Assembly (NCBI GenBank): GCA_965237685.1
Contig: CBDEGF010000003.1
Location: 1,276,069 to 1,340,068 of the forward strand
Length of the DNA stretch: 64,000 nucleotides
Direction of reading: 5' to 3'
Origin: Candidatus Marinacidobacterales bacterium
GTDB lineage: Bacteria > Acidobacteriota > Vicinamibacteria > Marinacidobacterales > SMYC01
Part shown: positions 1 through 64,000 of the stretch, piece by piece
How positions within the stretch are numbered: position 1 is the first letter of the stretch
Layout: each line of letters starts with the position of its first letter
Notes under the pieces: model-generated
Told to the model about the DNA's origin: nothing
The model's database searches: none
Seen by the model: the letters and a program-made list of their open reading frames with translations, nothing else
Program-made: the position numbers and the translations under genes

Positions 1-1597
1 CCATGACGTCAGCGGAAGCCTCGAGCGCCGCACGACCCGGATGCCCGGCTGTCCCCAGCTCCGTGCGCCGCAAGACCACCGACATCAAGTCCGGCGCCTG
101 TTCCTCGCGCACCGCGTGGAGAATCTCCGCGCGCAGGACCGCCACATCGGTGGTTACCCGCTCGCGCCCGCGAGGCTCGCTCGCCGCCAGATCGAGGATG
201 TCGCGATAGCCCGTGCCGTAGCTGTAGACGAGGTGTCGGACGACGTCCTCGTCGAGACCGTCGGGCCGACTCGCGATCGCCTTGCTGACGAAGTCGTCGA
301 ACCGATCGATATCGCCACCTTGTAGCGGCGTCGTTGCAGAGCTCGAGGCGCGTGCAGCCTTCCCGAGAACGTCAAACGCACGGTCGATCGCCTTCTCCGC
401 TACATCGCGAGCCGTCGTGTACTTCACCCCAACCACGGAGACGAGCCCCTCGATGCCTTCCCGACGATGGTCGACCACCCGATAGCCCTTCTGGAGAGTG
501 ACCGCGCTTCCGCTCGACAGGCCGGTCTTTCTCGGGAGGAGACCTCGATGCACGAGTCGCACATCGTCGCGTACGAGCTTTGTACCTGGATAGGCTTCGT
601 TCACCTCGTCCAGAAGCTCCTGCACATCCTCCTCGGTGGCCTCCAGACTGTCCGCATCACCGTCATAGGGTTTGTGACTCGTTCCAACGAGCGCACTTCC
701 CCGCCAGGGAATCACACAGAGAAACCGACCTCCCTTGTCGATGACCGCGTCGGTGTCTTTATGCGCGCGCTTGCTCGTAATCCCGAGCGCTACATTCTCA
801 ACGAGCGGCCGGGTCACCAGATTCAAAGCCTTCGAGAAGTAAAACAGCTTCGGAAGAGCGCCTTCGGAGAGCTCCGCCAGGAGCCGGTCGACCCAAGGCC
901 CGGCGGCGTTGAGAACCGCGCGTCCACGAATATCGAAGGTATCCCCGGTGCGTCGATCGTTCACGTGAACGCCCTCGATGCGGTCCCCGCGGCGCAAGAG
1001 TCTCGAGGCCTCGACATCGTTCGCGACCACCGCCCCGCGATGGGCGGCCGAGAGGACGAAGGACAGTGTCATCCGCTCGGAGTTGTACATCTGGGCGTCG
1101 TACCAGAGGGCCCCTCCGGTGAGCCCCTCCGAGGCAACGCCTGGGAGCAATCGCAGGCATTCCTCCCGACCGAGCGTGCGTCCGGGCGGGAGATGCTTTT
1201 GCGGATCGTCGAGGGTGTTCCGGTCCAGCCCGACCACATCGTTGAGCGCCAGCGCGACCCGAAGGGCCAGGCGACTCTGCTTCAGATTCCCTCGATACGT
1301 CGGCACGACGAACGGAAGCGGGTGCACGAGGTGCGGGGCGATGCGCATGAGCGTCCGGCGCTCCCGGATCGACTCGCGCATCCGGCGGAAATCGGCGTGC
1401 TGGAGATAGCGTAGACCCCCGTGGATCGTCTTCAAGTTGTTGAAAGAAGTGGCGCTTCCGAAGTCTCCACGGTCGATGAGCGCGACGGAGAGCCCCCGGA
1501 GCGTGGCGTCCCAGGCGGCCGCGGCGCCGTAGATTCCGGCCCCTACGACCACCAGGTCGAACGTCTGGTTGGAAAGAGCGTTGAGGTTTCTCTTCAT
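1..1597 (-). CDS. glpD: FAD-dependent glycerol-3-phosphate dehydrogenase (GlpD/GlpA family). 5' (N-terminal) ~530 codons only; the 3' end lies beyond the window start
   Basis: Minus-strand translation from the ATG (revcomp at 1595-1597) reads MKRNLNALSNQTFDLVVVGAGIYGAAAAWDATLRGLSVALIDRGDFGSATSFNNLKTIHGGLRYLQHADF... This has the GxGxxG FAD fold and the HGGLRYL motif typical of GlpD. The frame stays open to position 1. It is absent from the ORF track because it has no stop in the window. Confidence 0.8.
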   Translation of the reverse strand, partial: MKRNLNALSNQTFDLVVVGAGIYGAAAAWDATLRGLSVALIDRGDFGSATSFNNLKTIHGGLRYLQHADFRRMRESIRERRTLMRIAPHLVHPLPFVVPTYRGNLKQSRLALRVALALNDVVGLDRNTLDDPQKHLPPGRTLGREECLRLLPGVASEGLTGGALWYDAQMYNSERMTLSFVLSAAHRGAVVANDVEASRLLRRGDRIEGVHVNDRRTGDTFDIRGRAVLNAAGPWVDRLLAELSEGALPKLFYFSKALNLVTRPLVENVALGITSKRAHKDTDAVIDKGGRFLCVIPWRGSALVGTSHKPYDGDADSLEATEEDVQELLDEVNEAYPGTKLVRDDVRLVHRGLLPRKTGLSSGSAVTLQKGYRVVDHRREGIEGLVSVVGVKYTTARDVAEKAIDRAFDVLGKAARASSSATTPLQGGDIDRFDDFVSKAIASRPDGLDEDVVRHLVYSYGTGYRDILDLAASEPRGRERVTTDVAVLRAEILHAVREEQAPDLMSVVLRRTELGTAGHPGRAALEASADVM

Positions 1598-1838
1598 CCC
1601 TGTTTTGCCGCTGGCATCACTTATCCCTCGCTCGCCTCTTCGGCTCGCTCGGCCTGCGCCCTCCGGCGACAGGCGCCTGCTCGCCTTCGCCAGCACCGAG
1701 ACTCTGCCAGGATTCGGCGGGTCCGACGAAGCCTTGGCGAAGTCGGACGGGCGAGCTGGAGAACTAGCCTCTATCAACAATCGAACGGCAAAGGTACCGG
1801 CCTGCTATCAGTTAACCTTATATAATAGTCCGTTCCGT

Positions 1839-2651
1839 ATGGCTGAAACGGCAGCTTTGGTGCGCGACGAGCTTCGACTCGAGCCCGGATCTCCCCTGGC
1901 CGAGGTCCAGAAGTACTGGAACGAGCGCATTCATGACCTCGAGATGACGTCGCAGCCGCCCGGATCGCCGGAGTTCTTCGAGGATCTCGACGAGTACCGT
2001 TTCGACAAGCTCCGCTACCTCCCCCAGCTCGTCGATTTCGGCGGCTACCGGGGCAGAAAGCTGCTGGAGCTCGGCTGTGGCATCGGGACCGACCTGGTGC
2101 GCTTCGCATCTGGAGGGGCCGTCGCCACCGGGGTCGACCTGTCCACGACCGCTCTCAGTCTCGGCGCTCTCAATGCGAAGGCCGCCGGCGTGACCATGGA
2201 ACTCCAGCTGGCCAATGGAGAAGCGCTCCCCTTTGATGATGAGTCCTTTGACGTCGTGTACGGGCACGGCGTCCTGCAGTATACGGCCGAGCCCGAGCGG
2301 ATGGTGGCCGAGGCCCGGCGGGTGCTTCGAAAGGATGGCGAGGCCATCTTCATGGTTTACAACCGCATCTCGTGGCTGAACTTCCTGTCGAAGCTCATGA
2401 ACGTCCAGCTCGAGCACGAAGACGCGCCGCTGCTCCGCAAGTACTCGATCGGGGAGTTTCGAAAGCTCCTTTCCCCGTTCGACGTCGTCCGCATCGTTCC
2501 GGAGCGCTTCCCGGTGAGATCGCGTCTCCACGGAGGGTGGAAAGGTTTCTGCTTCAACCGGCTCTTCGTTGGCACGTTCAACATGCTTCCCCGCTCGCTC
2601 CTTCGTCGCTTCGGATGGCATTTGATGGGTTTTTGCGAGAAAAGCGCGTGA
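1839..2651 (+). CDS. class I SAM-dependent methyltransferase
   Basis: ORF track 1569..2651. The internal Met at 1839 (MAETAAL...) avoids overlap with glpD. Motif I LELGCGIGTDL is present, followed by DVVYGHGVLQY and LRKDGEAIF motifs. AT-rich divergent promoter region lies at 1800-1838. Confidence 0.75.
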   Translation: MAETAALVRDELRLEPGSPLAEVQKYWNERIHDLEMTSQPPGSPEFFEDLDEYRFDKLRYLPQLVDFGGYRGRKLLELGCGIGTDLVRFASGGAVATGVDLSTTALSLGALNAKAAGVTMELQLANGEALPFDDESFDVVYGHGVLQYTAEPERMVAEARRVLRKDGEAIFMVYNRISWLNFLSKLMNVQLEHEDAPLLRKYSIGEFRKLLSPFDVVRIVPERFPVRSRLHGGWKGFCFNRLFVGTFNMLPRSLLRRFGWHLMGFCEKSA

Positions 2652-2974
2652 CGGGCGCCTCGAAGCCGTTCGCTCTCTATGACCTTCGGGTGACGGTGGT
2701 CGAGATCAAGGGTCGATCGGTATGCGGGATGAAGGTCGGCGACTGGTTCGAGGTGCGACAGAGCAGCCAGCTGCGCCTGCCACCTGAGCGCCATTTTTGC
2801 ATGTATGCTCTCGCCGCCGTTTTGCCACTGCTGCCGGCGAAGCAGCGCGAGCTCGATGCCAACGACTGGCTCGAATCGGACAGTCTGGTGGCATGCCCCG
2901 ATCCCGACGAGCAGCTCATCATGCGCATCGAAAGGCTGGAAAAGGTCGCACTGAACGCTACAGAGTTAACGTGA
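2648..2974 (+). CDS. TIGR04076 family small protein (start ambiguous: GTG 2648 overlapping the methyltransferase stop, or ATG 2615)
   Basis: The translation LYDLRVTVVEIKGRSVCGMKVGDWFEV...FCMYALAAV...WLESDSLVACPDPDEQLIMRIERLE matches the remembered TIGR04076 pattern (KITV.K, CP.F..GDEF, FC..A, ACC.DG.RPV.F..ER). GTG at 2648 overlaps the TGA of the upstream gene (GTGA), suggesting translational coupling. Confidence 0.6.
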   Translation: MTGASKPFALYDLRVTVVEIKGRSVCGMKVGDWFEVRQSSQLRLPPERHFCMYALAAVLPLLPAKQRELDANDWLESDSLVACPDPDEQLIMRIERLEKVALNATELT

Positions 2975-3004
2975 ACAACCGAAAGGAGAGTAAGAAAGCG
3001 ACAG

Positions 3005-3118
3005 GTTCCGTGCCCGTAAACGAGCCCGAGCCTGAGCCCGAATGCTGCGGTATCGTCCGTGCCGATCCGTGGCAAAGGAGAACGGGCACGGGCTGGGGCA
3101 CGGGCTCGGGCTCGGAAA
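3005..3118. other. GC-rich extended imperfect inverted repeat (potential RNA structure or terminator) between the TIGR04076 gene and the LLM oxidoreductase gene
   Basis: cgtgcccg (3006-3013) pairs with cgggcacg (3080-3087). gagcccgagcc (3022-3032) pairs with ggctcgggctc (3101-3111). A 25-codon ORF (ATG 3042, MLRYRPCRSVAKENGHGLGHGLGLGK) lies inside. Confidence 0.3.
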
Positions 3119-3130
3119 GTAATACAGGTA

Positions 3131-4114
3131 ATGCCCCTAGGTATCGCCTTCCAGAGCGACAAAACGCTCCAGGAATACCGCGAGCTGGCCGAGCTGGTCG
3201 CCCGCTACGATTTCGAGACGGCTTCGATCTACCAGGACCTCTTCTACCAGCCGCCCTGGCCGGGATTGCTGCAGTTCGCCGAACGAACAAGGAGACCCCT
3301 CGTCGGCCCGGCCGCTCTGAACCCCTACCTCACCCACCCGCTAGTTGCGGCCGGCAATCTGGCGGTGCTGGACCAGGCCAGCGGAGGCCGCGCGTACCTG
3401 GGCGTCGTACGTGGCGCGTTCTTCGAATCCATCGGTGTCGCGCAGCCGAGGCCTCTCAGAGCCATGCGCGAGATGGTCGAGCTCGTGCAACGCTTTCTTC
3501 GAGGTGACCGCACGCCCTACGAAGGCGACATCTTTCGGGCATCGAAAGACGCATACCTCCGCTTTCCAGTACCTGGACGCGACCTTCCCGTCATGCTGGG
3601 CGGCTGGGGACCAAAGGTGGCGCGGCTCGCCGGCGAGATCGCCGACATGTTCAAGGTTGGTGGCTCCGCAAACGCCGAAGCGGCACCGTTGGTTCGGCGG
3701 TGGCTCGATGAAGGTGCGACATCAGCGGGACGCCTTCGGCCGAAGCTCGTCTTCGGCGCCGTCACCGTCGTCGACCGCGACCGGGCCACCGCCGAGCGGA
3801 TTGCTCGCCGCGAGGTCGCCATGTACGTCGCGGTCACGAGCCGAATGGATCCCGTCTACCGCCTGCCGGCCGAAGAGCTGACCGAGTTCGACGACGCGAT
3901 GAGCTCCGGCGATCCGGAGCGGGCGGGAGAGGCTCTCTCGCTCACGACCCTCCGCCGCTTCTCGTGCTTCGGTACCCCTGAAGACATCGCGGAGCACCTG
4001 AAGGAAATGTTCGACGCCGGCGTCGACCTCTTCGAGCTCGGCACACCGCACGGGGCCAACGAAGTCGAGGCCGTTCGGCTCCTGGGTGAAGCCGTCCTGC
4101 CCCTGCTTGCCTGA
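3131..4114 (+). CDS. LLM-class (luciferase-like) flavin/F420-dependent oxidoreductase
   Basis: ORF track 3059..4114. Met at 3131 (MPLGIAFQSDKTLQEY...). TIM-barrel luciferase-like pattern is present (GVVRGAF, LGGWGPKVARLAGEIADMF, FGTPEDIAEHL). Confidence 0.8.
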   Translation: MPLGIAFQSDKTLQEYRELAELVARYDFETASIYQDLFYQPPWPGLLQFAERTRRPLVGPAALNPYLTHPLVAAGNLAVLDQASGGRAYLGVVRGAFFESIGVAQPRPLRAMREMVELVQRFLRGDRTPYEGDIFRASKDAYLRFPVPGRDLPVMLGGWGPKVARLAGEIADMFKVGGSANAEAAPLVRRWLDEGATSAGRLRPKLVFGAVTVVDRDRATAERIARREVAMYVAVTSRMDPVYRLPAEELTEFDDAMSSGDPERAGEALSLTTLRRFSCFGTPEDIAEHLKEMFDAGVDLFELGTPHGANEVEAVRLLGEAVLPLLA

Positions 4115-4427
4115 CAAGGAAACTGCCAGGACTCGGGAGAAAACATAACGCAAAGGCGCAAAGAGAAACAGGGCACCCACCCGACCCGGAACGCGGCCAA
4201 TCGAATCCGTGGAAGGTCTATCTCCGGAATTCAACGCAGCCGCCTTCGCCAAGGCTTCGGCGAGCCTCGCCGAAGTCGTTGCCAGATGTCGAGCGGGGCA
4301 ACGACGAAGGCGGGAGGCGCAGAGAGACCCGTAGACAGCAGCCCCTGAAGAAAGTCGCCAAAGAGATCACACGGAACCCCGGAATCGGGGAACCCCGGTT
4401 CTGAGGCGTTATCTACGGACCGCAGCC

Positions 4428-4976
4428 CTAGCGAGATGGCGACTTGCAGGGCGATGGCCAGCTCTCGCAGGGGCCGACGTCTCCTATCCGCGTGTACATC
4501 AGCTTGCTCGAGCTCTGGCCACCAGCGTTCGTCGTAGTCACCTCGATCTCAAGGGTTCGACCATCGGAACTCAGCCCGAGGACCTCCTTCACCTCGATTG
4601 CGGTCGTGGTAGCGCCGGGCGTGGATTCTAGAACGCCTTCGCTGACGAGGATCCGGCCCTCCCATCGCGAGGTCATCGTGATGCTGCCGACCTGCCCCAT
4701 GAACACGGGCGTGGAGCTCTCGCCGTCCGGCTTGTAGATTCGCGCGTGGCTCTCGTTGAACTGACTCTCGACCACAAGCGTGCCGTTGGCAGCATGGGTG
4801 ACGTGGAGCGTGTCCGGCGCCCCGGCCGCGATGAGACCCGCCAGAGCCGCCGTCTCCGAGATGCGACTGCGGCTCGCATCCAGTCTCCACGTGCCCGAGA
4901 AGTCCGGTGGCTGCGCAAAGACGAAGCCGACCTGGGCCACGACCACCGCCGCGATAATTGAGGCTTTGTACTTCAT
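4428..4976 (-). CDS. secreted hypothetical protein (signal peptide; lipocalin-like FSGTWRLD motif)
   Basis: ORF track. N-terminal MKYKASIIAAVVVAQVGFVFAQP signal peptide followed by FSGTWRLDASRS. Confidence 0.5.
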   Translation of the reverse strand: MKYKASIIAAVVVAQVGFVFAQPPDFSGTWRLDASRSRISETAALAGLIAAGAPDTLHVTHAANGTLVVESQFNESHARIYKPDGESSTPVFMGQVGSITMTSRWEGRILVSEGVLESTPGATTTAIEVKEVLGLSSDGRTLEIEVTTTNAGGQSSSKLMYTRIGDVGPCESWPSPCKSPSR

Positions 4977-4999
4977 GAGCTCTGCGTCCCTCTCAGAAG

Positions 5000-6313
5000 C
5001 TACTGCGCTCCCAGATCGAGCGCGACGATCCGCTCTCGGTCGCGCGCGTAGAGAGTCGTCCCGACCAGAGAGGGGGAGCTCCAGGACGTCGTGTCGAAGA
5101 GCCTGGTCTGTGACAGGACGGTCACGCCCCCCGGCGAGAGCCTCGCGAGTGCCAGATCACCGTCCTCATCCAGGATGATGGCCTTGTCATCCGCGTAGAT
5201 GATGCTTGAACGCCCGAAGCCACGGTGCTGCCACGCTGCCTCCCCGGTCTTTGCGTTGAGTGCGGTGAGGAACGCCGGACCAAATTCTCCGCTGGTGCCG
5301 TACACGTAGTCGTCCAGCCGGAGAGCGCTGAGGAACATGAAGCGCGTGCGTTTCGTGAACCACAGCTCTTCGGCCAGAGTGATGTCGCCCTTCTGTGTCA
5401 GCCGGATGGCTCTGCTACCCGCCTTATACGCCGAGGATACGATCAGGATGTTGTCCGGGCCCCACAAAGGCGTGCTGAAATTGAGGTCGTTACCCGGGTC
5501 GTGTGGAAGGGACCAGAGCAACTTTCCGTTGGTGGGATCCATCCCGTTGACAGTCCCACCTCCGAGGACGACCAGCTGGGGCCGGCCCGCAACTTCGATC
5601 AGGATCGGCGGCGCCGCCGACGTCAGAAAGTCGCCGCTCTTCCACACCACTGCGCCATCGTGCTGCCGGAAGGCCATCACCGACTGCCCGGGTCCGCCGA
5701 CGCTGCAGATGATGGTGTCCCCGAAAGCGATCGGGCTGCAGCCGTATCCCGCCTTCACGATCGGCCGGATGAGCAGCGACGGGGAGCCGAACTCCTGGAC
5801 GAGGTCGTGCGCCCAGAGGACCTCACCGGTGCGCGTGTCGAACGCGTAGAGCTGCTTGTTGGTGCCTATGGTAAACACACGATCGCCGACGACGAGCGGC
5901 GTCGAGTGCGGGCCAGCGCCGAAGTTGAAATTCGCGTGCTCCGATGGGTACTTGTGCTTCCAGATCGTCTTGCCTGTTCCGGCATCGAGGGCGATGACGA
6001 TCTCCTCGGCGTCCCATGGACCACCTCGCTCCCGGCCGTTGCCCACCCGATACATGGTGAACAACCGGTCCTCGTCCGTAACGATGGCCGAGTGGCCAGT
6101 ACCGAGCGGACGGCTCCAGATGACACGCGGTCCCGCCTCAGGCCACTTCTCCGCCAGCCCGGTCGCGTCGGCGATGAAGTCGCGATTCGGCCCGCCCCAC
6201 TGCGGCCACGAGCTCTTCATCGGCAAGCCCTGAGCGTTCACCCGGCCGCTGGATCCCGGAGGTTGCCAGATCAACAACATCCCGCCGAGCCAGGTGAGAA
6301 GCATCTGTCGCAT
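5000..6313 (-). CDS. PQQ-like beta-propeller repeat protein (BamB-like fold), secreted
   Basis: ORF track 5000..6349. Likely start is M13 (MRQMLLTWLGGMLL...). Repeated G..W.....G motifs (TGKTIWKH, TGEVLWAH, NGKLLWS, TGEAAWQH). Confidence 0.75.
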   Translation of the reverse strand: MRQMLLTWLGGMLLIWQPPGSSGRVNAQGLPMKSSWPQWGGPNRDFIADATGLAEKWPEAGPRVIWSRPLGTGHSAIVTDEDRLFTMYRVGNGRERGGPWDAEEIVIALDAGTGKTIWKHKYPSEHANFNFGAGPHSTPLVVGDRVFTIGTNKQLYAFDTRTGEVLWAHDLVQEFGSPSLLIRPIVKAGYGCSPIAFGDTIICSVGGPGQSVMAFRQHDGAVVWKSGDFLTSAAPPILIEVAGRPQLVVLGGGTVNGMDPTNGKLLWSLPHDPGNDLNFSTPLWGPDNILIVSSAYKAGSRAIRLTQKGDITLAEELWFTKRTRFMFLSALRLDDYVYGTSGEFGPAFLTALNAKTGEAAWQHRGFGRSSIIYADDKAIILDEDGDLALARLSPGGVTVLSQTRLFDTTSWSSPSLVGTTLYARDRERIVALDLGAQ

Positions 6314-6688
6314 CGATGACCACCTCGGCCGGCCGCCGCTCGCTCGCATGGTTCACCTCGTCAACGCCGAGACTGTGATTCAGGCCGCGCGCATCATATG
6401 CGCGGGGCCTCCGAGCGCATTACAGCATGTCTTTTGACACGGTCCAACTACTGGATCAATCGTGCGGAAGTGACTGTTCACCCTTCACCATCCGGTTTCC
6501 GCGCTCGAGGGACGGGAGAGTAGAAAGGGCAGTTGGCCACCGGCTGAGGCGGATACCTTGGGGTCGCCGGCTGTGCGCACATCATGAACACCGAGCCGCG
6601 CTTGGCACGTATCAGGCAGAGGTGGACGCAGCCGTGGCACTGGCTCTCCCGAAACGGAGGCGTCCCCGGCTCGGTCACCGGAATTGTC

Positions 6689-6994
6689 TCAACCCGCCGC
6701 TTCCCACCGGCCGGTCTCGGCCGCCGCGATGGTCCAGTCTCGATGCAGGTGATTCGGCAGCGGGTTGTACACGGCATCGATGTCCGGGTCCGCAAGCAGC
6801 TCGTCGTAAGAACCGTAGGCCTTCGACAGTCCCAGGACCTTGGCAGCCGCCTCTGCCCTCCCCCGATCGCGAGATGCGATCGCCACGATCTCCGCGCACT
6901 CGCCGTCTTTCATGGCCGGAATCACTTTCTCGGTGGCGATTTTCGCGACACCGAGCACTCCCCAACGGACCTTCCGCATTCGTCCTCCCGACAC
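6689..6994 (-). pseudogene. Gfo/Idh/MocA-family oxidoreductase, N-terminal Rossmann fragment only (~95 aa, then a stop)
   Basis: VRWGVLGVAKIATEKVIPAM...AEIVAIASRD...YGSYDELLADPDIDAVYNPLPNHLH matches the N terminus of the family. The expected AGKHV..EKP continuation is absent in every frame. Confidence 0.6.
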
Positions 6995-7081
6995 CCAGGC
7001 GCGGGACTCTAGGGCAGGCTGTCCCGGGTTTCATACGTGAGCACAGCCGTCACCGGAGCGAGGCCAGGAGTGACCAGTTCC

Positions 7082-7917
7082 CTACGCCAGGATCTCGCTG
7101 ATGACCTTCCCGTGCACATCGGTGAGCCGCATGTCTCGACCGTTGAAACGGTAGGTCAGATTCTCGAAGTCGAGACCGAGGATGTGAAGGATGGTCGCAT
7201 GCAGCTCGTAGATGGATTTGGGATTCTCGACCGCCTGGTATCCGTACTGTCGGTGGCACCGACCACCGTTCCCCCTTTTATGCCGCCACCCGCCAGCCAC
7301 ACGCTGAAGCCTTTGTTGTTATGGTCGCGCCCATCCATGCGCTCGGAGATCGGCAGTCGGCCAAACTCGCCGTGCCAGACGATCAGCGTGTCGTCGAACA
7401 GACCGTGGCTCTTGAGATCCTTGATGAGCCCGGCGAGGGGTTTGTCGGTCTCCGCGCAGTGTAACCCGTGATTCGTTTTCAAATCCCAGTGCGCGTCCCA
7501 GCTCGGCTCGAAGTTCCCGCCGCCCGAGAAGATCTGGACATACCGCACCCCGCGCTCCACGAGCCGCCGGGCCATGAGCGCCTGTCGGCCGAAGTAGTCG
7601 GTCGGCTCCTCGCTGATGCCATACAGCCTCTTCGTCGCCTCCGACTCCGAGCGGATGTCGATCGCCTCCGGCGCGTGGGTCTGCATGCGGTAGGCGAGCT
7701 CGTACGAGTACGTGCGTGCCAAGAGCTCCGTGTCCAGCGGATCCGTTTCGGCGTACTTCGCCAACGCCTAAACCTGTCGCGCGAGGGCATCCGCGCTTCT
7801 CTGCCCCGTCGGAATCGGCTCGTCCTGACCCGCTTCCGAGCTCGGCGCAGCCACGACGACCGAGACGGCAGCGACCAGCAACCAGGCCTGGAATACGACA
7901 CGGTACAGCGTCAACAT
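7082..7917 (-). pseudogene. DUF1501 (sulfatase-like) protein remnant. It has a signal-peptide-like piece, an in-frame TAG, is missing its N-terminal half, and has a frameshift near 7260.
   Basis: Two minus ORFs (7156..7764 and 7082..7300) in different frames together give the DUF1501 C-terminal half: ...[21 protein letters not shown]...[49 protein letters not shown]. The upstream piece MLTLYRVVFQAWLLVAAVSVVVAAP...ARQV ends in TAG directly before ALAKYAETDP... Confidence 0.65.
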
Positions 7918-7954
7918 GTCCTCCGTCGTCGGAGTCCCCAGCGTACGATGACCC

Positions 7955-8206
7955 CTACCAGATCCGCCACGGCAAGTCCTTTCGGTCGAAGTACATGAAG
8001 TACGGGTAGCCCTCGCCGATGTCGTAGTAGTTATGCTGCTGCCAGTGGCTGGGGAGCAAGCGCACGCCCTGGTAGTCGAAGGGCTCGAGCAGCAGGTTCG
8101 GCGCGCTCGACCCGCGCCCCGCTTCGGTCCGGCCGACATAAGCCAACCCCGCCGCCGCGGCAGGCAAAGAAGCTGCGAATTCCCGCCTAGTTACACCGTC
8201 TCCCAT
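7955..8206 (-). pseudogene. N-terminal fragment (83 aa) of a Tat-secreted protein, possibly a glycoside-hydrolase N terminus
   Basis: MGDGVTRREFAASLPAAAAGLAYV twin-arginine-like signal, then LLEPFDYQGVRLLPSHW. The ORF stops after 83 codons with no plausible continuation. Confidence 0.35.
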
Positions 8207-8424
8207 CGGGCCTCCCGCAAGCGAGAACGATCACTCGAAACGGACAAAAAGATCCTAGCTCACCGCGGACAAGAAATCGATGGGAGTCATCACGATCGTG
8301 CTCCTCGCCGTGCCCCACTCGGGCGGTTTGAGGAGTAACCCTCATAGCTTCCCGGGACCGCCTTGTCTGGCTTCGCACTTTTTCCTACCGTCCACCGTTA
8401 TTTGCGGAGGATCCCGAGCTCCGA

Positions 8425-8590
8425 ATGCGTTTCGAGCGTGAGGCCCGCACGATCGCGGCCCTCAACCATCCACACATCGTGACCGTTCACTCCGTCGAGG
8501 AGGCCGACGGTGTGCATTTCCTCACGATAGAGCTCGTCCGTGGAAAGAGAGTCTCCGAGCTCATCCAGCGGGGTGGCATGGCGCTCGCGA
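8425..8590 (+). pseudogene. Ser/Thr protein kinase catalytic-domain fragment (~55 aa)
   Basis: RFEREARTIAALNHPHIVTVHSVEEADGVHFLTIELVRGKRVSELI corresponds to kinase subdomains III-V. No VAIK lysine region upstream and no HRDLKPEN downstream in any frame. Confidence 0.5.
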
Positions 8591-8933
8591 CCTCGTCATG
8601 TCCAAAAACCGGAACGGCGAGCAAGCACAGTCGCTTGGCAGACTCGGGAAGGAGAAAATCCACGAGCCACGGCTCGTGGAGTCCTCCTGGCCGGTCGCAG
8701 TAGCCCTCGGAACAGGCCTGGCCCGACTCGCGGGCTCACTGCCGATTGCTCGGGAAGCTTGTGCCTGCGCTCCCCAAGTCCGCGAGCGATCCCGCCGAGC
8801 TCTAGGCCGCTTGGCGGTAGTAGTACCGGAACATCCCCCCGAGCCGGCCCGAGCATCACGAGCCCATCACCAACCCCTCGATTCAAGGAAGTTACCTGCA
8901 TGGTCGCTTCCGCGAGACCTCTGGAGGTTCATC

Positions 8934-9404
8934 ATGCCTGACGAAGGCGATCTGGCGGCGATGCGCGATCCCGCCGCCAAAGAGCTTCTGCAATCGACCA
9001 TCCCGGCCCGTCTTGCTTACAACTGGAGCGATGGCACGTCTCGAGTCGTGCCCATTTGGTTCTACTGGACGGGCGAGGAAATCTTGCTCGGAAGTCCGCT
9101 CGGGGCTCCCAAGATTCGAGTGCTGGAGCAAAACTCCAAAATCGCGCTCACCATCGATGACGAGAAATATCCCTACAAGGTGCTGACGATTCGCGGCACG
9201 GCAACCGTCGATACGGTGGACAGCGTTTTTCCCGAGTATGCCGCGATTGCCAGGCGCTACCTGGGCGAGGAGGGGGGCGAGGGATTCTTGGAGCAGTTCC
9301 GAGCGACATTTCCGCAGATGGCCCGTATCGCTATTCGGCCGGAAGTCGCGAGGATCGTGGATCTGAGCCGCCCCAGTCACTTTCCGAGTGCCTGGCGGCT
9401 CTAG
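8934..9404 (+). CDS. pyridoxamine 5'-phosphate oxidase family (FMN/F420-binding split-barrel) protein
   Basis: ORF track 8598..9404. Met at 8934 follows a GGAGG RBS. PARLAYNWSDGTSRVVPIWFYWTGEEILLGSP...IALTIDDE is a PNPOx-like pattern. Confidence 0.75.
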   Translation: MPDEGDLAAMRDPAAKELLQSTIPARLAYNWSDGTSRVVPIWFYWTGEEILLGSPLGAPKIRVLEQNSKIALTIDDEKYPYKVLTIRGTATVDTVDSVFPEYAAIARRYLGEEGGEGFLEQFRATFPQMARIAIRPEVARIVDLSRPSHFPSAWRL

Positions 9405-9875
9405 TTGAAAGGAAATGGGTTGGGTTGCCGATGTCCAGGAGAGTTCGGATCGCGTCCCGTGAGCACCTCACTCGAGACGGTCACGAGAGACTTCGCCTGT
9501 TTTTGGCGATGGAAATCACGACCTAAAGGACGGCCGCCGATCACGGAGGATCTTCAGAAGCTCATCGGGGAGATGGTCAGAGCGAATGTCACATGGGGTG
9601 AAGAGCGCATCGCAAACGAGCTCTTCATCAAGGTCGGTATTGGCGTCTCGCCGCGTACGGTGAGAAAGTACATGCCGCCCAGAGATGACAAAGATCGGCG
9701 GCGAGCGCATTCATCCCAGTCCTGGGCCACGTTCGTACGACGAAAACCTACTCTAACGGCATCCGACGATCGGCGATCGATCCCAACTGGATCGCCAAAA
9801 TCGCGGCGAGAACGCCTGTTCCTGTTGATAACGCGGTACTTAGGTACTCGTGCGCTTACGTGTTCCCAGGTTTGA
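9405..9875 (+). pseudogene. degraded DDE transposase/integrase (HTH N-terminus retained, catalytic core lost)
   Basis: GRPPITEDLQKLIGEMVRANVTWGEERIANELFIKVGIGVSPRTVRKYMP is the conserved N-terminal HTH of integrase-type transposases. SQSWATFVRR resembles the start of the rve domain, but the frame then degenerates. Confidence 0.5.
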
Positions 9876-10112
9876 GTGTGTACTCATCGAATCGCGATGA
9901 TGCCACACGGAGCGCGGTTCCGATCACGCCGGCATCGGCCCGGTGGGCCGTTTTCTCCACAAAAGACGCACGATCCGAGGTCTTAGAGTAGGTTTTCCCA
10001 CGAAAGGGGCCTGGGACCCGTCTAGGGCTCTTTGGAGCGAGCGCGGGGCGCGTTGCTGTTCATCGGCCCAGTCTCCCAGCCGCCGGGCTCAGCTTGACAG
10101 TACCCTATCCAC

Positions 10113-11174
10113 TTACTGCGGAAAGGCAGTGGGTGGCGCGTCCGCATAGCCCTCGCCCTCGAGGGCTTCCATCATCGCCACGAGGGCATCGATCTCCTCC
10201 TCGGTGAGCTCCAGAGGCTGGATCTTGGGATCGAGGTAGGGGTTAGCCTCGCCTCCCCGGTTGTAGAGCTCCACCACCTCGCGGAGGGCGGCGATCGAGC
10301 CGTCATGCATATAAGGAGCGCGCTTTGTGACTTCCCGAACCGTCGGGGTCTTGAACGCCCCCATGTCCTGCTCTTGTTTCGTCTCCGCATAGCGACCCAA
10401 GTCGGCGAACTCTTCCTTCTCGGGGTCCCAGCCCACGCCGATGTTGTGAAAAAGAGCGTCGGTGAAGTTGTAGCCGAGGTGGCACTGGTTGCAGCCCGCT
10501 TTGTCGAAGAAGAGCTGATCGCCGAGCTTCACCGCATCCAACACGGCGCTTTCGTCACCGTCCTTCCACCGATCGTAGGGTGAGTTTCCGCTCATGCGTG
10601 TGCGCTCGTAATCGGCGATCGCCTTGGCGACGCGGTCGGGCGTAATCTCGGGTGTCCCGAAGGCCTCCTCGAAGTAGGGCGCGTAGCCCTCGATGCCTTG
10701 GAGCTCGCCGATCATCGCGTCCACGGTATTGCCCATCTCGATTGGGTTGGCAACCGGGCCGAGCGCTTGATCCTCGAGCGAGGCGGCGCGCCCATCCCAG
10801 AACATATGAGGAAAGAGCGCCCAGGCGGCGTTGATGAACGTGGGAGCTTTACGACCCCCCTTCTGACCGTCGATCCCCGTCGAGACGGGGGTCGGTTCCG
10901 AGAACGCGCTCTCCGGCCGATGACAGGTCGCGCAGGCGATCGTGTCATCGGCGGAAAGACGCGTGTCGTAGTAGAGCCAGCGGCCCAATCGCACCGTCTC
11001 CTGCGTCGGCGGATCCTCGAGCTCACTAAACTGATGGCCGACGCCCAGCGGCGGCTCGGGAAGCGGCTGGATGGGGTTGGCAGCTTCCCACTCGGGCGTG
11101 GGCTCGCTACAGCTCACCACGGCGAGAGTGGCTAGGAAAACCCCCGCGGTCCAGTAGCATGGTCTAAGTTTCAT
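10113..11174 (-). CDS. ccp: di-haem cytochrome c peroxidase (CCP/MauG family), lipoprotein
   Basis: ORF track. Two CxxCH haem motifs (CATCH, CNQCH), FDKAGCNQCH, PYMHDGS. Lipobox LAVVSC. Confidence 0.9.
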   Translation of the reverse strand: MKLRPCYWTAGVFLATLAVVSCSEPTPEWEAANPIQPLPEPPLGVGHQFSELEDPPTQETVRLGRWLYYDTRLSADDTIACATCHRPESAFSEPTPVSTGIDGQKGGRKAPTFINAAWALFPHMFWDGRAASLEDQALGPVANPIEMGNTVDAMIGELQGIEGYAPYFEEAFGTPEITPDRVAKAIADYERTRMSGNSPYDRWKDGDESAVLDAVKLGDQLFFDKAGCNQCHLGYNFTDALFHNIGVGWDPEKEEFADLGRYAETKQEQDMGAFKTPTVREVTKRAPYMHDGSIAALREVVELYNRGGEANPYLDPKIQPLELTEEEIDALVAMMEALEGEGYADAPPTAFPQ

Positions 11175-11194
11175 CTCGATCTCCTACCGATTGT

Positions 11195-11884
11195 TTATGA
11201 TTCCTCTTTTCTCAGGTAGAGCCTTGAGTAAAGCAAGGCAGCCAACCCCCCTCCAGCAAGGGGTCCCACCCAATAGACCCAGTGGGCTGCCCAGACGTTG
11301 CCAACCAGGGCGGGGCCAAAGGTGCGGGCTGGGTTCATAGAGGCCCCTGTGAGTGGACCTCCGGCAAGAATGTCGAAGGCCACCACCAGTCCAATGGCAA
11401 ACCCAGCTACCATCTTGAAGGCTCCGTTATCATCAATTGCTGTCGCGAAAACCACGAAGACCAGGAAGAAGGTTGCAATCAGTTCAAAAAGCACGCCCTG
11501 AAGCGGGCTGACTCCCTCGGCCAACACCGGAGTTCCCAATTGAACTGCCTGGCGGACGTCGTCGTCAAAGAGGAATAGCAAGAACATCGCACCAACTGCT
11601 CCGCCCGCGAGTTGCGCCACCCAGTAAACCACGGCTTCCCGGCTGGGGATCTTGCCTGCAATCCAGGCGCCAAAGGTAACTGCAGGATTGATGTGTCCCC
11701 CAGAAATGTGGCCAATCGCCGACACCATGACCGCTATGGTCAGGCCATGTGCGAGCGCGATGCCAGCCAGCCCGACCCCGCCATCGGTCAGTCTGTCTGA
11801 TAAGATCGATCCGGCGCCAATAAAGATGAGTGCCAAAGTGCCAATGAATTCCGCCACGGCCTTTTGTGGGGTGCTGTAAACCAT
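11195..11884 (-). CDS. aqpZ: aquaporin (MIP family)
   Basis: ORF track. Two NPA boxes (GGHINPAVTFG and GASMNPARTFGP) and six predicted TM helices. Confidence 0.85.
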   Translation of the reverse strand: MVYSTPQKAVAEFIGTLALIFIGAGSILSDRLTDGGVGLAGIALAHGLTIAVMVSAIGHISGGHINPAVTFGAWIAGKIPSREAVVYWVAQLAGGAVGAMFLLFLFDDDVRQAVQLGTPVLAEGVSPLQGVLFELIATFFLVFVVFATAIDDNGAFKMVAGFAIGLVVAFDILAGGPLTGASMNPARTFGPALVGNVWAAHWVYWVGPLAGGGLAALLYSRLYLRKEES

Positions 11885-12208
11885 CGGCTAGCCTCCTTGC
11901 GTGTGCGAAACAGAAAATGAAAACAGCTCGTCGCTGCACATTCTAGAAAATGGCGCAGTCACTGTCAAAACGAGCAGCGGCTGCCGCACGTTCTCCACTC
12001 AGAGCGCTTAATTACTAATTAAAACTTGGCCAGTCAGGACGTTGGGTCCCTCCGGCCGGGCGTATGGAGTCTGCAGAAAGCCTGAAGAACCGAAGACTAT
12101 AATCGCCCACCTCGAAGTTCATCACGGAACGAGCGTAAAGCCAAAAGGTCTTCGAAGGCTACCGCCGGGACACCCTCAGAGAGCTAGATACACGATCAAG
12201 CCTTAATC

Positions 12209-12921
12209 CTATCCGGAAGTTGAACGACTCCACCAGGTAGTCGCGATACGATACATCTCGGGGCGGTCGACGTCGAACTCGAACCCGCCGGAGTCGGCGT
12301 ACCGGACGAGGTCCATCCAGTGCCGGGCCCAGCGTTCGCCGTAGTGGGGAGACGCCAGCAGTTTGTCGACGAGCTTCTCCCAGGCATCGGGCGAATCGTC
12401 GTTCAGGAACGCGTCGATCTCGTCGGGGCTCGGTGGCAGACCGAGCACGTCGAGTAGGCGCGCCGCACGAGCGTCCGTTTGTCGGCGGCGGGTACCGGTG
12501 TCAGCCCCTGAGCCTCCATCGCCGAGAACAAAAACGCGTCGATTGGATTCTCGCTCCACCGAAGCTCCTCGACGCCAGGAACCGTTACGCGTACCGGTTT
12601 GACGAACGCCCAGTAGGAGCGTTCCTCGGCCGTGATCGGCCTCTCCTCCAGAATGGCCAGCTCGTCGCCACTCGGTCCGCCGTCGGACGCCGCCTGGGGC
12701 ACACCAGCCAGGGACCCGCCCGATTCGATCCACCGACCGATGAGCTCGACCTGCCGGGCGGGCAGCTTGTCCCGGCCGAACGGCATGAAGGGCCTGACAG
12801 AATGTGCCACGTACTGGTAGAGACGACTCGCTCCGGGATCGTGGGCGGCGACGACCCTGCCGTTCTGCCCCCCTCGCTGGAGTGCGTATTCCAGCCATCG
12901 TGAACGCCGAATCCAGAGCAA
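12209..12921 (-). pseudogene. PSD1-type protein (PSCyt/DUF1549 region) fragment with a frameshift. It lacks the signal peptide, the haem motif and the DUF1553 C-terminal half.
   Basis: ORF 12403..12921 ends ...[20 protein letters not shown]...[21 protein letters not shown] 12209..12898, in another frame, continues [56 protein letters not shown]. This is the DUF1549 signature. The protein is only ~230 aa in total against ~900 expected. Confidence 0.6.
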
Positions 12922-13297
12922 GCTGAACAGCGAATCCGGTGAAGCCGAACGCTCATCGAAGCGGTGAAGTGTTGGGTGACCTTCCTTTCCACTGATTGAA
13001 AACGTGAACCTATCTTACCTGCGTGTTGTGTAGCAAGGGGCGGCAGGTCGGTGCCGGAGGGAGCGGGCGTAAGGAAAGACGCGAAGCGACCTTCCCGCTC
13101 CCGTAGGCAGCGACCTGCCGCGGCCGAACCCCGGGCGATGTGGGGCTGGTTTCGGGGGGTTGCTGGGGTATGGCCTGGCTCGAGAAGACGCTTCCTGAGG
13201 CATTCTCGCGCGTCGTTTTGGCGCCGCATCGTCTGGTACCCCGGGTTTGGCGGTTTCACCCGTTTTTATCGCATCGACGCTGTGGTCCCTCGCTCGC

Positions 13298-14231
13298 TCA
13301 TGCATCGGCGTTGTCAGATGCCTTTGGCGCAGCCTTGGTCTTTCTCAGAGAAGCTCCTTTGAGAGTGATGCGGTGCGCGCTGTGGAGAATGCGATCGCAG
13401 ATAGCGTCTGCCTGGTTTGGGTCGCCAATCGCTTCGTGCCACGATCCAGACCAGCCGAGAGAATGTTTTTCACCGTGCGATAGCTGTAAGAGCTCAAAGC
13501 TTCCGCTCGTGCGCAAGCGGCCTCGAGACGCTCACTGCCCCAGCGGCTGCCTAGTCGCATGACTCCCAGGCAAGAGCGAAATCCCTGCTCCGGGTGAGGC
13601 CGACTCTCTAGAATCCTCGCAACCAGCCTTCCCGTGGCGCGACCTGACTGCTCCGCCCAGTGGAGCAGCCGCGACGGCGTCCACTCCAGGTGCTCCCGAT
13701 GCGAACGTGGCATATGCTCCGGGTTCGTGGAGTAGTGCCCCTTTCCTTTCTTGCGGGGATGCGACGCGACGCGCTTTCCCTTGAACAGGACCTCCACCAC
13801 CGAGGCCGTCACCCGTGCCTCGACTTTCTCGTGAATGAGCTGATAGGGAACGCTGTACAAGTTGTTCTCCACCTCAGTTCCGCCAGGCTGAAGAACGTGC
13901 GATGACGAAGCACCGCCAGGATCCAGCGCTGCGCCACCTGCACTGCCGACTCCACCTTCGCTTTGTCTTTCGGCTTGAACACCCGAGCCGGGACCACAAC
14001 CGCACCGTAATGCGTCGCCAGCTCTTCGTACGTCCGGTTGATCCCTGGCTCGTAACGGTCCACCAAATCCACGCCGCTCTTCAAGTTGTCCGGAACCCAG
14101 ATCTCCGTACTGCCACCGAAGTAATCCGACATCCCCTTATGGGCCTTCGCCCACGATTCCAGCGACTGGTTCAGTGTCGCTTCGACGTAGGTGTAACTGC
14201 TCGCGCCCAACGTCCCGACGAACAGCTCCAT
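13298..14231 (-). mobile_element. IS21-family remnant. istA is N-terminally truncated and frameshifted. An internal deletion joins the istA 3' end to the last ~50 codons of istB.
   Basis: Frame 13809..14231 gives ELFVGTLGASSYTYVEAT...WVPDNLKSGV...KPKDKAKVE (rve core). Frame 13345..13872 gives NNLYSVPYQLIHEKVEARV...HPEQGFRSCLGVMRLGSRWGSERLEAACARAEALSSYSYRTVKNIL (IstA C-terminus) and breaks after LDRG. Frame 13298..13516 gives ...ADAICDRILHSAHRITLKGASLRKTKA, the IstB C-terminal end. Confidence 0.7.
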
Positions 14232-16128
14232 TTCGACGAGCTCTCCCGTTTTCGGCTCGGTGTGAGTCGGCGGGAGTTGTACGAAAGGCTAGACCGGCCC
14301 GTACTGAAACCGCTACCGCAGGAGAGCTACGAGTTATCGACGTGGAAGCGGTGCAGAGTGAACATCGACTACCACGTGGAGGAAAAATGTTTGCTTTCGA
14401 GCAACTCACTCGTAGGTCGGTACAATTCTTCCTGGCCGCCATCATGGTTCCGGCGCTGACAGCAGCCAACGAGATCACCATCACCTCGGACCAGCTCCAC
14501 GCTTTCGACTGGCGCTTCGTCGGACCACAGGGTAACCGCGTGAGCGCGGTGGTTTGCGAGGTGATCGGCAAGCAGATGGAGGACCTGGACATCATCCTGG
14601 TACGAACTTCAGGTACGGTGGCGCTGCGAGACGCGCTAGCCGAGGTTAGTGGTGAGCTCGTGTCGGTCGAGGACAAACTCCTCCAGCGCCAGCTCCACGC
14701 GTCGGACCCCAAGTCGTACCGCGAGCAGATGATGCTTCTACTCCAAGCTACTCTGGTTCTCTGGTGACGTCGGCAAGGGGCGGGCGACATACGCAACACC
14801 GAAGACTTCGGTCCCACCCGCCAGCAGCTCGAGGTCTATGATCTGCTCGAGACGCGGCTGGCGGAGATCGGAGCCGAGTACCAGCGTCTGCTGAACGAAA
14901 CGATCCCGACGTTCAACTCACAGCTGGCGGGCGCTGGCCACGGAAATATCGTCACCGGCTCTCAATGAGCTCGTCTGTCGCCGCTCGGTAGTTCACGAGG
15001 ATCGATATTCCAGGAGCCTTACGACCATGACCAAGCCGAATGTGTGGTTGCGTGTTCTCGCGATCGCTTCCCTGCTCGCCGCAGTGAGCGACGCCTCTGC
15101 CCAGAGCCGGACGGAGCGCATGGAGCAAGCGCTCGAGAACCTCGCCTGGCGTTCCATTGGCCCCGCCGTCATGGGCGGGCGCACGGTGGACATCGCCGGC
15201 ATCCCCGGAGACCCTTCGACCGTTTACATGGCGACCGCTTCCGGTGGTCTCTTCAAGACCACCAACAACGGCACGACGTGGTCTTCCATCTTCAACAGCG
15301 GCAACACGCTGTCTCTCGGTGCGGTGGCAGTGGCGCCCTCCGATCCGAACGTCATCTACATCGGAACCGGCGAGAACAACCCTCGAAACAGCGCTTCGAT
15401 CGGCGACGGCGTTCCGGAACACACCGCGCTCTTCGTTCGGGCCCCAGTCGCGACGGCGGTGAGACGTGGGAGAAAGTGCTCTACGTCAACGAAGACACCG
15501 GCGCCGCCGACCTCGCCATGGATTCCGAGAATCCGCGCATCCTCTACGCGGGCATGTACGACTTCCGGCGCCTGGCCTGGAGCTTTCGCTGGGACTGGTG
15601 GTCTCCGTGAACCGTTCCCGCGCACGTAGCGGAGAGCCGGCAGGTTGCCGGCGATGTTCTGCCACGTTCTCCCGTAGTCGGTCGTCTTGAACACGGTAGG
15701 GCGCCCGGTCGTTGCTGCGATGCCGGTCGACGGCGGCGTAAGCGGTGCCGGGGCTCGACTTCGATGCCTCCACGCGAGAGACCCACCCGGTGAGCGTCTG
15801 CCCGGGGATGTTGTCGGTCAAATCCTCCCAGGTGGCACCGCCGTCCCGCGTCAGCTGCACCCGACCATCATCCGTGCCGATCCAGATGAGGTGCCGGGTG
15901 AGCGGGGACTCGGAAATCGTGATGATGCTGCAGTGGTACTCCGCGGAAGTGTTGTCGGGCGTGATGGGTCCACCGGAAACCTGTTTCTACGGAGAGAATC
16001 CTCCGTACGGCGCGCTCATCAACTTCTATCTGAAAAATGTTCCGGAAGGCGAGGAGCCATCGGTCACGCTTCGGATCCGCGACGCTGAGGGAGTCACGGT
16101 ACGAACCCTGGAGGAGCCCGCCGGACAG

Positions 16129-16136
16129 GGTATTCA
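16129..16136. repeat. target-site duplication (GGTATTCA), left of IS copy A
   Basis: Identical octamer at 19664-19671. The host BNR-gene reading frame continues across it. Confidence 0.85.
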
Positions 16137-16162
16137 GTGTCCTTGCGGTAGTAGTGCGTGAG
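16137..16162. repeat. IS66-family copy A left terminal inverted repeat
   Basis: gtgtccttgcggtagtagtgcgtgag pairs with the reverse complement of 19638-19663 (24 of 26 positions). Confidence 0.8.
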
Positions 16163-16286
16163 AACGTGGGGGCGATTCGGTAAGCTGAACGCCGGGTGTG
16201 TTGTTTTTCTCGCGGGCAGAGAGAGAGGGAAAAAAGGACTGGACAAACGCTGGCTGACTGTGTAACCTCAGGCTGGGAGGAAAACA

Positions 16287-17201
16287 GTGACCCAGGCAGG
16301 AAACGCTGCACTCGACACCGCAGCCAAGCGACCCACCTTTTGCGGCACGACCGTGACCGCCGAGGAATGGAGCGTGCTGACGGAGATCATCGCCACGTGT
16401 GGTCTGTCCCGGCACGAGCTGGCGCGCACGATCTGTGAGGGCCTGGGGTGGGTTCGTCGGAACGGCAATCTCAAGACCCGGGAATGCTACGAGTACCTGG
16501 AGGTTGTCGAAGCGAAGGGGCTGGTGACGTTGCCCCCGCGTCACGAGCAGCGGCGCCGCGGACCGACGAGCATCCACTACACGAAGGCTGGTCGCGAGCG
16601 GCCACGGCGTGAGGGCAAGCTATCGGACGTCGCTCCGGTGATGCTGGGCTTGGTGGCGAACGCTGAGGAGCGAGCGCTATGGAGGGAACTGGTCGCGCGT
16701 TACCACTACCTGGGCCACAAGGTGGCCTTTGGCGCGCACCTGCGGTACTTGGTCTGGATGTCGAATCCTCGGCGGGAGCTCTGTGGGTGCGTGCAGTTCT
16801 CCTCGGCGGCGCGGTGGCTTCAGGCGCGTGACGGCTTCATCGGTTGGGATGACGCAACGCGGCAGAAGAACCTTCCCCGGGTGGTCAACAACAGTCGGTT
16901 CCTGATCCTGCCGTGGCTTTCCATCAAAGGCCTCGCGAGTCACGTGCTGTCGTTGGCAGCGCGAGTGGTGGTCGATGACTGGGAGGAAGCCTACGGGGTG
17001 AGGCCGGTGTTGCTCGAGACGTTTGTGGAGAGGGAGCGTTACGAGGGGACGTGCTATCTGGCAGCGAACTGGGTGGAGGTGGGAGTGACTTCGGGCCGGG
17101 GCCGGATGGACCGGCACAAGAGAAAAGCCGAAGCGGTGAAAACATGCTTGGTGTATCCGCTGGTGCGTGAGTTTCGCCGAGAGCTCGGCGTTTCGCGATG
17201 A
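16287..17201 (+). CDS. IS-borne accessory protein (winged-helix-like N-terminus plus a conserved C-terminal domain; possibly DUF4338-like, uncertain)
   Basis: GTG start with a GGGAGG RBS. The stop overlaps the tnpC ATG (ATGA). Present in both IS copies. WSVLTEIIATCGLSRHELARTICEGLGW...HYLGHKVAFGAHLRYLVW...NSRFLILPWLSIKGLASHVLS. Confidence 0.55.
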   Translation: MTQAGNAALDTAAKRPTFCGTTVTAEEWSVLTEIIATCGLSRHELARTICEGLGWVRRNGNLKTRECYEYLEVVEAKGLVTLPPRHEQRRRGPTSIHYTKAGRERPRREGKLSDVAPVMLGLVANAEERALWRELVARYHYLGHKVAFGAHLRYLVWMSNPRRELCGCVQFSSAARWLQARDGFIGWDDATRQKNLPRVVNNSRFLILPWLSIKGLASHVLSLAARVVVDDWEEAYGVRPVLLETFVERERYEGTCYLAANWVEVGVTSGRGRMDRHKRKAEAVKTCLVYPLVREFRRELGVSR

Positions 17202-18751
17202 AGGTCGAGCGGGCCGAGCTCCTGCGCCTGGAAGAGCGGCTGTCGAAAGGGGAGATTCCCGAGGATGCGTGTCCGGTGCTGCTCGAGGCGGTGCGTCATC
17301 TGCTGCGATGTCGCTATCGTCGAGGCGCTGGCATGGCGACAACGGAACGTCGCGCGAAACGCACGAAGGCAAAGGGGAAAGGGAAGAACAAGGGCCACGG
17401 GCGCAACGGGGCCAAGGACTACCCTGGTGCCGAGCACGTAGCGGTTTCGCATCCCGAGCTGAAGGCGAGCGGCCCCTGCCCCGAGCCACTGTGCCGGGGC
17501 AAGCTCTACGACACCCATGCGGCGAACAAGGATGTGGAGCTGAAGGCTCAGCCGCCGATCCAGGCGACGGTGTACGAGCGCCAGATGCTGCGATGCGCAA
17601 GTTGCCAGAAGACGTTCACAGCGCCACTTCCGTCTCAGGCCTGGGCGAGCAAGTACCATCCGAGTGTGGACGCGGTCGTTTCGGTGTTGCGCTACGCCAT
17701 GGGCATGCCCCACCACCGCCTGGCGCAGTGGCAAAAGTGGGCGGGGGTTCCGTTTGCCGCCTCCACGCAGTTCGAGCGGGTCGAAGCGATGGCGAATGCC
17801 GTGTTCCCGGTCTTCCGCCACATGGAGACGATAGCCGCGAACCGGCCGCTGGTTCACAGTGACGACACCGGCGCACGGATCCTCACGTTGATGGCGGAGA
17901 ACGAGACCTTGACTCAAGGCAAAGGCGAGCGCACGGGCATCTTCACCACGGGCATTGTTGCCCGCGGCTTGGACGCCACGCTTGCTCCGATCATCCTGTA
18001 CGCGAGCGGACGACGGCATGCGGGCGAAAACATGGACCGGCTCCTGAATCAGCGCACCGTTCAGGAGAGCGATGTCATCCATATGGCCGACGCCTCCTCG
18101 ATGGCACCGCGCTCGCCGCGACGGATTACCGCCAAGTGCATGGTGCACGCACGCCGCTACTTCTTCGAGGCCGAGCCAGCCTTCCCCGAACACTGCGAGC
18201 GGGTGCTCGAGGACATCGCGACCATCTACCGCAACGACGACGAAACGCGCGACATGACCCGCGATGCGCGGCTTGCATATCACCAGCAACACAGCCGGCC
18301 GGTGATGGATGCGCTCTACGAGTGGATCGAAAAGCAGTTCCGCGAGCGCGTGGTGGAGCCCAACAGCCGCCTTGGAAAAGCCTTTTCCTACGTCAAAAAT
18401 CACTGGCAAGGGCTAACCCGCTTCCGCGAAGTGCCGGGCGTGCCCCTCGACAACAACGAGGTCGAGCAGGAGCTGAAGCCCTCACAACGGCATCGCAAGA
18501 ACTCGCTCTTCTTCAAGACCCAGGCAGGCGCCGACGTGGGCGACGTGCTCCTGAGCATGATCCGCACCGCGGTAAAAAACGGTGTCGCCCCGGTGCACTA
18601 TCTGACGAACATCTCCATGCACGCTCGAGACGCTAGAGCAGCACCCGAGTCGTGGCTGCCTTGGAGCTACCAGAAGACGTTGGAAAGGCTCAACCGACCC
18701 GCCGCCACGGCTCGGCCATCCCCGCTCGCAGCGGAAGTCCGTTGTAGATAA
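17198..18751 (+). CDS. tnpC: IS66-family transposase TnpC (517 aa)
   Basis: N-terminal leucine-rich/basic region. Zinc-finger pair CPEPLCRG...CASCQKTF. HSDDTGARIL DDE region. C-terminal ...ESWLPWSYQK, typical of IS66 TnpC. Confidence 0.9.
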   Translation: MKVERAELLRLEERLSKGEIPEDACPVLLEAVRHLLRCRYRRGAGMATTERRAKRTKAKGKGKNKGHGRNGAKDYPGAEHVAVSHPELKASGPCPEPLCRGKLYDTHAANKDVELKAQPPIQATVYERQMLRCASCQKTFTAPLPSQAWASKYHPSVDAVVSVLRYAMGMPHHRLAQWQKWAGVPFAASTQFERVEAMANAVFPVFRHMETIAANRPLVHSDDTGARILTLMAENETLTQGKGERTGIFTTGIVARGLDATLAPIILYASGRRHAGENMDRLLNQRTVQESDVIHMADASSMAPRSPRRITAKCMVHARRYFFEAEPAFPEHCERVLEDIATIYRNDDETRDMTRDARLAYHQQHSRPVMDALYEWIEKQFRERVVEPNSRLGKAFSYVKNHWQGLTRFREVPGVPLDNNEVEQELKPSQRHRKNSLFFKTQAGADVGDVLLSMIRTAVKNGVAPVHYLTNISMHARDARAAPESWLPWSYQKTLERLNRPAATARPSPLAAEVRCR

Positions 18752-19043
18752 GCACCGCCAACTGCTCGGCGGGTAGCGCCGCAACGCCATCCGTCGTCTG
18801 ACGCGGCCACCACTGCAGGCGCCCCTTCGAGAAACGCTTCTGGCACAACCAAAAGCCCTGGCCGTCGTAGACCAATAGTTTGAGGGCCGTGCCTGAACGG
18901 TTGCGGAAAACGAATAGCGTTCCGAGGAATGGGTCGAGCTGGAACTGTTGCCGGCACACACAAGCCAAAGAATCGATGCCCTTGCGGAAATCGACGGGCT
19001 CGCAGGCAACCAGCACCTTCAGCTGGGGAACGAGCTGGATCAT
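18690..19043 (-). CDS. tnpB: IS66-family TnpB (orf2-like). Its 3' end overlaps the tnpC 3' end convergently by ~60 bp.
   Basis: MIQLVPQLKVLVACEPVDFRKGIDSLACVCRQQFQLDPFLGTLFVFRNRSGTALKLLVYDGQGFWLCQKRFSKGRLQWWP matches the IS66 Orf2 pattern. The ATG overlaps the tnpA stop (ATGA). Confidence 0.85.
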   Translation of the reverse strand: MIQLVPQLKVLVACEPVDFRKGIDSLACVCRQQFQLDPFLGTLFVFRNRSGTALKLLVYDGQGFWLCQKRFSKGRLQWWPRQTTDGVAALPAEQLAVLIYNGLPLRAGMAEPWRRVG

Positions 19044-19582
19044 GCTCGGGAGCTGCCTTCCAGCGCGCCGAGCACGAAACGACACACGGCTTCGACCAAC
19101 TCATTCTCACCCTCGCCGCTCGCCGTCACGACCGTGAGGCTCCCCGCTGCGCTCTCCACCGTCAGACGGCATCTGCTCGCTCCATGCTGAACCTCGCCGA
19201 GCGGCGGTGTCATCATGCCGCCCCCTAAGCCCATGCCGAACTGCGGCAGCTCGACGAACGCGTTGCCACTTGGAGCTAACGCCGTGACCCGCTCCGCCGC
19301 GCTCCGATCCTGTACTGTGCGCGGGGACCGACCCGTAGCACCCGTTCGCCCGTGCCCCTTGAAACGCTTCTCGCCCACAACGGCCCCTCCACTCTCTCGG
19401 ACCTGTTTGAATCGCGCCGCATTGACTCGGAGATGACTGCAGATCGTGCTCGGCGCATACCGATCGAGCAACCCCAGCGCCGCTTTCCACAACTCCTCCG
19501 GGATCAGCCGTCCGTGTGGCTTCGCCCGCCATGCTTCGAACTGTTTCACAACGTCTTCGAGTTCTGCCTTCTTTGAGCGCAT
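19040..19582 (-). CDS. tnpA: IS66-family TnpA (orf1-like)
   Basis: 180-aa ORF directly inside the right TIR and upstream of tnpB. It has a basic N-terminus (MRSKKAELEDVVKQFEAWRAKPHGRLIPEELWKAA). The same ORF is in copy B. Confidence 0.7.
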   Translation of the reverse strand: MRSKKAELEDVVKQFEAWRAKPHGRLIPEELWKAALGLLDRYAPSTICSHLRVNAARFKQVRESGGAVVGEKRFKGHGRTGATGRSPRTVQDRSAAERVTALAPSGNAFVELPQFGMGLGGGMMTPPLGEVQHGASRCRLTVESAAGSLTVVTASGEGENELVEAVCRFVLGALEGSSRA

Positions 19583-19637
19583 CGATGGCCTCCTTGAGCA
19601 ATCTCTCCGCTCAGCTTACGAACCCAACAGCACCTAA

Positions 19638-19663
19638 GTCACGCACTGCTGCCGCAAGGACAC
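19638..19663. repeat. IS66-family copy A right terminal inverted repeat
   Basis: gtcacgcactgctgccgcaaggacac. Confidence 0.8.
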
Positions 19664-19671
19664 GGTATTCA
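19664..19671. repeat. target-site duplication (GGTATTCA), right of IS copy A
   Basis: Identical octamer at 16129-16136. Confidence 0.85.
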
Positions 19672-20435
19672 TCGCGCGGTCTGGGATCTGAGATATGACC
19701 CTCTACCGGAGCCGACGGGCGTCGCGAGCATCGGGTTCAACGCGTCGGCGACGCCGCTCGTGCTTCCCGGTCGTTACACCGTCGAGCTCGATACCGGAAG
19801 CATCCGACTCACCAAAGACCTCGAGGTGCGTCTCGATTCGCGCATCGAAATTTCAGAAGCAGAGGTGCGCGCGCAACACACGGCGGTGAAGCGACTCACG
19901 GAGATGGAGAAGCGCGCCATCGATGCGCTCGAGAGCATCGAGGCCATCGGGAAACAGCTGGACCGCATTGCCGAGCGGCTGGGAGAGGACGACGACAAGG
20001 CCGAGCTCCTCGCCGAAATCAAGAAGCTCTGGGAGCCACTCGACAGCATCGAAACGGAGCTCGTCCGGGACACGCCCGGCCTCGCCTACCGGTCGGCGGC
20101 GAAGATTCTCGAAAAGATTCGACAGCTCCGCTCCGGTGGCGGAACTACCCCGGCATCGAAGGAGCACTGGCTCCGCCCACCGACGAGCAGAGCAAGTGGC
20201 TGGATGCGTTCGACGAGGAACTGCGCGATGTCGAGGCCCGTCTCGGGCAATTCGTTTCGGAGAGTCTGGCCGCGATCAACCGGCTGTTGACGGAGGCTTC
20301 GGTGCCGCACGTCATCCCACGCTAGGATCATAGTCTCCAAGTACCGGGACAAAACACCAAGATCGCAAAGAGCGCAAAGCGTGAGCGGGATTTCGCTCTT
20401 CGCCTTTTGATGCTCCCGCTGGCTGGATAACTCCT

Positions 20436-20639
20436 TCAGGTAAAGAGCCTACACAGTCTTGAATCGGTATCAAGGATATGTCGCATCATTGTCCCCGCAT
20501 CGGCACCGAGAGCGGTACGGACGCCGATCTCGCGGGTTCGCTCGGTCACGGTAAACGCGACCACGCCGTAAACACCGAGGGCGGCGACGACTCCGAGACC
20601 CCCACCGAAAAGCGCCAACAAGACCGACTCCACCAGCAT
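20436..20639 (-). pseudogene. ABC-transporter permease (FtsX/MacB-like) C-terminal fragment (67 aa)
   Basis: [45 protein letters not shown] is the conserved last TM segment of the FtsX-like permease family. Nothing upstream. Confidence 0.5.
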
Positions 20640-20790
20640 TTGCCGCCCGATACTCTGGAGAGGTGTCGTCTACGTCGGTCGGACGGAGTGGGCGTTGTCA
20701 GCCCCAAAAATGGCGTAGGACTTCACCGACAGGATCAGCGGGTCCAAGCACTAGTCTCCCGGGGAATCCTGCCGGCCGGCTGCGAGATGT

Positions 20791-22260
20791 TTGTTGAAAC
20801 CTCCCCCGGCAAGCTACCCTGATAGTGAAGGGAGCGAGACGATAGAACCGCAAGAAGGACTTCCCGTCGAGCCCACGCCCACGTTCAGCGTACGGGATTT
20901 CATCCGACACCCGCCCAGGGTGACACGATGGTTCGTCCTGCTCATCACCGCCGTGTTCGCCGGGCAGCTAATTACGTGGAATTTCGATCTGGGGCTTCTC
21001 CGCTGGGGCGCGAATTCCGCCACACTGGTGGATCAGGGTCAGTACTTTCGGCTGGTGACCGCGAACCTTCTGCACGGCAGCTTTCTTCACTATGCTCTCA
21101 ACACCATCGCTGTCCTCTCGGTAGGCTCTCTGATCGAAGCTCTCATTGGAAGCCCTCGGGCGGCACTCGTCTACGTCGCGTCGGCCCTGGGGGGCGCGAT
21201 TGCCTCAACCGTGATCTCGGGTGCCGCACTCTCCGTCGGTGCCTCGACGACAGTGTTCGGCCTGGTGGGAGCCCTGGCGGTCCTCGGCGTCAAGTACCGG
21301 CGCGAGCTCCCGGTGCGAATCCGTCAGCCATTGTGGTGGTGGGCCCTCATCCTGGGCGTCAACGGGGCGTTATCCATATGGGTTCCCAGAATCGACGTCG
21401 CGGGGCACGCCGGAGGCCTGGTTGCAGGGTTGGTGGTGACGATCCTCCTGTACGGCGCTAAACCATCGCTGCACTCCTCACCGCCCGCCGGATCTGCCAC
21501 AAGGGTCCTGGCGGTGGCGGCCGTCGCGATGTGCGCGGTCGCCCTGGGCCAGGGCATCTACTACGCGGCGACGCTGACCGAAGAGGAAGAGTTCGAAGCG
21601 ATCGTGCTTGCCCTCGGAGACGAGGGGGCCGAGCTGGTCGCACTTCGAGACGCTACTCTCACGAACAACGAAGTCTGGGAAACGGCGATCGCTCCGGACG
21701 CCACGGAGGAGAGCCTTCGCGAGGCGCGCGACAGGCTGGCCCAGGCCATGGAGGGCATCCCGAGTGTTCCTGCGTTTCGCGACACCATCGCGACCCTGCA
21801 CTACCGGCTCGGAGAGTTCGACGCGGCGGTGGCGGAGCAGCGTCTGGCGATCGCCAGCGGCGATCAACAGGCTGCGATCTACTACAGCCAGCTCGCCCGG
21901 TTTCTCGCCGCACGTTACGCGCAGTCGGGGCCGCTGCTAGTCGGCGACGGTGGCGTGGAGGACATCGAGATCGGCTGGTCCATCAAGAGGATCCGGTTCC
22001 AGGTGGAAACGATACCGCCCGACGGTCTCGTGGCCCTCGCGATCCTCGTGCAGGACGGCGAGTTGCTCGGACTGCTCGAATTGACCTTCGGTTCCACCGA
22101 ACGTCGAGAGTTCGACATACCGGTCTGGCAGCTCGACGACTTCCCGAGGGAGGGGAAGCTCACCGTTGCGCTGATCGACGCCACCGGCTGCGGCTGCGAC
22201 GAGGAGATCTTCACGCCACGGTTCTGGCCGCTGGACCCCGAGGTGGCCGGCTATCCTTGA
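20791..22260 (+). CDS. rhomboid-family intramembrane serine protease with a C-terminal soluble extension
   Basis: ORF track. LLHGSFLHYALNTIAV, GAS..VFGLVGA (GxSx serine region) and AGHAGGLVAG (catalytic His helix). Six or more TM helices. Confidence 0.7.
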   Translation: MLKPPPASYPDSEGSETIEPQEGLPVEPTPTFSVRDFIRHPPRVTRWFVLLITAVFAGQLITWNFDLGLLRWGANSATLVDQGQYFRLVTANLLHGSFLHYALNTIAVLSVGSLIEALIGSPRAALVYVASALGGAIASTVISGAALSVGASTTVFGLVGALAVLGVKYRRELPVRIRQPLWWWALILGVNGALSIWVPRIDVAGHAGGLVAGLVVTILLYGAKPSLHSSPPAGSATRVLAVAAVAMCAVALGQGIYYAATLTEEEEFEAIVLALGDEGAELVALRDATLTNNEVWETAIAPDATEESLREARDRLAQAMEGIPSVPAFRDTIATLHYRLGEFDAAVAEQRLAIASGDQQAAIYYSQLARFLAARYAQSGPLLVGDGGVEDIEIGWSIKRIRFQVETIPPDGLVALAILVQDGELLGLLELTFGSTERREFDIPVWQLDDFPREGKLTVALIDATGCGCDEEIFTPRFWPLDPEVAGYP

Positions 22261-22274
22261 GAGAGGTCCGAAGG

Positions 22275-22823
22275 CTACTTCGATTCCGGGAAGTCAATGG
22301 AATCGAAAATCGAGGCGTGTTGTGGCTTGACCGCTCGATCCCTCGGAACCACACTCAGCACGAGATCCACTTCCTCCGAGGCGGGACGGTAGCAGGCCTT
22401 CTCGTCGCAGGCCTGATAGCGCAGACTCGCTCTGATCGTATGCTCCCCTGGCGCCACGTTGTCCGCAAGAGCAAACGCGACGCCGATCAGGAAGAAATCC
22501 TCGTAGACGGAGAGTGGCTCGTCGGAGAAGCTCGTCTCGAGCAGCATGGCCTTCGGATAGACGGTCTGCTCCACGGTAAGCCCCTCGGGCACGTCCAGCG
22601 ACAGCTCGGTGGGAATCAGGTACTTGTCGAGAGGAGCGTTCGAATTCACGTGATAGCCTCGAGGAAGTCGAACCTCGAAAGCCACCCTGGTGCTGCCTCC
22701 GGCGTGAACCCCGTCGGCGTCGAGGAAGCTCGTCAGCATGACCTTTGGTGCCTGCGCCAAAGCAACAGCAGCGACTGCCACAACGAGCGCCGCCAGCCCG
22801 GCGACATGAGATCTTCTTGACAC
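22275..22823 (-). CDS. DsbD N-terminal (alpha) domain-like secreted thiol-disulfide protein
   Basis: ORF track. Signal peptide. Paired cysteines in YQACDEKACYRP, characteristic of the DsbD alpha-domain fold. Confidence 0.55.
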   Translation of the reverse strand: MSRRSHVAGLAALVVAVAAVALAQAPKVMLTSFLDADGVHAGGSTRVAFEVRLPRGYHVNSNAPLDKYLIPTELSLDVPEGLTVEQTVYPKAMLLETSFSDEPLSVYEDFFLIGVAFALADNVAPGEHTIRASLRYQACDEKACYRPASEEVDLVLSVVPRDRAVKPQHASIFDSIDFPESK

Positions 22824-22933
22824 GCGTTACCTCCGGTCTTTAGTGTTCTCGGACCAAACTCGCTGAATTTCGAGCGCGAGTCAAGTCGCGATCGAACAGG
22901 TGCCAGGCACCTTGTCAAAAGCTTTGAAAAGAA

Positions 22934-24334
22934 CTACTTGCGGATGAGCCAGCCGACCAGGAACGTCGCCATGCTCCCGATGAAGACGTTCCAGGTCCAG
23001 GCAACCGGGGTCACGAGATTGAGCAGGTAGGGGAATACGAAGCCGCACAGCATCCCGATGAGGGCACCCCCCGGCGTCGCTCGTGGCACGAAGACCGCGA
23101 GGAGAAAGGCGCCTACCGTCGGCCCCGAGGCGTACGAGAGTGCTGCCAGGCCGGCCTCCAGGGCCGAGGAGGCCCTCTGGGCAAGGATAGCGACCACGGT
23201 CTGTGCGACGCCCCAGAAGACGGTGAAAACTCGCCCGAGCTGGATCTGACGGCGCTCACCGACTTCGCGGCCCACATACGGTAGGTAGAAGTCCTTCAGT
23301 GTCGTGGAAGCGAGGCTGTTGAGCGACGGTGAGAGGGCCGCTGCAATTACGCCCGCAAGGATGAATCCCATCGCCGGGCCACGCAGCTGATCGGCGATGA
23401 AGCTCGGCAGGACGTCGTCTCCCCTCTCGAACGGTTGCCCCTCATAGAAGGACCACAGCAGCGTTCCGATGAGCAGAAACAGCGTGAACTGGGCGAGGAC
23501 CAGGAATCCCGAAAGTACCAGCCCGACACTCGCGTGGCGCGCGCTCCTAGCGACGAGCAGTCGCTGCACCAGATAGTGATCCGTGCCGTGGGTGGCCAGC
23601 GTCAGAAACATTCCGCCAATGATTCCTGACCAGAGCGTATACGTCGTGCCAAAGCTGAGCGTCGGATCGATGACGCGCATCTTGCCGGCCTCGAAGGCGG
23701 CGGACAGCGCACTCGTGACGTCGCCCGCCGGCAGCACCCGGATGATTCCCACCGCCACGATGCCCGCTCCGGCCAGATAGACGAACATCTGGATCGTGTC
23801 GGTCCAGATCGTGGCCTTCACGCCTCCTTCTTCCGTGTAGAGGATCATCGCCGCGGCCAGGATGAGAATGACGTAGACCTCCGGAACGCCAATTGCGATG
23901 GCGATGACGAGGGCGGCGGCGTGCAAGCGGATGCCATCCGCCAGCGTGCGGTAGACGAGAAAGACGGCGGCAGCGACGCTGCGCACCGACGACCCGAATC
24001 GCTGTCGGAGCAGCTCGTAGGAGGTGAAGACCTTCCCCCGGAAATAGGCGGGAATCAAGACGGCGGCGATGACGATGCGCCCAAGGACGTAGCCGATGGC
24101 GAGTTGCAGAAACGTCCAGTCCTCGTTGTAGGAGAAACCGGGCACGCTGGTGAACGTGAGCACGCTCGTCTCCGTCGCAACGACGCAGGCGGCAACTGCC
24201 CACCAGGGCACGCTTCGTTCGGCAAGAAAGTAGTCGCCGACCGATTTGCGGCGGCGTCCCAGATAGGAACCGAAGGCGGTGACCGCCCCCACATAAGCGA
24301 CGATAATGACGACGGTCGAAACTGACAGATTCAC
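22934..24334 (-). CDS. sodium:solute symporter family (SSF) transporter
   Basis: ORF track. 13 or more TM helices. SSF-type pattern (WWAVAACVVATETSVLTF, GGVKATIWTDTIQ). Confidence 0.85.
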   Translation of the reverse strand: MNLSVSTVVIIVAYVGAVTAFGSYLGRRRKSVGDYFLAERSVPWWAVAACVVATETSVLTFTSVPGFSYNEDWTFLQLAIGYVLGRIVIAAVLIPAYFRGKVFTSYELLRQRFGSSVRSVAAAVFLVYRTLADGIRLHAAALVIAIAIGVPEVYVILILAAAMILYTEEGGVKATIWTDTIQMFVYLAGAGIVAVGIIRVLPAGDVTSALSAAFEAGKMRVIDPTLSFGTTYTLWSGIIGGMFLTLATHGTDHYLVQRLLVARSARHASVGLVLSGFLVLAQFTLFLLIGTLLWSFYEGQPFERGDDVLPSFIADQLRGPAMGFILAGVIAAALSPSLNSLASTTLKDFYLPYVGREVGERRQIQLGRVFTVFWGVAQTVVAILAQRASSALEAGLAALSYASGPTVGAFLLAVFVPRATPGGALIGMLCGFVFPYLLNLVTPVAWTWNVFIGSMATFLVGWLIRK

Positions 24335-24337
24335 ATG

Positions 24338-24376
24338 CTCGGCCCGCCTTCGCGTGAAGCTTCGGCGGATCCGCCG
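24338..24376. repeat. short dispersed intergenic element, copy 1 (GCCCGCCTTCGCGTGAAGCTTCGGCGGATCCGCC)
   Basis: 33 of 35 positions are shared with 55705-55742. Contains the GAAGCTTC palindrome. Confidence 0.6.
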
Positions 24377-24426
24377 TAGCCTTTGGCGGAGGCGAACAGG
24401 CTGCAGATGCGCATTTCAGCAGCCTG

Positions 24427-25149
24427 CTACTGCACGATGAGACCCTTCGAGGTGACGCGAAACGGCGCCGGTATCAACGCCTCCACCTTCTTCCGGTAGC
24501 CTTTGACTTCCCACCGGAGACGCGCGAGCGCTTCGGCGATCCGCGTTCGCACACGGGCCGAGTCCTCTTCCTCGCTGGTGAGCGTCGCGAGCATCGGCTC
24601 CCGAGCCTTTTCATCGCCGTGTGCCTCCAGACACTCCACCGCCGCGTAGCGAACGGTGTCATCCGCGCTCTTCAAGCAGGGAAGCACGGCATCCACGACG
24701 CTCGGATCTGCCATCGACTCGAGCGTCTTCAAGATCTGAGTGGCCTTCTCCCCGCGGATGTAAACGGGATCGCCATCCTTGAGGATGTCGACCAGGTACG
24801 GGAGGAGCTTCTCCTGAGGCTGGAGGTTGCGTAGAACATCGATGGCAAAAGTGATCTTGTCGTAGTTCTTGGTGTAGCGCTTGACCGGCTCGATGGCCTC
24901 TTCGCCGAAAGCGACCAGCATGTCGCGGACGCGCTTCTTCTCGTCCTGATCGACCCCGAGGTTCTCCGATGTCGCCGAGAAGCGGCGTGCCAGACTATAG
25001 ATCGCATCGGGCGTCCCGATGTCCCGGAGCTTCTCGGCCGCCTCCATGCGCATCTCGTGCTGCGCGTAGCGCTGGAGCAGGGTCTTCGTGGCGCGGCCGA
25101 TCCGGAACTTCTGACGTCCTTCCGAGCTGAGCAGATCGGTCCATCCCAT
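24427..25149 (-). CDS. HEAT/PBS-lyase-like repeat protein
   Basis: ORF track. Repeated ~30-aa helical units with D..VR..A..AL motifs (DDTVRYAAVECLEAHGDEKA). Confidence 0.45.
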   Translation of the reverse strand: MGWTDLLSSEGRQKFRIGRATKTLLQRYAQHEMRMEAAEKLRDIGTPDAIYSLARRFSATSENLGVDQDEKKRVRDMLVAFGEEAIEPVKRYTKNYDKITFAIDVLRNLQPQEKLLPYLVDILKDGDPVYIRGEKATQILKTLESMADPSVVDAVLPCLKSADDTVRYAAVECLEAHGDEKAREPMLATLTSEEEDSARVRTRIAEALARLRWEVKGYRKKVEALIPAPFRVTSKGLIVQ

Positions 25150-25181
25150 ATCTGTTCCCTATCGAGCTCCTCGAGCCAACA

Positions 25182-26408
25182 TCAAGAAAGCTCCCACGCC
25201 AGCGGTGCTCCGCCGAGCGCTTTGTCGAAGAAGTCCAGAATCCGGTTCCAGAAGATGCCTTCCGGCGGATAGTTGTCGAAGCCGTGCTCCCCGCCCGGAA
25301 GAACCCACCGTCCACTTGGAAGGCCGCGCTCGAGCCGGAGCTCGTGCATTCTCTCCGAGTGCCGAGGAGGCACCTGAGTGTCCGCATCGCCGTGCACGAA
25401 GAGAACAGGAGCCTCGACGTCGGAGATGACGTCGATGGGTCGGACCGACGCCAGATCGAGACCGATCCGGTTTCGAACGGCGAGCGACAGCGGATAGCGG
25501 AGAAAGGCAGGAGCACCGCGCGCGTGAAGCATGTCACCCGCTGCTTCCCAGAGGTCACTGTACGGCGCATCGAGAGCCAGCGCACGCAGGTCCCGGTCTC
25601 GTGCTGCAGCATAGATCGCCGCGGCCGCCCCGTTCGACGTACCGAAGAGCACGATGCGATCCGGATGCACACCTTCGCGGCCTCGCATCCATCGCAACAT
25701 GCTCGTCACGTCGTGACGCTCGTTCATCGTGTAGGTAATGTAGTCACCCTCACTGGAACCTCTTCCGCTCAGGTCCATGGTCAGAAGCCCGTAGCCGCGG
25801 CGATACCAGTATTCAGCTCCCTGCTCGAGCGCCTGATATCGCGAGGAGTTCGCGCCGTGGACGAAGATCCCTGCGCGCCCGTCGCTTCGCCCGGGAGGCG
25901 GGATGAACCATCCCCGCAATCGAAACCCGCTATCGGACTGGAACTCGACCTCCTCGAACGGGAGGGCGAGGTCACCGGGGTCACGAAGGTACGGCTTGAG
26001 TGTGAGGCGGAGCTCTGTGGCCTCCCCGGCGCGAAGCGCGACCAGGGTCACGACGTCACCGGCCTCGTAGTTGTGAAGGAAGTGTTGCATGACGTCGCGC
26101 CAGTCGGTAAAAGTCTCGCCGTCCACCGAGGTTACGACGTCACCCGGCTCGAGCCCGATCTCCCGGCCCGCTTCGAAGGGGCGGACCATGCGCACCCCGG
26201 GAGGCTCTTCCGACGGCCGCGAAAAGCCGAGGAAAGCGAACCCGGGCACCGGCCCCCCCCTCTGGACATCCCCTCTCCAGAAATCGCGTCCGGGCACGCG
26301 CCGTGCGCCCGTCAGATATCTGAGCGCCATCCGATCGACGACCCGAGCACCCCAGATCCCTCCGCCAACAACCGCTACGAGTAGCACCAGTCCCAGAAGC
26401 TTCTTCAT
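25182..26408 (-). CDS. PDZ domain plus alpha/beta-hydrolase fusion protein, membrane-anchored
   Basis: ORF track 25182..26468. Start at the second Met (MKKLLGLVLLVAVVGG). PDZ motif GLEPGDVVTSVDGETFTDW. Hydrolase nucleophile elbow GTSNGAAAA and HGDADTQV. Confidence 0.7.
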   Translation of the reverse strand: MKKLLGLVLLVAVVGGGIWGARVVDRMALRYLTGARRVPGRDFWRGDVQRGGPVPGFAFLGFSRPSEEPPGVRMVRPFEAGREIGLEPGDVVTSVDGETFTDWRDVMQHFLHNYEAGDVVTLVALRAGEATELRLTLKPYLRDPGDLALPFEEVEFQSDSGFRLRGWFIPPPGRSDGRAGIFVHGANSSRYQALEQGAEYWYRRGYGLLTMDLSGRGSSEGDYITYTMNERHDVTSMLRWMRGREGVHPDRIVLFGTSNGAAAAIYAAARDRDLRALALDAPYSDLWEAAGDMLHARGAPAFLRYPLSLAVRNRIGLDLASVRPIDVISDVEAPVLFVHGDADTQVPPRHSERMHELRLERGLPSGRWVLPGGEHGFDNYPPEGIFWNRILDFFDKALGGAPLAWELS

Positions 26409-26868
26409 GGCACTCCTTCGCAGGCATGATATCCACCGTCGGGAAGTGGAGCAACGGATCCACGCCAATCTGTAATAATTCCTCCTCGAGGAGCGTAGTC
26501 AAGAGTGAATGCCACGGTTGGCACGACGCCGAGCGAGCGAAAAGCTAGCTCTAGCAAGAGCTGATTGATGCCGACCGAGGAGGAGCTCCGGCAGCTGGTC
26601 GAGAGCGCTCGTGCCGGTGACGCCCAGGCGTGGGGCCGCATCTACGAGGAAGGAATCCTTCTTATGGTCGTCCTGATTGCTTTGAGCGCGATTCACTGGA
26701 GCGCTCGTCGATGGCGCTCGTCGCTGACGTTTTCGCTTGCACTGGTCGGCGCGTTCGGTGCCCTGAACACTTCCGCCGAAGGCTGCGGTTATCGAGCTCA
26801 ACGGGGGCCGATACCGCCTCGTCGCGGGCGAGACTCTCGACAACGACCTCATCGTCGCCGGCGAGCGC

Positions 26869-27843
26869 GTGGTCATCGAAGGCGTCGTAACCGGGGACCT
26901 CATCGTGGCTGCGGGCGTCGTCGAGGTCAGCGGGCAGGTGCAGGGCGACGTTCTCTTCGCCGGGGGGCGGATCGAGATCACCGGCCGCGTCGACGGGAGC
27001 GTCCGTGGCTTCGGAGGCACCGTCGAGATCAAGGGAACCGTCGGTCGGAACGTTACGTTCTGCGGCAATGAGCTGCGACTGGAGCGCGATGGCCGGGTTC
27101 TGGGAAGCGTCATCGTTGCCGGCGAGACCTTCTTTCAGGAAGCCTCTGTGGAACGCGACATCCTCGTCGGCGCAACCAGACATGAGCTCCGGGGACGCAT
27201 CGGGGGCAACGCCCTCGTTGCCGGCGAGGAGCTGTCCATCGGACGAGACGCCGAGATCCTCGGGACGGTGACCTTCTACGGAAAGACTGAGCCCGAGGTG
27301 TCACCCGAAGCTCGCCTCTCGTCCGAAGTGACGTTCGAGAGCGTCGAGGAGCTCGACGACGACGACGGGAGCGGCGTGATCTCCTTCATGCTCAAGTGGG
27401 CGGCGGCGTTCCTGTTCGGCGCGGTGCTGGTGATTCTCGCACCTCGTTTTCGAGCGGCGGTCGCGGAGAACATATCCCCCTACGGTTGGGCCATGCTCGT
27501 CGGAGCGCTGGCTCTTCTGGCCATTCCGGTGACCGCGATCGTGGTGCTCTTGACCGTCGTCGGTATTCCGATTGCCATGGCGCTCCTGTTCATCTACGTC
27601 GTCAGCGTCTACGCCTCGCACATTTACGTCGGACACTGGATCGGCTCGGAGACACTCGGTCAGGCCGCGACTCTGACGCAACAGATGGGCCGACTGGCGC
27701 TGGGCCTGGCGCTCATCTACTTCAGCTCCCTCATCCCATACGCGGGGGTGCTCATCGAGGCCATCATCCTGATTTGGGGACTAGGAGCGATCGTCCGGAC
27801 GGTGTACGACGGCGTCCGGCGTGGGAGCTTGCAGACCGCGTAG
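26869..27843 (+). CDS. bactofilin-like (polymer-forming cytoskeletal, beta-helix) domain protein with a C-terminal polytopic membrane region. N-terminus uncertain.
   Basis: Repeating VxG beta-helix units (VVTGDLIVAAGVVEVSGQVQGDVLFAGGRIEITGRVDGSVRGFGGTVEIKGTVG...). The repeats already begin upstream of the first in-frame start (RYRLVAGETLDNDLIVAGE), so a frameshift or non-canonical start is likely. Confidence 0.5.
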   Translation: MVIEGVVTGDLIVAAGVVEVSGQVQGDVLFAGGRIEITGRVDGSVRGFGGTVEIKGTVGRNVTFCGNELRLERDGRVLGSVIVAGETFFQEASVERDILVGATRHELRGRIGGNALVAGEELSIGRDAEILGTVTFYGKTEPEVSPEARLSSEVTFESVEELDDDDGSGVISFMLKWAAAFLFGAVLVILAPRFRAAVAENISPYGWAMLVGALALLAIPVTAIVVLLTVVGIPIAMALLFIYVVSVYASHIYVGHWIGSETLGQAATLTQQMGRLALGLALIYFSSLIPYAGVLIEAIILIWGLGAIVRTVYDGVRRGSLQTA

Positions 27844-27885
27844 CGTCTCTTGACATGCTGGCCGTGATCGCGGACTCTGAAAGCG

Positions 27886-28347
27886 ATGTTCAAGTCCGTT
27901 CAAGAGTACTTCAGCGTTCGAATTTCGGTTGACGAGACACCACCGACGCTCGAGCAGATCCAGCTCGCCACCGCGGCACTTCTCATCGAGGTCTCGAGCA
28001 GCGACAACGAAGTCGCACCGGAAGAACGGGAAGCCATCCTCGACGCCTTGCAGTCGAGCTTCGGACTCGACGAATCGTCGACGCGTGAGCTGGTGGGGCT
28101 CGCCGAGAAGGCAGTACGGGAAACGATCTCCCTCTACGAGTTCACGCGCCTAGTCGACCGGAGCTTCTCACCGGAGCAGAAGAAGCACATCATCGGCCTG
28201 GCGTGGCAGGTGGCTTTTGCGGACGAACGGCTGGACGAGAACGAGGAGTACTTGATCCGAAAGCTCGCCACGTTGCTTCATGTGACCCACCCCGACTTCA
28301 TCGACGAGAAGCTGAAGGCGAAAGCCCAAACAAAAGAAAAAAGATAA
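27886..28347 (+). CDS. TerB-family (tellurite-resistance-like) protein
   Basis: ORF track. Amphipathic helical protein with ATAALLIEVSSSDNEVAPEEREAI and IIGLAWQVAFADERLDENEEYLIRKLA, matching the TerB pattern. Confidence 0.6.
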   Translation: MFKSVQEYFSVRISVDETPPTLEQIQLATAALLIEVSSSDNEVAPEEREAILDALQSSFGLDESSTRELVGLAEKAVRETISLYEFTRLVDRSFSPEQKKHIIGLAWQVAFADERLDENEEYLIRKLATLLHVTHPDFIDEKLKAKAQTKEKR

Positions 28348-28410
28348 CGCCTCCGGGCAGGGGCTCGGGCTTGGCGTGAAGCAGAATCGCGATCTCGAGA
28401 CAGAAGCTAG

Positions 28411-29487
28411 TCACGCTCCTGACGCGATCTGCTCCGCCACGAACTCCCCCACCTCTCGCGTCGAGCGAGCGGCGCCCTCTCCGGCGAGATCGGCGGTCAC
28501 GACACCCTGAGACAGCGCGGAGTGAACGGCCCTGTCGATGGCCTGCGCCTCGTCCTCGAGAGAGAACGCGTGACGCAGCATCATCGCCGCCGAGGCGATG
28601 GCCCCCATCGGGTTCGCAACACCCTTGCCCGCGATGTCCGGCGCCGAGCCGTGCACCGGCTCGAAGAGTCCGATCGAGCCGCCGATGCTGGCCGACGGCA
28701 ACAGGCCGAGTGAGCCTGCCAGCACCGAGGCTTCGTCGCTGAGAATGTCGCCAAACAGGTTCCCGGTGACGATGACGTCGAACTGCGACGGATTCGAGAC
28801 GATCTCCATCGCCGCGCGATCGACGTACATGTGGTCGAGCTCGATGTCGCTGTAGTCTCGCGCGACGTCGCGGACGACCTCGCGCCAGAGCTTCGAGCTT
28901 TCCAGAACGTTTGCCTTGTCGATCGACGTCACCCGGCGACGACGCCCGGACGCCGCATCAAAGGCGACGCGGGCGATCCGTTCGATCTCGTCGGCGCGAT
29001 AACTCAGCGTATCGAAGGCGCGGCGCTGGCTTCCCTCCCCCTCGACGCCCCGGGGCTCACCGAAATAGAGACCTCCGGTGAGCTCTCGAACGATGAGAAG
29101 GTCGACGCCCTCGAGAACTTCCTTCCGAAAAGGCGACGACACCGCTACGCTTCCGGAAGCCACCACGGGACGAAGGTTGGCGAAGCACGACAGAAAGCGC
29201 CGCAGCTCGAGGAGCGCAGCTTCCGGTCGATCGCGAGGAGGCAAATGGTCGTGCGCCGGGTTGCCGACAGCGCCCAGCAGAATGGCGCCGGTGTCACGAC
29301 AGGCCTCCCGGGTCTCGTCAGGAAAACCGGTGCCTGTCTCATCCAGGGCACAGCTGCCGAACAGATGCTCGCAGAGCCGGAGCTCGTGGCCGCCGGCCTC
29401 GGCCACGGCTTTCAGAACGGCGACGGCTTCCTCAGTGACTTCGGGCCCGATACCGTCACCGGGCAGAACGGTGACGTCTAGTATCAT
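28411..29487 (-). CDS. leuB: 3-isopropylmalate dehydrogenase
   Basis: ORF track 28411..29532. Start at MILDVTVLPGDGIGPEV (29487). IDKANVL, GSLGLLPSASIG, NLFGDILSDEAS motifs. Confidence 0.9.
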   Translation of the reverse strand: MILDVTVLPGDGIGPEVTEEAVAVLKAVAEAGGHELRLCEHLFGSCALDETGTGFPDETREACRDTGAILLGAVGNPAHDHLPPRDRPEAALLELRRFLSCFANLRPVVASGSVAVSSPFRKEVLEGVDLLIVRELTGGLYFGEPRGVEGEGSQRRAFDTLSYRADEIERIARVAFDAASGRRRRVTSIDKANVLESSKLWREVVRDVARDYSDIELDHMYVDRAAMEIVSNPSQFDVIVTGNLFGDILSDEASVLAGSLGLLPSASIGGSIGLFEPVHGSAPDIAGKGVANPMGAIASAAMMLRHAFSLEDEAQAIDRAVHSALSQGVVTADLAGEGAARSTREVGEFVAEQIASGA

Positions 29488-29513
29488 TGGGACGTGATTG
29501 GAAACATAAAGGT

Positions 29514-29537
29514 GGGGGGTGCCTCTGGGCACCCCCC
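29514..29537 (-). terminator. perfect 10-bp GC hairpin (GGGGGGTGCC-tctg-GGCACCCCCC) followed on the minus strand by ACCTTTATGTTT. It lies 26 nt upstream of the leuB start, so it is a candidate attenuator or leader terminator.
   Basis: Read directly from the sequence. Confidence 0.4.
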
Positions 29538-30181
29538 TTGTGCTCCAATAAGAGAAGCCAAGAGTTTATGTGGAGTTAAGGACGGGGAAAGTAAAACAGC
29601 AGGATAAATTAGCGGGTTCGGTCGATGGATGGTTAAGACCCGGCGTATTTACAATTACGGGTCTAATGTGGACCCCTGGCGGGACACCCCTACTGGAAGC
29701 ACAAACATGAAACATAGGATATAAGTTATTGTATTGGGTAGCCGTATAGTAATCGCCCTCCTATTTGATGTCAAGGTCGAAATCACGGCGAGGTCGCACA
29801 AAACTCGACGACCGTTCGTAACTTATTTACAAAAGGAGTGTTAATTAACGTGTTCGCTTTCGAACACGTTACTACTGCGTGTCGGTGAGCAAAGTTCGGT
29901 TTTCACAACGATGGGGCTTCGTAAACACCGGTTTCCCGAAACTACTTGATTTCAATGGGTGTTTTCCCTTACTATTGTCCCAGAGTCGAGATAGACAACT
30001 AGCTCAAACATCACCAGCGAGATTCTGACAACACGCACACCGCGTTCTTGACGCGCTTTTTCTAGCGCTCACGAAGGCTGGGCGCCCGGGGTCCAGGTGC
30101 GAGTCCACACTTCAGACCGACACAGCCGGCGTGTCACGCCCGCACCAGACCGACGTCCAGGAGCAGGATAAGGAGAAGAAG
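29538..30181. promoter_or_regulatory. 640-bp AT-rich (~47% GC vs ~65% background) non-coding leader or divergent promoter region between leuB and the NfeD-flotillin operon. It contains several palindromes.
   Basis: No ORF of 60 or more codons. Palindromes: AGACCCG-N16-CGGGTCT (29637-29666), a 24-bp perfect palindrome (29847-29870), and GTTTCccGAAAC (~29932). Confidence 0.5.
29847..29870. promoter_or_regulatory. 24-bp perfect palindrome AACGTGTTCGcttTCGAACACGTT. It is a candidate operator or hairpin.
   Basis: Read directly from the sequence. An AAGGAG lies 11 nt upstream and the GTG inside the palindrome opens a 12-codon ORF (VFAFEHVTTACR). Confidence 0.4.
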
Positions 30182-30973
30182 GTGCAGGAGTTTTTGGCGG
30201 CCATCATGGCCTTCCCGACAGCGGTTTTCACCGTGCTGTTGGGATTTGTCTTGCTGTACTGGTTTTCCGTGATCCTCGGTGTGCTCGATCTCGATTTCCT
30301 GGACAGCCTGTTGGGCCTCGACGCGGCGGAGGGCGCCCTGGATGGCGCCGTCGAAACTCTGGAGGGTGCCGCGGAGGGCGCCCTCGAAGGTGTCGGCGAG
30401 GCCCTGGACGGCGTGGACGGGGCCCTGGAAGGCGGGGCGGAGGCTGGCGAAGCCGGCGCCGCCGATACGGTCGAAGGCGCCAGAGGCCTGCTGCACGCCC
30501 TGGGTGTTCAAGGTGTTCCCATCACCTTTCTAGGGAGTTTCATCATTTTCTGGGCCTGGGTGATCAGTTTCTTCGTGATGCAGCTTATCGGCGGTCCTGC
30601 CGCGTCGGGCGCGATGGGCGCGGTCATCGGCATCGGGGTCGCCTTCTTCGGGGTCGCCGCGGGCGTCGTCCTCGGTGCGTTGTGCGTGCGACCGTTGAGC
30701 GGGCTGTGCAAAGTGCACCAGGCTCCCGGGCGTGCTTCGCTCGTAGGAAAAATGTGCACCGTAACGTCTCTACGCGTGGACGCCAGTTCCGGCCAGGCGG
30801 AGATCGACAACGGGGGCGCCGGGGTCGTGGCAGAGGTGCGCTGTCTTCAGACCAACGATCTTGTGAAGGGCTCCCAGGCCCTCGTGTTCAAATACGACGC
30901 TTCCAAGGAGGTCTTTCATATCGGCCCGGTCGATCGGGCGATCACCGAAGTGGAGCGGCTTACGACCGACTGA
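30182..30973 (+). CDS. NfeD/YqiJ-like membrane protein (three TM helices plus a C-terminal OB-fold) with a Gly/Ala/Glu-rich repeat loop
   Basis: ORF track 30131..30973 (GTG). GTG 30182 is preferred because AAGGAG sits 5 nt upstream. TM helices, then ASLVGKMCTVTSLRVDASSGQAEIDNGGAGVVAEVRCLQTNDLVKGSQALVFKYD (NfeD-type OB beta-barrel). The stop is 19 nt before the flotillin start. Confidence 0.7.
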   Translation: MQEFLAAIMAFPTAVFTVLLGFVLLYWFSVILGVLDLDFLDSLLGLDAAEGALDGAVETLEGAAEGALEGVGEALDGVDGALEGGAEAGEAGAADTVEGARGLLHALGVQGVPITFLGSFIIFWAWVISFFVMQLIGGPAASGAMGAVIGIGVAFFGVAAGVVLGALCVRPLSGLCKVHQAPGRASLVGKMCTVTSLRVDASSGQAEIDNGGAGVVAEVRCLQTNDLVKGSQALVFKYDASKEVFHIGPVDRAITEVERLTTD

Positions 30974-30992
30974 GCAGTTGCAGGGGGAAAAT

Positions 30993-33008
30993 ATGAACGA
31001 CATCATGGTTTGGTTCGCCATCGGCGCCGCGGCGATCATGGGCTTCGGCATGCTCATGATGGTCGCCAAGTTCTACCGTAAGGTGGAGCAAGGCAAGGCG
31101 CTCATCGTCAACAAAATGCGGAAAGAGCCCGCTGTCACTTTCACCGGCGATTACGTCCTGCCGGTGATTCACAAGGCCGAAGTCATGGACATCTCGGTGA
31201 AAACCATCGAGATCGACCGGCGAGGCAAGGAAGGCCTCATATGCGGCGACAACATCCGTGCCGACATCAAGGTTACGTTCTTCGTCCGAGTGAACAACCT
31301 CAAGGAAGATGTCATCAAGGTCGCGCAGGCGATCGGCTGCGCACGGGCCTCTTCCCCGGAGACTCTCGAAGCACTCTTCAGCGCCAAGTTCTCCGAAGCC
31401 CTCAAGACGGTCGGCAAGCAACTCGACTTTGTCGACCTCTATACCAAGCGTGACGAATTCCGCGACGCTATCATCCAAATCATTGGACGCGACCTGAACG
31501 GCTACAAGCTCGAGGACGCCGCCATTGATTACCTCGAACAAACGCCTATGGAGCATCTCGAGGCAACCAACATTCTCGACGCCCAGGGCATCCGGAAGAT
31601 CACCCACCTCACCTCTCTCGAGCACGTTCGCACCAACGAGTTCGAGAACAACGAGAAGAAGTCTATCCGTAAGCAGGATGTCGAGGCGGCAGAAGCCATT
31701 CTCGAGCTCGACCGGCAGCACGCCGATGCCGAGTCGAAGCAGAAGCGCGAGATCGAGTCGGTGCGCGCCCGCGAAACGTCCGCCCTCAATCAGGTACAGG
31801 CGGAGGAGCGCCTCAAAGCGGAGACCGCTCGCATCAAAACGGATGAAGAGCTGGCCATCGCCGAAGAGAACAAGATGCGACAGGTCGAGGTCGCTCAGAA
31901 GAACCGCGAGCGGGTCATCGCGGTCGAAACCGAACGTGTCGAGAAAGATCGACAGCTCGAAGCCGTCTCCCGCGAGCGGGAGGTCGAGCTCCTGAGGATC
32001 GACAAAGAGAAGGCCCTGGAGGTCGAGCGCAAAGCCATTCAGGACGTCATCCGCGAGCGCGTGGCCGTCGAGAGGACGGTCGTGGAAGAACAAGAGCGCA
32101 TCAAAGAGCTGGTGGTCGTCGAAGAGGCGAAGCGCTTGAAGCAGGCCACGATCATCGCCGCCGAGGCGGAGGCCGAAGAAAGGCTGGTCAAGGACATCAA
32201 AGCGGCCGACGCCGAAGAGCAGGCGGCGAAGTTCCGCGCCCGCGAGCGCGTTACCCTCGCCGAGGCCGAGCTCGAAGCCTCCGACCGCGAAGCGAAGGCC
32301 AAGATGCGCATCTCCGAAGGTGTGCAGGCCGAGTCCGCGGCAGAGGGCCTGGCCCAGGCCCGGGTCAAGGAGGCCGATGCCGTGGCCACCGAGAAGTACG
32401 GCCTCGCCGAGGTTCGCCTCAAGGAAGCCGATGCGGCTGCCATCGAGCGCGTCGGCGCGGCGGAAGCCTCGGTCATCAGCGACAAGTTCAAGGCCGAGGC
32501 CGCCGGAATCGCGGAGAAGGCAGAGGCCATGAAGCAGCTGGACGCATCGAGCCGCGAGCACGAGGAGTTCCGGCTCAGGATCGAGAACGAGCGTGTCATC
32601 AGCATGGGCGCCATCAAAGCCCGCGAGGCCATCGCCGAATCGAAGGCGGAGATTCTCGCCGAAGCTCTCAAGAACGCCGACATCGACATCGTGGGGGGCG
32701 ACGGAGCGTTCCTCGACCGCATGGTAAATTCCATCGGCATGGGCAAGGCGGTGGACGAGTTCGTCGGGAAGAGCGACACGGTCTCACGACTCCTGAGCAG
32801 CTACCTCAACGGTGACAAGGACTTCATGAGCGACGTCAAGAAGGCGGTCTCGGCCGCTGGCATCACCGGCGACGGGCTGAAGGACATCACCATCGGTGCT
32901 CTCCTCGGGAACCTGATGTCGAAGACGAGCGGTGACGACCTGGCGAAGCTGAAGAAGCTCGAGCGCCAGGCGCGCGCCCTCGGAATGGAAGACGTGGAGT
33001 TGTCGTGA
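30993..33008 (+). CDS. flotillin-family protein (SPFH/band-7 domain plus a long EA-rich coiled coil)
   Basis: ORF track 30978 (TTG). ATG 30993. N-terminal TM (MNDIMVWFAIGAAAIMGFGMLMMV). SPFH core (KALIVNK...ISVKTIEIDRRGKEGLICGDNIRADIKVTFFVRV). ~350 aa of E/A/R/K heptad-like repeats. Confidence 0.85.
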   Translation: MNDIMVWFAIGAAAIMGFGMLMMVAKFYRKVEQGKALIVNKMRKEPAVTFTGDYVLPVIHKAEVMDISVKTIEIDRRGKEGLICGDNIRADIKVTFFVRVNNLKEDVIKVAQAIGCARASSPETLEALFSAKFSEALKTVGKQLDFVDLYTKRDEFRDAIIQIIGRDLNGYKLEDAAIDYLEQTPMEHLEATNILDAQGIRKITHLTSLEHVRTNEFENNEKKSIRKQDVEAAEAILELDRQHADAESKQKREIESVRARETSALNQVQAEERLKAETARIKTDEELAIAEENKMRQVEVAQKNRERVIAVETERVEKDRQLEAVSREREVELLRIDKEKALEVERKAIQDVIRERVAVERTVVEEQERIKELVVVEEAKRLKQATIIAAEAEAEERLVKDIKAADAEEQAAKFRARERVTLAEAELEASDREAKAKMRISEGVQAESAAEGLAQARVKEADAVATEKYGLAEVRLKEADAAAIERVGAAEASVISDKFKAEAAGIAEKAEAMKQLDASSREHEEFRLRIENERVISMGAIKAREAIAESKAEILAEALKNADIDIVGGDGAFLDRMVNSIGMGKAVDEFVGKSDTVSRLLSSYLNGDKDFMSDVKKAVSAAGITGDGLKDITIGALLGNLMSKTSGDDLAKLKKLERQARALGMEDVELS

Positions 33009-33018
33009 AGGTGCTCTC

Positions 33019-36000
33019 ATGACTACCGAGAGCGAGGCAGGCACTGTCAGCATCGAGCGCGGCACCTACGAGATCATCCGCGACCGGCTCCTCGGTCAAG
33101 GGAAAGAGCTCTCCACCAGGGCCGAGGCGCTCAACAAGAAGCGCCTCGAGCTCTTCGGTGGAACCGAGCTCGCGGTCATCGGCAACGAGCGGATCCGTAC
33201 CGCCAACAACTGCGTTCCCAGGGACATCAAGGAAGTCGGTCCCTTTCTCCTCTTCGGCTACAACGTCTTCATCGGCCTCAAGACCGAGACGGCGGTCGAG
33301 GACGTTTTCAGCCTTCATCGCTTCGAGGAGACCGACGGGGGCTTCACGTTCAATGCGGTGGCTCCGGACTCCCCCGATTACTTCCTGTCCGATCCCAGGT
33401 TACTGAAGGATTTCCGGGAGCTCTACGAGTATTACAAGAATTCTCGTCTGATCCAGCTCCGCCGCCTCGAAGGCAAGATCCTGGCCGTCTTCCAGATCGG
33501 CGAGAAGATATCGGACATCAGAGCGTTCCGCTGGGCGGTGGATGTCGATGGCAAAATCACCTACATCGACAACCGCGGCGAGCGGGATCACACCTTTCCT
33601 CCGCAGCATGACTTCGAGTGGACCCCTACCTCTCGAGAAGACCACGTCGCCGGTCGCCACCCACACGTCTCGATCCTGGACGAGGTCTTCGTCGAGACAG
33701 TGGGTGGCGACCTTACGGTGAAGGTGGAGGACAACACGGAATCCGGAACGGGGGTTTACGCCGAGCCGGTGGACGAGCCCGATCAGTCGCTCGACGACGC
33801 CGAGATCCATTACGCAAAAGTGGGGACGCTCATTCTGCTCAAGGTCCGCCCCTACAACGAGACCACCTGGCGTTATCTCGTCTTCAACACGCGGACGCAT
33901 AAAGTGAACCGCATCGACGCGATCGGACAGGCCTGTCTCGAGCTTCCCGAGGATCACGGCCTCATCTTCCCCGGCGGATACTACCTTCAGAGCGGCACCA
34001 CCAAGACGTTCGATCGCAACATCACAGGGATGGAGTTCCTTCGAACGATCCGCTCACCGAACGGCGAGGACGTCTTGTACGTCTTTCATCAGCGCAAGGA
34101 AGGCCGCACCATCCTGCTGCCTTACAACATGATCCGGAAGGAAGTACCGAATCCCCTCTACTGCCACGGCTTCAGTCTCTTTCCCGATGGCAAGGCAGTC
34201 ATCTTCCGCGCCGACTCGGATGAGCCGACCCGCGTCCACCGGATGCAGATCTGGCGCACACCGTTCATGAGCGACGAGCACATGACGGTCGCTCCCGTCA
34301 GCGACTCCTACCTCCAGAAAGTGGGGAACGCCGATCTCGTCCGGGGGGTGTCCGACTGCCTGAGCCTGGTCCGCATGGTGAACGAGCAGACGCCGACCCG
34401 ACAGAAGTACGAGGACCTGGTCGCCGCTGCCGAGCGGGTCATCGACGGCTACTACTGGCTCGACCATCAGGAAGTCGGAGAGCCCGCCGGCGTGGTGCGA
34501 GAGATTCACGAGACCGCAGAAGCGATCATCGACGAGTTCGAAAAAGTGGAAGCGCTTCGCCAGCTGGCGCGCGAAGCGATCGCGGAGACCGAGGCGAACA
34601 TCCAGGAGATCTTCCGTGGCATCTACCCGGACTCGTGGACCACCATCGACCGCTACGTCGAGTATCTGAGCAAGCTTCGCTCCGCACGAGGTCACGCCAT
34701 CACGCTCCGCGAGAAGCGCTACGTGGACCTGACGCGCCTCGACGAGCTCGAGCAGGAAGTCATCGAGCGCTTCGACGCGTTGAGCGCCCGCGCGGTCGAG
34801 TTTTTGACCGGGGAAGCTGCCCTCGCTCCCTACCACGAGCAGATCGCCACGCTCGAATCAGGCGTCGACGCACTCTCGAAAGTCACCGAAGCGAACGAGC
34901 ATCAGGAGAAGCTCCAGGCGGTCAGTGATGGCCTCGACTTGCTGACCGAGGTGGTGACCTCGCTCGACATCGAGGATGCGACGGTGCGAACCCAGATCCT
35001 GGAGAACATTTCCGAGATCATGGGAGGCCTGAACCGCGTGCGCGCCCTGATCGCCATCCGGCGCAAGGAGCTTCTTGGAAAAGAGAGCATCGCCGAGTTC
35101 GGCGTTCAGTTCCAGCTTTTGAGTCAGAGCGTGACCAGCGCCTTGAGTCTGTCCGACACACCGGAGGCCTGCGACGAGCAGCTCCCCAAGATGATGCTCC
35201 AGCTCGAGGAGCTCGAGACCCGCTTCTCGGAGTTCGACGAGTTCGTCACCGAGCTCACCACCAAGCGCGAGGAGATCTACGAAGCTTTCACGTCGAAGAA
35301 ACAGTCCCTCGTCGATCGGCGGCAGCGACGCGCGCAGCGGCTTCTCCAAGCGGCCGAACGCATTCTCCAGGGCGTGATCCGGCGCGCCGAGACGTTCGAG
35401 ACCGACGACGATCTCAACGCCTTCTTTGCCGCCGACGCGATGGTGGCAAAGCTTCGCGCCACCGCCGACAAGCTCCGGAAGCTCGGGGATTCGGTAAACG
35501 CCGACGAGGTCGAAACTCGCCTGAAAACCGCCCGGGAAGAAGCAGCACGAGGACTTCGGGATCGCCGCGACATCTACGAGGAGGGCGCGAGCGTCATCAA
35601 GCTCGGCAAGCATCGCTTCAGCGTCAACACGCAGCCTCTCGAGCTCACGATGGTGCCGCGGGACGGCGGCATGGCCTTCCACCTCACCGGAACTGGCTTC
35701 TACGAGACTGTGTACGACGAAACCTTTTCCGCAACGAAGGACTTCTGGAACCAGGAGCTCGTTTCCGAGACGAAAGAAGTCTACCGGGGCGAGTATCTCG
35801 CCGCCTCGATTCTCGAGGATGCCGAGCTCGGCCGCGCCGCTCTGTCGATCGCGAAGCTTCAGGAGGCGGCCCTCGCCGACGGCCAGCTCCTGTCGCTCGT
35901 ACGCGACTATGCCTCGGAGCGCTACGACGAGGGCTACGAGCGAGGCCTCCACGATGCCGATGCGACCCTCATCCTCTCGAAGCTCCTGCCGATGCACCAG

Positions 36001-38397
36001 ACGGCCGATCTGCTTCGCTTCACGCCGGAGACCCGGGCTGCCGCCACGCTGTTCTGGGCTCTGTACGAGGACCGAACGCAGCGAAGCTACTGGGAGAACC
36101 AGGCGAAGAGTCTGGTGAGGCTGCGATCCCAGTTCGCGGGGAGCGGCGCGGCGCGCGGCCTGGGAGAAGAGCTCACCGGGGCCATGAAGGTCTTTTTCGA
36201 GAACATGGGCGTCGAGATACCGGATGACGCGCTGCGTCTGGCCGGCGCCTATCTCCTCGAGGAGATCGCCAAGGAGCCCCAGCGCTTCGTTCTGAGCGCC
36301 GAAGCCAAAGCGCTCCAGAACGAGTTCGAGCAGCATTTGCGCGCCTCCGGCACCGATCGCGATTTCGAGCAGGACATGCGCTCGTTACGGGACGACCCGG
36401 TGCGACGGTACCGGCTGGCGATCTCCTGGCTCGAGGGCTACTTGAAGCATATCGGCGCTCTCGAGCCGCTTCGGCACGTGCTCGCCGAGACGGTCGCGGC
36501 CACCCTGACCGAGGGTGTCATCAGCCGCGAAACCTCGAGTGCTCTTCACGCGGTCGAGCTCGACGGGTTGCTGGGCCAGCACCCGCGCATCGCGAGCGGC
36601 AAGATGACGCTCCAGCTCGACGAGTTCCTCTCGCGTCTGGGAACGTTCCGGCACGAGCGCGTGCCGGGCTTCCGTCGCTTCCAGGCGGCGAGGCACGCTG
36701 TGCTCGAGAGCGAGCGGAAGAAGCTCCGTCTCGATGAGTACAAAGCCAAAGTGATGTCCGCCTTCGTGAGAAACCACCTCATCAACGAGGTCTATCTTCC
36801 GGTCATCGGGGACAACCTGGCGAAGCAGATGGGCGCCCTCGGCGCCGGCAAGCGCACCGACCTCATGGGCATGCTGCTTCTCATCTCTCCGCCCGGCTAT
36901 GGCAAGACGACGCTCATGGAGTACATCGCCAACCGCCTCGGCCTGGTGTTCATGAAGATCAACGGGCCTTCCCTGGGGCATTCCGTGACGTCGCTCGATC
37001 CCGGCGAAGCCCCCAACGCCACCGCGCGACAGGAAGTGAACAAGCTCAACCTCGCCTTCGAGATGGGCAACAACGTGCTCCTGTATATTGATGATATCCA
37101 GCATACCCATCCGGAGTTCCTGCAGAAGTTCATCTCCTTGTGCGACGCCCAGCGGAAAGTGGAGGGTGTCTGGAAGGGTGAGACGCGCACCTACGACTTG
37201 CGCGGCAAGAAGTTCGTGGTGTGTATGGCGGGCAATCCCTACACCGAGTCCGGCGAAAAGTTCCAGATCCCCGACATGCTGGCCAATCGTGCCGACACCT
37301 ACAACCTCGGTGACATCCTCGAAGGCAAGGACGAGCTCTTCGCACTCAGTTACATCGAGAACAGTCTCACCTCGAACTCTTATCTGGCAACTTTGACCAG
37401 CCGGGAGCCAGGTGACATCGATAAGCTGGTGCGCATGGCACGCGGCGAGCCCGTACAGGCCGATCAGCTCTCCCACTCCTACTCGGCGGTGGAGCTGAAC
37501 GATCTGCTCGAAGTCCTGAAGAAGCTTCTGCACGTGCAGGGGCTCTTGCTGCGCGTGAACCAGCAGTACATCCTTTCGGCGTCGCAGCAGGACGTCTACC
37601 GTACCGAGCCACCCTTCAGGCTCCAGGGAAGCTACCGCAACATGAACAAGCTGGCGGAAAAAGTCGTTCCCGCGATGAACGCAAAGGAGCTGGAGGCTCT
37701 CATCGACGACCACTACACGGGCGAGGCCCAGACGCTTACGACCGGGGCGGAGGAGAACCTCCTCAACCTGGCGGAGATGCGCGATCGCCTCTCACCCGAA
37801 CAAGCGGCCCGCTGGGACGAGATCAAGAAGGCCTTCGTCCGCGTCCAGCGCATGGGAGGTGGCGATGACGACCCTGTCACCCGACTGACCGGACAGTTGA
37901 GCCTCGTCTCGGAGCGACTCGAGGACATTGGTGAGAGCATCGACAAAGCAGCGAACGATCGACCGGCCGTGGCAGTGGCTTCCGGTGGAGCACTCGCGGC
38001 TGCGCCAGCCGCACCCGCGAACGTCGATGTAAAGATCGACTTCGAGCCGTATCTGAACAAGCTGAACGAGTTGCTCGAGGCGCTCAAGAACGGCCAGGAG
38101 AAGGCGCCGGTCGTGGCAGGGTCCATCACCGACGAGCCGCCGCCGGACTACGAGCTCATCTCGCGTGAGGCCTACCTCATCCAGAACACGCTGATTCCCC
38201 TCCTTCAGTTCATGGCGCACCGCTTCAGGGGCTACCGGGACGTCGAGGATCCCAAGGTGAAGGCCCTCATCTCGTCCCTGGAGAAGGTGGACGACCTGAA
38301 CGAGCTGGTGAGCGCGCTCGAGAAGATCAACGTCTCCGCACTCGCTGACATGACCGAGGACGAACTCGAAGAGGCGGAGCAGCAGGATCCACCGTAG
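33019..38397 (+). CDS. giant (1792 aa) multidomain protein: N-terminal beta-rich domain, ~800-aa helical/coiled-coil region, AAA_5 (dynein/MoxR-type) ATPase module near residues 1280-1480, and a helical C-terminus
   Basis: Uninterrupted 5379-nt ORF. ATG is 10 nt after the flotillin stop. Walker A LLISPPGYGKTTLMEY. Walker B NNVLLYIDDIQHTHPEFLQKF. Sensor-1 KKFVVCMAGNPYTE, plus FQIPDMLANRADTYNL (the R finger / LxxRF-like motif of AAA_5). No VWA/MIDAS partner domain seen. Confidence 0.8.
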   Translation: MTTESEAGTVSIERGTYEIIRDRLLGQGKELSTRAEALNKKRLELFGGTELAVIGNERIRTANNCVPRDIKEVGPFLLFGYNVFIGLKTETAVEDVFSLHRFEETDGGFTFNAVAPDSPDYFLSDPRLLKDFRELYEYYKNSRLIQLRRLEGKILAVFQIGEKISDIRAFRWAVDVDGKITYIDNRGERDHTFPPQHDFEWTPTSREDHVAGRHPHVSILDEVFVETVGGDLTVKVEDNTESGTGVYAEPVDEPDQSLDDAEIHYAKVGTLILLKVRPYNETTWRYLVFNTRTHKVNRIDAIGQACLELPEDHGLIFPGGYYLQSGTTKTFDRNITGMEFLRTIRSPNGEDVLYVFHQRKEGRTILLPYNMIRKEVPNPLYCHGFSLFPDGKAVIFRADSDEPTRVHRMQIWRTPFMSDEHMTVAPVSDSYLQKVGNADLVRGVSDCLSLVRMVNEQTPTRQKYEDLVAAAERVIDGYYWLDHQEVGEPAGVVREIHETAEAIIDEFEKVEALRQLAREAIAETEANIQEIFRGIYPDSWTTIDRYVEYLSKLRSARGHAITLREKRYVDLTRLDELEQEVIERFDALSARAVEFLTGEAALAPYHEQIATLESGVDALSKVTEANEHQEKLQAVSDGLDLLTEVVTSLDIEDATVRTQILENISEIMGGLNRVRALIAIRRKELLGKESIAEFGVQFQLLSQSVTSALSLSDTPEACDEQLPKMMLQLEELETRFSEFDEFVTELTTKREEIYEAFTSKKQSLVDRRQRRAQRLLQAAERILQGVIRRAETFETDDDLNAFFAADAMVAKLRATADKLRKLGDSVNADEVETRLKTAREEAARGLRDRRDIYEEGASVIKLGKHRFSVNTQPLELTMVPRDGGMAFHLTGTGFYETVYDETFSATKDFWNQELVSETKEVYRGEYLAASILEDAELGRAALSIAKLQEAALADGQLLSLVRDYASERYDEGYERGLHDADATLILSKLLPMHQTADLLRFTPETRAAATLFWALYEDRTQRSYWENQAKSLVRLRSQFAGSGAARGLGEELTGAMKVFFENMGVEIPDDALRLAGAYLLEEIAKEPQRFVLSAEAKALQNEFEQHLRASGTDRDFEQDMRSLRDDPVRRYRLAISWLEGYLKHIGALEPLRHVLAETVAATLTEGVISRETSSALHAVELDGLLGQHPRIASGKMTLQLDEFLSRLGTFRHERVPGFRRFQAARHAVLESERKKLRLDEYKAKVMSAFVRNHLINEVYLPVIGDNLAKQMGALGAGKRTDLMGMLLLISPPGYGKTTLMEYIANRLGLVFMKINGPSLGHSVTSLDPGEAPNATARQEVNKLNLAFEMGNNVLLYIDDIQHTHPEFLQKFISLCDAQRKVEGVWKGETRTYDLRGKKFVVCMAGNPYTESGEKFQIPDMLANRADTYNLGDILEGKDELFALSYIENSLTSNSYLATLTSREPGDIDKLVRMARGEPVQADQLSHSYSAVELNDLLEVLKKLLHVQGLLLRVNQQYILSASQQDVYRTEPPFRLQGSYRNMNKLAEKVVPAMNAKELEALIDDHYTGEAQTLTTGAEENLLNLAEMRDRLSPEQAARWDEIKKAFVRVQRMGGGDDDPVTRLTGQLSLVSERLEDIGESIDKAANDRPAVAVASGGALAAAPAAPANVDVKIDFEPYLNKLNELLEALKNGQEKAPVVAGSITDEPPPDYELISREAYLIQNTLIPLLQFMAHRFRGYRDVEDPKVKALISSLEKVDDLNELVSALEKINVSALADMTEDELEEAEQQDPP

Positions 38398-38470
38398 ACG
38401 CATCGGTTAGAGTTACAATCAACACAGCGGTACCCCTTGCAGCGAGCGCATTCGAGCTAAGGAGGCAAGC

Positions 38471-39229
38471 ATGGGCCTTTGGGCACGCATCAAATCCGTC
38501 TGGTACGCCCTGCTCAACCAATCGGTCACCGACATGGAAGACAAGCACGTCATCGCCCTGGCCGAGAGCAAGCTCCGGCAAGCTACCGAGCGGCTCAAAG
38601 ATGCCCGGCAAGGGCTCATCAACTACCAGACGCTGGTCTTGAAAGTGCAGCAGCAGGTCGTGCGCGAGAAGGCTCGTATCCAGAGCCTTACCGCACAAAT
38701 AAAAACGCACCTCAAAGCAGGCCAGGAGGACCTGGCGGCTCAGCTCGCCATGGAGCTCGCCCAGGTTAACAACGAGCTCGCAAGCAACGAGGAGCAGCTC
38801 ACACAACACCAGAGTGCCTACGAGAATAACCTCCTGAAGATGAAGGCCGCCCTCAAGGAGATCCAGTCTACGAAGAAGGAGCTGGAGAAGATGAAGGCGG
38901 CGCTGCAGATGGAGAGCGCTCTGGCCGAGGTGTCGGAGACGGCGGGCACCCTCAACACGAGCTTCGACGTGTCCTCCGACCTCGGAGATATCATGGGTCG
39001 CGTGGACGACCAGATCAACAAAGCCCGGGCGCGGTCCAAAGTCGCAGACGATTTGGGAGATCAGGACCTCGAGCGGCTGAAAGCCCAGCAGGAGGCCGAA
39101 AAAGCGCAGGCGCAGGACCTTCTCGAGCAGTTCAAGATCGAGCAGGGGCTGGTCGAGCCCTCCTCGACTCCTACCGAAAAGACCGTTGGCCGAGAGCGGG
39201 AAGCCGCGACCGAAGGAGACGGTAACTAG
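38471..39229 (+). CDS. pspA: PspA/IM30/Vipp1 family protein (bacterial ESCRT-III superfamily)
   Basis: GGAGG RBS 6 nt upstream. MGLWARIKSVWYALLNQSVTDMEDKHVIALAESKLRQATERLKDARQGLINYQTLVLKVQQQVVREKARIQSLTAQIK... is the hallmark PspA N-terminal amphipathic helix plus coiled-coil hairpin. Confidence 0.85.
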   Translation: MGLWARIKSVWYALLNQSVTDMEDKHVIALAESKLRQATERLKDARQGLINYQTLVLKVQQQVVREKARIQSLTAQIKTHLKAGQEDLAAQLAMELAQVNNELASNEEQLTQHQSAYENNLLKMKAALKEIQSTKKELEKMKAALQMESALAEVSETAGTLNTSFDVSSDLGDIMGRVDDQINKARARSKVADDLGDQDLERLKAQQEAEKAQAQDLLEQFKIEQGLVEPSSTPTEKTVGREREAATEGDGN

Positions 39230-39277
39230 ACGACTTCCGGAAAATAAACGCAAAGGCGCCAAGGCGCAAAGAACGGA

Positions 39278-41044
39278 ATGGCTACATCGCCCTCAGTCCT
39301 CACCCGCGACTCACCCACCTGGGCGCAAGAGCTGGCCCACCGCTACGTCAGCGGCGCCGCCAGCGTGTTCCTCGCCCACGGCAACGTCCACGATCTCGTA
39401 CCGGCGGGCGACGACCGGGCGTTCCTTTCGCTCGAGGACTACTTCGCGACCGAGCTCTTTGGAAGTCGCGACATCGTCATTCTCTACGACCGCGGCAGCG
39501 GTATTCGCTTCCTCGCTCCCGGAAACAACGACCGCCGGCAGGCAATGCGCCAGGACTTCCAGCGAACGCTCGAAACCATCGACATGGTCAACGAGACCAG
39601 CTTCGCCAAATCCCGCCCCAAGGATCCGACGCTCGTCTTCGAGCTCCTGGACCGGTACATCCTCCACAAGCTCCTGGAGACGCCGCGTGACGGAAACCGG
39701 AAGAGCCTGGCGATTCTCATCCGCTACCTCGAGACCATCACTCCGGCGGTGGACGGCTCATGGCTCACCGGTGCGCTGGGAGAGAACCTTCTCAAGGTCT
39801 TGAACTGGGCGAACGAGCCCACGATTCGAAGTGGCGACGTCACGTTTTGCCTCGTCACGGAAAATTTAGCCGACATCAGCCGGCGGCTCGTGGAGAATCC
39901 GTTCATCTCGAAAGTCGAGATCCCGCTCCCCGACCAGCCGACGCGCCGACGCTACGCCGAGCTCCTCTTGTCGTCGCGCCAGGAGACATCGAAGCTCAGC
40001 GCCGCGTCACTAGCGACAGAAGCCAACGGGCTCACCCTGGTCGGTCTCTCTCAGGCGATCGGCCAGGCTCGAAGCGAGTCGGACAGCTTCGGGCTCGAGT
40101 CTCTCAGGCGCGCAAAGAAAGAGCTCATCGAGAAGCAGTGTTTCGGCCTGGTCAAGTTCATGGCTCCTCGCCACGATCTCTCCGCAGTGGTTGCGCCGAA
40201 GGGCGTCAAGAAGCGACTCGAGCAGGACGTCATGCTCTTCAAGAAGGGCCGCTTCGACGCCCTTCCCATGGGCTATCTCCTGTGTGGTGTGATCGGCACC
40301 GGCAAGACCTTCACCACCACTTGTCTAGCAGGCAGTCTCGGCATCCCAGCCGTTGTCTTCAAGAACCTCCGGAGCAAGTGGGTGGGAAGCTCCGAAGGCA
40401 ACATGCAGAAGGTTCTCTCGGTCATCAAAGCGCTCGGCCCGGTGGTCGTGATCATCGACGAGGCCGACGCGGCGCTGGGCACACGCGCGGCCTCGGGAGA
40501 TAGTGGTACGTCGAGTCGGATGTTCGCGATGATCTCGTCCCTGATGAGTGACACCCAATACCGCGGCCGCATTCTGTGGATGCTTCTGACATGCCGGCCC
40601 GATCTCCTGCCCGTCGACTTGAAGCGGCAAGGTCGCTGCGAGGTGCACATTCCCCTGTTCTCGCCCGAGACCGAAGCGGAGCGCAAGGAGATGTTTCTCG
40701 CCATGGCGAGCAAGAACGGCGTCGACGTCGGCTCGGGCGACGTGCCTTCCCTGCCCGAAGGACTCTCCGGAGCGGACATCGAGAGTCTTCTCGTGCAGTG
40801 TGTTCGTCGAGCCGCCATCGAGGGCGCACCGAATCCGACCGCCGAGCACATGCGCCGAGCGGTAGAAGGTTTCATCAGCCCGGACTACGGTCTCGAGAAA
40901 GAGCTCCAGCGGCTGGTCGCCGTGCAGGAGTGTACGGACCGGGACTTCCTGCCCAGGAAGTGGCGCAAGGAGCTCTCGTCGGCCGAAGGGGCCTCCGCCA
41001 TCACCAAGCGCATCAGCGAGCTTCAGGCCCTTCTCGGCTCGTGA
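39278..41044 (+). CDS. tandem-AAA ATPase: a degenerate N-terminal AAA-like domain (D1) plus a canonical classic-AAA C-terminal domain (D2). Cdc48/Vps4-like disassemblase architecture.
   Basis: D1: FLAHGNVHD sits in place of Walker A, but TFCLVTENLADISRRLVENPFISKVEIPLPDQPTRRRYAELLL retains the AAA lid/SRH pattern. D2: Walker A LLCGVIGTGKTFTT. Walker B VVVIIDEADAAL. SRH LLTCRPDLLPVDLKRQGRCEVHIPL. No GAFTGA and no C-terminal HTH, so it is not a PspF-type sigma54 activator. Confidence 0.8.
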   Translation: MATSPSVLTRDSPTWAQELAHRYVSGAASVFLAHGNVHDLVPAGDDRAFLSLEDYFATELFGSRDIVILYDRGSGIRFLAPGNNDRRQAMRQDFQRTLETIDMVNETSFAKSRPKDPTLVFELLDRYILHKLLETPRDGNRKSLAILIRYLETITPAVDGSWLTGALGENLLKVLNWANEPTIRSGDVTFCLVTENLADISRRLVENPFISKVEIPLPDQPTRRRYAELLLSSRQETSKLSAASLATEANGLTLVGLSQAIGQARSESDSFGLESLRRAKKELIEKQCFGLVKFMAPRHDLSAVVAPKGVKKRLEQDVMLFKKGRFDALPMGYLLCGVIGTGKTFTTTCLAGSLGIPAVVFKNLRSKWVGSSEGNMQKVLSVIKALGPVVVIIDEADAALGTRAASGDSGTSSRMFAMISSLMSDTQYRGRILWMLLTCRPDLLPVDLKRQGRCEVHIPLFSPETEAERKEMFLAMASKNGVDVGSGDVPSLPEGLSGADIESLLVQCVRRAAIEGAPNPTAEHMRRAVEGFISPDYGLEKELQRLVAVQECTDRDFLPRKWRKELSSAEGASAITKRISELQALLGS

Positions 41045-41259
41045 CGCTCGCAGTCGATTCCCATGCGGGCTACCGCGGGGAAGAGACACCACGCCGCTTC
41101 TGCATCGAGGGTCGCTGGGTGGCAGTCGACGAGATTCTCGGGCGTTGGCGTACTCCGGAGCATTGCTACTTCAAAGTTCGCTCGGAAGATGGCGCCACGT
41201 GCACCCTTCGGCAAGACGTCGCGTCGGGCACCTGGGAGCTTCATGCGATTTCCTCGTGA
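41041..41259 (+). CDS. small (72 aa) hypothetical protein, translationally coupled to the tandem-AAA gene
   Basis: GTG overlaps the TGA of the upstream gene (GTGA). TLAVDSHAGYRGEETPRRFCIEGRWVAVDEILGRWRTPEHCYFKVRSEDGATCTLRQDVASGTWELHAISS. Looks like a small beta-rich domain (W/Y/F-rich). Ends 39 nt before the convergent DUF790 gene. Confidence 0.4.
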   Translation: MTLAVDSHAGYRGEETPRRFCIEGRWVAVDEILGRWRTPEHCYFKVRSEDGATCTLRQDVASGTWELHAISS

Positions 41260-41300
41260 CACGCCCAGTAACCTTCCCTACACTGAGTTGGAGGATACGC

Positions 41301-41597
41301 TCACAGAGTATTGCCGGGCGCTTCCATGATCTCCAGCAACCTCGCCGCATCGATGCGCCTGCGGAACTGCAGGACGGGCGTGTTGGGTGGCAGGTCTGAT
41401 TCGGAACACTGTCGCTCCTCGTCGATGCAGAGAATGAGATTAGGGATACGCGCAGCGCGCAGGAACGCGAGCTTTTTGAAGATGTAGTCGGGAGTCCAGA
41501 ATCCTACTATCTCGACGAACCAGGCGCGGGCAGGATCGATACGATGGCGCAAAAAAAAGTCGGGGAAGATGAGCTTGCCCCCCGCCGCAATTGCGTC
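41301..41597 (-). pseudogene. DUF790/Bax1-like nuclease, C-terminal part (3' portion of the gene split by IS copy B)
   Basis: Reading across the IS in frame: ...DWDVIREPDA | IS | IAAGGKLIFPDFFLRHRIDPARAWFVEIVGFWTPDYIFKKLAFLRAARIPNLILCIDEERQC... (restriction-endonuclease-like core E..D..K-type region). Confidence 0.6.
41590..41597. repeat. target-site duplication (ATTGCGTC), left of IS copy B
   Basis: Identical octamer at 44731-44738. Confidence 0.85.
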
Positions 41598-41678
41598 GTG
41601 TCCTTGCGACAGCAGTGCGTGACTTAGGTGCTGTTGGGTTCGTAAGTTGAGCGGAGAGATTGCTCAAGGAGGCCATCG

Positions 41679-42221
41679 ATGCGCTCAAAGAAGGCAGAAC
41701 TCGAAGACGTTGTGAAACAGTTCGAAGCATGGCGGGCGAAGCCACACGGACGGCTGATCCCGGAGGAGTTGTGGAAAGCGGCGCTGGGGTTGCTCGATCG
41801 GTATGCGCCGAGCACGATCTGCAGTCATCTCCGAGTCAATGCGGCGCGATTCAAACAGGTCCGAGAGAGTGGAGGGGCTGTTGTGGGCGAGAAGCGTTTC
41901 AAGGGGCACGGGCGAACGGGTGCTACGGGTCGGTCCCCGCGCACAGTACAGGATCGGAGCGCGGCGGAGCGGGTCACGGCGTTAGCTCCAAGTGGCAACG
42001 CGTTCGTCGAGCTGCCGCAGTTCGGCATGGGCTTAGGGGGCGGCATGATGACACCGCCGCTCGGCGAGGTTCAGCATGGAGCGAGCAGATGCCGTCTGAC
42101 GGTGGAGAGCGCAGCGGGGAGCCTCACGGTCGTGACGGCGAGCGGCGAGGGTGAGAATGAGTTGGTCGAAGCCGTGTGTCGTTTCGTGCTCGGCGCGCTG
42201 GAAGGCAGCTCCCGAGCATGA
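41679..42221 (+). CDS. tnpA: IS66-family TnpA (copy B)
   Basis: Identical to copy A TnpA apart from rare substitutions. Confidence 0.7.
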   Translation: MRSKKAELEDVVKQFEAWRAKPHGRLIPEELWKAALGLLDRYAPSTICSHLRVNAARFKQVRESGGAVVGEKRFKGHGRTGATGRSPRTVQDRSAAERVTALAPSGNAFVELPQFGMGLGGGMMTPPLGEVQHGASRCRLTVESAAGSLTVVTASGEGENELVEAVCRFVLGALEGSSRA

Positions 42222-42571
42222 TCCAGCTCGTTCCCCAGCTGAAGGTGCTGGTTGCCTGCGAGCCCGTCGATTTCCGCAAGGGCATCGATTCTTTGGCTTG
42301 TGTGTGCCGGCAACAGTTCCAGCTCGACTCATTCCTCAGAACGCTATTCGTTTTCCGCAACCGTTCAGGCACGGCCCTCAAACTATTGGTCTACGACGGC
42401 CAGGGCTTTTGGTTGTGCCAGAAGCGTTTCTCGAAGGGGCGCCTGCAGTGGTGGCCGCGTCAGACGACGGATGGCGTTGCGGCGCTACCCGCCGAGCAGT
42501 TGGCGGTGCTTATCTACAACGGACTTCCGCTGCGAGCGGGGATGGCCGAGCCGTGGCGGCGGGTCGGTTGA
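42218..42571 (+). CDS. tnpB: IS66-family TnpB (copy B)
   Basis: MIQLVPQLKVLVACEPVDFRKGIDSLA... Two substitutions versus copy A (DSFLRTLF vs DPFLGTLF). Confidence 0.8.
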   Translation: MIQLVPQLKVLVACEPVDFRKGIDSLACVCRQQFQLDSFLRTLFVFRNRSGTALKLLVYDGQGFWLCQKRFSKGRLQWWPRQTTDGVAALPAEQLAVLIYNGLPLRAGMAEPWRRVG

Positions 42572-43934
42572 GCCTTTCCAACGTCTTCTGGTAGCTCCAA
42601 GGCAGCCACGACTCGGGTGCTGCTCTAGCGTCTCGAGCGTGCATGGAGATGTTCGTCAGATAGTGCACCGGGTCGACACCGTTTTTTACCGCGGTGCGGA
42701 TCATGCTCAGGAGCACGTCGCCCACGTCGGCGCCTGCCTGGGTCTTGAAGAAGAGCGAGTTCTTGCGATGCCGTTGTGAGGGCTTCAGCTCCTGCTCGAC
42801 CTCGTTGTTGTCGAGGGGCACGCCCGGCACTTCGCGGAAGCGGGTTAGCCCTTGCCAGTGATTTTTGACGTAGGAAAAGGCTTTTCCAAGGCGGCTGTTG
42901 GGCTCCACCACGCGCTCGCGGAACTGCTTTTCGATCCACTCGTAGAGCGCATCCATCACCGGCCGGCTGTGTTGCTGGTGATATGCAAGCCGCGCATCGG
43001 GGGTCATGTCGCGCGTTTCGTCGTCGTTGCGGTAGATGGTCGCGATGTCCTCGAGCACCCGCTCGCAGTGTTCGGGGAAGGCTGGCTCGGCCTCGAAGAA
43101 GTAGCGGCGTGCGTGCACCATGCACTTGGCGGTAATCCGTCGCGGCGAGCGCGGTGCCATCGAGGAGGCGTCGGCCATATGGATGACATCGCTCTCCTGA
43201 ACGGTGCGCTGATTCAGGAGCCGGTCCATGTTTTCGCCCGCATGCCGTCGTCCGCTCGCGTACAGGATGATCGGAGCAAGCGTGGCGTCCAAGCCGCGGG
43301 CAACAATGCCCGTGGTGAAGATGCCCGTGCGCTCGCCTTTGCCTTGAGTCAAGGTCTCGTTCTCCGCCATCAACGTGAGGATCCGTGCGCCGGTGTCGTC
43401 ACTGTGAACCAGCGGCCGGTTCGCGGCTATCGTCTCCATGTGGCGGAAGACCGGGAACACGGCATTCGCCATCGCTTCGACCCGCTCGAACTGCGTGGAG
43501 GCGGCAAACGGAACCCCCGCCCACTTTTGCCACTGCGCCAGGCGGTGGTGGGGCATGCCCATGGCGTAGCGCAACACCGAAACGACCGCGTCCACACTCG
43601 GATGGTACTTGCTCGCCCAGGCCTGAGACGAAAGTGGCGCTGTGAACGTCTTCTGGCAACTTGCGCATCGCAGCATCTGGCGCTCGTACACCGTCGCCTG
43701 GATCGGCGGCTGAGCCTTCAGCTCCACATCCTTGTTCGCCGCATGGGTGTCGTAGAGCTTGCCCCGGCACAGTGGCTCGGGGCAGGGGCCGCTCGCCTTC
43801 AGCTCGGGATGCGAACCCCCGCCCACTTTTGCCACTGCGCCAGGCGGTGGTGGGGCATGCCCATGGCGTAGCGCAACACCGAAACGACCGCGTCCACACT
43901 CGGATGGTTGCCAACGACAGCACGTGACTCGCAA
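42510..43934 (-). pseudogene. tnpC: IS66-family TnpC, copy B. The N-terminal ~85 aa are replaced by a duplicated internal segment.
   Basis: Matches copy A from ...HPELKASGPCPEPLCRGKLYD onward. The N-terminus MRVTCCRWQPSECGRGRFGVALRHGHAPPPP is junk derived from the duplication. Confidence 0.75.
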
Positions 43935-44580
43935 GGCCTTTGATGGAAAGCCACGGCAGGATCAGGAACCGACTGTTGTTGACCACCCGGGGAAGGTTCT
44001 TCTGCCGCGTTGCGTCATCCCAACCGATGAAGCCGTCACGCGCCTGAAGCCACCGCGCCGCCGAGGAGAACTGCACGCACCCACAGAGCTCCCGCCGAGG
44101 ATTCGACATCCAGACCAAGTACCGCAGGTGCGCGCCAAAGGCCACCTTGTGGCCCAGGTAGTGGTAACGCGCGACCAGTTCCCTCCATAGCGCTCGCTCC
44201 TCAGCGTTCGCCACCAAGCCCAGCATCACCGGAGCGACGTCCGATAGCTTGCCCTCACGCCGTGGCCGCTCGCGACCAGCCTTCGTGTAGTGGATGCTCG
44301 TCGGTCCGCGGCGCCGCTGCTCGTGACGCGGGGGCAACGTCACCAGCCCCTTCGCTTCGACAACCTCCAGGTACTCGTAGCATTCCCGGGTCTTGAGATT
44401 GCCGTTCCGACGAACCCACCCCAGGCCCTCACAGATCGTGCGCGCCAGCTCGTGCCGGGACAGACCACACGTGGCGATGATCTCCGTCAGCACGCTCCAT
44501 TCCTCGGCGGTCACGGTCGTGCCGCAAAAGGTGGGTCGCTTGGCTGCGGTGTCGAGTGCAGCGTTTCCTGCCTGGGTCAC
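43399..44580 (-). pseudogene. IS accessory protein, copy B (chimeric 3' end after ...HVLSLA)
   Basis: The first ~255 aa are identical to copy A. The reading frame then runs into out-of-frame tnpC sequence. Confidence 0.6.
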
Positions 44581-44730
44581 TGTTTTCCTCCCAGCCTGAG
44601 GTTACACAGTCAGCCAGCGTTTGTCCAGTCCTTTTTTCCCTCTCTCTCTGCCCGCGAGAAAAACAACACACCCGGCGTTCAGCTTACCGAATCGCCCCCA
44701 CGTTCTCACGCACTACTACCGCAAGGACAC

Positions 44731-44738
44731 ATTGCGTC
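44731..44738. repeat. target-site duplication (ATTGCGTC), right of IS copy B
   Basis: Identical octamer at 41590-41597. Confidence 0.85.
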
Positions 44739-45605
44739 CGGCTCACGAATGACGTCCCAATCAGGCGCCACACGAGCCATGTCGCGGGCGAATCGTTCCT
44801 CGAGGCGGCTATCGTACCGCCGGGCCTCCGATGAAGCAAACAGCGGATCGCCGGACTGAAGTTGAAAGGTCACGTTCTCGCCGCGCAGCACCGCCAGGGC
44901 GGAAAGGTCGAACCGAGGACAGCGAGCCAGAAGTGGCACCAATTCGGCAAGAGCTCTACCGTAGACGAGCGTACGGCGGAAGAGCGAGAAAGGACCAGAG
45001 ATCGAAAGTCGCGCCGCGCCGGACTCGCCTTGAACCGTACAGATGAGCCCCCGAAGCCGCGCCTGGCGCACGACGACCCGTGCGTTTTCGTAAACCGAGA
45101 GGTCAACCTCCGCGGCTCGCCGCAGCACGGATTGCGCGAGCGCAAGATTGACGCGAAGCGCGAGCTCTTGGGGCCCTGGCGGCTCATCCGGCGCACGAAC
45201 CAGACGCTCGTCCGGGAGGTCGGAAAACAACGCTAGCTCCAGATCAGCCGGACTCACGACGAGGCGGCGAGCTGCAAGAGCCAGGACATCATCGCGGCGC
45301 CCCCGCGGAGCCTCCGCAGCCAGTCCGAACACCTCGGCACGGGCTCGCACCGCAGCAAGCCGACTCGGTGCCTCAGATTTCCAGAGCCGCTTCAACACCA
45401 CCGTCGCCGCGCGGAGCTTCCTCCAAGGCGCCGCGCAAGCAAAGGGCTCTCGCAATCGCCTATCCAGCTCCCGCTGACGTCTTCCTTCGAAGCGCCGGAA
45501 CTCGTCGATCAAGACACGCAACCACGCGTGATCGTGCGCTCCAAGGTAGTCCAGGCGCGCAATACGGTCGCGAACCCTAATCGGCAAGAAAGCTTCGGCT
45601 AACAA
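44731..45605 (-). pseudogene. DUF790/Bax1-like nuclease, N-terminal part (5' portion of the gene split by IS copy B)
   Basis: LLAEAFLPIRVRDRIARLDYLGAHDHAWLRVLIDEFRRFEG... Probable TTG start at ~45605, overlapping the last codons of the helicase gene. ORF-track ATG 45752 would overlap the helicase by 175 nt. Confidence 0.55.
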
Positions 45606-46212
45606 GACTTTCAGCCCGCCGCACCGCCTGGCGCACTTCAGACGTTCCTCGCACGACCATCTCGTAGATGAGCGCGCGTTTCCCTTCGCCCGGCCGCAAG
45701 ACGCGTCCCACGCGTTGGACGTGCTCACGCTCGCCCATTGTTCCGGCGACAACGATCCCGATCTCCGTGTCTGGAACGTCGACTCCTTCGTTCAACACCC
45801 GGGCGGAGACAAGCACCCGGAGCTTGCCTTCACGGAAGCGTTCGAGTACCGCTTCCCGTTCCCTTCGCCGGATGTCACAAGTGAAAGGCATGATGAGGTG
45901 TTTGCGGGCAACCTCGTAGGAAGTCTCGTTGTCCGCCACGAACACGATGACCTTCTGCGCCCGGTGACGTGCAAGCAGCACGCCAAGCGCCTTACGCTTG
46001 GTGTGCGGATAAGCGAGCAGTTGCCTGGCGCGGCGCCACGCTGCGATCGCACGACGTCCGTCGTCCGAGCGCGCTGCCATCCGGACAAAGGTCTCCCATG
46101 ACGCGCCAGGATGAAGTTGGCGAAAACGTCGGAACGGTTCCCGATACAACCGGCTCCACTCCTCGTAGTCGCGGCGCTCCTCGGTTGTGAGATCGAGTCG
46201 CAGGGTCACCAC
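45577..46212 (-). pseudogene. XPB-type superfamily-2 helicase, C-terminal half (motif III to motif VI) only
   Basis: VTLRLDLTTEERRDYEEW (TATPER-like), KVIVFVADNETSYEVARKHL (motif IV), ERFREGKLRVLVSARVLNEGVDVPDTEIGIVV (motif V), GTMGEREHVQRVGRVLR (motif VI). There is no Walker A anywhere upstream. Confidence 0.6.
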
Positions 46213-46221
46213 GTCGAAGGG

Positions 46222-46476
46222 ACGATTTGTCTCGTTCCCACCCGTGCCCTGCTTGAGCAGTGGGTGCGGGTCGTCCGTGAGAGCTATCAGGGACCGGTTG
46301 GTTGTTTCGGCGATGGGGAGCGCGTGCTCCGACCAGTGACGGTGGCCACGTTCGAGAGCGCCTACCGCTACATGGACCGGATCGGCAATCAGTTCGATCT
46401 GCTAATCGTCGACGAGGCCCATCACTTTGGTGGCGGTGCGCGCGACGAAGCCTTGGAGTCCATCACCTCCTCCTGA
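46222..46476 (+). pseudogene. XPB-type helicase motif Ia-II segment in inverted orientation (flipped in place)
   Basis: TICLVPTRALLEQWVRVVRESY...PVTVATFESAYRYMDRIGNQFDLLIVDEAHHFGGG lies on the plus strand. The rest of the helicase is on the minus strand starting 10 bp away. Confidence 0.55.
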
Positions 46477-46694
46477 AAGGCTCGGCTTGCACCAGTCCGC
46501 GTGCGGCCTCACGGATCTCCGCCAGAACCGCAAGATGCTCGTTGGTCCAGGTAGTGTCCGGCGCGGAAGCGTCGTGTTCATCGCCGAGGCCGGCCGTCTT
46601 CGAGGTGCGAAGACGAGACAGAATCTGATCCCGTATCCGTCGTGCGTTCGTCGATGCCCTCGATCAGGCCGCAATGGGGGCTCATCGATCGCCC

Positions 46695-46901
46695 GTGCTG
46701 CCCTTCGGGTTGTGGAAGCACGCGACCCTTCATGCCCGGCAGATCGAGCCCCAGGACATGCGCGATGGTGGGCGCGAGATCGTAGATGCTCACTGCCCGG
46801 ATACGGCGGCCGACCTTCACTCTGGGACCGATCGCCAGAAACGGAACCTTCATCTCCGCGTAGGCCGGGAGGTGGCCGTGCCCGTGATACGCCGTTTCCG
46901 A
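46695..46901 (-). pseudogene. alkaline-phosphatase-superfamily (nucleotide pyrophosphatase/phosphodiesterase-like) C-terminal ~70-aa fragment
   Basis: SETAYHGHGHLPAYAEMKVPFLAIGPRVKVGRRIRAVSIYDLAPTIAHVLGLDLPGMKGRVL matches the C-terminal end of the NPP/AP family. There is no catalytic N-terminal part. Confidence 0.4.
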
Positions 46902-47003
46902 TAGCACGCGGGACGTGGAATCGCTCTCCTCATCGACAATGGGGCGCGTGTTCCGGTCACCGCGTACAAGGCTTAGTAACATGCAACGTATACTGGATCT
47001 CCC

Positions 47004-48137
47004 ATGCATTCTCGTCGGGGCTTCGCCCTCTTCCTTCTCGGCACCCTCGTGTCGAGGGGCGTGAGCGCTCAGCCCGCGACACCACACGCCGGGCTCTATA
47101 CGACGGACCCCGGCGATTTTCTGTTCACGAAGTTCGGACATGCTGCCTTGTGCGTCGTCTCCGAGGAGTGGCCCCAAGGCCTGTGCTTCAACTATGGCAC
47201 GACGGATTTCTCGAGACCGGTAGGGCTGACCGTCGACGTGCTGCGCGGCCGCGCAGAGTTCTTCGTGTCGCTCAGCACACTCGAAGAGCTGGTGGCGCAC
47301 GCCCGCTACGGTGACCGCACGCTCTACCGTCAGACGCTGCCTCTAACGGAGGAACAGCTCGCGGCCCTCGGCCGCCGGCTCCACCACGACTCCCTTCCCG
47401 AGAACCGCAACTACCGGTACGACCATTTCTTCGACAACTGTGCGACGAAGCCGCGGGATCTCATCGACGAGGCGACGGGCGGCGCGTTGCGGGGCTGGAG
47501 GCCGTCGGAAAACCCGACGTTCCGACAGCTCGCAAACCAGGGCCTGAGTTTTCACTGGGGAGTTCTGATGGCAAGCGATCTCTTCCTCGGACGCGTCCTC
47601 GACCGGCAGACGACGCCCTACGAATCCATGTTCCTTCCGGCCGTGCTCAGGCAAGGCGTCGCCGAACAGCTTGGCGCCGATCCGGTCGTCCTCTATACGA
47701 GGCAGGCCCCTCTTCGAGCGGTCGATGTCGCCGCTGCTCGACGAGTCACATGGTTCCTCTGGGGCGGGGCGGCGCTGCTTCTCGTTGCGGGAATGCTGCG
47801 TGCCGCTACAGTCCACAATCTGTTCCGTACGATCGCCGCGAATCTCCTGGGTGTCATGGGGGTCTTGATGTTCGTCCTGATGATCGTGTCGCCGGAAGAC
47901 GAGATCCGCTACAACGAGCTGCTCCTCGTCTTTCTGCCGACGGATTTCCTCCTTGCTTCGAAAAACGTCCGCCTCGCTCGAGGCTACACCAGTGTGCGAC
48001 TCGCGATGCTGCTCGCGGTGGCGCTCGCTGCGCTGACAAGGGTTTTCGTCCAGCCGCTATGGCCCTTCTGGACGGCGGCCTTGCTCATGATCCTTGCGAC
48101 GAGGCTGAGGGCTCCGGAGCTCCGTCCCTCAGCCTGA
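47004..48137 (+). CDS. DUF4105 (Lnb N-terminal periplasmic domain) protein with a C-terminal membrane region
   Basis: ORF track. Signal peptide. TKFGHAALCVV...CFNYGTTDF pattern. Four or more C-terminal TM helices. Confidence 0.55.
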   Translation: MHSRRGFALFLLGTLVSRGVSAQPATPHAGLYTTDPGDFLFTKFGHAALCVVSEEWPQGLCFNYGTTDFSRPVGLTVDVLRGRAEFFVSLSTLEELVAHARYGDRTLYRQTLPLTEEQLAALGRRLHHDSLPENRNYRYDHFFDNCATKPRDLIDEATGGALRGWRPSENPTFRQLANQGLSFHWGVLMASDLFLGRVLDRQTTPYESMFLPAVLRQGVAEQLGADPVVLYTRQAPLRAVDVAAARRVTWFLWGGAALLLVAGMLRAATVHNLFRTIAANLLGVMGVLMFVLMIVSPEDEIRYNELLLVFLPTDFLLASKNVRLARGYTSVRLAMLLAVALAALTRVFVQPLWPFWTAALLMILATRLRAPELRPSA

Positions 48138-48202
48138 CGCGACGACGCCGACTTGAGAGGCCCGTCTCGCGGCGTTAGATTGGAAGAGACTCGAAAATCC
48201 AT

Positions 48203-48862
48203 ATGCCCAAAATGAAGCTGAGGCGCTACCTCGTCGCGGGTCTTCTCGTGTGGATCCCACTCGGCGTAACGCTTCTCGTTCTCAAGATCCTGGTCGACCT
48301 GATGGACAACACGCTCCTGCTGATTCCCACGGCTTACCGGCCGGAGACCTGGCTGGGTTTCCGGGTCCCGGGCCTGGGCGTGCTCCTCACCATTGTTCTT
48401 CTCCTCGCGACGGGCTCCCTTGCCGCCAATTTCCTCGGCCGGCGCCTGCTGGGCCTCGGGGAATCCCTCGTCGACCGCATTCCTCTCGTTCGCTGGGTCT
48501 ATTCCGGGGTAAAGAAGGTCGCTGAAACCCTGCTTTCACCTCGAAGCGAGTCTTTCCGGAAGGTGCTTTTGGTCGAGTACCCGCGCAAGGGGATCTGGAG
48601 CCTCTGCTTTCAGACGGCGAGCTCTCTCGGCGAAGTTCAAGCGCGTACGGGCCAGGAAGTCGTGTGCGTCTTCGTGCCCACGACACCCAACCCGACCTCC
48701 GGCTTCATCATCATGGTTCCGAAGGACGAGGTCACCGAGCTCGACATGACGGTAGACGAGGCGCTCCGCATGGTCATCTCTCTCGGGGTCGTGGTGCCGG
48801 AGTGGCGAAAGCGCAAGCTGGTGGAGGAACGGACGCCGGTCGTCGCCGAAGAGACCGTCTAG
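48203..48862 (+). CDS. DUF502 family membrane protein
   Basis: ORF track. Two TM helices and the signature ...VFVPTTPNPTSGFIIMVPKDEV. Confidence 0.75.
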   Translation: MPKMKLRRYLVAGLLVWIPLGVTLLVLKILVDLMDNTLLLIPTAYRPETWLGFRVPGLGVLLTIVLLLATGSLAANFLGRRLLGLGESLVDRIPLVRWVYSGVKKVAETLLSPRSESFRKVLLVEYPRKGIWSLCFQTASSLGEVQARTGQEVVCVFVPTTPNPTSGFIIMVPKDEVTELDMTVDEALRMVISLGVVVPEWRKRKLVEERTPVVAEETV

Positions 48863-48943
48863 ACTGTCGCTGGAAGGCGAAAAGGACGAACCGCCGAGAC
48901 AGCTAGCCCCTCACAGCAGACCGACACGGCACGGCTGCTCGAC

Positions 48944-52193
<3,250 letters not shown>

Positions 52194-52195
52194 GT

Positions 52196-52762
52196 TTAGT
52201 GAGTCAGATAGGCAAACACGTCGGCCGAGGCGCTGCGATCCGTCGTGTTGTAGAGATACAACCGATAGCTCGGAAACCCAATCGGGAGGCTCGGGCTCGA
52301 CCCGCTGAAGTAGAAAGCTCCGCCGGCGAGACCCGCCTCGGTCTGAAGCGGCAGATGCACCTCGCCTTCCGCGAAGGCTCGCAGGATGGCTTCCTCCTCT
52401 GGAATGAGGACGACCCCGAGAGCTCCGGGGACGCTGGGATTCCCCTTCAGCGTTCCGTGGACGCTCAGCACGACATCGGTGAAGCCGTCGGTCTCGAGTC
52501 GCCCCGCATCCACCCACAGGTTGGTCTCGTCCCGAGACGCCGGGCCGACCACGAGGTTCTCCACCCGTGCCATGGCGCTGTGCGGGATCGGCATGTTGAC
52601 GGTGACTACTCCCCGAATCGGGTGGGGTGATTCCAGGTTCACGACCAGCGAGCGGGACACGTCCCCGCCGGTCTGAGCTTCCGCACCCACCGTCGAGATC
52701 CTTGCGAGGAGAAGGGCACCGAGGACCAGCAAGACCGCACCAGACATCGCTCTTCTTGTCAT
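52196..52762 (-). CDS. secreted hypothetical protein
   Basis: ORF track. N-terminal signal peptide (MTRRAMSGAVLLVLGALLLA). No recognisable domain. Confidence 0.4.
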   Translation of the reverse strand: MTRRAMSGAVLLVLGALLLARISTVGAEAQTGGDVSRSLVVNLESPHPIRGVVTVNMPIPHSAMARVENLVVGPASRDETNLWVDAGRLETDGFTDVVLSVHGTLKGNPSVPGALGVVLIPEEEAILRAFAEGEVHLPLQTEAGLAGGAFYFSGSSPSLPIGFPSYRLYLYNTTDRSASADVFAYLTH

Positions 52763-52832
52763 CTCAAGCCTCCCAGGTCAGTACCTGATGAGCTGCTATA
52801 ATCCGGCCCATCCGACACGACGGAGATACAGT

Positions 52833-54902
52833 ATGAAACCAAATGACTTCGCGTCCAAGTTGCTGATCGCGCTCGTACTCGCCGCCACTCCACTCGCCTC
52901 TTTGGCGGGCGAAGCGGACGATTCGAGATTTCGCCCCATCGACGTGTTCTCTCTCGAGTGGGCCTCGGACCCCCGGATCTCGCCAGACGGCTCACACGTC
53001 GTCTACGTCCGGAACTACATGGACATCATGAAGGATCGCCGGCGCTCGAATTTTTGGATCGTCGACGAGAACGGCGACAACCACCGGCCTCTGACAACCG
53101 GTAACGAGAACGACCTTTCTCCCCGCTGGTCGCCGGACGGCAAGCGCCTGGCTTACGTTTCGGCGGCCGACGGGTCGACGCAGCTCTACGTGCGGTGGAT
53201 GGACACCGGACAAACGGCCAAGCTGACGAATCTCACGAGCTCGCCGAACGGCTTGTCGTGGTCCCCCGACGGTCGCTGGCTGGCCTTCTCGATGTCCGTG
53301 CCGGAGTCTCCACCGCCCTTCGCCGAGATGCCGCCGAAACCGGAGGGCGCGGAATGGGCCAAGCCGGCAAAGGTCATTCGCAAATTCACTTATCGCGCCG
53401 ACGGGGCCGGCTATCTGAGAGACGGCTACACCCAGTTGTTCGTGGCGCCGGCCGAAGGCGGCTCTCCGCGCCAGCTCACCTCCGGTGCGTTCAACCATGG
53501 CGGCCGTCCGTCGTGGACGCCGGACGGCAAAGCCCTGGTGTTCTCCGCGAACCGGCACGAAGACTGGGAGCACGAGCCGCTGAACAGCGAAGTTCACGAG
53601 ATCAGCCTCGCCGATCGCTCGATACGGCAGCTGACCGATCGAAACGGTCCGGACGCCGCACCGGTGGTGTCGCCTGACGGCTCGCGCATCGCCTACCTCG
53701 GCTTCGACGACCGATACCAGGGTTATCAGGTTACGAAGCTCTACGTCATGAATCGTGACGGGAGCGACAAATCAGTTCTCACCGGAGCACTCGACCGAGA
53801 TGTCCAGTCTCCGGTCTGGAAGGCAGATGGCAGCGGTCTCTTCTTCTCGTACGACGACGAAGGTGATACGAAGATCGCCTTCGTGCCGATGGACGGTGAC
53901 GTCCAGGTGCTCGCCGGCCAGCTCGGAGGTACCTCGATCGGAAGGCCCTACGCAGGCGGGTCCTTCTCCGTTTCCACCGACGGCGCATTCGCCTTCACGT
54001 ACTCCGAGCCCGAGCGACCTGCGGATGCGGGAGTCGGCCGCCGCGGGAGCCAGGTAAAACGACTGACCGACCTCAACGAGGATCTGTTTGGCCACAAGGA
54101 GCTCGGCTCCATCGAAACGATCCGGTTCGACTCCTCGCACGACGGCCGGAAGGTGCAGGGTTGGATCGTCAAGCCGCCTGGCTTCGAGCCCGGAAAGAAG
54201 TATCCGCTCATCCTCGAGATCCACGGAGGCCCGTTCACCAATTACGGAGGTCGTTTTTCCGCGGAGGTGCAGCTGTTCGCCGCCGCCGGCTACGTCGTCC
54301 TCTATACGAACCCACGAGGCAGCACGAGCTACGGCGAGGAGTTCGGCAATCTCATCCACCACGCCTACCCGAGCGAGGACTACGACGATCTCATGTCCGG
54401 CGTCGATGCCGTCATTGCCAGAGGCTATGTCGACGAGAGCAATCTCTTCGTCACCGGAGGAAGCGGGGGCGGTGTCCTGACCAGCTGGATCGTCGGGCAT
54501 ACCGACCGCTTCCGCGCGGCGGTGGCGGCCAAGCCGGTCGTCAACTGGTACAGCTGGGCTCTCACCGCCGACATGTATGGCTACGGCTGGAAATACTGGT
54601 TTCCGGGCTTCCCCTGGGATCACACCGAGCACTACATGAAGCGCTCTCCCCTCGCCTACGTGGGCAACGTCACCACACCCACGATGCTGCTCACCGGGGA
54701 GGAGGACTACCGAACTCCGATGTCCGAGTCCGAGCAGTTCTATCAAGCCTTGAAGCTCAGGAAGATCGACGCCGCACTCGTCCGAATCCCGGGGGCCTCC
54801 CACGGGATCGCCGCCCGACCCAGCAACCTCATTTCCAAGGTGGCACATATCCTCGAGTGGTTCGAGATCTACCGGGTCGAGGACGTCCCGGCGACCAACT
54901 AA
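52833..54902 (+). CDS. S9-family serine peptidase (N-terminal TolB-like beta-propeller plus prolyl-oligopeptidase-type alpha/beta hydrolase)
   Basis: ORF track 52788. Start at MKPNDFASKLL (signal peptide). Propeller blades SPDGSHVVY, SPRWSPDGKRLAY, SWSPDGRWLAF. Catalytic TGGSGGG (GxSxG), D and H in the C-terminal part. Confidence 0.85.
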   Translation: MKPNDFASKLLIALVLAATPLASLAGEADDSRFRPIDVFSLEWASDPRISPDGSHVVYVRNYMDIMKDRRRSNFWIVDENGDNHRPLTTGNENDLSPRWSPDGKRLAYVSAADGSTQLYVRWMDTGQTAKLTNLTSSPNGLSWSPDGRWLAFSMSVPESPPPFAEMPPKPEGAEWAKPAKVIRKFTYRADGAGYLRDGYTQLFVAPAEGGSPRQLTSGAFNHGGRPSWTPDGKALVFSANRHEDWEHEPLNSEVHEISLADRSIRQLTDRNGPDAAPVVSPDGSRIAYLGFDDRYQGYQVTKLYVMNRDGSDKSVLTGALDRDVQSPVWKADGSGLFFSYDDEGDTKIAFVPMDGDVQVLAGQLGGTSIGRPYAGGSFSVSTDGAFAFTYSEPERPADAGVGRRGSQVKRLTDLNEDLFGHKELGSIETIRFDSSHDGRKVQGWIVKPPGFEPGKKYPLILEIHGGPFTNYGGRFSAEVQLFAAAGYVVLYTNPRGSTSYGEEFGNLIHHAYPSEDYDDLMSGVDAVIARGYVDESNLFVTGGSGGGVLTSWIVGHTDRFRAAVAAKPVVNWYSWALTADMYGYGWKYWFPGFPWDHTEHYMKRSPLAYVGNVTTPTMLLTGEEDYRTPMSESEQFYQALKLRKIDAALVRIPGASHGIAARPSNLISKVAHILEWFEIYRVEDVPATN

Positions 54903-54957
54903 GGTGAGTAGCGGGCTCGGGCACGGGCAAGTGTGAGGCAAGGAAACGATCAGACAC

Positions 54958-55668
54958 ATGAGCGAAGGCAAACAGATCTCCCCATGGGTGTACGTTGGCT
55001 GCGGTTGCGCGTCGGGGATCGGACTCCTCGTCCTCGGCGTCGTGGGGCTGGGGTTCTGGGGCTTTCACAAGGCCAACGAGTTTGCCGAGTCGCTCGAGGA
55101 TCCCGATCAGCGGCGAGAGAAAGTGCTGGATGTTCTCGGCGCGGAGACGTTGCCCGACGGCTACTACCCCGTCATTGGCATGTCGATTCCGTTCGTCATG
55201 GACGTGGCGGTGTTGTCGGACCGGGAGCCTGACGAAGATGGGCACCCTTCGCCCGCCTCCGAGTACGAGTTCGTCTACTTCGAGATGATGAGTTTCGGCC
55301 AGGAGCAGGACGGCGTCGTCGATTTCTTCGAGGGGAGGACGGACGACCTGTCGGCCCTCGAGCAGCACGGAATCCAGGTGGACGTGCGCGAGCACGTGAC
55401 CCGCGGAGAGCTCGATCGGATCGATGCCCGCATGTTGTGGGTCGCCCTTCGGGGAGACGTCTACAGCCAGCAAACGGCCGGCGGGCGCGACGGTCTGACA
55501 ACGCTCATCATGATCGATTGTGACTCCGACGAGCGCCGACGGATCGGCATCTGGTCCGGTCCGGATCCGGCTCCCGACGCGCTCGCCGGGGAGATACCCC
55601 TCGAAGGCACAGTCGCCGACGCGGTGGCCATCGAGGCCTTCATGGCCCCGATGAACCCCTGCAGGTAG
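54958..55668 (+). CDS. hypothetical membrane-anchored protein
   Basis: ORF track. Single N-terminal TM (WVYVGCGCASGIGLLVLGVVGLGFWGF). Confidence 0.4.
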   Translation: MSEGKQISPWVYVGCGCASGIGLLVLGVVGLGFWGFHKANEFAESLEDPDQRREKVLDVLGAETLPDGYYPVIGMSIPFVMDVAVLSDREPDEDGHPSPASEYEFVYFEMMSFGQEQDGVVDFFEGRTDDLSALEQHGIQVDVREHVTRGELDRIDARMLWVALRGDVYSQQTAGGRDGLTTLIMIDCDSDERRRIGIWSGPDPAPDALAGEIPLEGTVADAVAIEAFMAPMNPCR

Positions 55669-55704
55669 GTCTAGTGCACGAACCCTCCGCGGCCCCCTCA
55701 CCCG

Positions 55705-55742
55705 CCCGGCCTTCGCGTGAAGCTTCGGCCGGTCCGCCGGAG
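55705..55742. repeat. short dispersed intergenic element, copy 2 (GCCCGGCCTTCGCGTGAAGCTTCGGCCGGTCCGCC)
   Basis: Near-identical to 24338-24376. Also intergenic. Confidence 0.6.
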
Positions 55743-55862
55743 TCGGCCTTGCCGACGAAGGCGGCTCCCCCAGCGGGGGAGAGGCAAAACTGAGATGAGC
55801 GGTATCGACTTTCCCGCAAACCCCTCCAGCAGCCAGGTCACTTCCACGGCTTCGAGAACCTC

Positions 55863-58772
55863 ATGCGCGACCGCGTCCGGGACGTCCTCATGGTCTCGAG
55901 TCTCTACGACTACTTCATCCTGTCCCAGGACGGCCGGCTGAACGAGCAGTTCCTCGGCGAGTTCCTCGAGCTCAACCTCCGCTACACGCCCAACCTCACC
56001 CACGTCTTCCACGGCGAGGATGCGCTCGAGCTGGCGAGAGACACCGGGCGCTACAACCTCATCATCACATCCACCGAGCTGGGCGATATGAACGTCGTCG
56101 AGCTGGCTCATCGGCTGCGCGAGAACGGCATCGACACACCCCTGGTGCTCCTCGCCTACGATCCGCAGGCTCTCAACGAGTTCAGCGCCAAACATAACCT
56201 GTCAGAGATCGAGCGTACTTTCTTGTGGCAAGGAGATGTGCGGATTCTGCTCGCGATCACAAAGTACATCGAAGACAAGATGAACGTCGCCTACGACACC
56301 GGGGTCGCCGGGGTCCAGGCGATCATCGTCATCGAAGACAACATTCGCTACTACTCGTCCTTCATGCCCATGATCTATACGGAGCTCGTCAAACACTCGC
56401 AGAGCCTGGTGCCGGAAGGCATCAACCTGACCCACAAGCTCATGCGCATTCGGGCCCGCCCGAAGCTCCTCCTCTGCGACCACTACGAGGAAGCCTGGAG
56501 CTACTTCGAGACCTATTCCAGCGAGATCCTGGGCATCATTTCTGATATCAAGTTCCCGAAAGACGGAGAGTCCTGTCCCGATGCCGGTGTGCGCTTCGCC
56601 CGTGAGGCCCGGAAAATCCGCCCCGACGTCCCGATCATGCTCCAGTCGAGCCGGCCGGAGAACGAGGAGGAAGCCCGTTCGGTGAACGCGTCCTTCGGAC
56701 TCAAGGGATCGCGACGGCTTCTCGACCAGGTCCGCAACTTCATGGTGGAGAGCTTTCGCTTCGGCCCGTTCGTTTTTCGGCTCCAGGACGGTACGGAGAT
56801 CGCACGCGCCCCGGACCTGAAGACGCTCGAGCAGCTGATGTACACCGTTCCGGCGGAAAGCCTGGCCTATCACGGTGAGCGGAACGATTTCTCCAACTGG
56901 CTCAAGGCGCGCACGGAGTTCGCCCTGGCCGACAAGCTGCGGCCACGCAAAGTCAGCGATTTCGCAACGATGGAAGACCTGCGGCAAGAGGTCATCCGCT
57001 CCATCGCGGAGTATCGGAAAGAACGTAATCGTGGTCTCGTCGCCGATTTCGATCGTCATTCGTTCGACGGAAGCGGCTTCTATCGCATCGGAACCGGTTC
57101 ACTCGGAGGCAAAGCACGCGGGCTGGCCTTCATCAACACGCTGCTGAACGAATACCACGTCGACCGCGACATTCCGAACGTGAGTATCTCCGTTCCTTTG
57201 TCCGTCGTCCTGGCCACGGATATCTTCGACCGTTTCCTCGAGGACAACGCTCTGGCCAGCTTCGCCATGAGCTCGGAGGACTACGAGCAGATTCAGATAC
57301 GCTTCGTCGAAGGCGATTTTTCGCAGGACATTCGCGATGATCTGGCCGCCTTCCTCCGAATCGCGAACTATCCGCTGGCAGTCCGCTCGTCCAGCCTTCT
57401 CGAGGACTCTCAGTATCAGCCGTTCGCGGGTGTCTACGAGACACACATGCTCCCGAACGAACACTCGGAGCCGGGGGTGCGCCTCGAGCAGCTCCTGACG
57501 ACCATCAAGCGCGTCTATGCTTCCACCTTCTCCAACCGCGCGAAGAATTTCATCGACGCCACGAACTACCGTCTCGAAGAAGAGAAGATGGCGGTCATCA
57601 TCCAGAGAGTCGTCGGGGCGCCGGCCGGGGATCGCTTCTACCCTGACTTCGCCGGGGTCGCGCGCTCCTACAACTTCTACCCCACCGCTCCTGCGACCTC
57701 CGAAGACGGCATCGCTGCGGTCGGTCTCGGGCTGGGCAAGACGGTCGTCGACGGTGGCTGCTGCGTCCGCTTTTCACCCAGATACCCGCGCCATTCGCTT
57801 CAGTTCTCTTCCGTCGACGAGATTCTGAAGAATTGCCAGCGCGAGTTCTACGCCATTCGCCTGGGAGGCGATGCCGGCGATGCCGGCGACTGGCACGAAT
57901 GCTGCGTCGATCTGGGCTCCTGGGGACTCGATGTCGCGGAAGCGGACGGAACGCTCGCGGCGGTCGGCTCCACCTACTCGAGCGAGAACGATGCCGTCTA
58001 TGACGGCGTTTCCCGGCCTGGAGTCCGACTGGTAACCCTCGCGCCGGTACTCAAGCACGGGCGCTTTCCGCTGGCAGGAATCCTCGAGACGCTGCTCGAG
58101 CTGGGCGAGCTCGGGACCGGGGCCCCGGTGGAGCTCGAATTCGCGGTGACGCTGAGGACCCCCCCGGGCGTGGACGAGGAGTTCGGTTTCCTGCAGCTGC
58201 GACCTCTTGCCCTGTCGAAAGAGATGGAGGACGTCGAGCTGGACGAGGTCGACGAGCGCGAGCTCGTCTGCGGCAGCGAGAGCGTTCTCGGCAACGGCAA
58301 GATCACCGATCTGATGGACGTTGTCGTAGTCGACTATCTCCGCTTCGAGCGCACCCAGAGTCAAGATGCCGCGAGGATCGTGGGGCAGCTCAACCGCGAC
58401 CTCCGGGCGGCGGCTCGTCCCTATCTGCTCATCGGCGTCGGCCGCTGGGGCTCGAGCGAACCGTTCCTCGGGATCCCGGTCACGTGGGCTCAGATCGCCG
58501 GTGCCAGGGTCATCGTCGAGGCAGGCTTTCGCGATCTGCAGGTCACGCCGTCTCAAGGCACTCATTTCTTTCAGAACCTGACGTCGAGCAACGTCGGCTA
58601 CTTCACCGTCAATCCCGAGGCGGGGCAGGGCTTCCTGGACTGGGAGTGGCTCTCGGCGCAGAAGGCCATTTTCGAAGAGAGCCACGTACGGCACCTTCGC
58701 TTCGACACACCTCTCGTCGTGAAGATGAATGGAAAGCAGCACGCCGGAAGGATCTACAAACCCGCGAAGTAA
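55863..58772 (+). CDS. PEP/pyruvate-binding (PPDK N-terminal, ATP-grasp-like) domain protein with two degenerate receiver-like N-terminal domains
   Basis: ORF track. FDGSGFYRIGTGSLGGKARGLAFINTLL...VPLSVVLATDIFDRF...LAVRSSSLLEDSQ is the pyruvate phosphate dikinase / PEP synthase nucleotide-binding domain pattern. N-terminal CheY-like folds lack the phospho-acceptor Asp context. Confidence 0.6.
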   Translation: MRDRVRDVLMVSSLYDYFILSQDGRLNEQFLGEFLELNLRYTPNLTHVFHGEDALELARDTGRYNLIITSTELGDMNVVELAHRLRENGIDTPLVLLAYDPQALNEFSAKHNLSEIERTFLWQGDVRILLAITKYIEDKMNVAYDTGVAGVQAIIVIEDNIRYYSSFMPMIYTELVKHSQSLVPEGINLTHKLMRIRARPKLLLCDHYEEAWSYFETYSSEILGIISDIKFPKDGESCPDAGVRFAREARKIRPDVPIMLQSSRPENEEEARSVNASFGLKGSRRLLDQVRNFMVESFRFGPFVFRLQDGTEIARAPDLKTLEQLMYTVPAESLAYHGERNDFSNWLKARTEFALADKLRPRKVSDFATMEDLRQEVIRSIAEYRKERNRGLVADFDRHSFDGSGFYRIGTGSLGGKARGLAFINTLLNEYHVDRDIPNVSISVPLSVVLATDIFDRFLEDNALASFAMSSEDYEQIQIRFVEGDFSQDIRDDLAAFLRIANYPLAVRSSSLLEDSQYQPFAGVYETHMLPNEHSEPGVRLEQLLTTIKRVYASTFSNRAKNFIDATNYRLEEEKMAVIIQRVVGAPAGDRFYPDFAGVARSYNFYPTAPATSEDGIAAVGLGLGKTVVDGGCCVRFSPRYPRHSLQFSSVDEILKNCQREFYAIRLGGDAGDAGDWHECCVDLGSWGLDVAEADGTLAAVGSTYSSENDAVYDGVSRPGVRLVTLAPVLKHGRFPLAGILETLLELGELGTGAPVELEFAVTLRTPPGVDEEFGFLQLRPLALSKEMEDVELDEVDERELVCGSESVLGNGKITDLMDVVVVDYLRFERTQSQDAARIVGQLNRDLRAAARPYLLIGVGRWGSSEPFLGIPVTWAQIAGARVIVEAGFRDLQVTPSQGTHFFQNLTSSNVGYFTVNPEAGQGFLDWEWLSAQKAIFEESHVRHLRFDTPLVVKMNGKQHAGRIYKPAK

Positions 58773-58791
58773 GCTATAGTTACGGCGTTTC

Positions 58792-61074
58792 ATGAAAATC
58801 GCCTGCATAGGAGGTGGGCCGGCGGGGCTCTACTTCGCCATCTCCGCCAAGCTTCGCGACACCTCCCACGAGATCCACGTCTACGAGCGCAACCGGCCCG
58901 ACGATACCTTCGGCTGGGGCGTCGTCTTCTCCGACCAGACCTTCCAGAACCTGAAGGATAACGACTCTGTTTCCGCCGAGAGAATTCTTTCTTCCTTCTA
59001 CCGCTGGGAGGACATCGACGTTCACTTCCGGGGGACGTGCCTCACCACGACCGGTCACGGGTTCGCCGGAATTTCCCGGAAGAAGATGCTCCTCCTGCTT
59101 CAGGAGCGGGCCCGAGAGCTCGGCATCGAGCTCCACTTCGAGACCGAGGTCGAGAGCCTGGACGACTACCGGGATTGCGACCTCGTTATCGCCTCCGATG
59201 GCAGCAACAGCAGGATCCGGGAGCATTTTTCCGAGCACTTCCAGCCCGATATCGATGTTCGTCCGAACAAGTTCATCTGGCTGGGGACGCATCGCCTTTT
59301 CGACGCCTTTACCTTCATCTTCCAGGAGACCGAGCACAGCTGGATCCAGGTGCACGCCTACCGTTTCGACGCCGACACGAGTACCTTCATCGTCGAATGT
59401 ACGGACGAGACCTGGCGCAAGCACGGCGTCGACCAGATGAGCAAGGAGGAGGAGATCGTCTTCTGCGAGGAGATCTTCGGCGCATATCTCGAGGGGCACC
59501 GGCTGATGAGCAACGCGAAACACCTCCGCGGCTCGTCCTGGCTGAACTTTGCGCGGGTCAGCAACGCGCGATGGTCTCACAAGAACGTCGTTCTGATCGG
59601 CGACGCCGCGCATACCGCTCACTTTTCCATCGGTTCCGGCACCAAGCTCGCCATGGAGGATGCCATCGATCTGGCCGACCGCCTGCAGAGCGCGGACAGC
59701 CTGAGAAAGGCCCTCGAGACCTACGAGGCGGAACGCAAGATCGAAGTGCTGCGTTTGCAAAGCGCCGCCCGCAACAGCACGGAGTGGTTCGAGAACGTCG
59801 AGCGCTATGCGAAATTCGAGCCCCCGCAGTTCTCCTATTCCTTGCTGACCCGGAGCCAGCGCGTCAGCCACGAAGGCCTGCGCAAGCGCGACCTGCGCTG
59901 GATGGACGACTACGAGCACTGGTTTGCAAGCAGAGCCAGTGCACCGGCGACCGACGCGCGACTTCCACCGATGTTCACGCCCGTCCGCCTGCGCGAGCTC
60001 GAGCTCGCCCACCGCGTGGTGGTCTCGCCGATGTGCATGTACAGTGCGGAAGACGGCACGCCAGGAGACTTCCATCTCGTACATCTCGGCTCGCGCGCCA
60101 TCGGGGGCGCCGCGCTCATCTTCACCGAAATGACCAACGTTGCCCGCGACGCCCGCATCAGTCCCGGCTGCACCGGAATGTACCGGACCGAGCACCTGAC
60201 CGCCTGGAAGCGCATCGTCGACCTCGTGCACGACGAGAGCGCCTCGAAGATCGGTCTCCAGCTCGGCCACGCCGGCCCGAAGGGATCGACCCGGCTCGCC
60301 TGGGAAGGGATGGACGAGCCTCTGGAGCACGGGAACTGGCCCGTCATCGGCCCGTCCGAGATCCCCTACGGACCCGCGAACCAGATACCGCATCCCATGA
60401 GTCGCGAGGACATGGATCGGGTCGTCGAAGAGTTCGAGCGTGCGGCGCGGATGGGCGCGGAAGCCGGCTTCGATCTTCTGGAGCTTCATTGCGCGCACGG
60501 TTACCTGCTGTCCGCGTTCATCACCCCGCTCCTGAACCAGCGTACCGACGAGTACGGCGGCCCTCTCACCCATCGGTTGAGATTCCCTCTCGAGGTCTTC
60601 GGCGCCTGCCGGGCGGTATGGCCGGAGGCCAAACCCATGTCGGTGCGCATCTCCGCAACGGACTGGCTGGAAGGCGGGATCGACGGGGACGACGCCGTCG
60701 AGATCGCACGCGCGTTCAAGGCGGCGGGCGCGGATATCATCAACGTGTCCGCCGGACTGACGAGTCCCCGGGCCCGCCCCGTCTACGGACGCATGTACCA
60801 GACCCCTTTCAGCGATCGCATTCGAAACGAAGCAGGCATCCCCACGATGGCGGTGGGCAATATCTTCGAGATCGATCACGTGAACAGCATCATCGCGGCG
60901 GGCCGTGCCGACCTGTGCTGTCTCGCCCGGCCTCACCTCGCCGACCCTTACTGGACGCTCCACGCCGCAGCGAGACAGGATGTCGACCTGAAGTGGCCGA
61001 TGCAGTACCTGGCCGGGCAGAAGCAGTTCGAGCGCAACTTGAAGCGCCCGGCCGGAATGGCAATAGATATCTAA
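58792..61074 (+). CDS. bifunctional FAD-dependent aromatic-acyl-CoA hydroxylase / Old-Yellow-Enzyme oxidoreductase (salicylyl-CoA 5-hydroxylase or 2-aminobenzoyl-CoA monooxygenase-reductase type)
   Basis: ORF track. N-terminal [16 protein letters not shown] (FAD GxGxxG), [31 protein letters not shown]-terminal OYE module [25 protein letters not shown]. Confidence 0.8.
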
Positions 61075-61191
61075 GAAAACAAAACGCAGAGGCACGGAGA
61101 AAGAGAGAAACGACAAGGAACCCAGGAAACCAGGAAAAAAATCGGGACCGCGGCGGGACGAATCCGCGAAGGTGCTTTCGGAACAGTTCAA

Positions 61192-61229
61192 CGCAGAGGC
61201 GCAGAGGCGCAGAGGCGCAGAGGCGCAGA
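61192..61229. repeat. tandem octamer repeat (GCAGAGGC) x ~4.5
   Basis: cgcagaggcgcagaggcgcagaggcgcagaggcgcaga. A single related unit is at 61085-61096. Confidence 0.8.
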
Positions 61230-61353
61230 AAAAACCCGAACAAGAATGAGCGGTTTACAGTTTCTTTCCAAACATCTCTTCGGCGGATTCGAGCCTTCCG
61301 CACTTTCTTCTCCGCGTCTCCGCGTTGATATTTTCCGATGAGTCTGTGGAGGG

Positions 61354-61700
61354 GTGCCGATGAAAATGGCCGACTTCCAGCCCGAGCACTTCCAATGGAG
61401 AGTCGATGGCACGGTTGCGACCGTGACCCTCGATCGCCCGGAGCGGAAGAATCCGCTGACGTTCGAATCCTACGCCGAGCTCCGTGACACGTTCCGCCGG
61501 CTGACCGAGGCCGAGGACGTCGATGCCGTCGTCATCACCGGGGCGGGCGAGAATTTCTGCTCCGGCGGCGACGTGCACGAGATTATCGGCCCTCTCACCC
61601 GAATGGACATGAAGGGCTTGTTGAGGTTCACCCGTATGACCGGCGACCTCGTGAAGGCCATACGCGGCTGTCCCCAGCCCGTGCTTGCCGCCGTCGACGG
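61354..61700 (+). pseudogene. enoyl-CoA hydratase/isomerase (crotonase) N-terminal ~110-aa fragment, fused or truncated into the following ligase gene
   Basis: [27 protein letters not shown]...[23 protein letters not shown]...[11 protein letters not shown]. The expected GGG.ELAL.CD.R continuation is scrambled across frames. Confidence 0.5.
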
Positions 61701-61786
61701 AGTCTCGATGCCTCTGTTGCGACAGCGGGAGCTCGCCGTCATCGTGGACAAGGCAAATGTCTCGCTTGCCATCTGCGATCGGGCGG

Positions 61787-62983
61787 CTCGAAGACGAGCT
61801 GAGCGGAGCCCTCTCGGCTTGCCCGGCCCTGGAGCGGGTCGTCCATTTCGACGGCCAGGGTGACGACGACGAGCTGGAGCAGATGATGGCTTCACGAGAC
61901 GCGGGCTTCGAGAACGCTTCGACCGCAGTCGACGATCCGGTGCTCATCGCTTTCACCTCGGGGACCACCGGGAAGCCAAAGGGAACGGTGCACTTCCACC
62001 GCGATCTTCTCGCATCGGCCGACACCTTCTTTCGCTCGACGCTTCCCGCGAGTGCCGAGGACGTCTTCAGCGGAACACCTCCCATCGCGTTCACGTTCGG
62101 CCTCGGGATGCACGTGATCTTTCCGATGCGCGTGGGTGCCAGGGTGGCTCTCATCGAGAGGCCGTCTCCCGAAGCTGTCATCGAGACTTGCGAGCGCTTC
62201 GGCGTGAGCATCCTCGCAACCGCACCGACCGCCTATCGCGCCACCCTGCCACTGGTGCGGGAAGCGGACGTTTCGAGGTTGAGACATTGTGTGTCGGCGG
62301 GAGAGACCCTGCCGCTGCCCACGTTCGAGTCGTGGCACGAGGCAACCGGGCTGCGCATCATCGACGGTATCGGCGCCACCGAGATGTTTCACATCTTCAT
62401 CAGCGCCGCAGGAGACGATATCCGCCCCGGGGCGACGGGAAAGGCGGTTCGCGGCTACCAGGCGAGGGTCCTGAACGACGATTTCGAGCCGGTGCCCGCA
62501 GGCGAGGTGGGCCGGCTGGCGATTCGCGGTCCGACCGGCTGCCGTTACCTCGCCGACGAGCGCCAGCGGGACTACGTGAAAAGGGGGTGGAATCTGACCG
62601 GAGATGCCTACGTCCTGAACGAGGACGGCTTTTTCTGGTTCCAGGCCCGCGCCGACGACATGATCATCGCATCCGGCTACAACATCTCGGGACCGGAAGT
62701 CGAAGAAGCGCTTCTGGCCCACACCGCAGTGAAAGACTGCGCCGTCGTCGCCTCCCCGGACCCGGAGCGCGGCAACGTCGTCAAAGCGTTCGTCGTCCTG
62801 GCCGAAGGTCATCGGGGCACGGAGGAGATGGTCTCCGAGCTCCAGGAGTTCGCCAAGAAGGAGATCGCGCCCTACAAGTACCCGCGCGTCGTCGAGTTCA
62901 TCGAAACCCTGCCCAGAACCGAGACCGGGAAGATCCAGCGCTATCGGCTGCGGCAACGCGAGCGCGAAGGAGGCGACGCTTGA
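61787..62983 (+). pseudogene. AMP-dependent aryl-CoA synthetase/ligase lacking ~125 N-terminal residues
   Basis: LIAFTSGTTGKPKGTVH (AMP-binding motif) lies only ~57 aa after homology begins. GYNISGPEVEEAL, PRTETGKIQR C-terminal motifs. No in-frame start or N-terminal domain upstream. Confidence 0.6.
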
Positions 62984-63222
62984 GTGGTCATCAGATTCTT
63001 CTGCCCCCTGGATGGCCGCGCCCGAAGGGCTACGCGAACGGCGTCGCCGCGGAGGGTCGAATGGTCTTCGTCGCAGGCATGATCGGCTGGGACGAGGAGG
63101 AAAAGCTCACCAGCAACGATTTCGTCGAGCAGCTTCGCCGGGCGCTCGCGAACACGATAGCCGTGCTGCGAGAAGGCGGCGCGAGCCCTGAGCACGTGGT
63201 CCGAATGACGTGGTACGGTGAG
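62980..63222 (+). pseudogene. RidA/YjgF-family protein, truncated after ~80 aa by the downstream IS66-type element
   Basis: TTG start overlaps the ligase stop (GGAGG RBS). GYANGVAAEGRMVFVAGMIGWD...DFVEQLRRALANTIAVLREGGASPEHVVRMTWY matches RidA. The last ~45 residues are missing. Confidence 0.5.
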
Positions 63223-63239
63223 TTTCCGGCAAGCGTGCG

Positions 63240-64000
63240 TTAGGGTCTGATTTCTTTGGGACGTGCGTGCGTCTGCTCGTTTTTGGAGCCGCGAGCGAGT
63301 GTGTCTCGGTAGTTCCAGGGCAGCCAGTCCGCGGGGTTCGCGTGGATTTCGCCGCGATGTCGAATGAGCTCGGTGAGGTAGTGGAAGGGATCGACGCCGT
63401 TGAGCTCGGCGGTGTGGATGAAGCTGAGGAAGATGTCTCCGACCCGGGCGCCGTTTTTCGTCTTGTAGAACAGGGAGTTCTTCCGATGCAGAATGGCTTT
63501 CTTCAATGCGCGTTCGCACAGATTATTGTCGAGGGGTGCGCCTGGCACCCTCAGGAATCGGGTGAGCTTGTCCCAGTGTTTGAGCATGTAACGGATGGCC
63601 TCGCCAAGACCTGAGTTCGGTTCCACCTTCTTGTCGGCAAGCTGCGCCTTGAACCAAGCCTTGAGCTCTTTGAGAATCGGTTCGCTCTCGGCCTGATGCA
63701 AGCGCAATCGTTTCTCGGGCGAGAGCCCTCGCTCGCGAGCGAGAGCATCGATTCGGTACACTTCGGCAAGCACCTCAATCACGTAGAGGCACTCTTGCGG
63801 GAAGTTCTCCACAACCTTCACGAAGTACCTGCGGCCATGCGTAAGGCAGTTTGAGAGGATGGTTTCGAACTCCTTGGGAAGATTGCGTGAAAGCGCATCG
63901 CACATCTGGATCGGCGGAGGGAGCTCCGAAGCCCGTTGAGCGAGTAACGTGGCTGAGGTTCTCGCCTGCGTGCTTGCGCCCGGTGAAGAAAAGCGCGATC
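63240..64000 (-). mobile_element. tnpC: third, divergent IS66-family transposase (TnpC 3' ~250 codons). It continues beyond the window end and is not flanked by the TIRs of copies A and B.
   Basis: ...CLTHGRRYFVKVVENFPQE...VEPNSGLGEAIRYMLKHWDKLTRFLRVPGAPLDNNLCERALKKAILHRKNSLFYKTKNGARVGDIFLSFIHTAELNGVDPFHYLTELI...ADWLPWNY is homologous (about 45% identity by eye) to copy A TnpC. The frame stays open to 64000. Confidence 0.85.

What the first reader, a model, noticed from the sequence alone, without database searches (positions are those of the whole stretch)
16137..19663. IS66-family element with unusual architecture: accessory gene and tnpC on one strand, tnpB-tnpA on the other, with 3' ends overlapping by ~60 bp
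Canonical IS66 has tnpA-tnpB-tnpC co-directional.

Here both copies (16137-19663 and 41598-44730) carry a convergent arrangement inside one pair of 26-bp TIRs (GTGTCCTTGCGG...) with perfect 8-bp TSDs. The whole 3.5-kb unit therefore transposes as such.

The extra 304-aa ORF is translationally coupled to tnpC (ATGA) and has a winged-helix-like N-terminus. It may be a regulator or targeting factor.
Basis: seen in the sequence. Interest (0 to 1): 0.6.

Follow-up and report, generated by a model that had tools for sequence, protein, structure and literature searches.

The report
IS66 element carrying Mom-like enzyme
This is a real, multi-copy jumping gene of the IS66 family with an inverted gene layout. 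Its extra gene encodes a DNA-binding domain joined to an enzyme fold whose nearest relative appears to be phage Mu's DNA-modifying Mom protein, and the same module sits next to or fused to transposases of seven insertion-sequence families.

Summary
The window has two copies of a 3.5-kb IS66-family element: 16137-19663, and 41598-44730 inverted. Both have GTGTCCTTGCGG... inverted ends (24/26 matching) and their own 8-bp target duplications.

The intact copy has two convergent gene pairs, each coupled by an ATGA overlap: accessory->tnpC and tnpA->tnpB. Their 3' ends overlap by 62 bp. Copy 2 is defective: 487 bp are replaced by a 96-bp internal duplicate.

The source assembly has at least 6 more full copies at new sites. 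The layout recurs in other genomes where TnpC is only 36-59% identical, so it marks a conserved subgroup.

The accessory protein is the more interesting part. It is a PF14236 (DruA/DUF4338) protein: a winged-helix domain plus a GNAT fold.
- Pfam's Mom profile is the second-best family for 42 of 48 relatives.
- The positions of Mom's catalytic residues are invariant.

The module is not specific to IS66. It is adjacent or fused to IS66, ISKra4, IS701, IS4, ISAs1 and IS630 transposases, in about 11,800 protein clusters.

I infer a nucleic-acid acyltransferase that works with transposition. This is untested. ISfinder could not be queried.

The parts
16129..16136 (.). Left target-site duplication of copy 1 (GGTATTCA)
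   Evidence: Identical 8-mer at 19664-19671
16137..16162 (+). Left terminal inverted repeat of copy 1 (GTGTCCTTGCGGTAGTAGTGCGTGAG)
   Evidence: 24/26 match to the reverse complement of 19638-19663. The same ends are seen in 6 other full copies and in L003.
16287..17201 (+). Accessory gene: 304-aa protein with an N-terminal winged helix and a C-terminal Mom-like GNAT domain (Pfam PF14236, DruA/DUF4338)
17198..18751 (+). tnpC: 517-aa IS66-family DDE transposase. Its start overlaps the accessory gene's stop (ATGA).
   Evidence: PF03050 E 3.2e-48. NF033517 217 bits against a cutoff of 180. ATGA read directly at 17198-17201.
18690..19043 (-). tnpB: 117-aa IS66 Orf2-like accessory protein. Its 3' end overlaps the tnpC 3' end by 62 bp.
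   Evidence: PF05717 E 1.5e-28. NF033819 94 bits against a cutoff of 50. ATG at 19043 overlaps the tnpA stop. Public gene calls give 117 aa.
19040..19582 (-). tnpA: 180-aa protein with an N-terminal helix-turn-helix, a basic linker and a small C-terminal domain
   Evidence: No Pfam or NCBIfam hit. A profile of 20 homologues aligns to orf1 of a canonical co-directional IS66 element (L084) with hhalign probability 96%, E 4.5e-9. In the AF2 model, residues 11-60 average pLDDT 80-90.
19638..19663 (-). Right terminal inverted repeat of copy 1
19664..19671 (.). Right target-site duplication of copy 1 (GGTATTCA)
41598..44730 (-). Copy 2: a defective derivative in inverted orientation, 3133 bp, flanked by ATTGCGTC (41590-41597 and 44731-44738). 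It splits a DUF790 gene.
43813..43908 (-). 96-bp filler in copy 2: an exact duplicate of copy-1 positions 17655-17750. It replaces the 487 bp that correspond to 16959-17445.
   Evidence: blastn-short, 100% over 96 bp. Fused, frame-shifted ORFs appear.

Best explanation
**What it is.** The unit is an active IS66-family insertion sequence of a distinct subgroup. It has GTGTCC... ends and four genes in two convergent pairs, each pair translationally coupled. One pair starts inside each end.

**How it moves (inferred).** TnpC, helped by TnpA and TnpB, carries out DDE transposition and leaves an 8-bp duplication.

**The fourth gene.** It is made together with TnpC. It encodes a winged-helix DNA-binding domain joined to a GNAT-fold enzyme. 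The nearest characterised relative of that enzyme appears to be phage Mu Mom, which transfers glycine from charged tRNA onto the N6 of adenine in double-stranded DNA.

**My committed reading.** The protein is an acyl- or aminoacyl-transferase acting on nucleic acid, most likely DNA. It works alongside the transposase on the DNA the transposase holds. It leaves a covalent mark that controls transposition, much as host Dam methylation controls IS10 and IS50.

**Shown here:**
- Element boundaries, copy number and gene content.
- Translational coupling of both gene pairs.
- The GNAT fold and the conservation of Mom-equivalent positions.
- Repeated recruitment and fusion of the module to seven kinds of DDE transposase.

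**Inferred, not shown:** the substrate, the chemistry and the regulatory role.

**Confidence by layer.** About 0.95 for the anatomy, 0.65 that Mom is the closest characterised relative, and 0.35-0.4 for DNA marking that controls transposition. The overall figure given is for the whole statement, including the inferred role.
For: **Anatomy and mobility.** Exact TIRs and TSDs. Six further full copies sit at different sites in the same assembly. A 3460-bp relative in another sample has the same four genes and the TSD CGTGCAGG. The same layout occurs in Sulfidibacter corallicola with TnpC only 36% identical (L054).

**Coupling.** ATGA overlaps at 17198-17201 and 19040-19043.

**TnpA identity.** hhalign probability 96% to orf1 of a canonical IS66.

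**Enzyme domain.**
- AF2 model with pLDDT 83.
- Mom (PF25680) is the only other Pfam family hit by most relatives: 42 of 48.
- Three fused relatives exceed Mom's curated cut-off of 27.1 bits: 28.2, 27.9 and 32.4 bits.
- The mapping is colinear. Mu Mom 29-231 equals profile positions 1-202, and window residues 133-266 equal profile positions 13-130. This places invariant H140/Y141 on Mom H48/Y49 and G266 on G158.
- hhalign aligns S218 with S114, position 248 (D or E) with D139, and Y257 with Y149.
- Mom's R101 is described as conserved in Mom homologues but not in GNATs generally (PMC7261163). Here R204 is invariant and lies 14 residues before S218, against 13 residues in Mom.
- Mom's activity is described in PMC13219725.

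**Link to transposition.**
- 59 of 80 genome loci have the module next to or fused to a transposase.
- Single-polypeptide fusions exist with IS4-type DDE_Tnp_1, IS66, IS630-type DDE_3 and ISAs1 transposases.
- The domain tree groups by partner family, which indicates long-standing partnerships.
Against: - Foldseek against the PDB confirms a GNAT fold but does not place Mom in its top 50. Its top hits include RimI, NAT10, SpeG and the tRNA-acetylating toxins AtaT and KacT.
- The family profile against Mu Mom alone is not significant (hhalign probability 4%; hmmsearch score below zero).
- The window protein itself scores only 13 bits on the Mom profile.
- The R204-R101 equivalence rests on spacing, not on a residue-level superposition.
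- Mom's essential HTH-like insertion is not evident in the model.
- No modification data exist for any family member.
- 21 of the 80 loci show no adjacent transposase. Three of these lie next to tsaD and one close to tgt.
- Some relatives are fused to non-transposase domains: a nucleotide cyclase, LuxR and MORN. The module therefore also works outside transposition.
- The near-invariant helix 42-53 across IS families argues against recognition of element-specific ends.
Confidence: 0.45

Rival explanations
1. The accessory gene is passenger cargo: a stand-alone defence or anti-defence gene, as its Pfam name DruA suggests. It hitch-hikes on insertion sequences and plays no part in transposition.
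For: The domain family is named after Druantia type I DruA, and PADLOC's DruA model hits weakly (E 7e-7). Mom is itself an anti-restriction enzyme (PMC13219725). Mobile elements often carry defence genes. Some family members are not next to any transposase.
Against: No Druantia partner genes lie inside the 3.5-kb element. The PADLOC match covers only 65 of 407 profile positions. ATGA coupling ties its translation to the transposase. It is fused into one polypeptide with four transposase types. The domain tree tracks the partner IS family rather than mixing freely.
Confidence: 0.17
2. The protein is a ligand-sensing regulator. The winged helix represses or activates the element's promoters. The GNAT-like domain binds acyl-CoA or charged tRNA only as a metabolic signal, so that transposition follows the cell's physiological state.
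For: Winged-helix N-terminus. The gene sits first in the tnpC operon, 150 bp from the left end. GNAT-fold domains can serve as binding modules.
Against: Positions matching Mom's catalytic residues are invariant across relatives that are only 35-45% identical, which points to catalysis. The recognition helix is nearly invariant across IS families whose ends and promoters differ. A fusion to the transposase N-terminus is an odd design for a repressor.
Confidence: 0.15
3. The protein is a GNAT toxin of the AtaT/TacT/KacT type that acetylates aminoacyl-tRNA. It acts as an addiction or growth-control module that stabilises the element in its host.
For: Foldseek lists AtaT and KacT among its better matches. 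Mom also uses charged tRNA, so tRNA binding is plausible (PMC13219725). Three stand-alone relatives lie immediately upstream of tsaD and one lies about 540 bp from tgt, both tRNA-modification genes.
Against: No antitoxin-like small ORF accompanies it. At least 8 intact copies per genome would mean a heavy toxin load. Pfam GNAT-toxin or Acetyltransf families are not hit, only Mom. A fusion to transposases is hard to explain for a toxin.
Confidence: 0.08
4. The convergent layout is not a functional design. It would be a nested or rearranged composite, for example one element inserted into another or an internal inversion that happened to spread.
For: This lineage rearranges often. Copy 2 has a deletion with filler. 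L087 has a 476-bp internal inversion, and L089 and L090 are truncated. L006 looks like a nested or rearranged copy.
Against: Only one pair of TIRs bounds the four genes. The same layout occurs at 8 independent sites in this genome, each with its own TSD. It also occurs in relatives with TnpC down to 36% identity. An inversion may have created it, but it is now the stable, transposing form.
Confidence: 0.04

Closest known systems
Canonical IS66-family elements (IS66, IS679, ISRm14 type; example read here: the orf1-tnpB-tnpC element on Thiodictyon plasmid pTs417, L084)
   Same: TnpC DDE transposase, TnpB and a TnpA homologue are all present. tnpA and tnpB are coupled by ATGA. The TSD is 8 bp and the TIRs are about 26 bp.
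   Different: tnpA-tnpB point towards tnpC instead of preceding it. A fourth gene sits upstream of tnpC. The ends start GTGTCCTTGCGG rather than the GTAAGCG-type ends I recall for IS66 (from memory of ISfinder, not tested). The best annotated TnpC match among plasmids is only 39% identical.
Phage Mu Mom (PF25680; PDB 8bv8): Gly-tRNA(Gly)-dependent N6-adenine modification of dsDNA
   Different: The window protein scores below Mom's Pfam threshold. It has an extra N-terminal winged helix and shows no clear Mom-type HTH insertion. Foldseek does not single out Mom. Mom is a late phage anti-restriction function, whereas this gene is coupled to a transposase. Activity is unknown.
Druantia type I DruA (the name-giver of PF14236)
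   Same: Same Pfam domain family. There is a weak hit to PADLOC DruA models over the GNAT core.
   Different: The window protein is 304 aa, against 407- and 675-position PADLOC DruA models. No druB-E genes are present. It sits inside an IS and is coupled to a transposase. The IS-associated proteins appear to make up much of the Pfam family.
Dam-methylation control of IS10, IS50 and IS903 (a functional analogy only, from established knowledge)
   Same: A covalent DNA mark at or near the element governs transposase expression and end usage. This is the role proposed here.
   Different: In those cases the methylase is a host enzyme. Here the element would encode its own modifying enzyme, with different chemistry. 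This is entirely inferred.
Single-ORF IS66 relatives (ISBst12-type group) and other IS carrying the same module
   Same: Nineteen of the 80 loci have an IS66-type transposase directly upstream of the module with no tnpA or tnpB. Others pair the module with ISKra4, IS701 or ISAs1, or fuse it to IS4 or IS630.
   Different: Gene order and partner transposase differ. Among the layouts I saw, only the window's subgroup combines the module with a full tnpA-tnpB-tnpC set.

Membership tests
IS66 family | DDE transposase of the IS66 type (TnpC) | tested here: met
   PF03050 E 3.2e-48. NF033517 217 bits against a cutoff of 180.
IS66 family | TnpB (IS66 Orf2-like) accessory protein | tested here: met
   PF05717 E 1.5e-28. 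NF033819 94 bits against a cutoff of 50.
IS66 family | TnpA (orf1) upstream of tnpB and translationally coupled to it | tested here: met
   hhalign probability 96%, E 4.5e-9 to orf1 of a canonical element. ATGA at 19040-19043. No curated model hits it.
IS66 family | Co-directional order tnpA-tnpB-tnpC | tested here: not met
   tnpA-tnpB lie on the minus strand and tnpC on the plus strand, converging with a 62-bp overlap. The same holds in L003, L005, L054 and L062.
IS66 family | 8-bp target-site duplication | tested here: met
   Exactly 8 bp at both window copies, L088, L091 and L003. Three copies (L087, L092, L093) read as 7 bp.
IS66 family | Terminal inverted repeats of the GTAAGCG... type (as I recall the ISfinder description) | tested here: not met
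   The ends are GTGTCCTTGCGG... here and in L003, and GTGTCCCTCCGG in L054. The reference motif is from memory, not from a tool.
IS66 family | Listed in ISfinder with this organisation | not testable with these tools
   No access to ISfinder. Four full-text searches found no paper linking DUF4338 or DruA with IS66 or other IS. A fifth search, on IS66-family gene organisation, found nothing.
Mom family (PF25680) | GNAT fold | tested here: met
Mom family (PF25680) | Score above the curated Pfam threshold (27.1 bits) | tested here: not met
   The window protein scores 13.1 bits, E 0.077. Relatives P0125, P0138 and P0141 pass with 28.2, 27.9 and 32.4 bits.
Mom family (PF25680) | Catalytic residues H48, Y49, R101, S114, D139, Y149 (231-aa numbering) | tested here: inconclusive
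   Invariant H140, Y141, R204, S218 and Y257, with D or E at 248, fall at colinear positions. The pairwise alignment to Mu Mom alone is not significant.
Mom family (PF25680) | HTH-like insertion after the GNAT core, essential in Mom | tested here: inconclusive
   The model shows only a short, low-confidence helix at 272-277. An N-terminal winged helix is present instead.
Mom family (PF25680) | Modifies adenine in dsDNA using Gly-tRNA(Gly) | not testable with these tools
   This needs biochemistry or analysis of modified bases.
Druantia type I (DruA) | PF14236 domain | tested here: met
   E 1.4e-46.
Druantia type I (DruA) | Encoded in an operon with druB-druE | tested here: not met
   The gene lies inside a TIR-bounded 3.5-kb element whose other genes are tnpA, tnpB and tnpC. 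The neighbours at 9 sites are unrelated host genes.
Druantia type I (DruA) | Full-length match to DruA defence models | tested here: not met
   PADLOC PDLC00002 matches only residues 145-209, against 64 of 407 profile positions, E 7e-7.

The most novel reading that the evidence does not exclude
Insertion sequences of seven kinds encode their own Mom-like enzyme. It covalently modifies DNA, possibly using charged tRNA as donor, to mark element ends, donor sites or target sites and so control transposition. Druantia type I would use the same chemistry, through DruA, to mark self DNA. This would be an element-encoded epigenetic control of transposition, and would give a first biochemical handle on Druantia I.
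Probability: 0.3. Interest if true: 0.85.

Novelty: new variant of a known kind. Interest (0 to 1): 0.62.

Why it matters
**The element.** By itself it adds a conserved IS66 subgroup with an inverted tnpA-tnpB module. That is useful for annotation but modest.

**The accessory module.** A winged-helix plus Mom-like GNAT protein family has been recruited by, or fused to, seven kinds of DDE transposase.
- It comprises about 11,800 clusters at 50% identity.
- In the full-text library available here, no paper connects it to insertion sequences or to Mom.

**If the enzyme modifies DNA:**
- Transposons would carry their own epigenetic marking system.
- The unexplained DruA component of Druantia type I would gain a testable biochemical function.
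- The family would supply many new candidates for sequence-directed DNA hypermodification enzymes.

**A practical point.** NCBI names some of these genes 'Druantia anti-phage system protein DruA', so name-based defence counts could be inflated. PADLOC's own DruA models match the window protein only weakly and partially.

Tried and rejected
- **Literature.** Searches for DUF4338 with IS66, DruA, PF14236, Mom-like and IS66-family organisation found nothing that links the module to IS or to Mom. One paper calls DUF4338 a GNAT domain (PMC10853773). PMC2995806 (Iyer et al. 2009) was not held.
- **Sequence search against the PDB.** The family profile found no meaningful hit.
- **Promoter and terminator scan.** No sigma-70-like promoter, and terminator-like sites at the chance level. 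This is uninformative for this GC-rich lineage.
- **Rfam.** No RNA family matched in the element.
- **TnpA structure.** Only the N-terminal helix-turn-helix was confident (mean pLDDT 60), so I ran no fold search on it.
- **Plasmid collection.** It yielded only two matches to the accessory protein and no closely related named IS.
- **Composite transposon, rejected.** I considered that the two inverted copies form a composite transposon around the 21.9-kb segment. Each copy has its own matching TSD, so they are independent insertions and no inversion has occurred between them.
- **Assembly artefact or nesting, rejected.** I considered this as the source of the convergent layout; see the fourth rival explanation.

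Full report
**1. The observation**

The window contains two copies of one element. Copy 1 spans 16137-19663 (3527 bp) and copy 2 spans 41598-44730 (3133 bp, inverted). A repeat search finds near-identical inverted arms of 2222 nt and 822 nt.

Reading the ends directly shows:
- Terminal inverted repeats GTGTCCTTGCGG[T/C]AG[T/C]AGTGCGTGA, matching at 24 of 26 positions.
- An 8-bp duplication GGTATTCA around copy 1.
- A different 8-bp duplication, ATTGCGTC, around copy 2.

The two copies are therefore independent insertions. They are not a composite transposon, and no recombination has occurred between them since they inserted. Copy 2 splits a DUF790 gene.

**2. Gene content of copy 1**

| Gene | Coordinates | Evidence |
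|---|---|---|
| Accessory, 304 aa | 16287-17201 (+) | PF14236 (DruA/DUF4338), E 1.4e-46 |
| tnpC, 517 aa | 17198-18751 (+) | PF03050 E 3e-48; NF033517 217 bits, cutoff 180 |
| tnpB, 117 aa | 18690-19043 (-) | PF05717 E 1.5e-28; NF033819 |
| 180-aa ORF | 19040-19582 (-) | No curated family match |

- The accessory stop and the tnpC start overlap as ATGA.
- The stop of the 180-aa ORF and the tnpB ATG overlap in the same way.
- The tnpC and tnpB coding regions run 62 bp past each other.

The 180-aa ORF is a real, conserved gene. It has 52 homologues, down to 41% identity over the full length. A profile of these homologues aligns over both its N- and C-terminal conserved blocks to orf1 of a canonical orf1-tnpB-tnpC element on a Thiodictyon plasmid. 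The hhalign probability is 96%, E 4.5e-9. It is therefore TnpA.

The element thus has the full IS66 gene set plus a fourth gene, arranged as two convergent coupled pairs. Each pair starts 81-150 bp inside an end.

**3. Copy 2 is defective**

Alignment of the copies shows about 9 scattered substitutions and one rearranged block. In that block, IS positions 823-1309 are replaced by a 96-bp exact duplicate of positions 1519-1614. This removes the C-terminal third of the accessory protein, including the LLETFV...CY.AANW motifs. It also removes the first ~83 residues of TnpC.

**4. The unit is mobile and the layout is conserved**

The exact accessory protein is encoded at many places in one public long-read assembly, ERZ26167216. 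One of these places, L086, is 99.97% identical to window copy 1 and has the same flanks.
- Six further full-length copies lie at different sites. Three have a clean 8-bp duplication and three read as 7 bp. For one copy (L094) I did not resolve the duplication.
- One of those copies carries a 476-bp internal inversion.
- Two further sites hold truncated left ends that keep only the accessory gene.

Relatives elsewhere show the same design:
- In a different sample, an element whose accessory protein is 72% identical and whose TnpC is 59% identical has the same four genes in the same convergent order. It has the same GTGTCCTTGCGG ends and the TSD CGTGCAGG (L003).
- In the complete genome of Sulfidibacter corallicola the order is again the same, with TnpC at only 36% identity and ends reading GTGTCCCTCCGG (L054).

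The convergent layout therefore defines a subgroup. It is not an accident of this genome. The closest named organisms are Vicinamibacteria and Marinacidobacterales (Acidobacteriota).

**5. The accessory protein is not IS66-specific**

Homologues are very numerous. More than 6000 proteins were scored in the word-indexed search, many on contigs of 3-4 kb. A filter-free profile search found 11,839 clusters at 50% identity with E of 1e-3 or better.

I classified the neighbours in 80 genome loci from many phyla:

| Context of the module | Loci |
|---|---|
| The window's convergent IS66 layout | 5 |
| Directly upstream of an ISKra4 transposase | 19 |
| Directly downstream of an IS66-type transposase, no tnpA/B | 19 |
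| Upstream of an IS66-type transposase, no tnpA/B | 3 |
| Fused to the N-terminus of an IS4-family transposase | 9 (6 verified) |
| Upstream of an IS701 transposase | 2 |
| Upstream of an ISAs1-type transposase | 2 |
| No transposase detected next to the module | 21 |

- The ISKra4 group includes a 2.67-kb unit present at least 8 times in one genome.
- Of the 21 loci with no adjacent transposase, three lie next to tsaD and one close to tgt.

Independent gene calls confirm single-polypeptide fusions:
- To DDE_Tnp_1 (IS4-type).
- To the C-terminus of IS66 transposases.
- To an IS630-type DDE_3 transposase.
- To an ISAs1 transposase on a Thiodictyon plasmid.

A neighbour-joining tree of the domains groups them largely by partner family. 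The partnerships are therefore old and stable. The 80 loci are not independent samples, since several come from the same genomes.

**6. What the protein is**

An AlphaFold2 model built on a 48-sequence alignment has mean pLDDT 83. It shows:
- An N-terminal winged-helix-like domain: helices 25-37 and 42-53, a hairpin, then helix 64-76.
- A linker.
- An alpha/beta domain from residue ~108.

At the sequence level, Pfam's Mom family is the only family besides DruA that most relatives hit:
- 42 of 48 relatives hit it, with a best E of 1.2e-4.
- Three IS4-fused relatives exceed its curated threshold.

The mapping is colinear. Mu Mom residues 29-231 correspond to profile positions 1-202. The window protein's residues 133-266 correspond to profile positions 13-130. 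This places invariant H140-Y141 on Mom H48-Y49 and G266 on G158. hhalign aligns S218 with S114, position 248 (D or E) with D139, and Y257 with Y149. R204 is invariant in the NNSRFLILPW motif and lies 14 residues before S218. Mom's R101 lies 13 residues before S114.

These are the residues reported as essential in Mom. R101 is described as conserved among Mom homologues but not across GNATs (PMC7261163; PMC13219725, which numbers residues +10). Mom transfers glycine from Gly-tRNA(Gly) to the N6 of adenine in dsDNA (PMC13219725). An independent paper has called DUF4338 a GNAT domain (PMC10853773).

Caveats, all reported in the evidence-against field:
- Foldseek confirms the GNAT fold but does not list Mom among its top 50. 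It ranks RimI, NAT10, SpeG, AtaT and KacT higher.
- The family profile against Mu Mom alone is not significant.
- The window protein itself scores only 13 bits on the Mom profile.
- Mom's essential HTH-like insertion is not evident in the model.

My confidence is about 0.97 that this is a GNAT-fold domain. It is about 0.65 that Mom is its closest characterised relative.

**7. How it most likely works**

Shown: the element transposes as a unit. The accessory protein is co-translated with TnpC. It keeps a catalytic-looking active site across relatives that are 35-45% identical. It has repeatedly been joined, physically or by adjacency, to DDE transposases.

Inferred: it is an acyl- or aminoacyl-transferase acting on nucleic acid, most likely DNA. 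It works on the DNA held by the transposase, and the mark regulates transposition. The closest functional analogy is control of IS10 and IS50 by host Dam methylation (established knowledge).

The near-invariance of the putative recognition helix (ELA.TICE.L.W) across IS families with unrelated ends argues against recognition of element-specific ends. It points to a common ligand instead: generic DNA, a shared short motif, or tRNA.

The convergent layout gives each coupled pair its own end-proximal promoter region. It also creates a 62-bp antisense overlap in this copy. The overlap is only 8 bp in L003, so it is probably not essential.

Rivals:

| Rival reading | Confidence |
|---|---|
| Pure passenger defence or anti-defence gene | 0.17 |
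| Ligand-sensing regulator | 0.15 |
| tRNA-acetylating toxin | 0.08 |
| Layout is a non-functional composite | 0.04 |

**8. Comparison with what is known**

The element meets the protein-level criteria of the IS66 family and the 8-bp TSD. It does not meet the co-directional gene order. As far as I recall the ISfinder description, it also does not meet the GTAAGCG-type ends. I file it as an IS66-family variant subgroup.

The accessory protein belongs to PF14236 but is not a Druantia DruA in context. It has no druB-E partners, and PADLOC's DruA model matches only 65 residues. It works like, and may be a distant member of, the Mom lineage of GNATs.

I could not query ISfinder. The searchable literature contains no link between DUF4338 or DruA and insertion sequences or Mom.

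**9. Verdict**

- Novelty: a new variant of a known kind.
- The element alone is of modest interest.
- The recurrent transposase-associated Mom-like module raises the overall interest to about 0.6. It gives a concrete, testable hypothesis for both an IS-encoded DNA mark and the function of Druantia DruA.

Noticed in passing
window 41598-44730, especially 43813-43908: Copy 2 lost 487 bp across the accessory/tnpC junction and gained a 96-bp exact duplicate of an internal tnpC segment. This deletion-with-templated-filler scar makes it non-autonomous, although its TIRs and TSD are intact.
   Followed up: yes
window 19664-41597: The two inverted copies bracket a 21.9-kb segment. Each copy keeps its own matching TSD, so no inversion by recombination has happened yet, but the arrangement is primed for one. 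I did not examine the genes inside, apart from an AAA ATPase at 39278-41044.
   Followed up: partly
window 41301-41597 and 44731-45752 (minus strand): Copy 2 interrupts a DUF790-family gene. The N-terminal part hits PF05626 at E 9e-51 and the C-terminal part at E 5e-13.
   Followed up: yes
window 15027-16136: Upstream of copy 1, overlapping ORFs in several frames and on both strands encode similar repeat-like peptides (GG.TW..., FKTTD.G.TW). This looks like a disrupted or frame-shifted BNR/sortilin-like gene, or a local rearrangement. There was no Pfam hit for the two pieces scanned.
   Followed up: partly
L087 6331-6806; L089; L090 (same source assembly as the window): Other copies of the element are also rearranged. 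One has a 476-bp internal inversion inside tnpC. Two are truncated to the left 1.1-1.3 kb, keeping only the accessory gene. Breakpoints cluster around the accessory/tnpC region.
   Followed up: partly
L006 6734-8524: In a Marinacidobacterales genome, tnpC is cut off after ~180 residues. A GTGTCC end then follows at 7250, with tnpA and tnpB reading in the same direction as the accessory gene. This is probably a second copy nested into the first, or an inversion.
   Followed up: partly
L015 4608-6606; L017 5920-7939; L020 5878-7925; L027 5986-8622: Stand-alone relatives of the accessory gene lie immediately upstream of tsaD in three Syntrophobacterales genomes. One in a Geobacteraceae genome lies about 540 bp upstream of tgt. 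Both neighbours are tRNA-modification genes, which is intriguing because Mom uses charged tRNA. It may be coincidence.
   Followed up: no
proteins P0147, P0170, P0260; locus L018 208-2732: The same module is also fused to non-transposase domains: an adenylate/guanylate cyclase, a LuxR-type HTH and MORN repeats. It also occurs as two tandem copies in L018.
   Followed up: no
L007-L013, L024 (OZ253507.1), unit 5798-8467: A 2.67-kb element made of the accessory-gene relative plus an ISKra4 transposase is present at least 8 times at over 99.7% identity in one 10.2-Mb Marinacidobacterales chromosome.
   Followed up: yes
public annotations of homologues P0005 and P0006: NCBI names these IS-borne proteins 'Druantia anti-phage system protein DruA'. 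Defence counts that rely on this name or on PF14236 alone may include insertion-sequence genes.
   Followed up: no

What the first reader, a model, noticed from the sequence alone, without database searches (positions are those of the whole stretch)
29538..30181. AT-rich 640-bp non-coding island with a 24-bp perfect palindrome upstream of the operon and divergent from leuB
GC drops from ~65% to below 50% across the island, with no ORF. It contains several palindromes:
- AACGTGTTCGcttTCGAACACGTT (29847-29870), a perfect 10+10 palindrome;
- AGACCCG-N16-CGGGTCT;
- GTTTCccGAAAC.

This is the size and composition of a complex regulatory leader or a non-coding RNA gene. The perfect palindrome looks like a dimeric transcription-factor operator.

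A 12-codon ORF with an AAGGAG RBS starts inside the palindrome.
Basis: seen in the sequence. Interest (0 to 1): 0.55.

Follow-up and report, generated by a model that had tools for sequence, protein, structure and literature searches.

The report
Conserved structured leader RNA before leuB
The AT-rich gap holds a previously undescribed, strongly conserved folded RNA of about 235 bases, with a small built-in reading frame and a terminator, that sits directly in front of the leucine-synthesis gene leuB in a group of soil Acidobacteria; the eye-catching perfect palindrome lies outside it and is not conserved.

Summary
The AT-rich island and its palindromes are real, but the 24-bp palindrome is not the main feature.

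**Layout of the island.** It is a divergent promoter region.

**Minus strand.** A near-consensus promoter (TTGACA-17-TACTAT, 29774-29746) drives a ~235-nt RNA. The RNA ends in a G+C-rich terminator hairpin (29537-29514), 26 nt before the leuB ATG (29487).
- The same RNA precedes leuB in all 29 related loci recovered, one of them a Vicinamibacteria MAG.
- It contains an invariant C-rich single-stranded core.
- It carries a 48-51-codon ORF whose frame, start and stop position are conserved, but whose amino acids are not.
- Rfam, protein searches and the literature give no match.

**Most likely function (about 0.5).** A uORF-type transcription attenuator of leuB. The main rival is an independent or dual-function sRNA, because leuB in most relatives appears to have its own promoter next to its ATG.

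**Plus strand.** A conserved promoter (29946-29975) and a ~200-nt 5' UTR serve the divergent operon.

**The palindrome (29846-29871).** It lies midway between the two promoters, has no counterpart in any relative, and occurs only once in the window.

The parts
29769..29774 (-). -35 hexamer TTGACA of the promoter of the leuB-upstream RNA
   Evidence: The promoter scan gives TTGACA-17-TACTAT, 10 of 12 matches. CTTGACA is conserved in nearly all related loci.
29746..29751 (-). -10 hexamer TACTAT (TAGTAT in most relatives)
   Evidence: The inferred start site is near 29739-29743.
29503..29740 (-). The conserved structured RNA (leader or sRNA), about 235 nt from the inferred start site to the end of the terminator tail
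   Evidence: - nhmmer and covariance-model hits: 210 bits in the window, 158-268 bits in full-length copies in relatives, one copy per locus.
- Folding: MFE -69 kcal/mol, z = -3.39.
- No Rfam match.
29729..29740 (-). Conserved C/A-rich 5' end (UACCCAAYACAA), followed by an A/U-rich tract without a Shine-Dalgarno sequence, up to the AUG
   Evidence: Nearly invariant columns 5-14 of alignment A3. Coordinates.
29566..29715 (-). 49-codon upstream ORF (MFHVCASS...HPSTEPA...PVLNST*)
   Evidence: - The ATG is invariant.
- The ORF is open and 48-51 codons long in 24 of 27 loci that contain the whole ORF.
- Indels are multiples of 3 or compensated pairs.
- pS is about equal to pN, about 0.29.
- No protein homologue was found.
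29688..29702 (-). Helix A, 5' strand (GUGC UUCCAGUAGGG), inside codons 5-10 of the ORF
   Evidence: RNAalifold and pair counts: 7 of 10 pairs show compensatory changes and 93.6% of cells are paired. The GUG/CAC extension appears in single-sequence MFE folds.
29540..29553 (-). Helix A, 3' strand (UCUUAUUGGAG CAC), 2 nt before the terminator
29672..29680 (-). Helix B, 5' strand (GCCAGGGGU)
   Evidence: 5 of 9 pairs show compensatory change and 97.5% of cells are paired.
29557..29565 (-). Helix B, 3' strand (ACUCUUGGC), starting directly after the ORF stop codon (29568-29566)
   Evidence: The stop codon lies 0-4 nt before this strand in the family members with an intact ORF, even where the frame has shifted.
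29636..29664 (-).
   Evidence: Columns 100-106 pair with 122-128. AU/GC/GU and UA/CG exchanges occur in 6-9 sequences.
29612..29633 (-). Invariant single-stranded core ACCAUCCAUCGACCGAACCCGC, the start of a G-poor unpaired stretch of about 75 nt
   Evidence: The core is nearly identical in the 10 loci found through LeuB alone, including at four-fold degenerate codon positions. It is unpaired in the consensus fold.
29566..29588 (-). Conserved end of the ORF: a cluster rich in branched-chain codons (family consensus I-I-N-L-V-L-N-N-S-T-stop; P-V-L-N-S-T-stop in the window)
   Evidence: - I/L/V make up 48% of this 8-codon segment against 17% in the rest of the peptide.
- The Leu codon four to five codons before the stop varies synonymously, CUA/CUU/CUG.
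29502..29537 (-). Intrinsic-terminator hairpin GGGGGGUGCC-caga-GGCACCCCCC with tail ACCUUUAUGUUU
   Evidence: Terminator scan. 100% of cells are paired, with 3 compensated pairs. Hairpin energy is -20 to -27 kcal/mol in all members. U-tract quality varies between loci.
28411..29487 (-). leuB (3-isopropylmalate dehydrogenase). The true start is ATG 29487, not the called GTG 29532
   Evidence: TIGR00169 equivalog, 469 bits against a cut-off of 353. Pfam Iso_dh. The start aligns with relatives.
29846..29871 (.). Perfect 11+4+11 palindrome TAACGTGTTCG-cttt-CGAACACGTTA, in the non-conserved spacer between the two divergent promoters
   Evidence: The palindrome is real and non-random. It is not conserved and has no other copy in the window.
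29946..29975 (+). Promoter of the divergent operon: TTGATT (29946-29951), 18 nt, TACTAT (29970-29975)
   Evidence: CTTGA and the TA..AT of the -10 are invariant in seven aligned loci (six distinct) that keep the divergent operon.
29982..30181 (+). 5' UTR of about 200 nt for the operon (263/280-aa membrane protein, SPFH protein, DUF3686 AAA ATPase), ending in AAGGAG and GTG 30182
   Evidence: Length (185-210 nt) and a C/A-rich block are conserved in relatives. No supported consensus structure was found.

Best explanation
The island is a divergent promoter region. Its dominant element is a leuB-specific leader RNA on the minus strand.

**Anatomy (shown).**
- A strong sigma-70-type promoter starts a ~235-nt transcript.
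- An unstructured C/A- and A/U-rich 5' end carries an invariant AUG that opens a 49-codon upstream ORF.
- ORF codons 5-15 form the 5' strands of two long-range helices (A and B). Their 3' strands lie immediately after the ORF stop codon and 2 nt before a very stable terminator hairpin.
- These helices enclose hairpin C and a 75-nt G-poor single strand with an invariant 22-nt core.
- leuB starts 26 nt after the hairpin.

**Proposed mechanism (inferred).** This is ribosome-mediated transcription attenuation.
- The first ribosome loads while the RNA is still being made. Once helix A closes, 11 nt after the AUG, further loading is blocked.
- If that ribosome runs to the stop codon, it covers the 3' strand of helix B. 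If no ribosome is present, helices A and B form. In both cases the terminator forms and a ~235-nt RNA is released.
- If the ribosome is slowed at the Ile/Leu/Val-rich codons just before the stop, the pyrimidine-rich 3' strands stay free to pair with the G-run of the terminator's 5' arm. More polymerase then reads into leuB.

**What is shown and what is inferred.** The RNA, its fold, the conserved frame and the exclusive link to leuB are shown. The sensing step and the antiterminator are inferred.

**Rest of the island.** It holds the conserved promoter and 200-nt 5' UTR of the divergent operon. Between the two promoters is a non-conserved spacer that carries the 24-bp palindrome.
For: - **Promoter and terminator.** Both are found on the minus strand.
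- **Conservation pattern.** In the nearest relative, only the stretch from promoter to terminator is conserved, although the upstream gene differs.
- **Link to leuB.** The element occurs in 29 loci (31 covariance-model hits). It is always upstream of leuB and in the same orientation wherever downstream sequence exists. Each locus has one copy. No copy was found in the distant leuB loci searched, 80 by nhmmer and 32 by the covariance model.
- **Fold.** 96.5% of cells are paired and 19 pairs show compensatory change, against 9.4 in shuffles (0 of 500). Paired cells drop to 37-61% when partners are slid. Helices A, B and the terminator are recovered in most single-sequence folds. The window RNA folds with z = -3.39.
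- **uORF.**
  - The ATG is invariant within a variable region.
  - 24 of 27 loci that contain the whole ORF have an open 48-51-codon frame.
  - Indels are 3n, or compensated: a -1/-2 pair in L116, L110 and L140, and -1/+1 pairs in L093 and L138.
  - The stop codon stays 0-4 nt before helix B, even after a frame change.
  - pS and pN are both about 0.29, and all three codon positions have equal entropy. Translation therefore seems to be selected, not the peptide.
- **Branched-chain codons.** They are 2.9 times enriched in the 8 codons before the last 4-5 codons. The conserved Leu codon varies synonymously.
- **Antiterminator potential.** The 3' strand of helix B can pair with the terminator G-run in 93% of cells.
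- **No room for an independent leuB promoter with a -35 in the window.** Only 26 nt separate the terminator stem from the leuB ATG.
Against: - **No antiterminator supported by covariation.** The pairing between helix B's 3' strand and the terminator is mostly G-U and barely beats slid or shuffled controls. The terminator remains the MFE structure under every ribosome-blocking constraint tried.
- **Few control codons.** Each ORF has only 2-9 Leu codons, with no run. The window copy has just Val-Leu before the stop, and L084 has Phe at the conserved Leu position. The branched-chain segment was chosen after looking at the data.
- **Unusual geometry.** The putative control codons do not overlap a strand of helix A or B, unlike classical attenuators.
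- **Possible separate leuB promoter.** In most relatives a conserved TGnTAnnnT motif lies 5-10 nt before the leuB ATG. It looks like an extended -10 promoter for a leaderless leuB mRNA. In addition, up to 225 nt of unrelated DNA or second hairpins can separate the terminator from leuB. leuB may therefore not depend on read-through.
- **Unexplained core.** The invariant C-rich core is not accounted for by a pure ribosome-stalling model.
Confidence: 0.5

Rival explanations
1. The RNA is an independent, highly expressed small RNA, possibly dual-function or attenuator-derived, that merely keeps synteny with leuB. It has its own promoter and terminator. Its long C-rich single strand with the invariant core would be a seed region that pairs with other mRNAs or binds a protein. 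leuB would be transcribed separately as a leaderless mRNA.
For: - It has a near-consensus promoter and a very stable terminator of its own.
- A conserved TGnTAnnnT motif lies 5-10 nt before the leuB ATG in most clades. Spacers range from 26 to 225 nt and some carry second hairpins.
- No antiterminator could be demonstrated.
- The 75-nt G-poor unpaired region and invariant core are displayed between strong helices.
- The block leuB-TerB-DUF8173-ECF sigma is syntenic anyway.
- There is a precedent for a terminated attenuator RNA acting in trans: rnTrpL (PMC6614838, listed).
Against: - The conserved reading frame with no amino-acid selection is hard to explain for a plain sRNA.
- The RNA is upstream of leuB in the same orientation in every locus with downstream sequence, while the gene on its other side changes at least six times.
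- In the window and in L082 there is no TGnTAnnnT motif and only 26-27 nt between hairpin and ATG.
- No significant pairing with the leuB start region was found. Other targets could not be searched.
Confidence: 0.3
2. The RNA is a riboswitch-like leader. The junction formed by helices A, B and C, together with the invariant core, binds a metabolite of the leucine pathway, uncharged tRNA-Leu or a regulatory protein. The ORF is secondary.
For: - Covarying helices surround invariant unpaired nucleotides, which is the usual aptamer signature.
- The core is conserved at the nucleotide level, not the codon level.
- The element is associated exclusively with one biosynthetic gene.
- A terminator directly follows the closing helix.
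Against: - The whole 'aptamer' lies inside a frame-conserved ORF, which is unusual for riboswitches.
- The 75-nt conserved segment is G-poor and cannot form internal helices.
- No expression-platform alternative pairing was found.
- No T-box or any other Rfam family matches, even at E = 10.
Confidence: 0.1
3. One reading: the 24-bp perfect palindrome is the operator of a dimeric transcription factor that controls the plus-strand operon and/or leuB, and it is the key feature of the island.
For: - A perfect 11+4+11 dyad is not expected by chance.
- It lies almost exactly midway between the two divergent promoters, 87 and 90 nt from the centres of their -35 boxes.
Against: - No counterpart exists in any related locus, including six that keep the same divergent gene pair and both promoters.
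- At about -120 from both inferred start sites, it is outside the usual operator or activator positions.
- There is no second copy or half-site cluster in 64 kb.
- The motif GTTC-N6-GAAC does not fit the Gram-positive LexA box GAAC-N4-GTTC (own knowledge).
- It could instead be a recent local duplication-inversion or a hairpin with no function.
Confidence: 0.15
4. The conserved ORF encodes a functional 49-residue protein, and the RNA is simply its mRNA.
For: The open frame, invariant ATG and conserved stop are present in 24 of 27 loci that contain the whole ORF. An HPSTEPA block and a VLNNST C-terminus recur.
Against: - pN is about equal to pS, and all three codon positions have equal entropy.
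- Four-fold degenerate sites in the HPSTEPA block are invariant, while the replacements seen are non-synonymous (L082, L141).
- The C-terminus changes by frameshift in one clade while the nucleotides stay the same.
- There is no homologue among 5.8 billion protein clusters and no Pfam or NCBIfam hit.
- Gene callers never call this ORF.
Confidence: 0.03

Closest known systems
Leader-peptide (uORF) transcription attenuators of branched-chain amino-acid genes, e.g. the ilvB-II uORF motif of Corynebacterium (PMC10272879) and the enterobacterial leu leader (Rfam RF00512)
   Same: - A conserved in-frame start and stop upstream of one biosynthetic gene.
- Lengths divisible by three.
- Ile/Leu/Val codons concentrated near the end of the uORF.
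- An intrinsic terminator hairpin before the structural gene.
- One copy per locus.
   Different: - The uORF is about 50 codons rather than 15-28, and has no run of Leu codons.
- The covariation-supported fold is a pair of long-range helices that clamps ORF codons 5-15 to the region after the stop codon.
- It has an invariant 22-nt C-rich core.
- No antiterminator could be demonstrated.
- There is no sequence or covariance-model similarity to any Rfam leader.
mgtA/mgtCBR-type leaders (structured 5' leaders with embedded short ORFs whose translation chooses between alternative folds and exposes C-rich Rho-loading sites); comparison from own knowledge
   Same: A long structured leader with an ORF inside the structure, and a C-rich, G-poor unpaired stretch.
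   Different: Those leaders act through Rho and sense Mg2+ or proline. Here an intrinsic terminator is present, the gene is leuB, and no alternative fold was found.
rnTrpL of Sinorhizobium meliloti, an attenuator-derived trans-acting sRNA (PMC6614838)
   Same: A terminated leader with a small ORF upstream of a single amino-acid biosynthesis gene whose pathway partners lie elsewhere. This could explain why an unpaired sequence is so conserved.
   Different: rnTrpL is about 110 nt with a 14-codon trpL carrying Trp codons. Trans targets for the present RNA are unknown and were not testable here.
Riboswitches and T-box leaders
   Same: Covarying helices around invariant nucleotides, a location upstream of a biosynthetic gene, and a terminator as the possible read-out.
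   Different: No Rfam hit and no T-box sequence. The aptamer-like region lies inside a translated-looking ORF, and the conserved segment is unstructured.

Membership tests
uORF / leader-peptide transcription attenuator | Conserved start codon in frame with a conserved stop, with lengths divisible by three, upstream of a consistent gene | tested here: met
   - The ATG is invariant, and 24 of 27 loci that contain the whole ORF have an open 48-51-codon frame.
- Indels are 3n or compensated.
- leuB is downstream in every locus with sequence.
uORF / leader-peptide transcription attenuator | Enrichment of codons for the cognate amino acid(s) at the regulatory position | tested here: inconclusive
   I/L/V make up 48% of the 8 codons before the last 4-5 codons against 17% elsewhere. 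However, there are only 1-2 Leu codons there, no run, the window copy has only V-L, and the segment was chosen post hoc.
uORF / leader-peptide transcription attenuator | Intrinsic terminator between the uORF and the structural gene | tested here: met
   The hairpin is present in all members, with 100% of cells paired and compensatory changes. The U-tract is good in about half and poor in the rest.
uORF / leader-peptide transcription attenuator | Mutually exclusive antiterminator whose formation depends on ribosome position | tested here: inconclusive
   The pairing between helix B's 3' strand and the terminator's 5' arm is possible in 93% of cells, but it is G-U-rich and barely above controls. 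Three other alternative helices show no covariation. The terminator persists in constrained folds.
uORF / leader-peptide transcription attenuator | Regulated read-through in response to amino-acid supply | not testable with these tools
   Needs Term-seq, reporter assays or in vitro coupled assays.
Rfam Leu_leader, T-box, or any other curated RNA family | Match to the family covariance model | tested here: not met
   No hit at gathering thresholds in 64 kb. No relevant hit at E <= 10 in 29400-30300.
Riboswitch | Conserved structured domain with covariation and invariant junction nucleotides in a 5' leader | tested here: met
Riboswitch | Untranslated aptamer with an expression platform that shares nucleotides with the aptamer | tested here: not met
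   The domain lies inside a frame-conserved ORF. No shared-strand alternative pairing was found.
Riboswitch | Direct ligand binding | not testable with these tools
   Requires in-line probing or ITC.
Trans-acting sRNA | Own promoter and own terminator, expressed as a discrete small transcript | tested here: inconclusive
   Conserved promoter and terminator motifs are present. No transcript data are available.
Trans-acting sRNA | Conserved complementarity to target mRNAs | tested here: inconclusive
   Only the leuB start region could be tested, and it gave no signal (z about 0). Other targets are not available.
Transcription-factor operator (the 24-bp palindrome) | Dyad symmetry beyond chance | tested here: met
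Transcription-factor operator (the 24-bp palindrome) | Conservation at the orthologous position, or recurrence in a regulon | tested here: not met
   There is no counterpart in relatives and no second copy in the window. A genome-wide search was not possible.
Transcription-factor operator (the 24-bp palindrome) | Position overlapping or adjacent to a promoter | tested here: not met
   Its centre, 29858.5, is 87 and 90 nt from the centres of the two -35 boxes, about -120 from each inferred start site.

The most novel reading that the evidence does not exclude
The RNA is more than a codon-counting attenuator. Helices A and B display a 75-nt G-poor platform with an invariant 22-nt core (ACCAUCCAUCGACCGAACCCGC). 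Something other than the translating ribosome would read that platform: a leucine-pathway metabolite, tRNA-Leu, a dedicated RNA-binding protein or Rho. Alternatively, the terminated 235-nt product could act in trans on the unlinked leu genes. Either case would be a new class of leucine-pathway riboregulator, in a phylum where almost no RNA regulation has been characterised.
Probability: 0.2. Interest if true: 0.8.

Novelty: new variant of a known kind. Interest (0 to 1): 0.55.

Why it matters
- **Undescribed RNA family.** The RNA has no Rfam, protein-database or literature match. It is tied to one enzyme of leucine synthesis in Vicinamibacteria-like Acidobacteriota, abundant soil bacteria whose gene regulation is almost unstudied.
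- **Unusual architecture.** The ORF is selected for being read rather than for its product. It is threaded through a long-range RNA clamp and an invariant unpaired core. This does not fit the textbook attenuator, so it may show a different way of coupling translation to termination, or an attenuator that doubles as an sRNA.
- **Annotation fixes.** The called leuB start (GTG 29532) lies inside the terminator hairpin. The intergenic 'gap' is two transcription units, not empty DNA.
- **A caution for sequence scanning.** The most conspicuous sequence feature, a perfect palindrome, was the least supported one.

Tried and rejected
- **Rfam and tRNA scans.** Rfam at gathering thresholds over the whole window, and at E <= 10 over 29400-30300, gave only a meaningless bxd_2 hit. 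ARAGORN found no tRNA or tmRNA.
- **LeuB search of GTDB species genomes.** Hits reached only <=55% identity, from other phyla, and none carried the element.
- **Exact look-up of the 358-aa LeuB.** It failed because the database copy uses the wrong GTG start.
- **Protein reading of the uORF.**
  - No homologue to a 15-sequence profile among 5.8 billion clusters.
  - No NCBIfam hit.
  - pN/pS is about 1.
- **Alternative RNA pairings.** These were tested and not supported by covariation:
  - ORF end with helix A's 3' strand.
  - 5' CA-rich end with the UUGUGU tract.
  - Helix A's 5' strand with the Leu-Val codons.
  - Helix B's 3' strand with the terminator G-run, which is only weakly compatible.
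- **Constrained folds mimicking ribosome positions.** They never removed the terminator. Truncated folds gave no consistent partner for the G-run.
- **Pairing of the C-rich region with the leuB start region.** z is about 0.
- **Second copy of the RNA.** None in the window.
- **The palindrome.**
  - No relaxed copies or half-sites in the window.
  - No analogous dyad in about 20 related loci.
  - No blastn similarity of 29786-30185 to any related locus other than L081, the second assembly of this same region.
  - A LexA-box reading was rejected because the half-site order and spacing differ (own knowledge).
- **Leaderless promoter motif.** A scan for TGnTAnnnT-ATG elsewhere in the window found none.
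- **Taxonomy.** Cluster names gave no taxonomy for the source.
- **Literature.** Searches for a leuB motif, leader or riboswitch returned nothing.
Full report
**1. The observation**

GC drops from 0.62-0.70 in the flanks to 0.43-0.52 across about 29500-30000.

The perfect palindrome is at 29847-29870 and extends to 11+4+11 at 29846-29871. No shuffle of the window reproduces it even with three mismatches. As single-stranded DNA it folds with z = -4.3.

AGACCCG (29636-29642) and CGGGTCT (29658-29664) are present with a 15-nt spacer. GTTTC-cc-GAAAC is at 29931-29942. The 12-codon GTG ORF (29850-29888) lies 11 nt after an AAGGAG.

'No ORF' is not correct. A 49-codon ATG ORF runs from 29715 to 29566 on the minus strand.

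**2. What flanks the island**

- *Minus strand.* ORF 28411-29487 is leuB (Pfam Iso_dh, E = 1e-131; NCBIfam TIGR00169 equivalog, 469 bits against a cut-off of 353). Public annotation starts it at GTG 29532 (373 aa). Alignment with relatives puts the start at ATG 29487.
- *Plus strand.* There is an operon of a membrane protein with no family hit, an SPFH/Band-7 protein and a 1792-aa DUF3686 AAA ATPase. Its first gene most likely starts at GTG 30182 (VQEFL...), after AAGGAG.

**3. A transcription unit on the minus strand**

The consensus scan finds one promoter-like site, TTGACA-17-TACTAT at 29774-29746. It also finds one minus-strand terminator-like hairpin, GGGGGGTGCC-caga-GGCACCCCCC at 29537-29514, followed by ACCTTTATGT. 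Together they delimit a ~235-nt transcript that ends 26 nt before the leuB ATG. Rfam finds nothing here, and there is no tRNA or tmRNA.

**4. Relatives**

A LeuB-based scan of GTDB species genomes gave only distant hits, at <=55% identity. The large protein collection gave closer ones, at 63-77%, and I fetched their contigs.

The nearest relative (L082, 77% LeuB identity) has a different gene upstream (OprB) but an equally long gap. Only the stretch from promoter to terminator is alignable, at about 80% identity. The palindrome region is not alignable. Four further LeuB-derived loci show the same pattern.

A single metagenome scan with the most conserved 21-mer returned 52 loci. By nhmmer, 19 of them carry the whole element. 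Five more LeuB-derived loci also carry it, including a divergent one (L141) and a MAG labelled Vicinamibacteria (L142).

In every locus with downstream sequence, leuB follows in the same orientation, 26-225 nt after the hairpin. The gene on the other side varies: OprB, a small AAA protein, PspA, a transposase, a TPR-histidine kinase, or the same divergent operon as in the window.

A covariance model built from 22 sequences finds exactly one copy per locus. Scores are 158-268 bits for full-length copies, 210 bits in the window, and 202 bits in L142, which was not used for training. It finds no copy in 32 distant leuB loci and no second copy in the window.

**5. The RNA fold**

RNAalifold on the 22-sequence alignment (A3) predicts these elements:
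- *Helix A.* Window 29702-29688 pairs with 29553-29540.
- *Helix B.* 29680-29672 pairs with 29565-29557.
- *The terminator.*

Support for this structure:

| Measure | Result |
|---|---|
| Cells paired | 96.5% |
| Pairs with compensatory change | 19 of 39 (shuffle mean 9.4; 0 of 500 shuffles reach it) |
| Cells paired when partners are slid | 37-61% |

Helices A, B and the terminator are recovered in most single-sequence MFE folds. The window RNA folds with z = -3.39.

Between hairpin C and the 3' strand of helix B lies a G-poor unpaired stretch of about 75 nt. It opens with an almost invariant core, ACCAUCCAUCGACCGAACCCGC (29633-29612), and ends with the conserved AACCUCGUCCUAAACAACUCCACAUAA block.

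**6. The embedded ORF**

*Frame conservation.* An invariant ATG sits in an otherwise variable A/U-rich tract. It opens a frame of 48-51 codons in 24 of 27 loci that contain the whole ORF. L098 has a frameshift, L100 a premature stop, and L094 has lost its stop and runs five codons further. Length differences are multiples of three, or compensated:
- a -1 and a -2 deletion in the L116/L110/L140 clade;
- -1/+1 pairs a few nucleotides apart in L093 and L138.

Where a 1-nt deletion near the end changes the frame, a stop in the new frame occurs 3 nt later. The stop therefore stays 0-4 nt before helix B's 3' strand. The other two frames carry on average about 1.7 and 2.4 stops over the same span.

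*No amino-acid selection.* Mean pS is 0.296 and mean pN 0.294, and the three codon positions have equal entropy. In the HPSTEPA block, the four-fold degenerate positions are invariant, while the changes that do occur (L082, L141) replace amino acids. No protein in 5.8 billion clusters resembles the peptide, and gene callers never call it.

So the sequence is constrained as RNA, and the frame is constrained as something that must be read through to a fixed end point.

*Codon content.* The 8 codons before the last 4-5 codons are 48% Ile/Leu/Val against 17% for the rest of the peptide (family consensus I-I-N-L-V-L-N-N-S-T-stop). The Leu codon four to five codons before the stop varies synonymously (CUA, CUU, CUG). 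I chose this segment after seeing the data. The window copy has only Val-Leu there.

**7. Mechanism**

The features of a uORF-type attenuator are present: a conserved start and stop, lengths divisible by three, a consistent downstream biosynthetic gene, and a terminator. These are the criteria used for the ilvB-II and other uORF motifs (PMC10272879, PMC11109978).

The geometry suggests a ribosome-position switch:
- A ribosome at the stop codon would cover helix B's 3' strand.
- A ribosome held at the Ile/Leu/Val codons 12-30 nt earlier would leave the pyrimidine-rich 3' strands free. These can pair with the G-run of the terminator's 5' arm in 93% of cells.

That pairing is weak, however. It is mostly G-U, -4 to -21 kcal/mol against -20 to -27 for the terminator, and scarcely better than shuffled or slid controls. 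Three other candidate alternative helices show no covariation. The terminator survives every constrained fold. The sensing step is therefore inference.

**8. The main rival**

In most clades a conserved TGnTAnnnT lies 5-10 nt before the leuB ATG, for example TGATACCAT-N8-ATG, TGGTAATAAT-N6-ATG or TGCTAAAAT-N8-ATG. leuB there has no Shine-Dalgarno sequence. Spacers reach 225 nt and include unrelated DNA or second hairpins. This looks like an extended -10 promoter for a leaderless leuB mRNA.

If so, the RNA may be a separate unit: an sRNA with a C-rich seed, or an attenuator remnant acting in trans like rnTrpL (PMC6614838). Three points argue against that:
- the frame conservation;
- the unbroken co-orientation with leuB;
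- the window and L082, where that motif is absent and the hairpin is 26-27 nt from the ATG.

Pairing of the C-rich region with the leuB start region is not above chance.

I put the cis-attenuator reading at about 0.5, the independent or dual-function sRNA at about 0.3, a ligand-, tRNA- or protein-sensing leader at about 0.1, and a small-protein gene at about 0.03.

**9. The rest of the island**

In the seven aligned loci (six distinct) that keep the divergent operon, the only conserved blocks on that side are:
- a promoter, CTTGAT-N18-TAnnAT (window TTGATT 29946-29951 and TACTAT 29970-29975);
- a 185-210-nt 5' UTR with a C/A-rich block (ACCACAACCGGCACA.CCACAAC in relatives, degenerate in the window);
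- the AAGGAG-GTG start.

RNAalifold gives no supported structure for this UTR.

The 170 nt between the two -35 boxes are not alignable in any pair. The palindrome sits there, 87 and 90 nt from the two -35 centres. None of about 20 related loci has any dyad of 8 nt or more at a comparable place. blastn with 29786-30185 finds only the second assembly of this same region, L081. The window has no second copy or half-site cluster.

The palindrome is therefore real and non-random but has no comparative support. A strain-specific factor site cannot be excluded. The 12-codon ORF lies between the divergent promoters and is not conserved. GTTTCccGAAAC lies just upstream of the plus-strand -35 and is not conserved either.

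**10. Novelty and verdict**

No Rfam family, protein family or paper in the searchable library describes this element. In kind it is a uORF-containing leader with a terminator, which is a known kind. Its architecture is unusual:
- a 50-codon frame with no amino-acid selection;
- a long-range clamp joining early codons to the region after the stop;
- an invariant unpaired core;
- a possible separate promoter for the downstream gene.

I rate it a new variant of a known kind, of moderate to good interest for bacterial RNA biology.

Noticed in passing
window 29488-29532 (minus strand): The public gene call for leuB (373 aa, GTG 29532) starts inside the loop of the terminator hairpin. Alignment with relatives puts the real start at ATG 29487 (358 aa). 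leuB has no Shine-Dalgarno sequence.
   Followed up: partly
related loci L083, L088, L089, L093, L094, L097, L109-L111, L116, L121, L126, L138, L140, L142: 5-10 nt before the leuB ATG: A conserved TGnTAnnnT motif lies at a fixed distance from the leuB start, whatever the spacer length (26-225 nt). It looks like an extended -10 promoter for a leaderless leuB mRNA. It is absent from the window and L082, where TATGTT/CATACT in the terminator tail may serve instead.
   Followed up: partly
L081 about 2258-2293 (second assembly of the same genome region, ENA ERZ26167216 ctg493835) compared with window 29746-29763: L081 carries an 18-bp tandem duplication, TAGGAGGGCGATTACTAT x2, that doubles the -10 box of the RNA's promoter. 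It also has one A-to-G change in the conserved 5' CA-rich motif. This is strain-level or assembly-level variation in the promoter.
   Followed up: no
window 29946-30181 (plus strand) and L084, L110, L111, L121, L125, L139: A conserved promoter and a ~200-nt 5' UTR precede the operon of membrane protein, SPFH protein and DUF3686 AAA ATPase. In relatives the UTR has a C/A-rich block (ACCACAACCGGCACA.CCACAAC), a small CGATAGCTTTCTATCG hairpin, and possible pairing of CCGGCAC with the GTGCAGG start region. The window copy is degenerate in these blocks.
   Followed up: partly
window 30041-30064 (plus strand): A terminator-like hairpin, CGCGTTCTTGACGCG followed by CTTTTTCTAG, lies inside the 5' UTR of the plus-strand operon, about 120 nt before its start codon. 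It is not seen in relatives. It could be a strain-specific attenuator or chance.
   Followed up: no
window 30131-30184: The first operon gene is called from GTG 30131 (280 aa). However, conservation starts at VQEFL (GTG 30182, preceded by AAGGAG), and L084 has a stop codon just upstream. The protein is probably 263 aa.
   Followed up: partly
L140 1-1130: In this 8.1-Mb genome an ISL3 transposase and a Y1 (IS200/RAYT-type) transposase with REP-like hairpins lie directly upstream of the RNA. They replace its -35 region, and only a CAGTAT -10 remains.
   Followed up: no
window 26869-29487 and loci L081-L085, L138-L142: The gene block leuB, TerB-domain protein, DUF8173/bactofilin-like protein and ECF sigma factor is syntenic across the whole clade. 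The window and L081 keep only leuB, TerB and DUF8173. The gene upstream of the RNA changes repeatedly.
   Followed up: no
L126, L111/L125, L115, L116/L140: spacer after the terminator: Several relatives carry a second hairpin just after the first terminator. In some it is a partial duplicate of the terminator, and in some it has its own T-run. This suggests tandem termination.
   Followed up: no
window 29636-29664 and clade of L088 (hairpin C followed by UUUU): In one clade, hairpin C is 9-12 G+C-rich pairs followed by UCUUUUCC. It resembles a pause or weak termination signal in the middle of the uORF.
   Followed up: no

Follow-up and report, generated by a model that had tools for sequence, protein, structure and literature searches.

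The 64,000-nucleotide stretch of DNA analyzed here (the window) carries five consecutive genes that we interpret, with a probability of roughly 0.6, as two autonomous modules that one insertion brought side by side in a single lineage (Table 1). The upstream module, or triad, comprises a YqiJ/NfeD2-like protein, a flotillin, and a DUF3686 giant, and the downstream module, or dyad, comprises PspA and a protein with one degenerate and one classical AAA domain. This reading is drawn from the observed gene content, domain integrity, module conservation, insertion history, and repeated independent adjacency. New in this work is the finding that triad and dyad also adjoin each other in verrucomicrobial and planctomycete genomes, in differing gene orders, and the likeliest function of the cluster would be membrane maintenance by two scaffold-plus-AAA+-remodeller pairs.

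Table 1. Features of the cluster and its immediate surroundings (window coordinates).
Feature	Position	Strand	Description
Upstream spacer	29533..30181		649 nt, 50% GC
Gene 1	30182..30973	+	Predicted YqiJ/YuaF-type (NfeD2-like) membrane protein, 263 aa
Gene 2	30993..33008	+	Flotillin-like SPFH protein, YqiK type, 671 aa
Gene 3	33019..38397	+	Soluble DUF3686 giant, 1792 aa
Gene 4	38471..39229	+	PspA/IM30 (ESCRT-III superfamily) by profile match, 252 aa
Gene 5	39278..41044	+	ATPase, 588 aa: degenerate D1 and predicted active classical AAA D2
Small ORF (sixth)	41041..41259	+	72 aa; outside the system

The coordinates agree with those of the initial annotation, as do the gaps between the six co-directional open reading frames: 19, 10, 73, and 48 nt separate genes 1-5, and gene 5 overlaps the small ORF at GTGA. 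A hairpin-plus-T scan found nothing resembling a terminator between the genes of the cluster; all plus-strand matches fell within coding sequence, with a total at chance level. The sigma70 and terminator scans likewise gave matches at chance level, and an Rfam scan of 28-49 kb gave none. Judged from sequence, genes 1-5 are probably co-transcribed in the window lineage. The spacer upstream of gene 1 had been described as a 640-bp AT-rich leader, a description that neither its length nor its composition bears out, and its left part (29511-29741) is a conserved element of ~230 nt on the minus strand; this element accompanies the divergent Iso_dh gene and occurs in a relative without the triad as well. 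The right-hand part of the spacer presumably contains the promoter region of the cluster.

The sixth open reading frame does not belong to the operon in which it had been counted: it is unrelated mobile DNA, foreign to the cluster and absent from it in every relative. Its homologues were missing from all 80 triad loci, and its family, with 37 homologues, is found elsewhere beside PDDEXK_11, Dam methyltransferase, and transposase genes. It lies at the margin of a 7-kb insertion, laden with IS66, that follows the cluster and is absent from relatives, and its GC3 is 0.69 vs 0.78-0.83 for the operon genes. Related loci with a sixth gene have a CxxCxxCC gene at that place; the possibility that the small ORF is a remnant of this gene was rejected, as the two share no similarity.

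Of the domain assignments first proposed, Band_7, AAA/AAA_5, PspA_IM30, and classical AAA were recovered, and gene 1 was the exception, its protein having no Pfam or NCBIfam match of its own. The initial call of NfeD for this gene holds only in the sense of a predicted NfeD2-like protein of the YqiJ/YuaF type, reached through orthologues and not through a direct domain match. PF21001 (YqiJ_N) was matched by 11 of 55 positional orthologues (best E 7.8e-7), and hhalign aligned the orthologue profile with E. coli YqiJ at a probability of 92.9% (E 3.7e-7). The protein has three hydrophobic segments (~1-46, 106-140, and 140-176), followed by a beta-rich soluble C-terminal part in which a conserved block aligns with the YqiJ C-terminus; the multi-TM N-terminal part and the placement upstream of flotillin, at a distance of 19 nt, are both of the NfeD2 type. 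It is by way of orthologue and profile evidence only that gene 1 is predicted to be a YqiJ/YuaF-type (NfeD2) protein. The product of gene 2 was identified directly, with a match to PF01145 Band_7 (E 1.3e-8, 35.6 bits; cut-off 23.6) and 29% identity to E. coli YqiK across 462 residues (E 5e-38). A single hydrophobic segment (3-28) forms its N-terminal membrane anchor, followed by Band_7 and then a long charged helical region.

The giant encoded by gene 3 matched PF12458 DUF3686 (E 4.9e-217), PF25472 (DUF7902; E 4.2e-29), AAA at 1286-1411, and, marginally, AAA_5 (PF07728; 23.6 bits vs a cut-off of 22). An N-terminal helix is followed by a beta-propeller-like domain (~52-413), helical bundles and coiled coil (~430-1200), a MoxR/AAA_5-like AAA+ module (~1250-1450), and a C-terminal region. 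The AF2 model has a pLDDT of 84.7, and its top Foldseek matches were beta-propellers, with no solved structural relative found. Conservation is highest in the AAA module, with invariant GYGKTT, Y.DDIQH, and MAGNPYTE..IPDML..RAD motifs, the last of these being invariant across 80 sequences in the extended form MAGNPYTE.G..F.IPDML..RAD. The post-sensor-1 motif NP...G...(I/L)P...(D/N)R is presumably of the MoxR type. In Walker B, the canonical hhhhDE is replaced by an invariant Y-x-D-D-I-Q-H, in which Asp takes the position of the catalytic Glu, and this Asp-Asp in place of Asp-Glu makes the hydrolysis mechanism of the giant uncertain. The giant is colinear end to end with an 1801-aa homologue (71% identity), which dispels the concern that its reading frame might be an assembly chimera.

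Gene 4 matched PF04012 (E 4e-14, 53.2 bits; cut-off 33.9), with residues 2-224 covering profile positions 1-217 of 220. It is by this match a PspA/IM30 protein, for which a homopolymer on membranes is predicted from the family only. Its C-terminal tail carries the motif F[KE]xExG[LM]xxP...K-x-[LVI]-G, which most of the 33 other AAA-linked PspAs share; the three that diverge most have a looser version. For gene 5, Pfam reported a single C-terminal classical AAA domain, and we distinguish two: a degenerate AAA-like D1 (~25-290), with an invariant HGNxHD at the P-loop position and no DE, and an active classical D2 (~330-530), in which GTGKT, DEAD, the SRH arginines, and the KWVG pore loop are all invariant. 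The N-terminal half has an alpha/beta fold, and 310-363 residues aligned with tandem AAA proteins. By its invariant D2 motifs and confirmed fold, gene 5 is predicted to encode a competent ATPase. Two candidate descriptions of gene 5 were rejected, namely an origin by internal duplication (hhalign comparison of the D1 and D2 profiles gave E 0.3, not significant, with only an in-register EIPLPD..R shared) and membership in Cdc48/p97/VAT (TIGR01243 at 58.9 bits vs a cut-off of 802, with only D2 aligning by sequence).

Both modules are widespread and are usually found apart. Across 66 loci from about ten phyla (Acidobacteriota, Myxococcota, Planctomycetota, Actinomycetota, Verrucomicrobiota, Bacteroidota, Spirochaetota, and others), the giant is directly preceded by a flotillin gene on its own strand in 64, and 52 of the 66 have a recognizable YqiJ-like gene. 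A Pfam scan of 137 ORFs revealed no recurrent partner downstream of the giant, and a phmmer search for divergent PspA among the ORFs of 80 triad loci found none beyond the four acidobacterial ones. As for the dyad, 19 metagenome loci of ATPase homologues were informative, having at least 6 kb of DNA upstream, and 17 of them have PspA upstream of the ATPase gene on its strand. The dyad adjoins the giant in 4 of the 63 triad loci with downstream DNA and lies upstream in 2 more (57/63 are without it), and the triad is present at none of the 80 dyad loci sampled from metagenomes (0/80). By these counts, each module normally works without the other adjacent.

The history of the cluster can be read from the closest relatives of the window, which are acidobacterial metagenome-assembled genomes, some labelled Ca. 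Marinacidobacterales. One related acidobacterial locus, L089, has the order Iso_dh(-)–PspA–AAA–CxxCxxCC–DUF502...Amidohydro–ELFV and contains the dyad only; another (L081) and the window share its flanks but have acquired the triad by insertion between Iso_dh and PspA. The co-localisation on which the initial annotation had made its proposal depend does recur: in five related acidobacterial loci the genes are arranged as in the window, with the triad upstream of PspA and a giant–PspA gap of 50-73 nt in the triad-dyad loci, and two further phyla have independent juxtapositions. The acidobacterial loci count once, as a single event inherited by the clade. In the verrucomicrobial locus (L078), the genes run PspA-like→AAA→TerB→YqiJ→flotillin→giant on one strand, the PspA-like protein scoring 25.2 bits, under the Pfam cut-off of 33.9. 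In the planctomycete locus (L042), a coiled-coil protein and an AAA gene are divergent from the triad, and hhalign aligned the coiled-coil protein with the PspA profile in the tail region only, at a probability of 61%. The D1 family signature is kept in the ATPases of both loci. The adjoining of the modules in other gene orders in these two genomes supports a functional link between triad and dyad. What the initial annotation had taken for a single ancestral machine is thus better described as two autonomous modules joined in one acidobacterial lineage, the dyad standing alone in L089.

The adjacency could instead be fortuitous, the triad having landed beside an existing PspA–AAA operon so that independent modules merely share a transcript or neighborhood. 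The dyad without the triad at the same chromosomal site, the absence of the other module nearby in 57/63 triads and 80/80 sampled dyads, and the inheritance of the acidobacterial arrangement from one event are all consistent with chance, but chance would have to account as well for the two further juxtapositions, in other gene order and orientation, and for a separate PspA class, linked to CesT/Tir, that also accompanies the triad (PMC11237479). The narrow gap between the giant and PspA also leaves little space for PspA's own former upstream region. On balance, we consider a fortuitous adjacency unlikely.

The remaining alternatives concern function. The initial annotation had suggested a membrane-acting anti-phage or abortive-infection system in an IS-rich, variable neighborhood, and there are indeed IS66 copies, a DruA-domain ORF, and helicase fragments just downstream, as well as generic AAA similarity of the gene 5 ATPase to IetA/IteA (PADLOC 5.5e-13; NCBIfam 49 bits vs a cut-off of 510). 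However, these mobile and defence-like genes sit within the 7-kb insertion missing from relatives, and the flanks of the cluster are syntenic chromosomal housekeeping genes conserved in relatives, not a generally variable island. PADLOC-DB 2.0 gave no system-level match, the IetA matches covering the AAA core only and those to LmuB/JetC being coiled-coil matches; viral contigs held no relatives, and PHROG gave no informative matches. The giant, at 44-73% identity over ~1800 residues across phyla, is also unlike a fast-evolving defence gene, and with no positive evidence from any of these sources we regard a defence role as improbable. Far-fetched, in our estimation, is the reading of the giant as a DNA-repair ATPase in a cluster not membrane-related at its core, which takes its force from the NCBI and Pfam family label ("DNA repair ATPase" / "ATPase involved in DNA repair") and from weak Walker-A-region matches to RuvB and RFC. 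The RuvB, RFC, and clamp-loader matches span only ~45-80 residues round the P-loop (22 bits vs a cut-off of 282), a Pfam scan detected no nuclease, helicase, or DNA-binding domain, the invariant partners of the giant are two membrane proteins, and a literature search found no paper on DUF3686 or on flotillin together with "DNA repair ATPase"; the family name is probably misleading. In Proteobacteria, the pairing of PspA with an AAA+ protein is regulatory (PspF), and by this precedent gene 5 might encode a PspF-like regulator inhibited by PspA rather than a PspA remodeller. We give this little credence, given that Sigma54_activat, GAFTGA, and HTH had no match in Pfam or NCBIfam searches, in line with the initial annotation, and that the protein falls in the classical AAA clade, its SRH and KWVG pore loop being typical of substrate translocases.

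What follows on physical contacts and on physiology, for two modules of membrane maintenance, is inference throughout. The flotillin/YqiJ assembly would form an oligomeric membrane scaffold, on which the giant may dock via its predicted propeller and its helical arm, consuming ATP in order to build up, open, or recycle this scaffold. A hexamer of the gene 5 ATPase would engage PspA, possibly through the conserved C-terminal tail of the latter, and thread it through the KWVG pore, such that PspA polymers would be disassembled or remodelled; the ATPase would then do for PspA what Vps4 does for ESCRT-III, as a functional analogue and not as a Vps4 homologue. Together, the modules could constitute a membrane-maintenance/repair unit with an SPFH platform and PspA at the same sites. 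A stronger version, which we advance tentatively, is one integrated membrane-repair machine, in which a flotillin/YqiJ cage would mark damaged or specialised membrane and recruit PspA, the giant would recycle flotillin, the D1-dead translocase would recycle PspA, and the PspA tail would serve as a Vps4-MIM-like docking signal.

For the disassembly of bacterial PspA/Vipp1 polymers, the PspA-linked D1-dead AAA+ protein offers a concrete and widespread candidate. If the integrated machine were real, a genuine factor that takes ESCRT-III apart at the expense of ATP would exist in bacteria. The repeated adjacency to a flotillin module with a giant AAA+ protein points to cooperation between SPFH scaffolds and ESCRT-III-like polymers. 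The giant family itself, with >7000 homologues and up to 73% identity across phyla, is without a solved structure or a publication that we could find. Both modules are testable in cultured carriers, the triad in Dokdonia, Enhygromyxa, Plesiocystis, and Paractinoplanes and the dyad in Clostridium sp. BNL1100.

A 2025 review (PMC7619361) states that a Vps4-like ATPase "appears absent in bacteria," and the resemblance of genes 4-5 to the ESCRT-III/Vps4 and CdvB/CdvC systems of eukaryotes and archaea would at most be a functional analogy. Vps4 and CdvC combine an MIT domain with one AAA domain, whereas gene 5 has two AAA domains and gave no MIT match, its N-terminus leading straight into D1. The CdvC model NF041006 scored 37.4 bits against a cut-off of 650, and FtsH, Rix7, and VAT matched gene 5 equally well or better. 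The initial description of gene 5 as a Cdc48/Vps4-style tandem AAA protein with an inactive D1 is therefore retained for the degenerate D1 and the classical D2 and abandoned for membership in either the Vps4/CdvC or the CDC48 family. Genes 1-2 resemble the NfeD2–SPFH2 pairs YqiJ–YqiK of E. coli and YuaF–FloT of B. subtilis (Hinderhofer et al. 2009, PMC2636767), but at the E. coli yqiJK locus, unlike in the window, yqiK is not followed by a gene for a giant AAA+ protein. That an SPFH protein and PspA can act together has a functional precedent in B. subtilis, where YdjI is reported to bring PspA to the membrane (Scholz et al. 2021, cited in PMC7619361); as far as that account goes, YdjI belongs to a different SPFH subfamily and has no AAA+ partners.

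The closest published relatives are those of Ravi et al. 2024 (PMC11237479), who describe a YqiJ/YuaF–flotillin–beta-propeller/coiled-coil/AAA+ operon with or without CesT/Tir–PspA, exemplified by Dokdonia donghaensis (neighborhood of ANH61663.1), and also a dyad of PspA with an inactive-AAA/AAA protein, exemplified by Clostridium AEY64320/AEY64321 and Ca. Handelsmanbacteria OGG56892. As both modules and another kind of triad–PspA link are already in that work, the initial claim that the cluster had not been described as a system was overstated. The PspA linked to their flotillin operon is of the YjfJ type and paired with a CesT/Tir chaperone, whereas the window has no CesT/Tir gene and its PspA has its own two-domain AAA+ protein. 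Their dyad and genes 4-5 are alike, with a degenerate D1, an intact D2, and an adjacent PspA. Homologues with 45-56% identity occur in the published PspA–PBPB/OmpA–ABC–(TM-Snf7)–AAA operon type, and the PspA–ABC transporter–AAA variants that we observed agree with Table S3 of Ravi et al. The window and its close acidobacterial relatives differ from this published type in having the dyad without an ABC transporter; in the acidobacterial relatives, the dyad is followed by the CxxCxxCC and DUF502 genes, and in the window lineage it is preceded by the triad.

The cluster is real and intact. ORF calling recovered the six co-directional ORFs of the initial annotation at exactly the same positions, with the same gaps of 19, 10, 73, and 48 nt and the same GTGA overlap at the last junction. 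Codon-position GC analysis gave a GC3 of 0.78-0.83 for genes 1-5, typical of real genes, and a weaker 0.69 for the sixth ORF. Two plus-strand hairpin-plus-T matches lie 3' of the gene 1 start, both within coding sequence and none intergenic, in a scan that was at chance level overall, and an Rfam search returned no match.

Coordinates of the clustered genes, the genes of the downstream insertion, and the IS66 copies (window positions)
Feature	Coordinates	Strand	Remarks
Gene 1, YqiJ-like	30182-30973	+	ORF; no Pfam match
Gene 2, flotillin	30993-33008	+	ORF; Pfam Band_7
Gene 3, giant	33019-38397	+	ORF; Pfam DUF3686 (E 4.9e-217), DUF7902, AAA/AAA_5
Gene 4, PspA	38471-39229	+	ORF; Pfam PspA_IM30 above threshold
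Gene 5, ATPase	39278-41044	+	ORF; one classical AAA domain, residues 334-459 (Pfam)
Sixth ORF, small	41041-41259	+	ORF; Pfam DUF6504 only, sub-threshold
IS66 element copies, inverted	41597-44730 and 16137-19664		99.6-99.9% identical; differ by a 96-bp internal repeat
TnpB_IS66	42176-42571	+	
DDE_Tnp_IS66	42513-43934	-	
DruA-domain ORF	43402-44580	-	Within 7.2-kb insertion
DUF790 ORF	44709-45752	-	Within 7.2-kb insertion
XPB/ERCC3-like helicase fragments	45580-46212 and 46111-46473	- and +	Split, on opposite strands
Lnb-like membrane protein gene	47004-48137		Within 7.2-kb insertion

Genes 1 to 3 are referred to here as the triad and genes 4 and 5 as the dyad. Genes 1 and 2 are predicted to be an NfeD2–SPFH2 pair as defined by Hinderhofer et al. 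2009 (PMC2636767), based on the alignment of the gene 1 orthologue profile with E. coli YqiJ (probability 92.9%), the layout of the gene 1 product, whose three hydrophobic regions precede a conserved block at the C-terminus, and the similarity of gene 2 to E. coli YqiK (29% identity, E 5e-38). PF21001 (YqiJ_N) is matched by 11 of 55 positional orthologues of gene 1 in Pfam.

The giant belongs to a family of >7000 homologues, many of them named "DNA repair ATPase" or "MoxR-like ATPase"; our literature search found no paper mentioning this family, and there are no solved structures among its relatives. Homologues keep 44-73% identity over ~1800 residues across phyla, a range that spans Acidobacteriota, Myxococcota, Planctomycetota, Actinomycetota, Verrucomicrobiota, Bacteroidota, Spirochaetota, Calditrichia, and Lentisphaeria. 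The best-conserved part is the AAA module, at about residues 1250-1450, which has an invariant GYGKTT and bears a MAGNPYTE..IPDML..RAD block that we take to be of the MoxR/AAA_5 type. Its Walker B, Y-x-D-D-I-Q-H (residues 1355-1361, window about 37090-37110), has an unusual Asp-Asp: in at least 90% of 80 aligned sequences from many phyla, Asp takes the place of Glu as the second acidic residue. No hydrophobic segments were found in the giant. In an AF2 model of residues 1-700 (window 33019-35118, pLDDT 84.7), there is a long helix, residues 52-413 form an all-beta domain, and residues 431-699 form helical bundles. The best PDB matches of this model in Foldseek were all beta-propellers, with E about 1e-5 and TM-scores of only 0.1-0.3; they include the propeller-plus-helical clathrin heavy-chain terminal domain, IFT-A subunits, and a nucleoporin, as well as the isolated WD40 propeller of HOPS Vps11. 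The modelled likeness to propeller-plus-helical proteins is a weak lead rather than a finding.

For the ATPase, sequence matches to solved AAA proteins are confined to residues 329-528 and are best for VAT, Afg2, and Cdc48 D2. Within its family, for which motifs were aligned in 42-44 members, the Walker A (GTGKT), Walker B (DE), KWVG pore loop, and SRH arginines of D2 are invariant. The N-terminal half has an invariant HGNxHD in place of the P-loop and is missing an acidic Walker B, in agreement with the inactive D1 proposed in the initial annotation. An AF2 model (pLDDT 85.9) folds this half into an alpha/beta core with a helical lid, and the similarity of D1 to D2 in a profile comparison is not significant. 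Domain searches found no MIT domain, Cdc48 N-domain, sigma54, or HTH signature, and the absence of the last two fits the earlier expectation that the protein is not a sigma54-type regulator. PspA carries a C-terminal tail beyond its core (residues about 210-252, window 39100-39229), F[KE]xExG[LM]xxP-x(6-9)-K-x-[LVI]-G, that is common to most of 33 other AAA-linked PspAs among the PspA ORFs near a D1-dead ATPase (loci L093-L171). The motif is also found in members whose PspA-profile match is only E 1e-18 to 1e-23 and is looser in the three most divergent ones. It is possible that this tail serves as a docking or initiation signal for the ATPase.

Among 80 genome loci carrying the giant, 66 have enough upstream DNA; in 64 of these the gene directly 5' of the giant, in the same orientation, is flotillin, and a YqiJ-like gene is detectable in 52. 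The giant has no recurrent partner on its 3' side, as no family exceeded four members in a Pfam search of 137 downstream ORFs, and PspA plus the ATPase follow it in only 4 of 63 loci, all of them from the closest acidobacterial relatives (about 70% identity). Of 80 metagenome loci with ATPase homologues (39-76% identity), 19 have 6 kb or more of upstream DNA; in 17 of these PspA precedes the ATPase in the same orientation, next to it or about 4-5 kb away. The triad was present in none of the 80. Cultured organisms that carry the triad include Dokdonia donghaensis, Enhygromyxa salina, and Paractinoplanes, and Clostridium sp. BNL1100 is one that carries the dyad.

The five-gene cluster arose in one acidobacterial clade when the triad inserted just 5' of a PspA operon that was already there, as is evident from the flanks that the window shares with two acidobacterial loci, one of which is without the triad. 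The triad-less locus, L089 (ATPase 66% identical), reads sigma70–DUF8173–TerB–Iso_dh(-)–PspA–AAA–CxxCxxCC–DUF502–...–Amidohydro–ELFV, while L081 (72% identical) has the same flanks with YqiJ–flotillin–giant between Iso_dh and PspA. In the window, these flanks are made up of PeptS15, DUF8173, TerB, and Iso_dh on the 5' side and of DUF502, Amidohydro, and ELFV on the 3' side. Only 50-73 nt were left before pspA after the insertion, which argues for read-through transcription. Of the genes of L081, those for the ECF sigma factor and PilZ have no match in the window, nor do the initial ~184 codons of DUF8173, consistent with a local deletion at 26409-27810.

Co-localization in other genomes, a point raised by the initial annotation, is seen in the acidobacterial relatives and in two further phyla where the triad lies beside dyad-type genes. 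In the Verrucomicrobia locus L078, the order on one strand is PspA-like, ATPase, TerB, YqiJ, flotillin, and giant, with the PspA-like gene matching PF04012 below cut-off (E 1.5e-5). In the Planctomycetota locus L042, a 296-aa coiled-coil protein, which aligns with the PspA profile in its tail region only (probability 61%), and an ATPase are divergent from the triad. The two ATPases share only 27-29% identity with the window protein, yet both keep the D1 signature. Taken with the published triad–CesT/Tir–PspA operons (Ravi et al. 2024, PMC11237479), these juxtapositions amount to several independent associations of the flotillin triad with PspA-type modules, the main argument for a functional link over chance. 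A TerB-domain gene also lies near the cluster in acidobacterial genomes (window 27886-28329), and in L078 (5753-6169) such a gene alone separates the PspA–ATPase pair from the flotillin triad; TerB may be a further recurrent partner.

The sixth ORF had been counted as part of the operon, a membership that does not hold, as it is absent from every related locus and lies at the left end of a non-syntenic stretch of 7.2 kb (41045-48202). This insertion is absent from syntenic relatives and takes the place of the CxxCxxCC gene usually found after the ATPase. The ORF is not a remnant of that gene, which overlaps the ATPase stop in relatives and is unrelated. Its 72-aa product belongs to a real, unnamed family, with 37 homologues that are 48-61% identical and a sister copy with 97% identity. 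In three other contigs (L172, L173, and L174, around 4001-4309), the homologue lies tail-to-tail with genes for PDDEXK_11 and a Dam-type methyltransferase and near HTH_17, transposase, or excisionase-like genes; a possible role for the family is that of a mobile accessory, in restriction-modification or in regulation. The IS-rich character described previously belongs to this insertion, which includes IS66 genes and one of the two inverted IS copies, and not to the ancestral context of the operon.

On the 5' side, the supposed 640-bp AT-rich leader is a spacer of similar size (649 nt) with 50% GC. It contains a conserved non-coding element at 29511-29741 on the minus strand, just 5' of the minus-strand Iso_dh; the corresponding sequence before Iso_dh in six related genomes is 74-77% identical. 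As these include the triad-less L089, the element probably belongs to Iso_dh and not to the operon, as a candidate leader, attenuator, riboswitch, or small RNA. The blocks CCATCCATCGACCGAACCCGC and CGTCCT..ACTCCACATA are invariant, and three of the pairs in a 7-bp stem are altered on both sides, as compensatory changes. A strong GC-rich terminator-like hairpin lies just before the Iso_dh start in three genomes (29514-29537 in the window), and the element has no Rfam match.

We infer that the cluster would comprise two scaffold-plus-remodeller pairs. Judged from its motifs, the D1-dead ATPase has every feature of a hexameric substrate translocase, and it is tightly linked to PspA; its most likely role would be to extract or unfold PspA subunits. 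The invariant flotillin/YqiJ partnership of the giant and its soluble propeller–arm–AAA+ layout suggest that it acts on the SPFH assembly. The phage-defence module offered as an alternative in the initial annotation would instead make the cluster a defence system, and a DNA-repair function could be read for the giant or the cluster; our analysis yielded no positive evidence for either.

The remodelling reading has precedents. Ravi et al. (PMC11237479) described a YqiJ/YuaF–flotillin–"beta-propeller + coiled-coil + AAA-ATPase" operon, found by itself or together with CesT/Tir–PspA, as well as a dyad of PspA and an inactive-AAA/AAA protein, and proposed ESCRT-like, ATP-dependent membrane remodelling; genes 1-3 of the window correspond to the former and genes 4-5 to the latter. 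Three annotated dyad loci (L085 to L087), in which an ABC-transporter block lies alongside PspA and the ATPase, correspond to an operon type in Table S3 of the same study. Both the parts and the overall concept had thus been published before, as predictions. According to a 2025 review (PMC7619361), bacteria appear to lack a Vps4-like ATPase, and structural work on PspA invokes unknown chaperones for its disassembly (PMC11746142). We found no earlier description of the triad joined directly to the PspA–two-AAA dyad, or of the independent recurrence of this union in three phyla. The cluster, sixth gene excluded, is therefore not the undescribed kind of system initially claimed but a new combination of two already-predicted modules.
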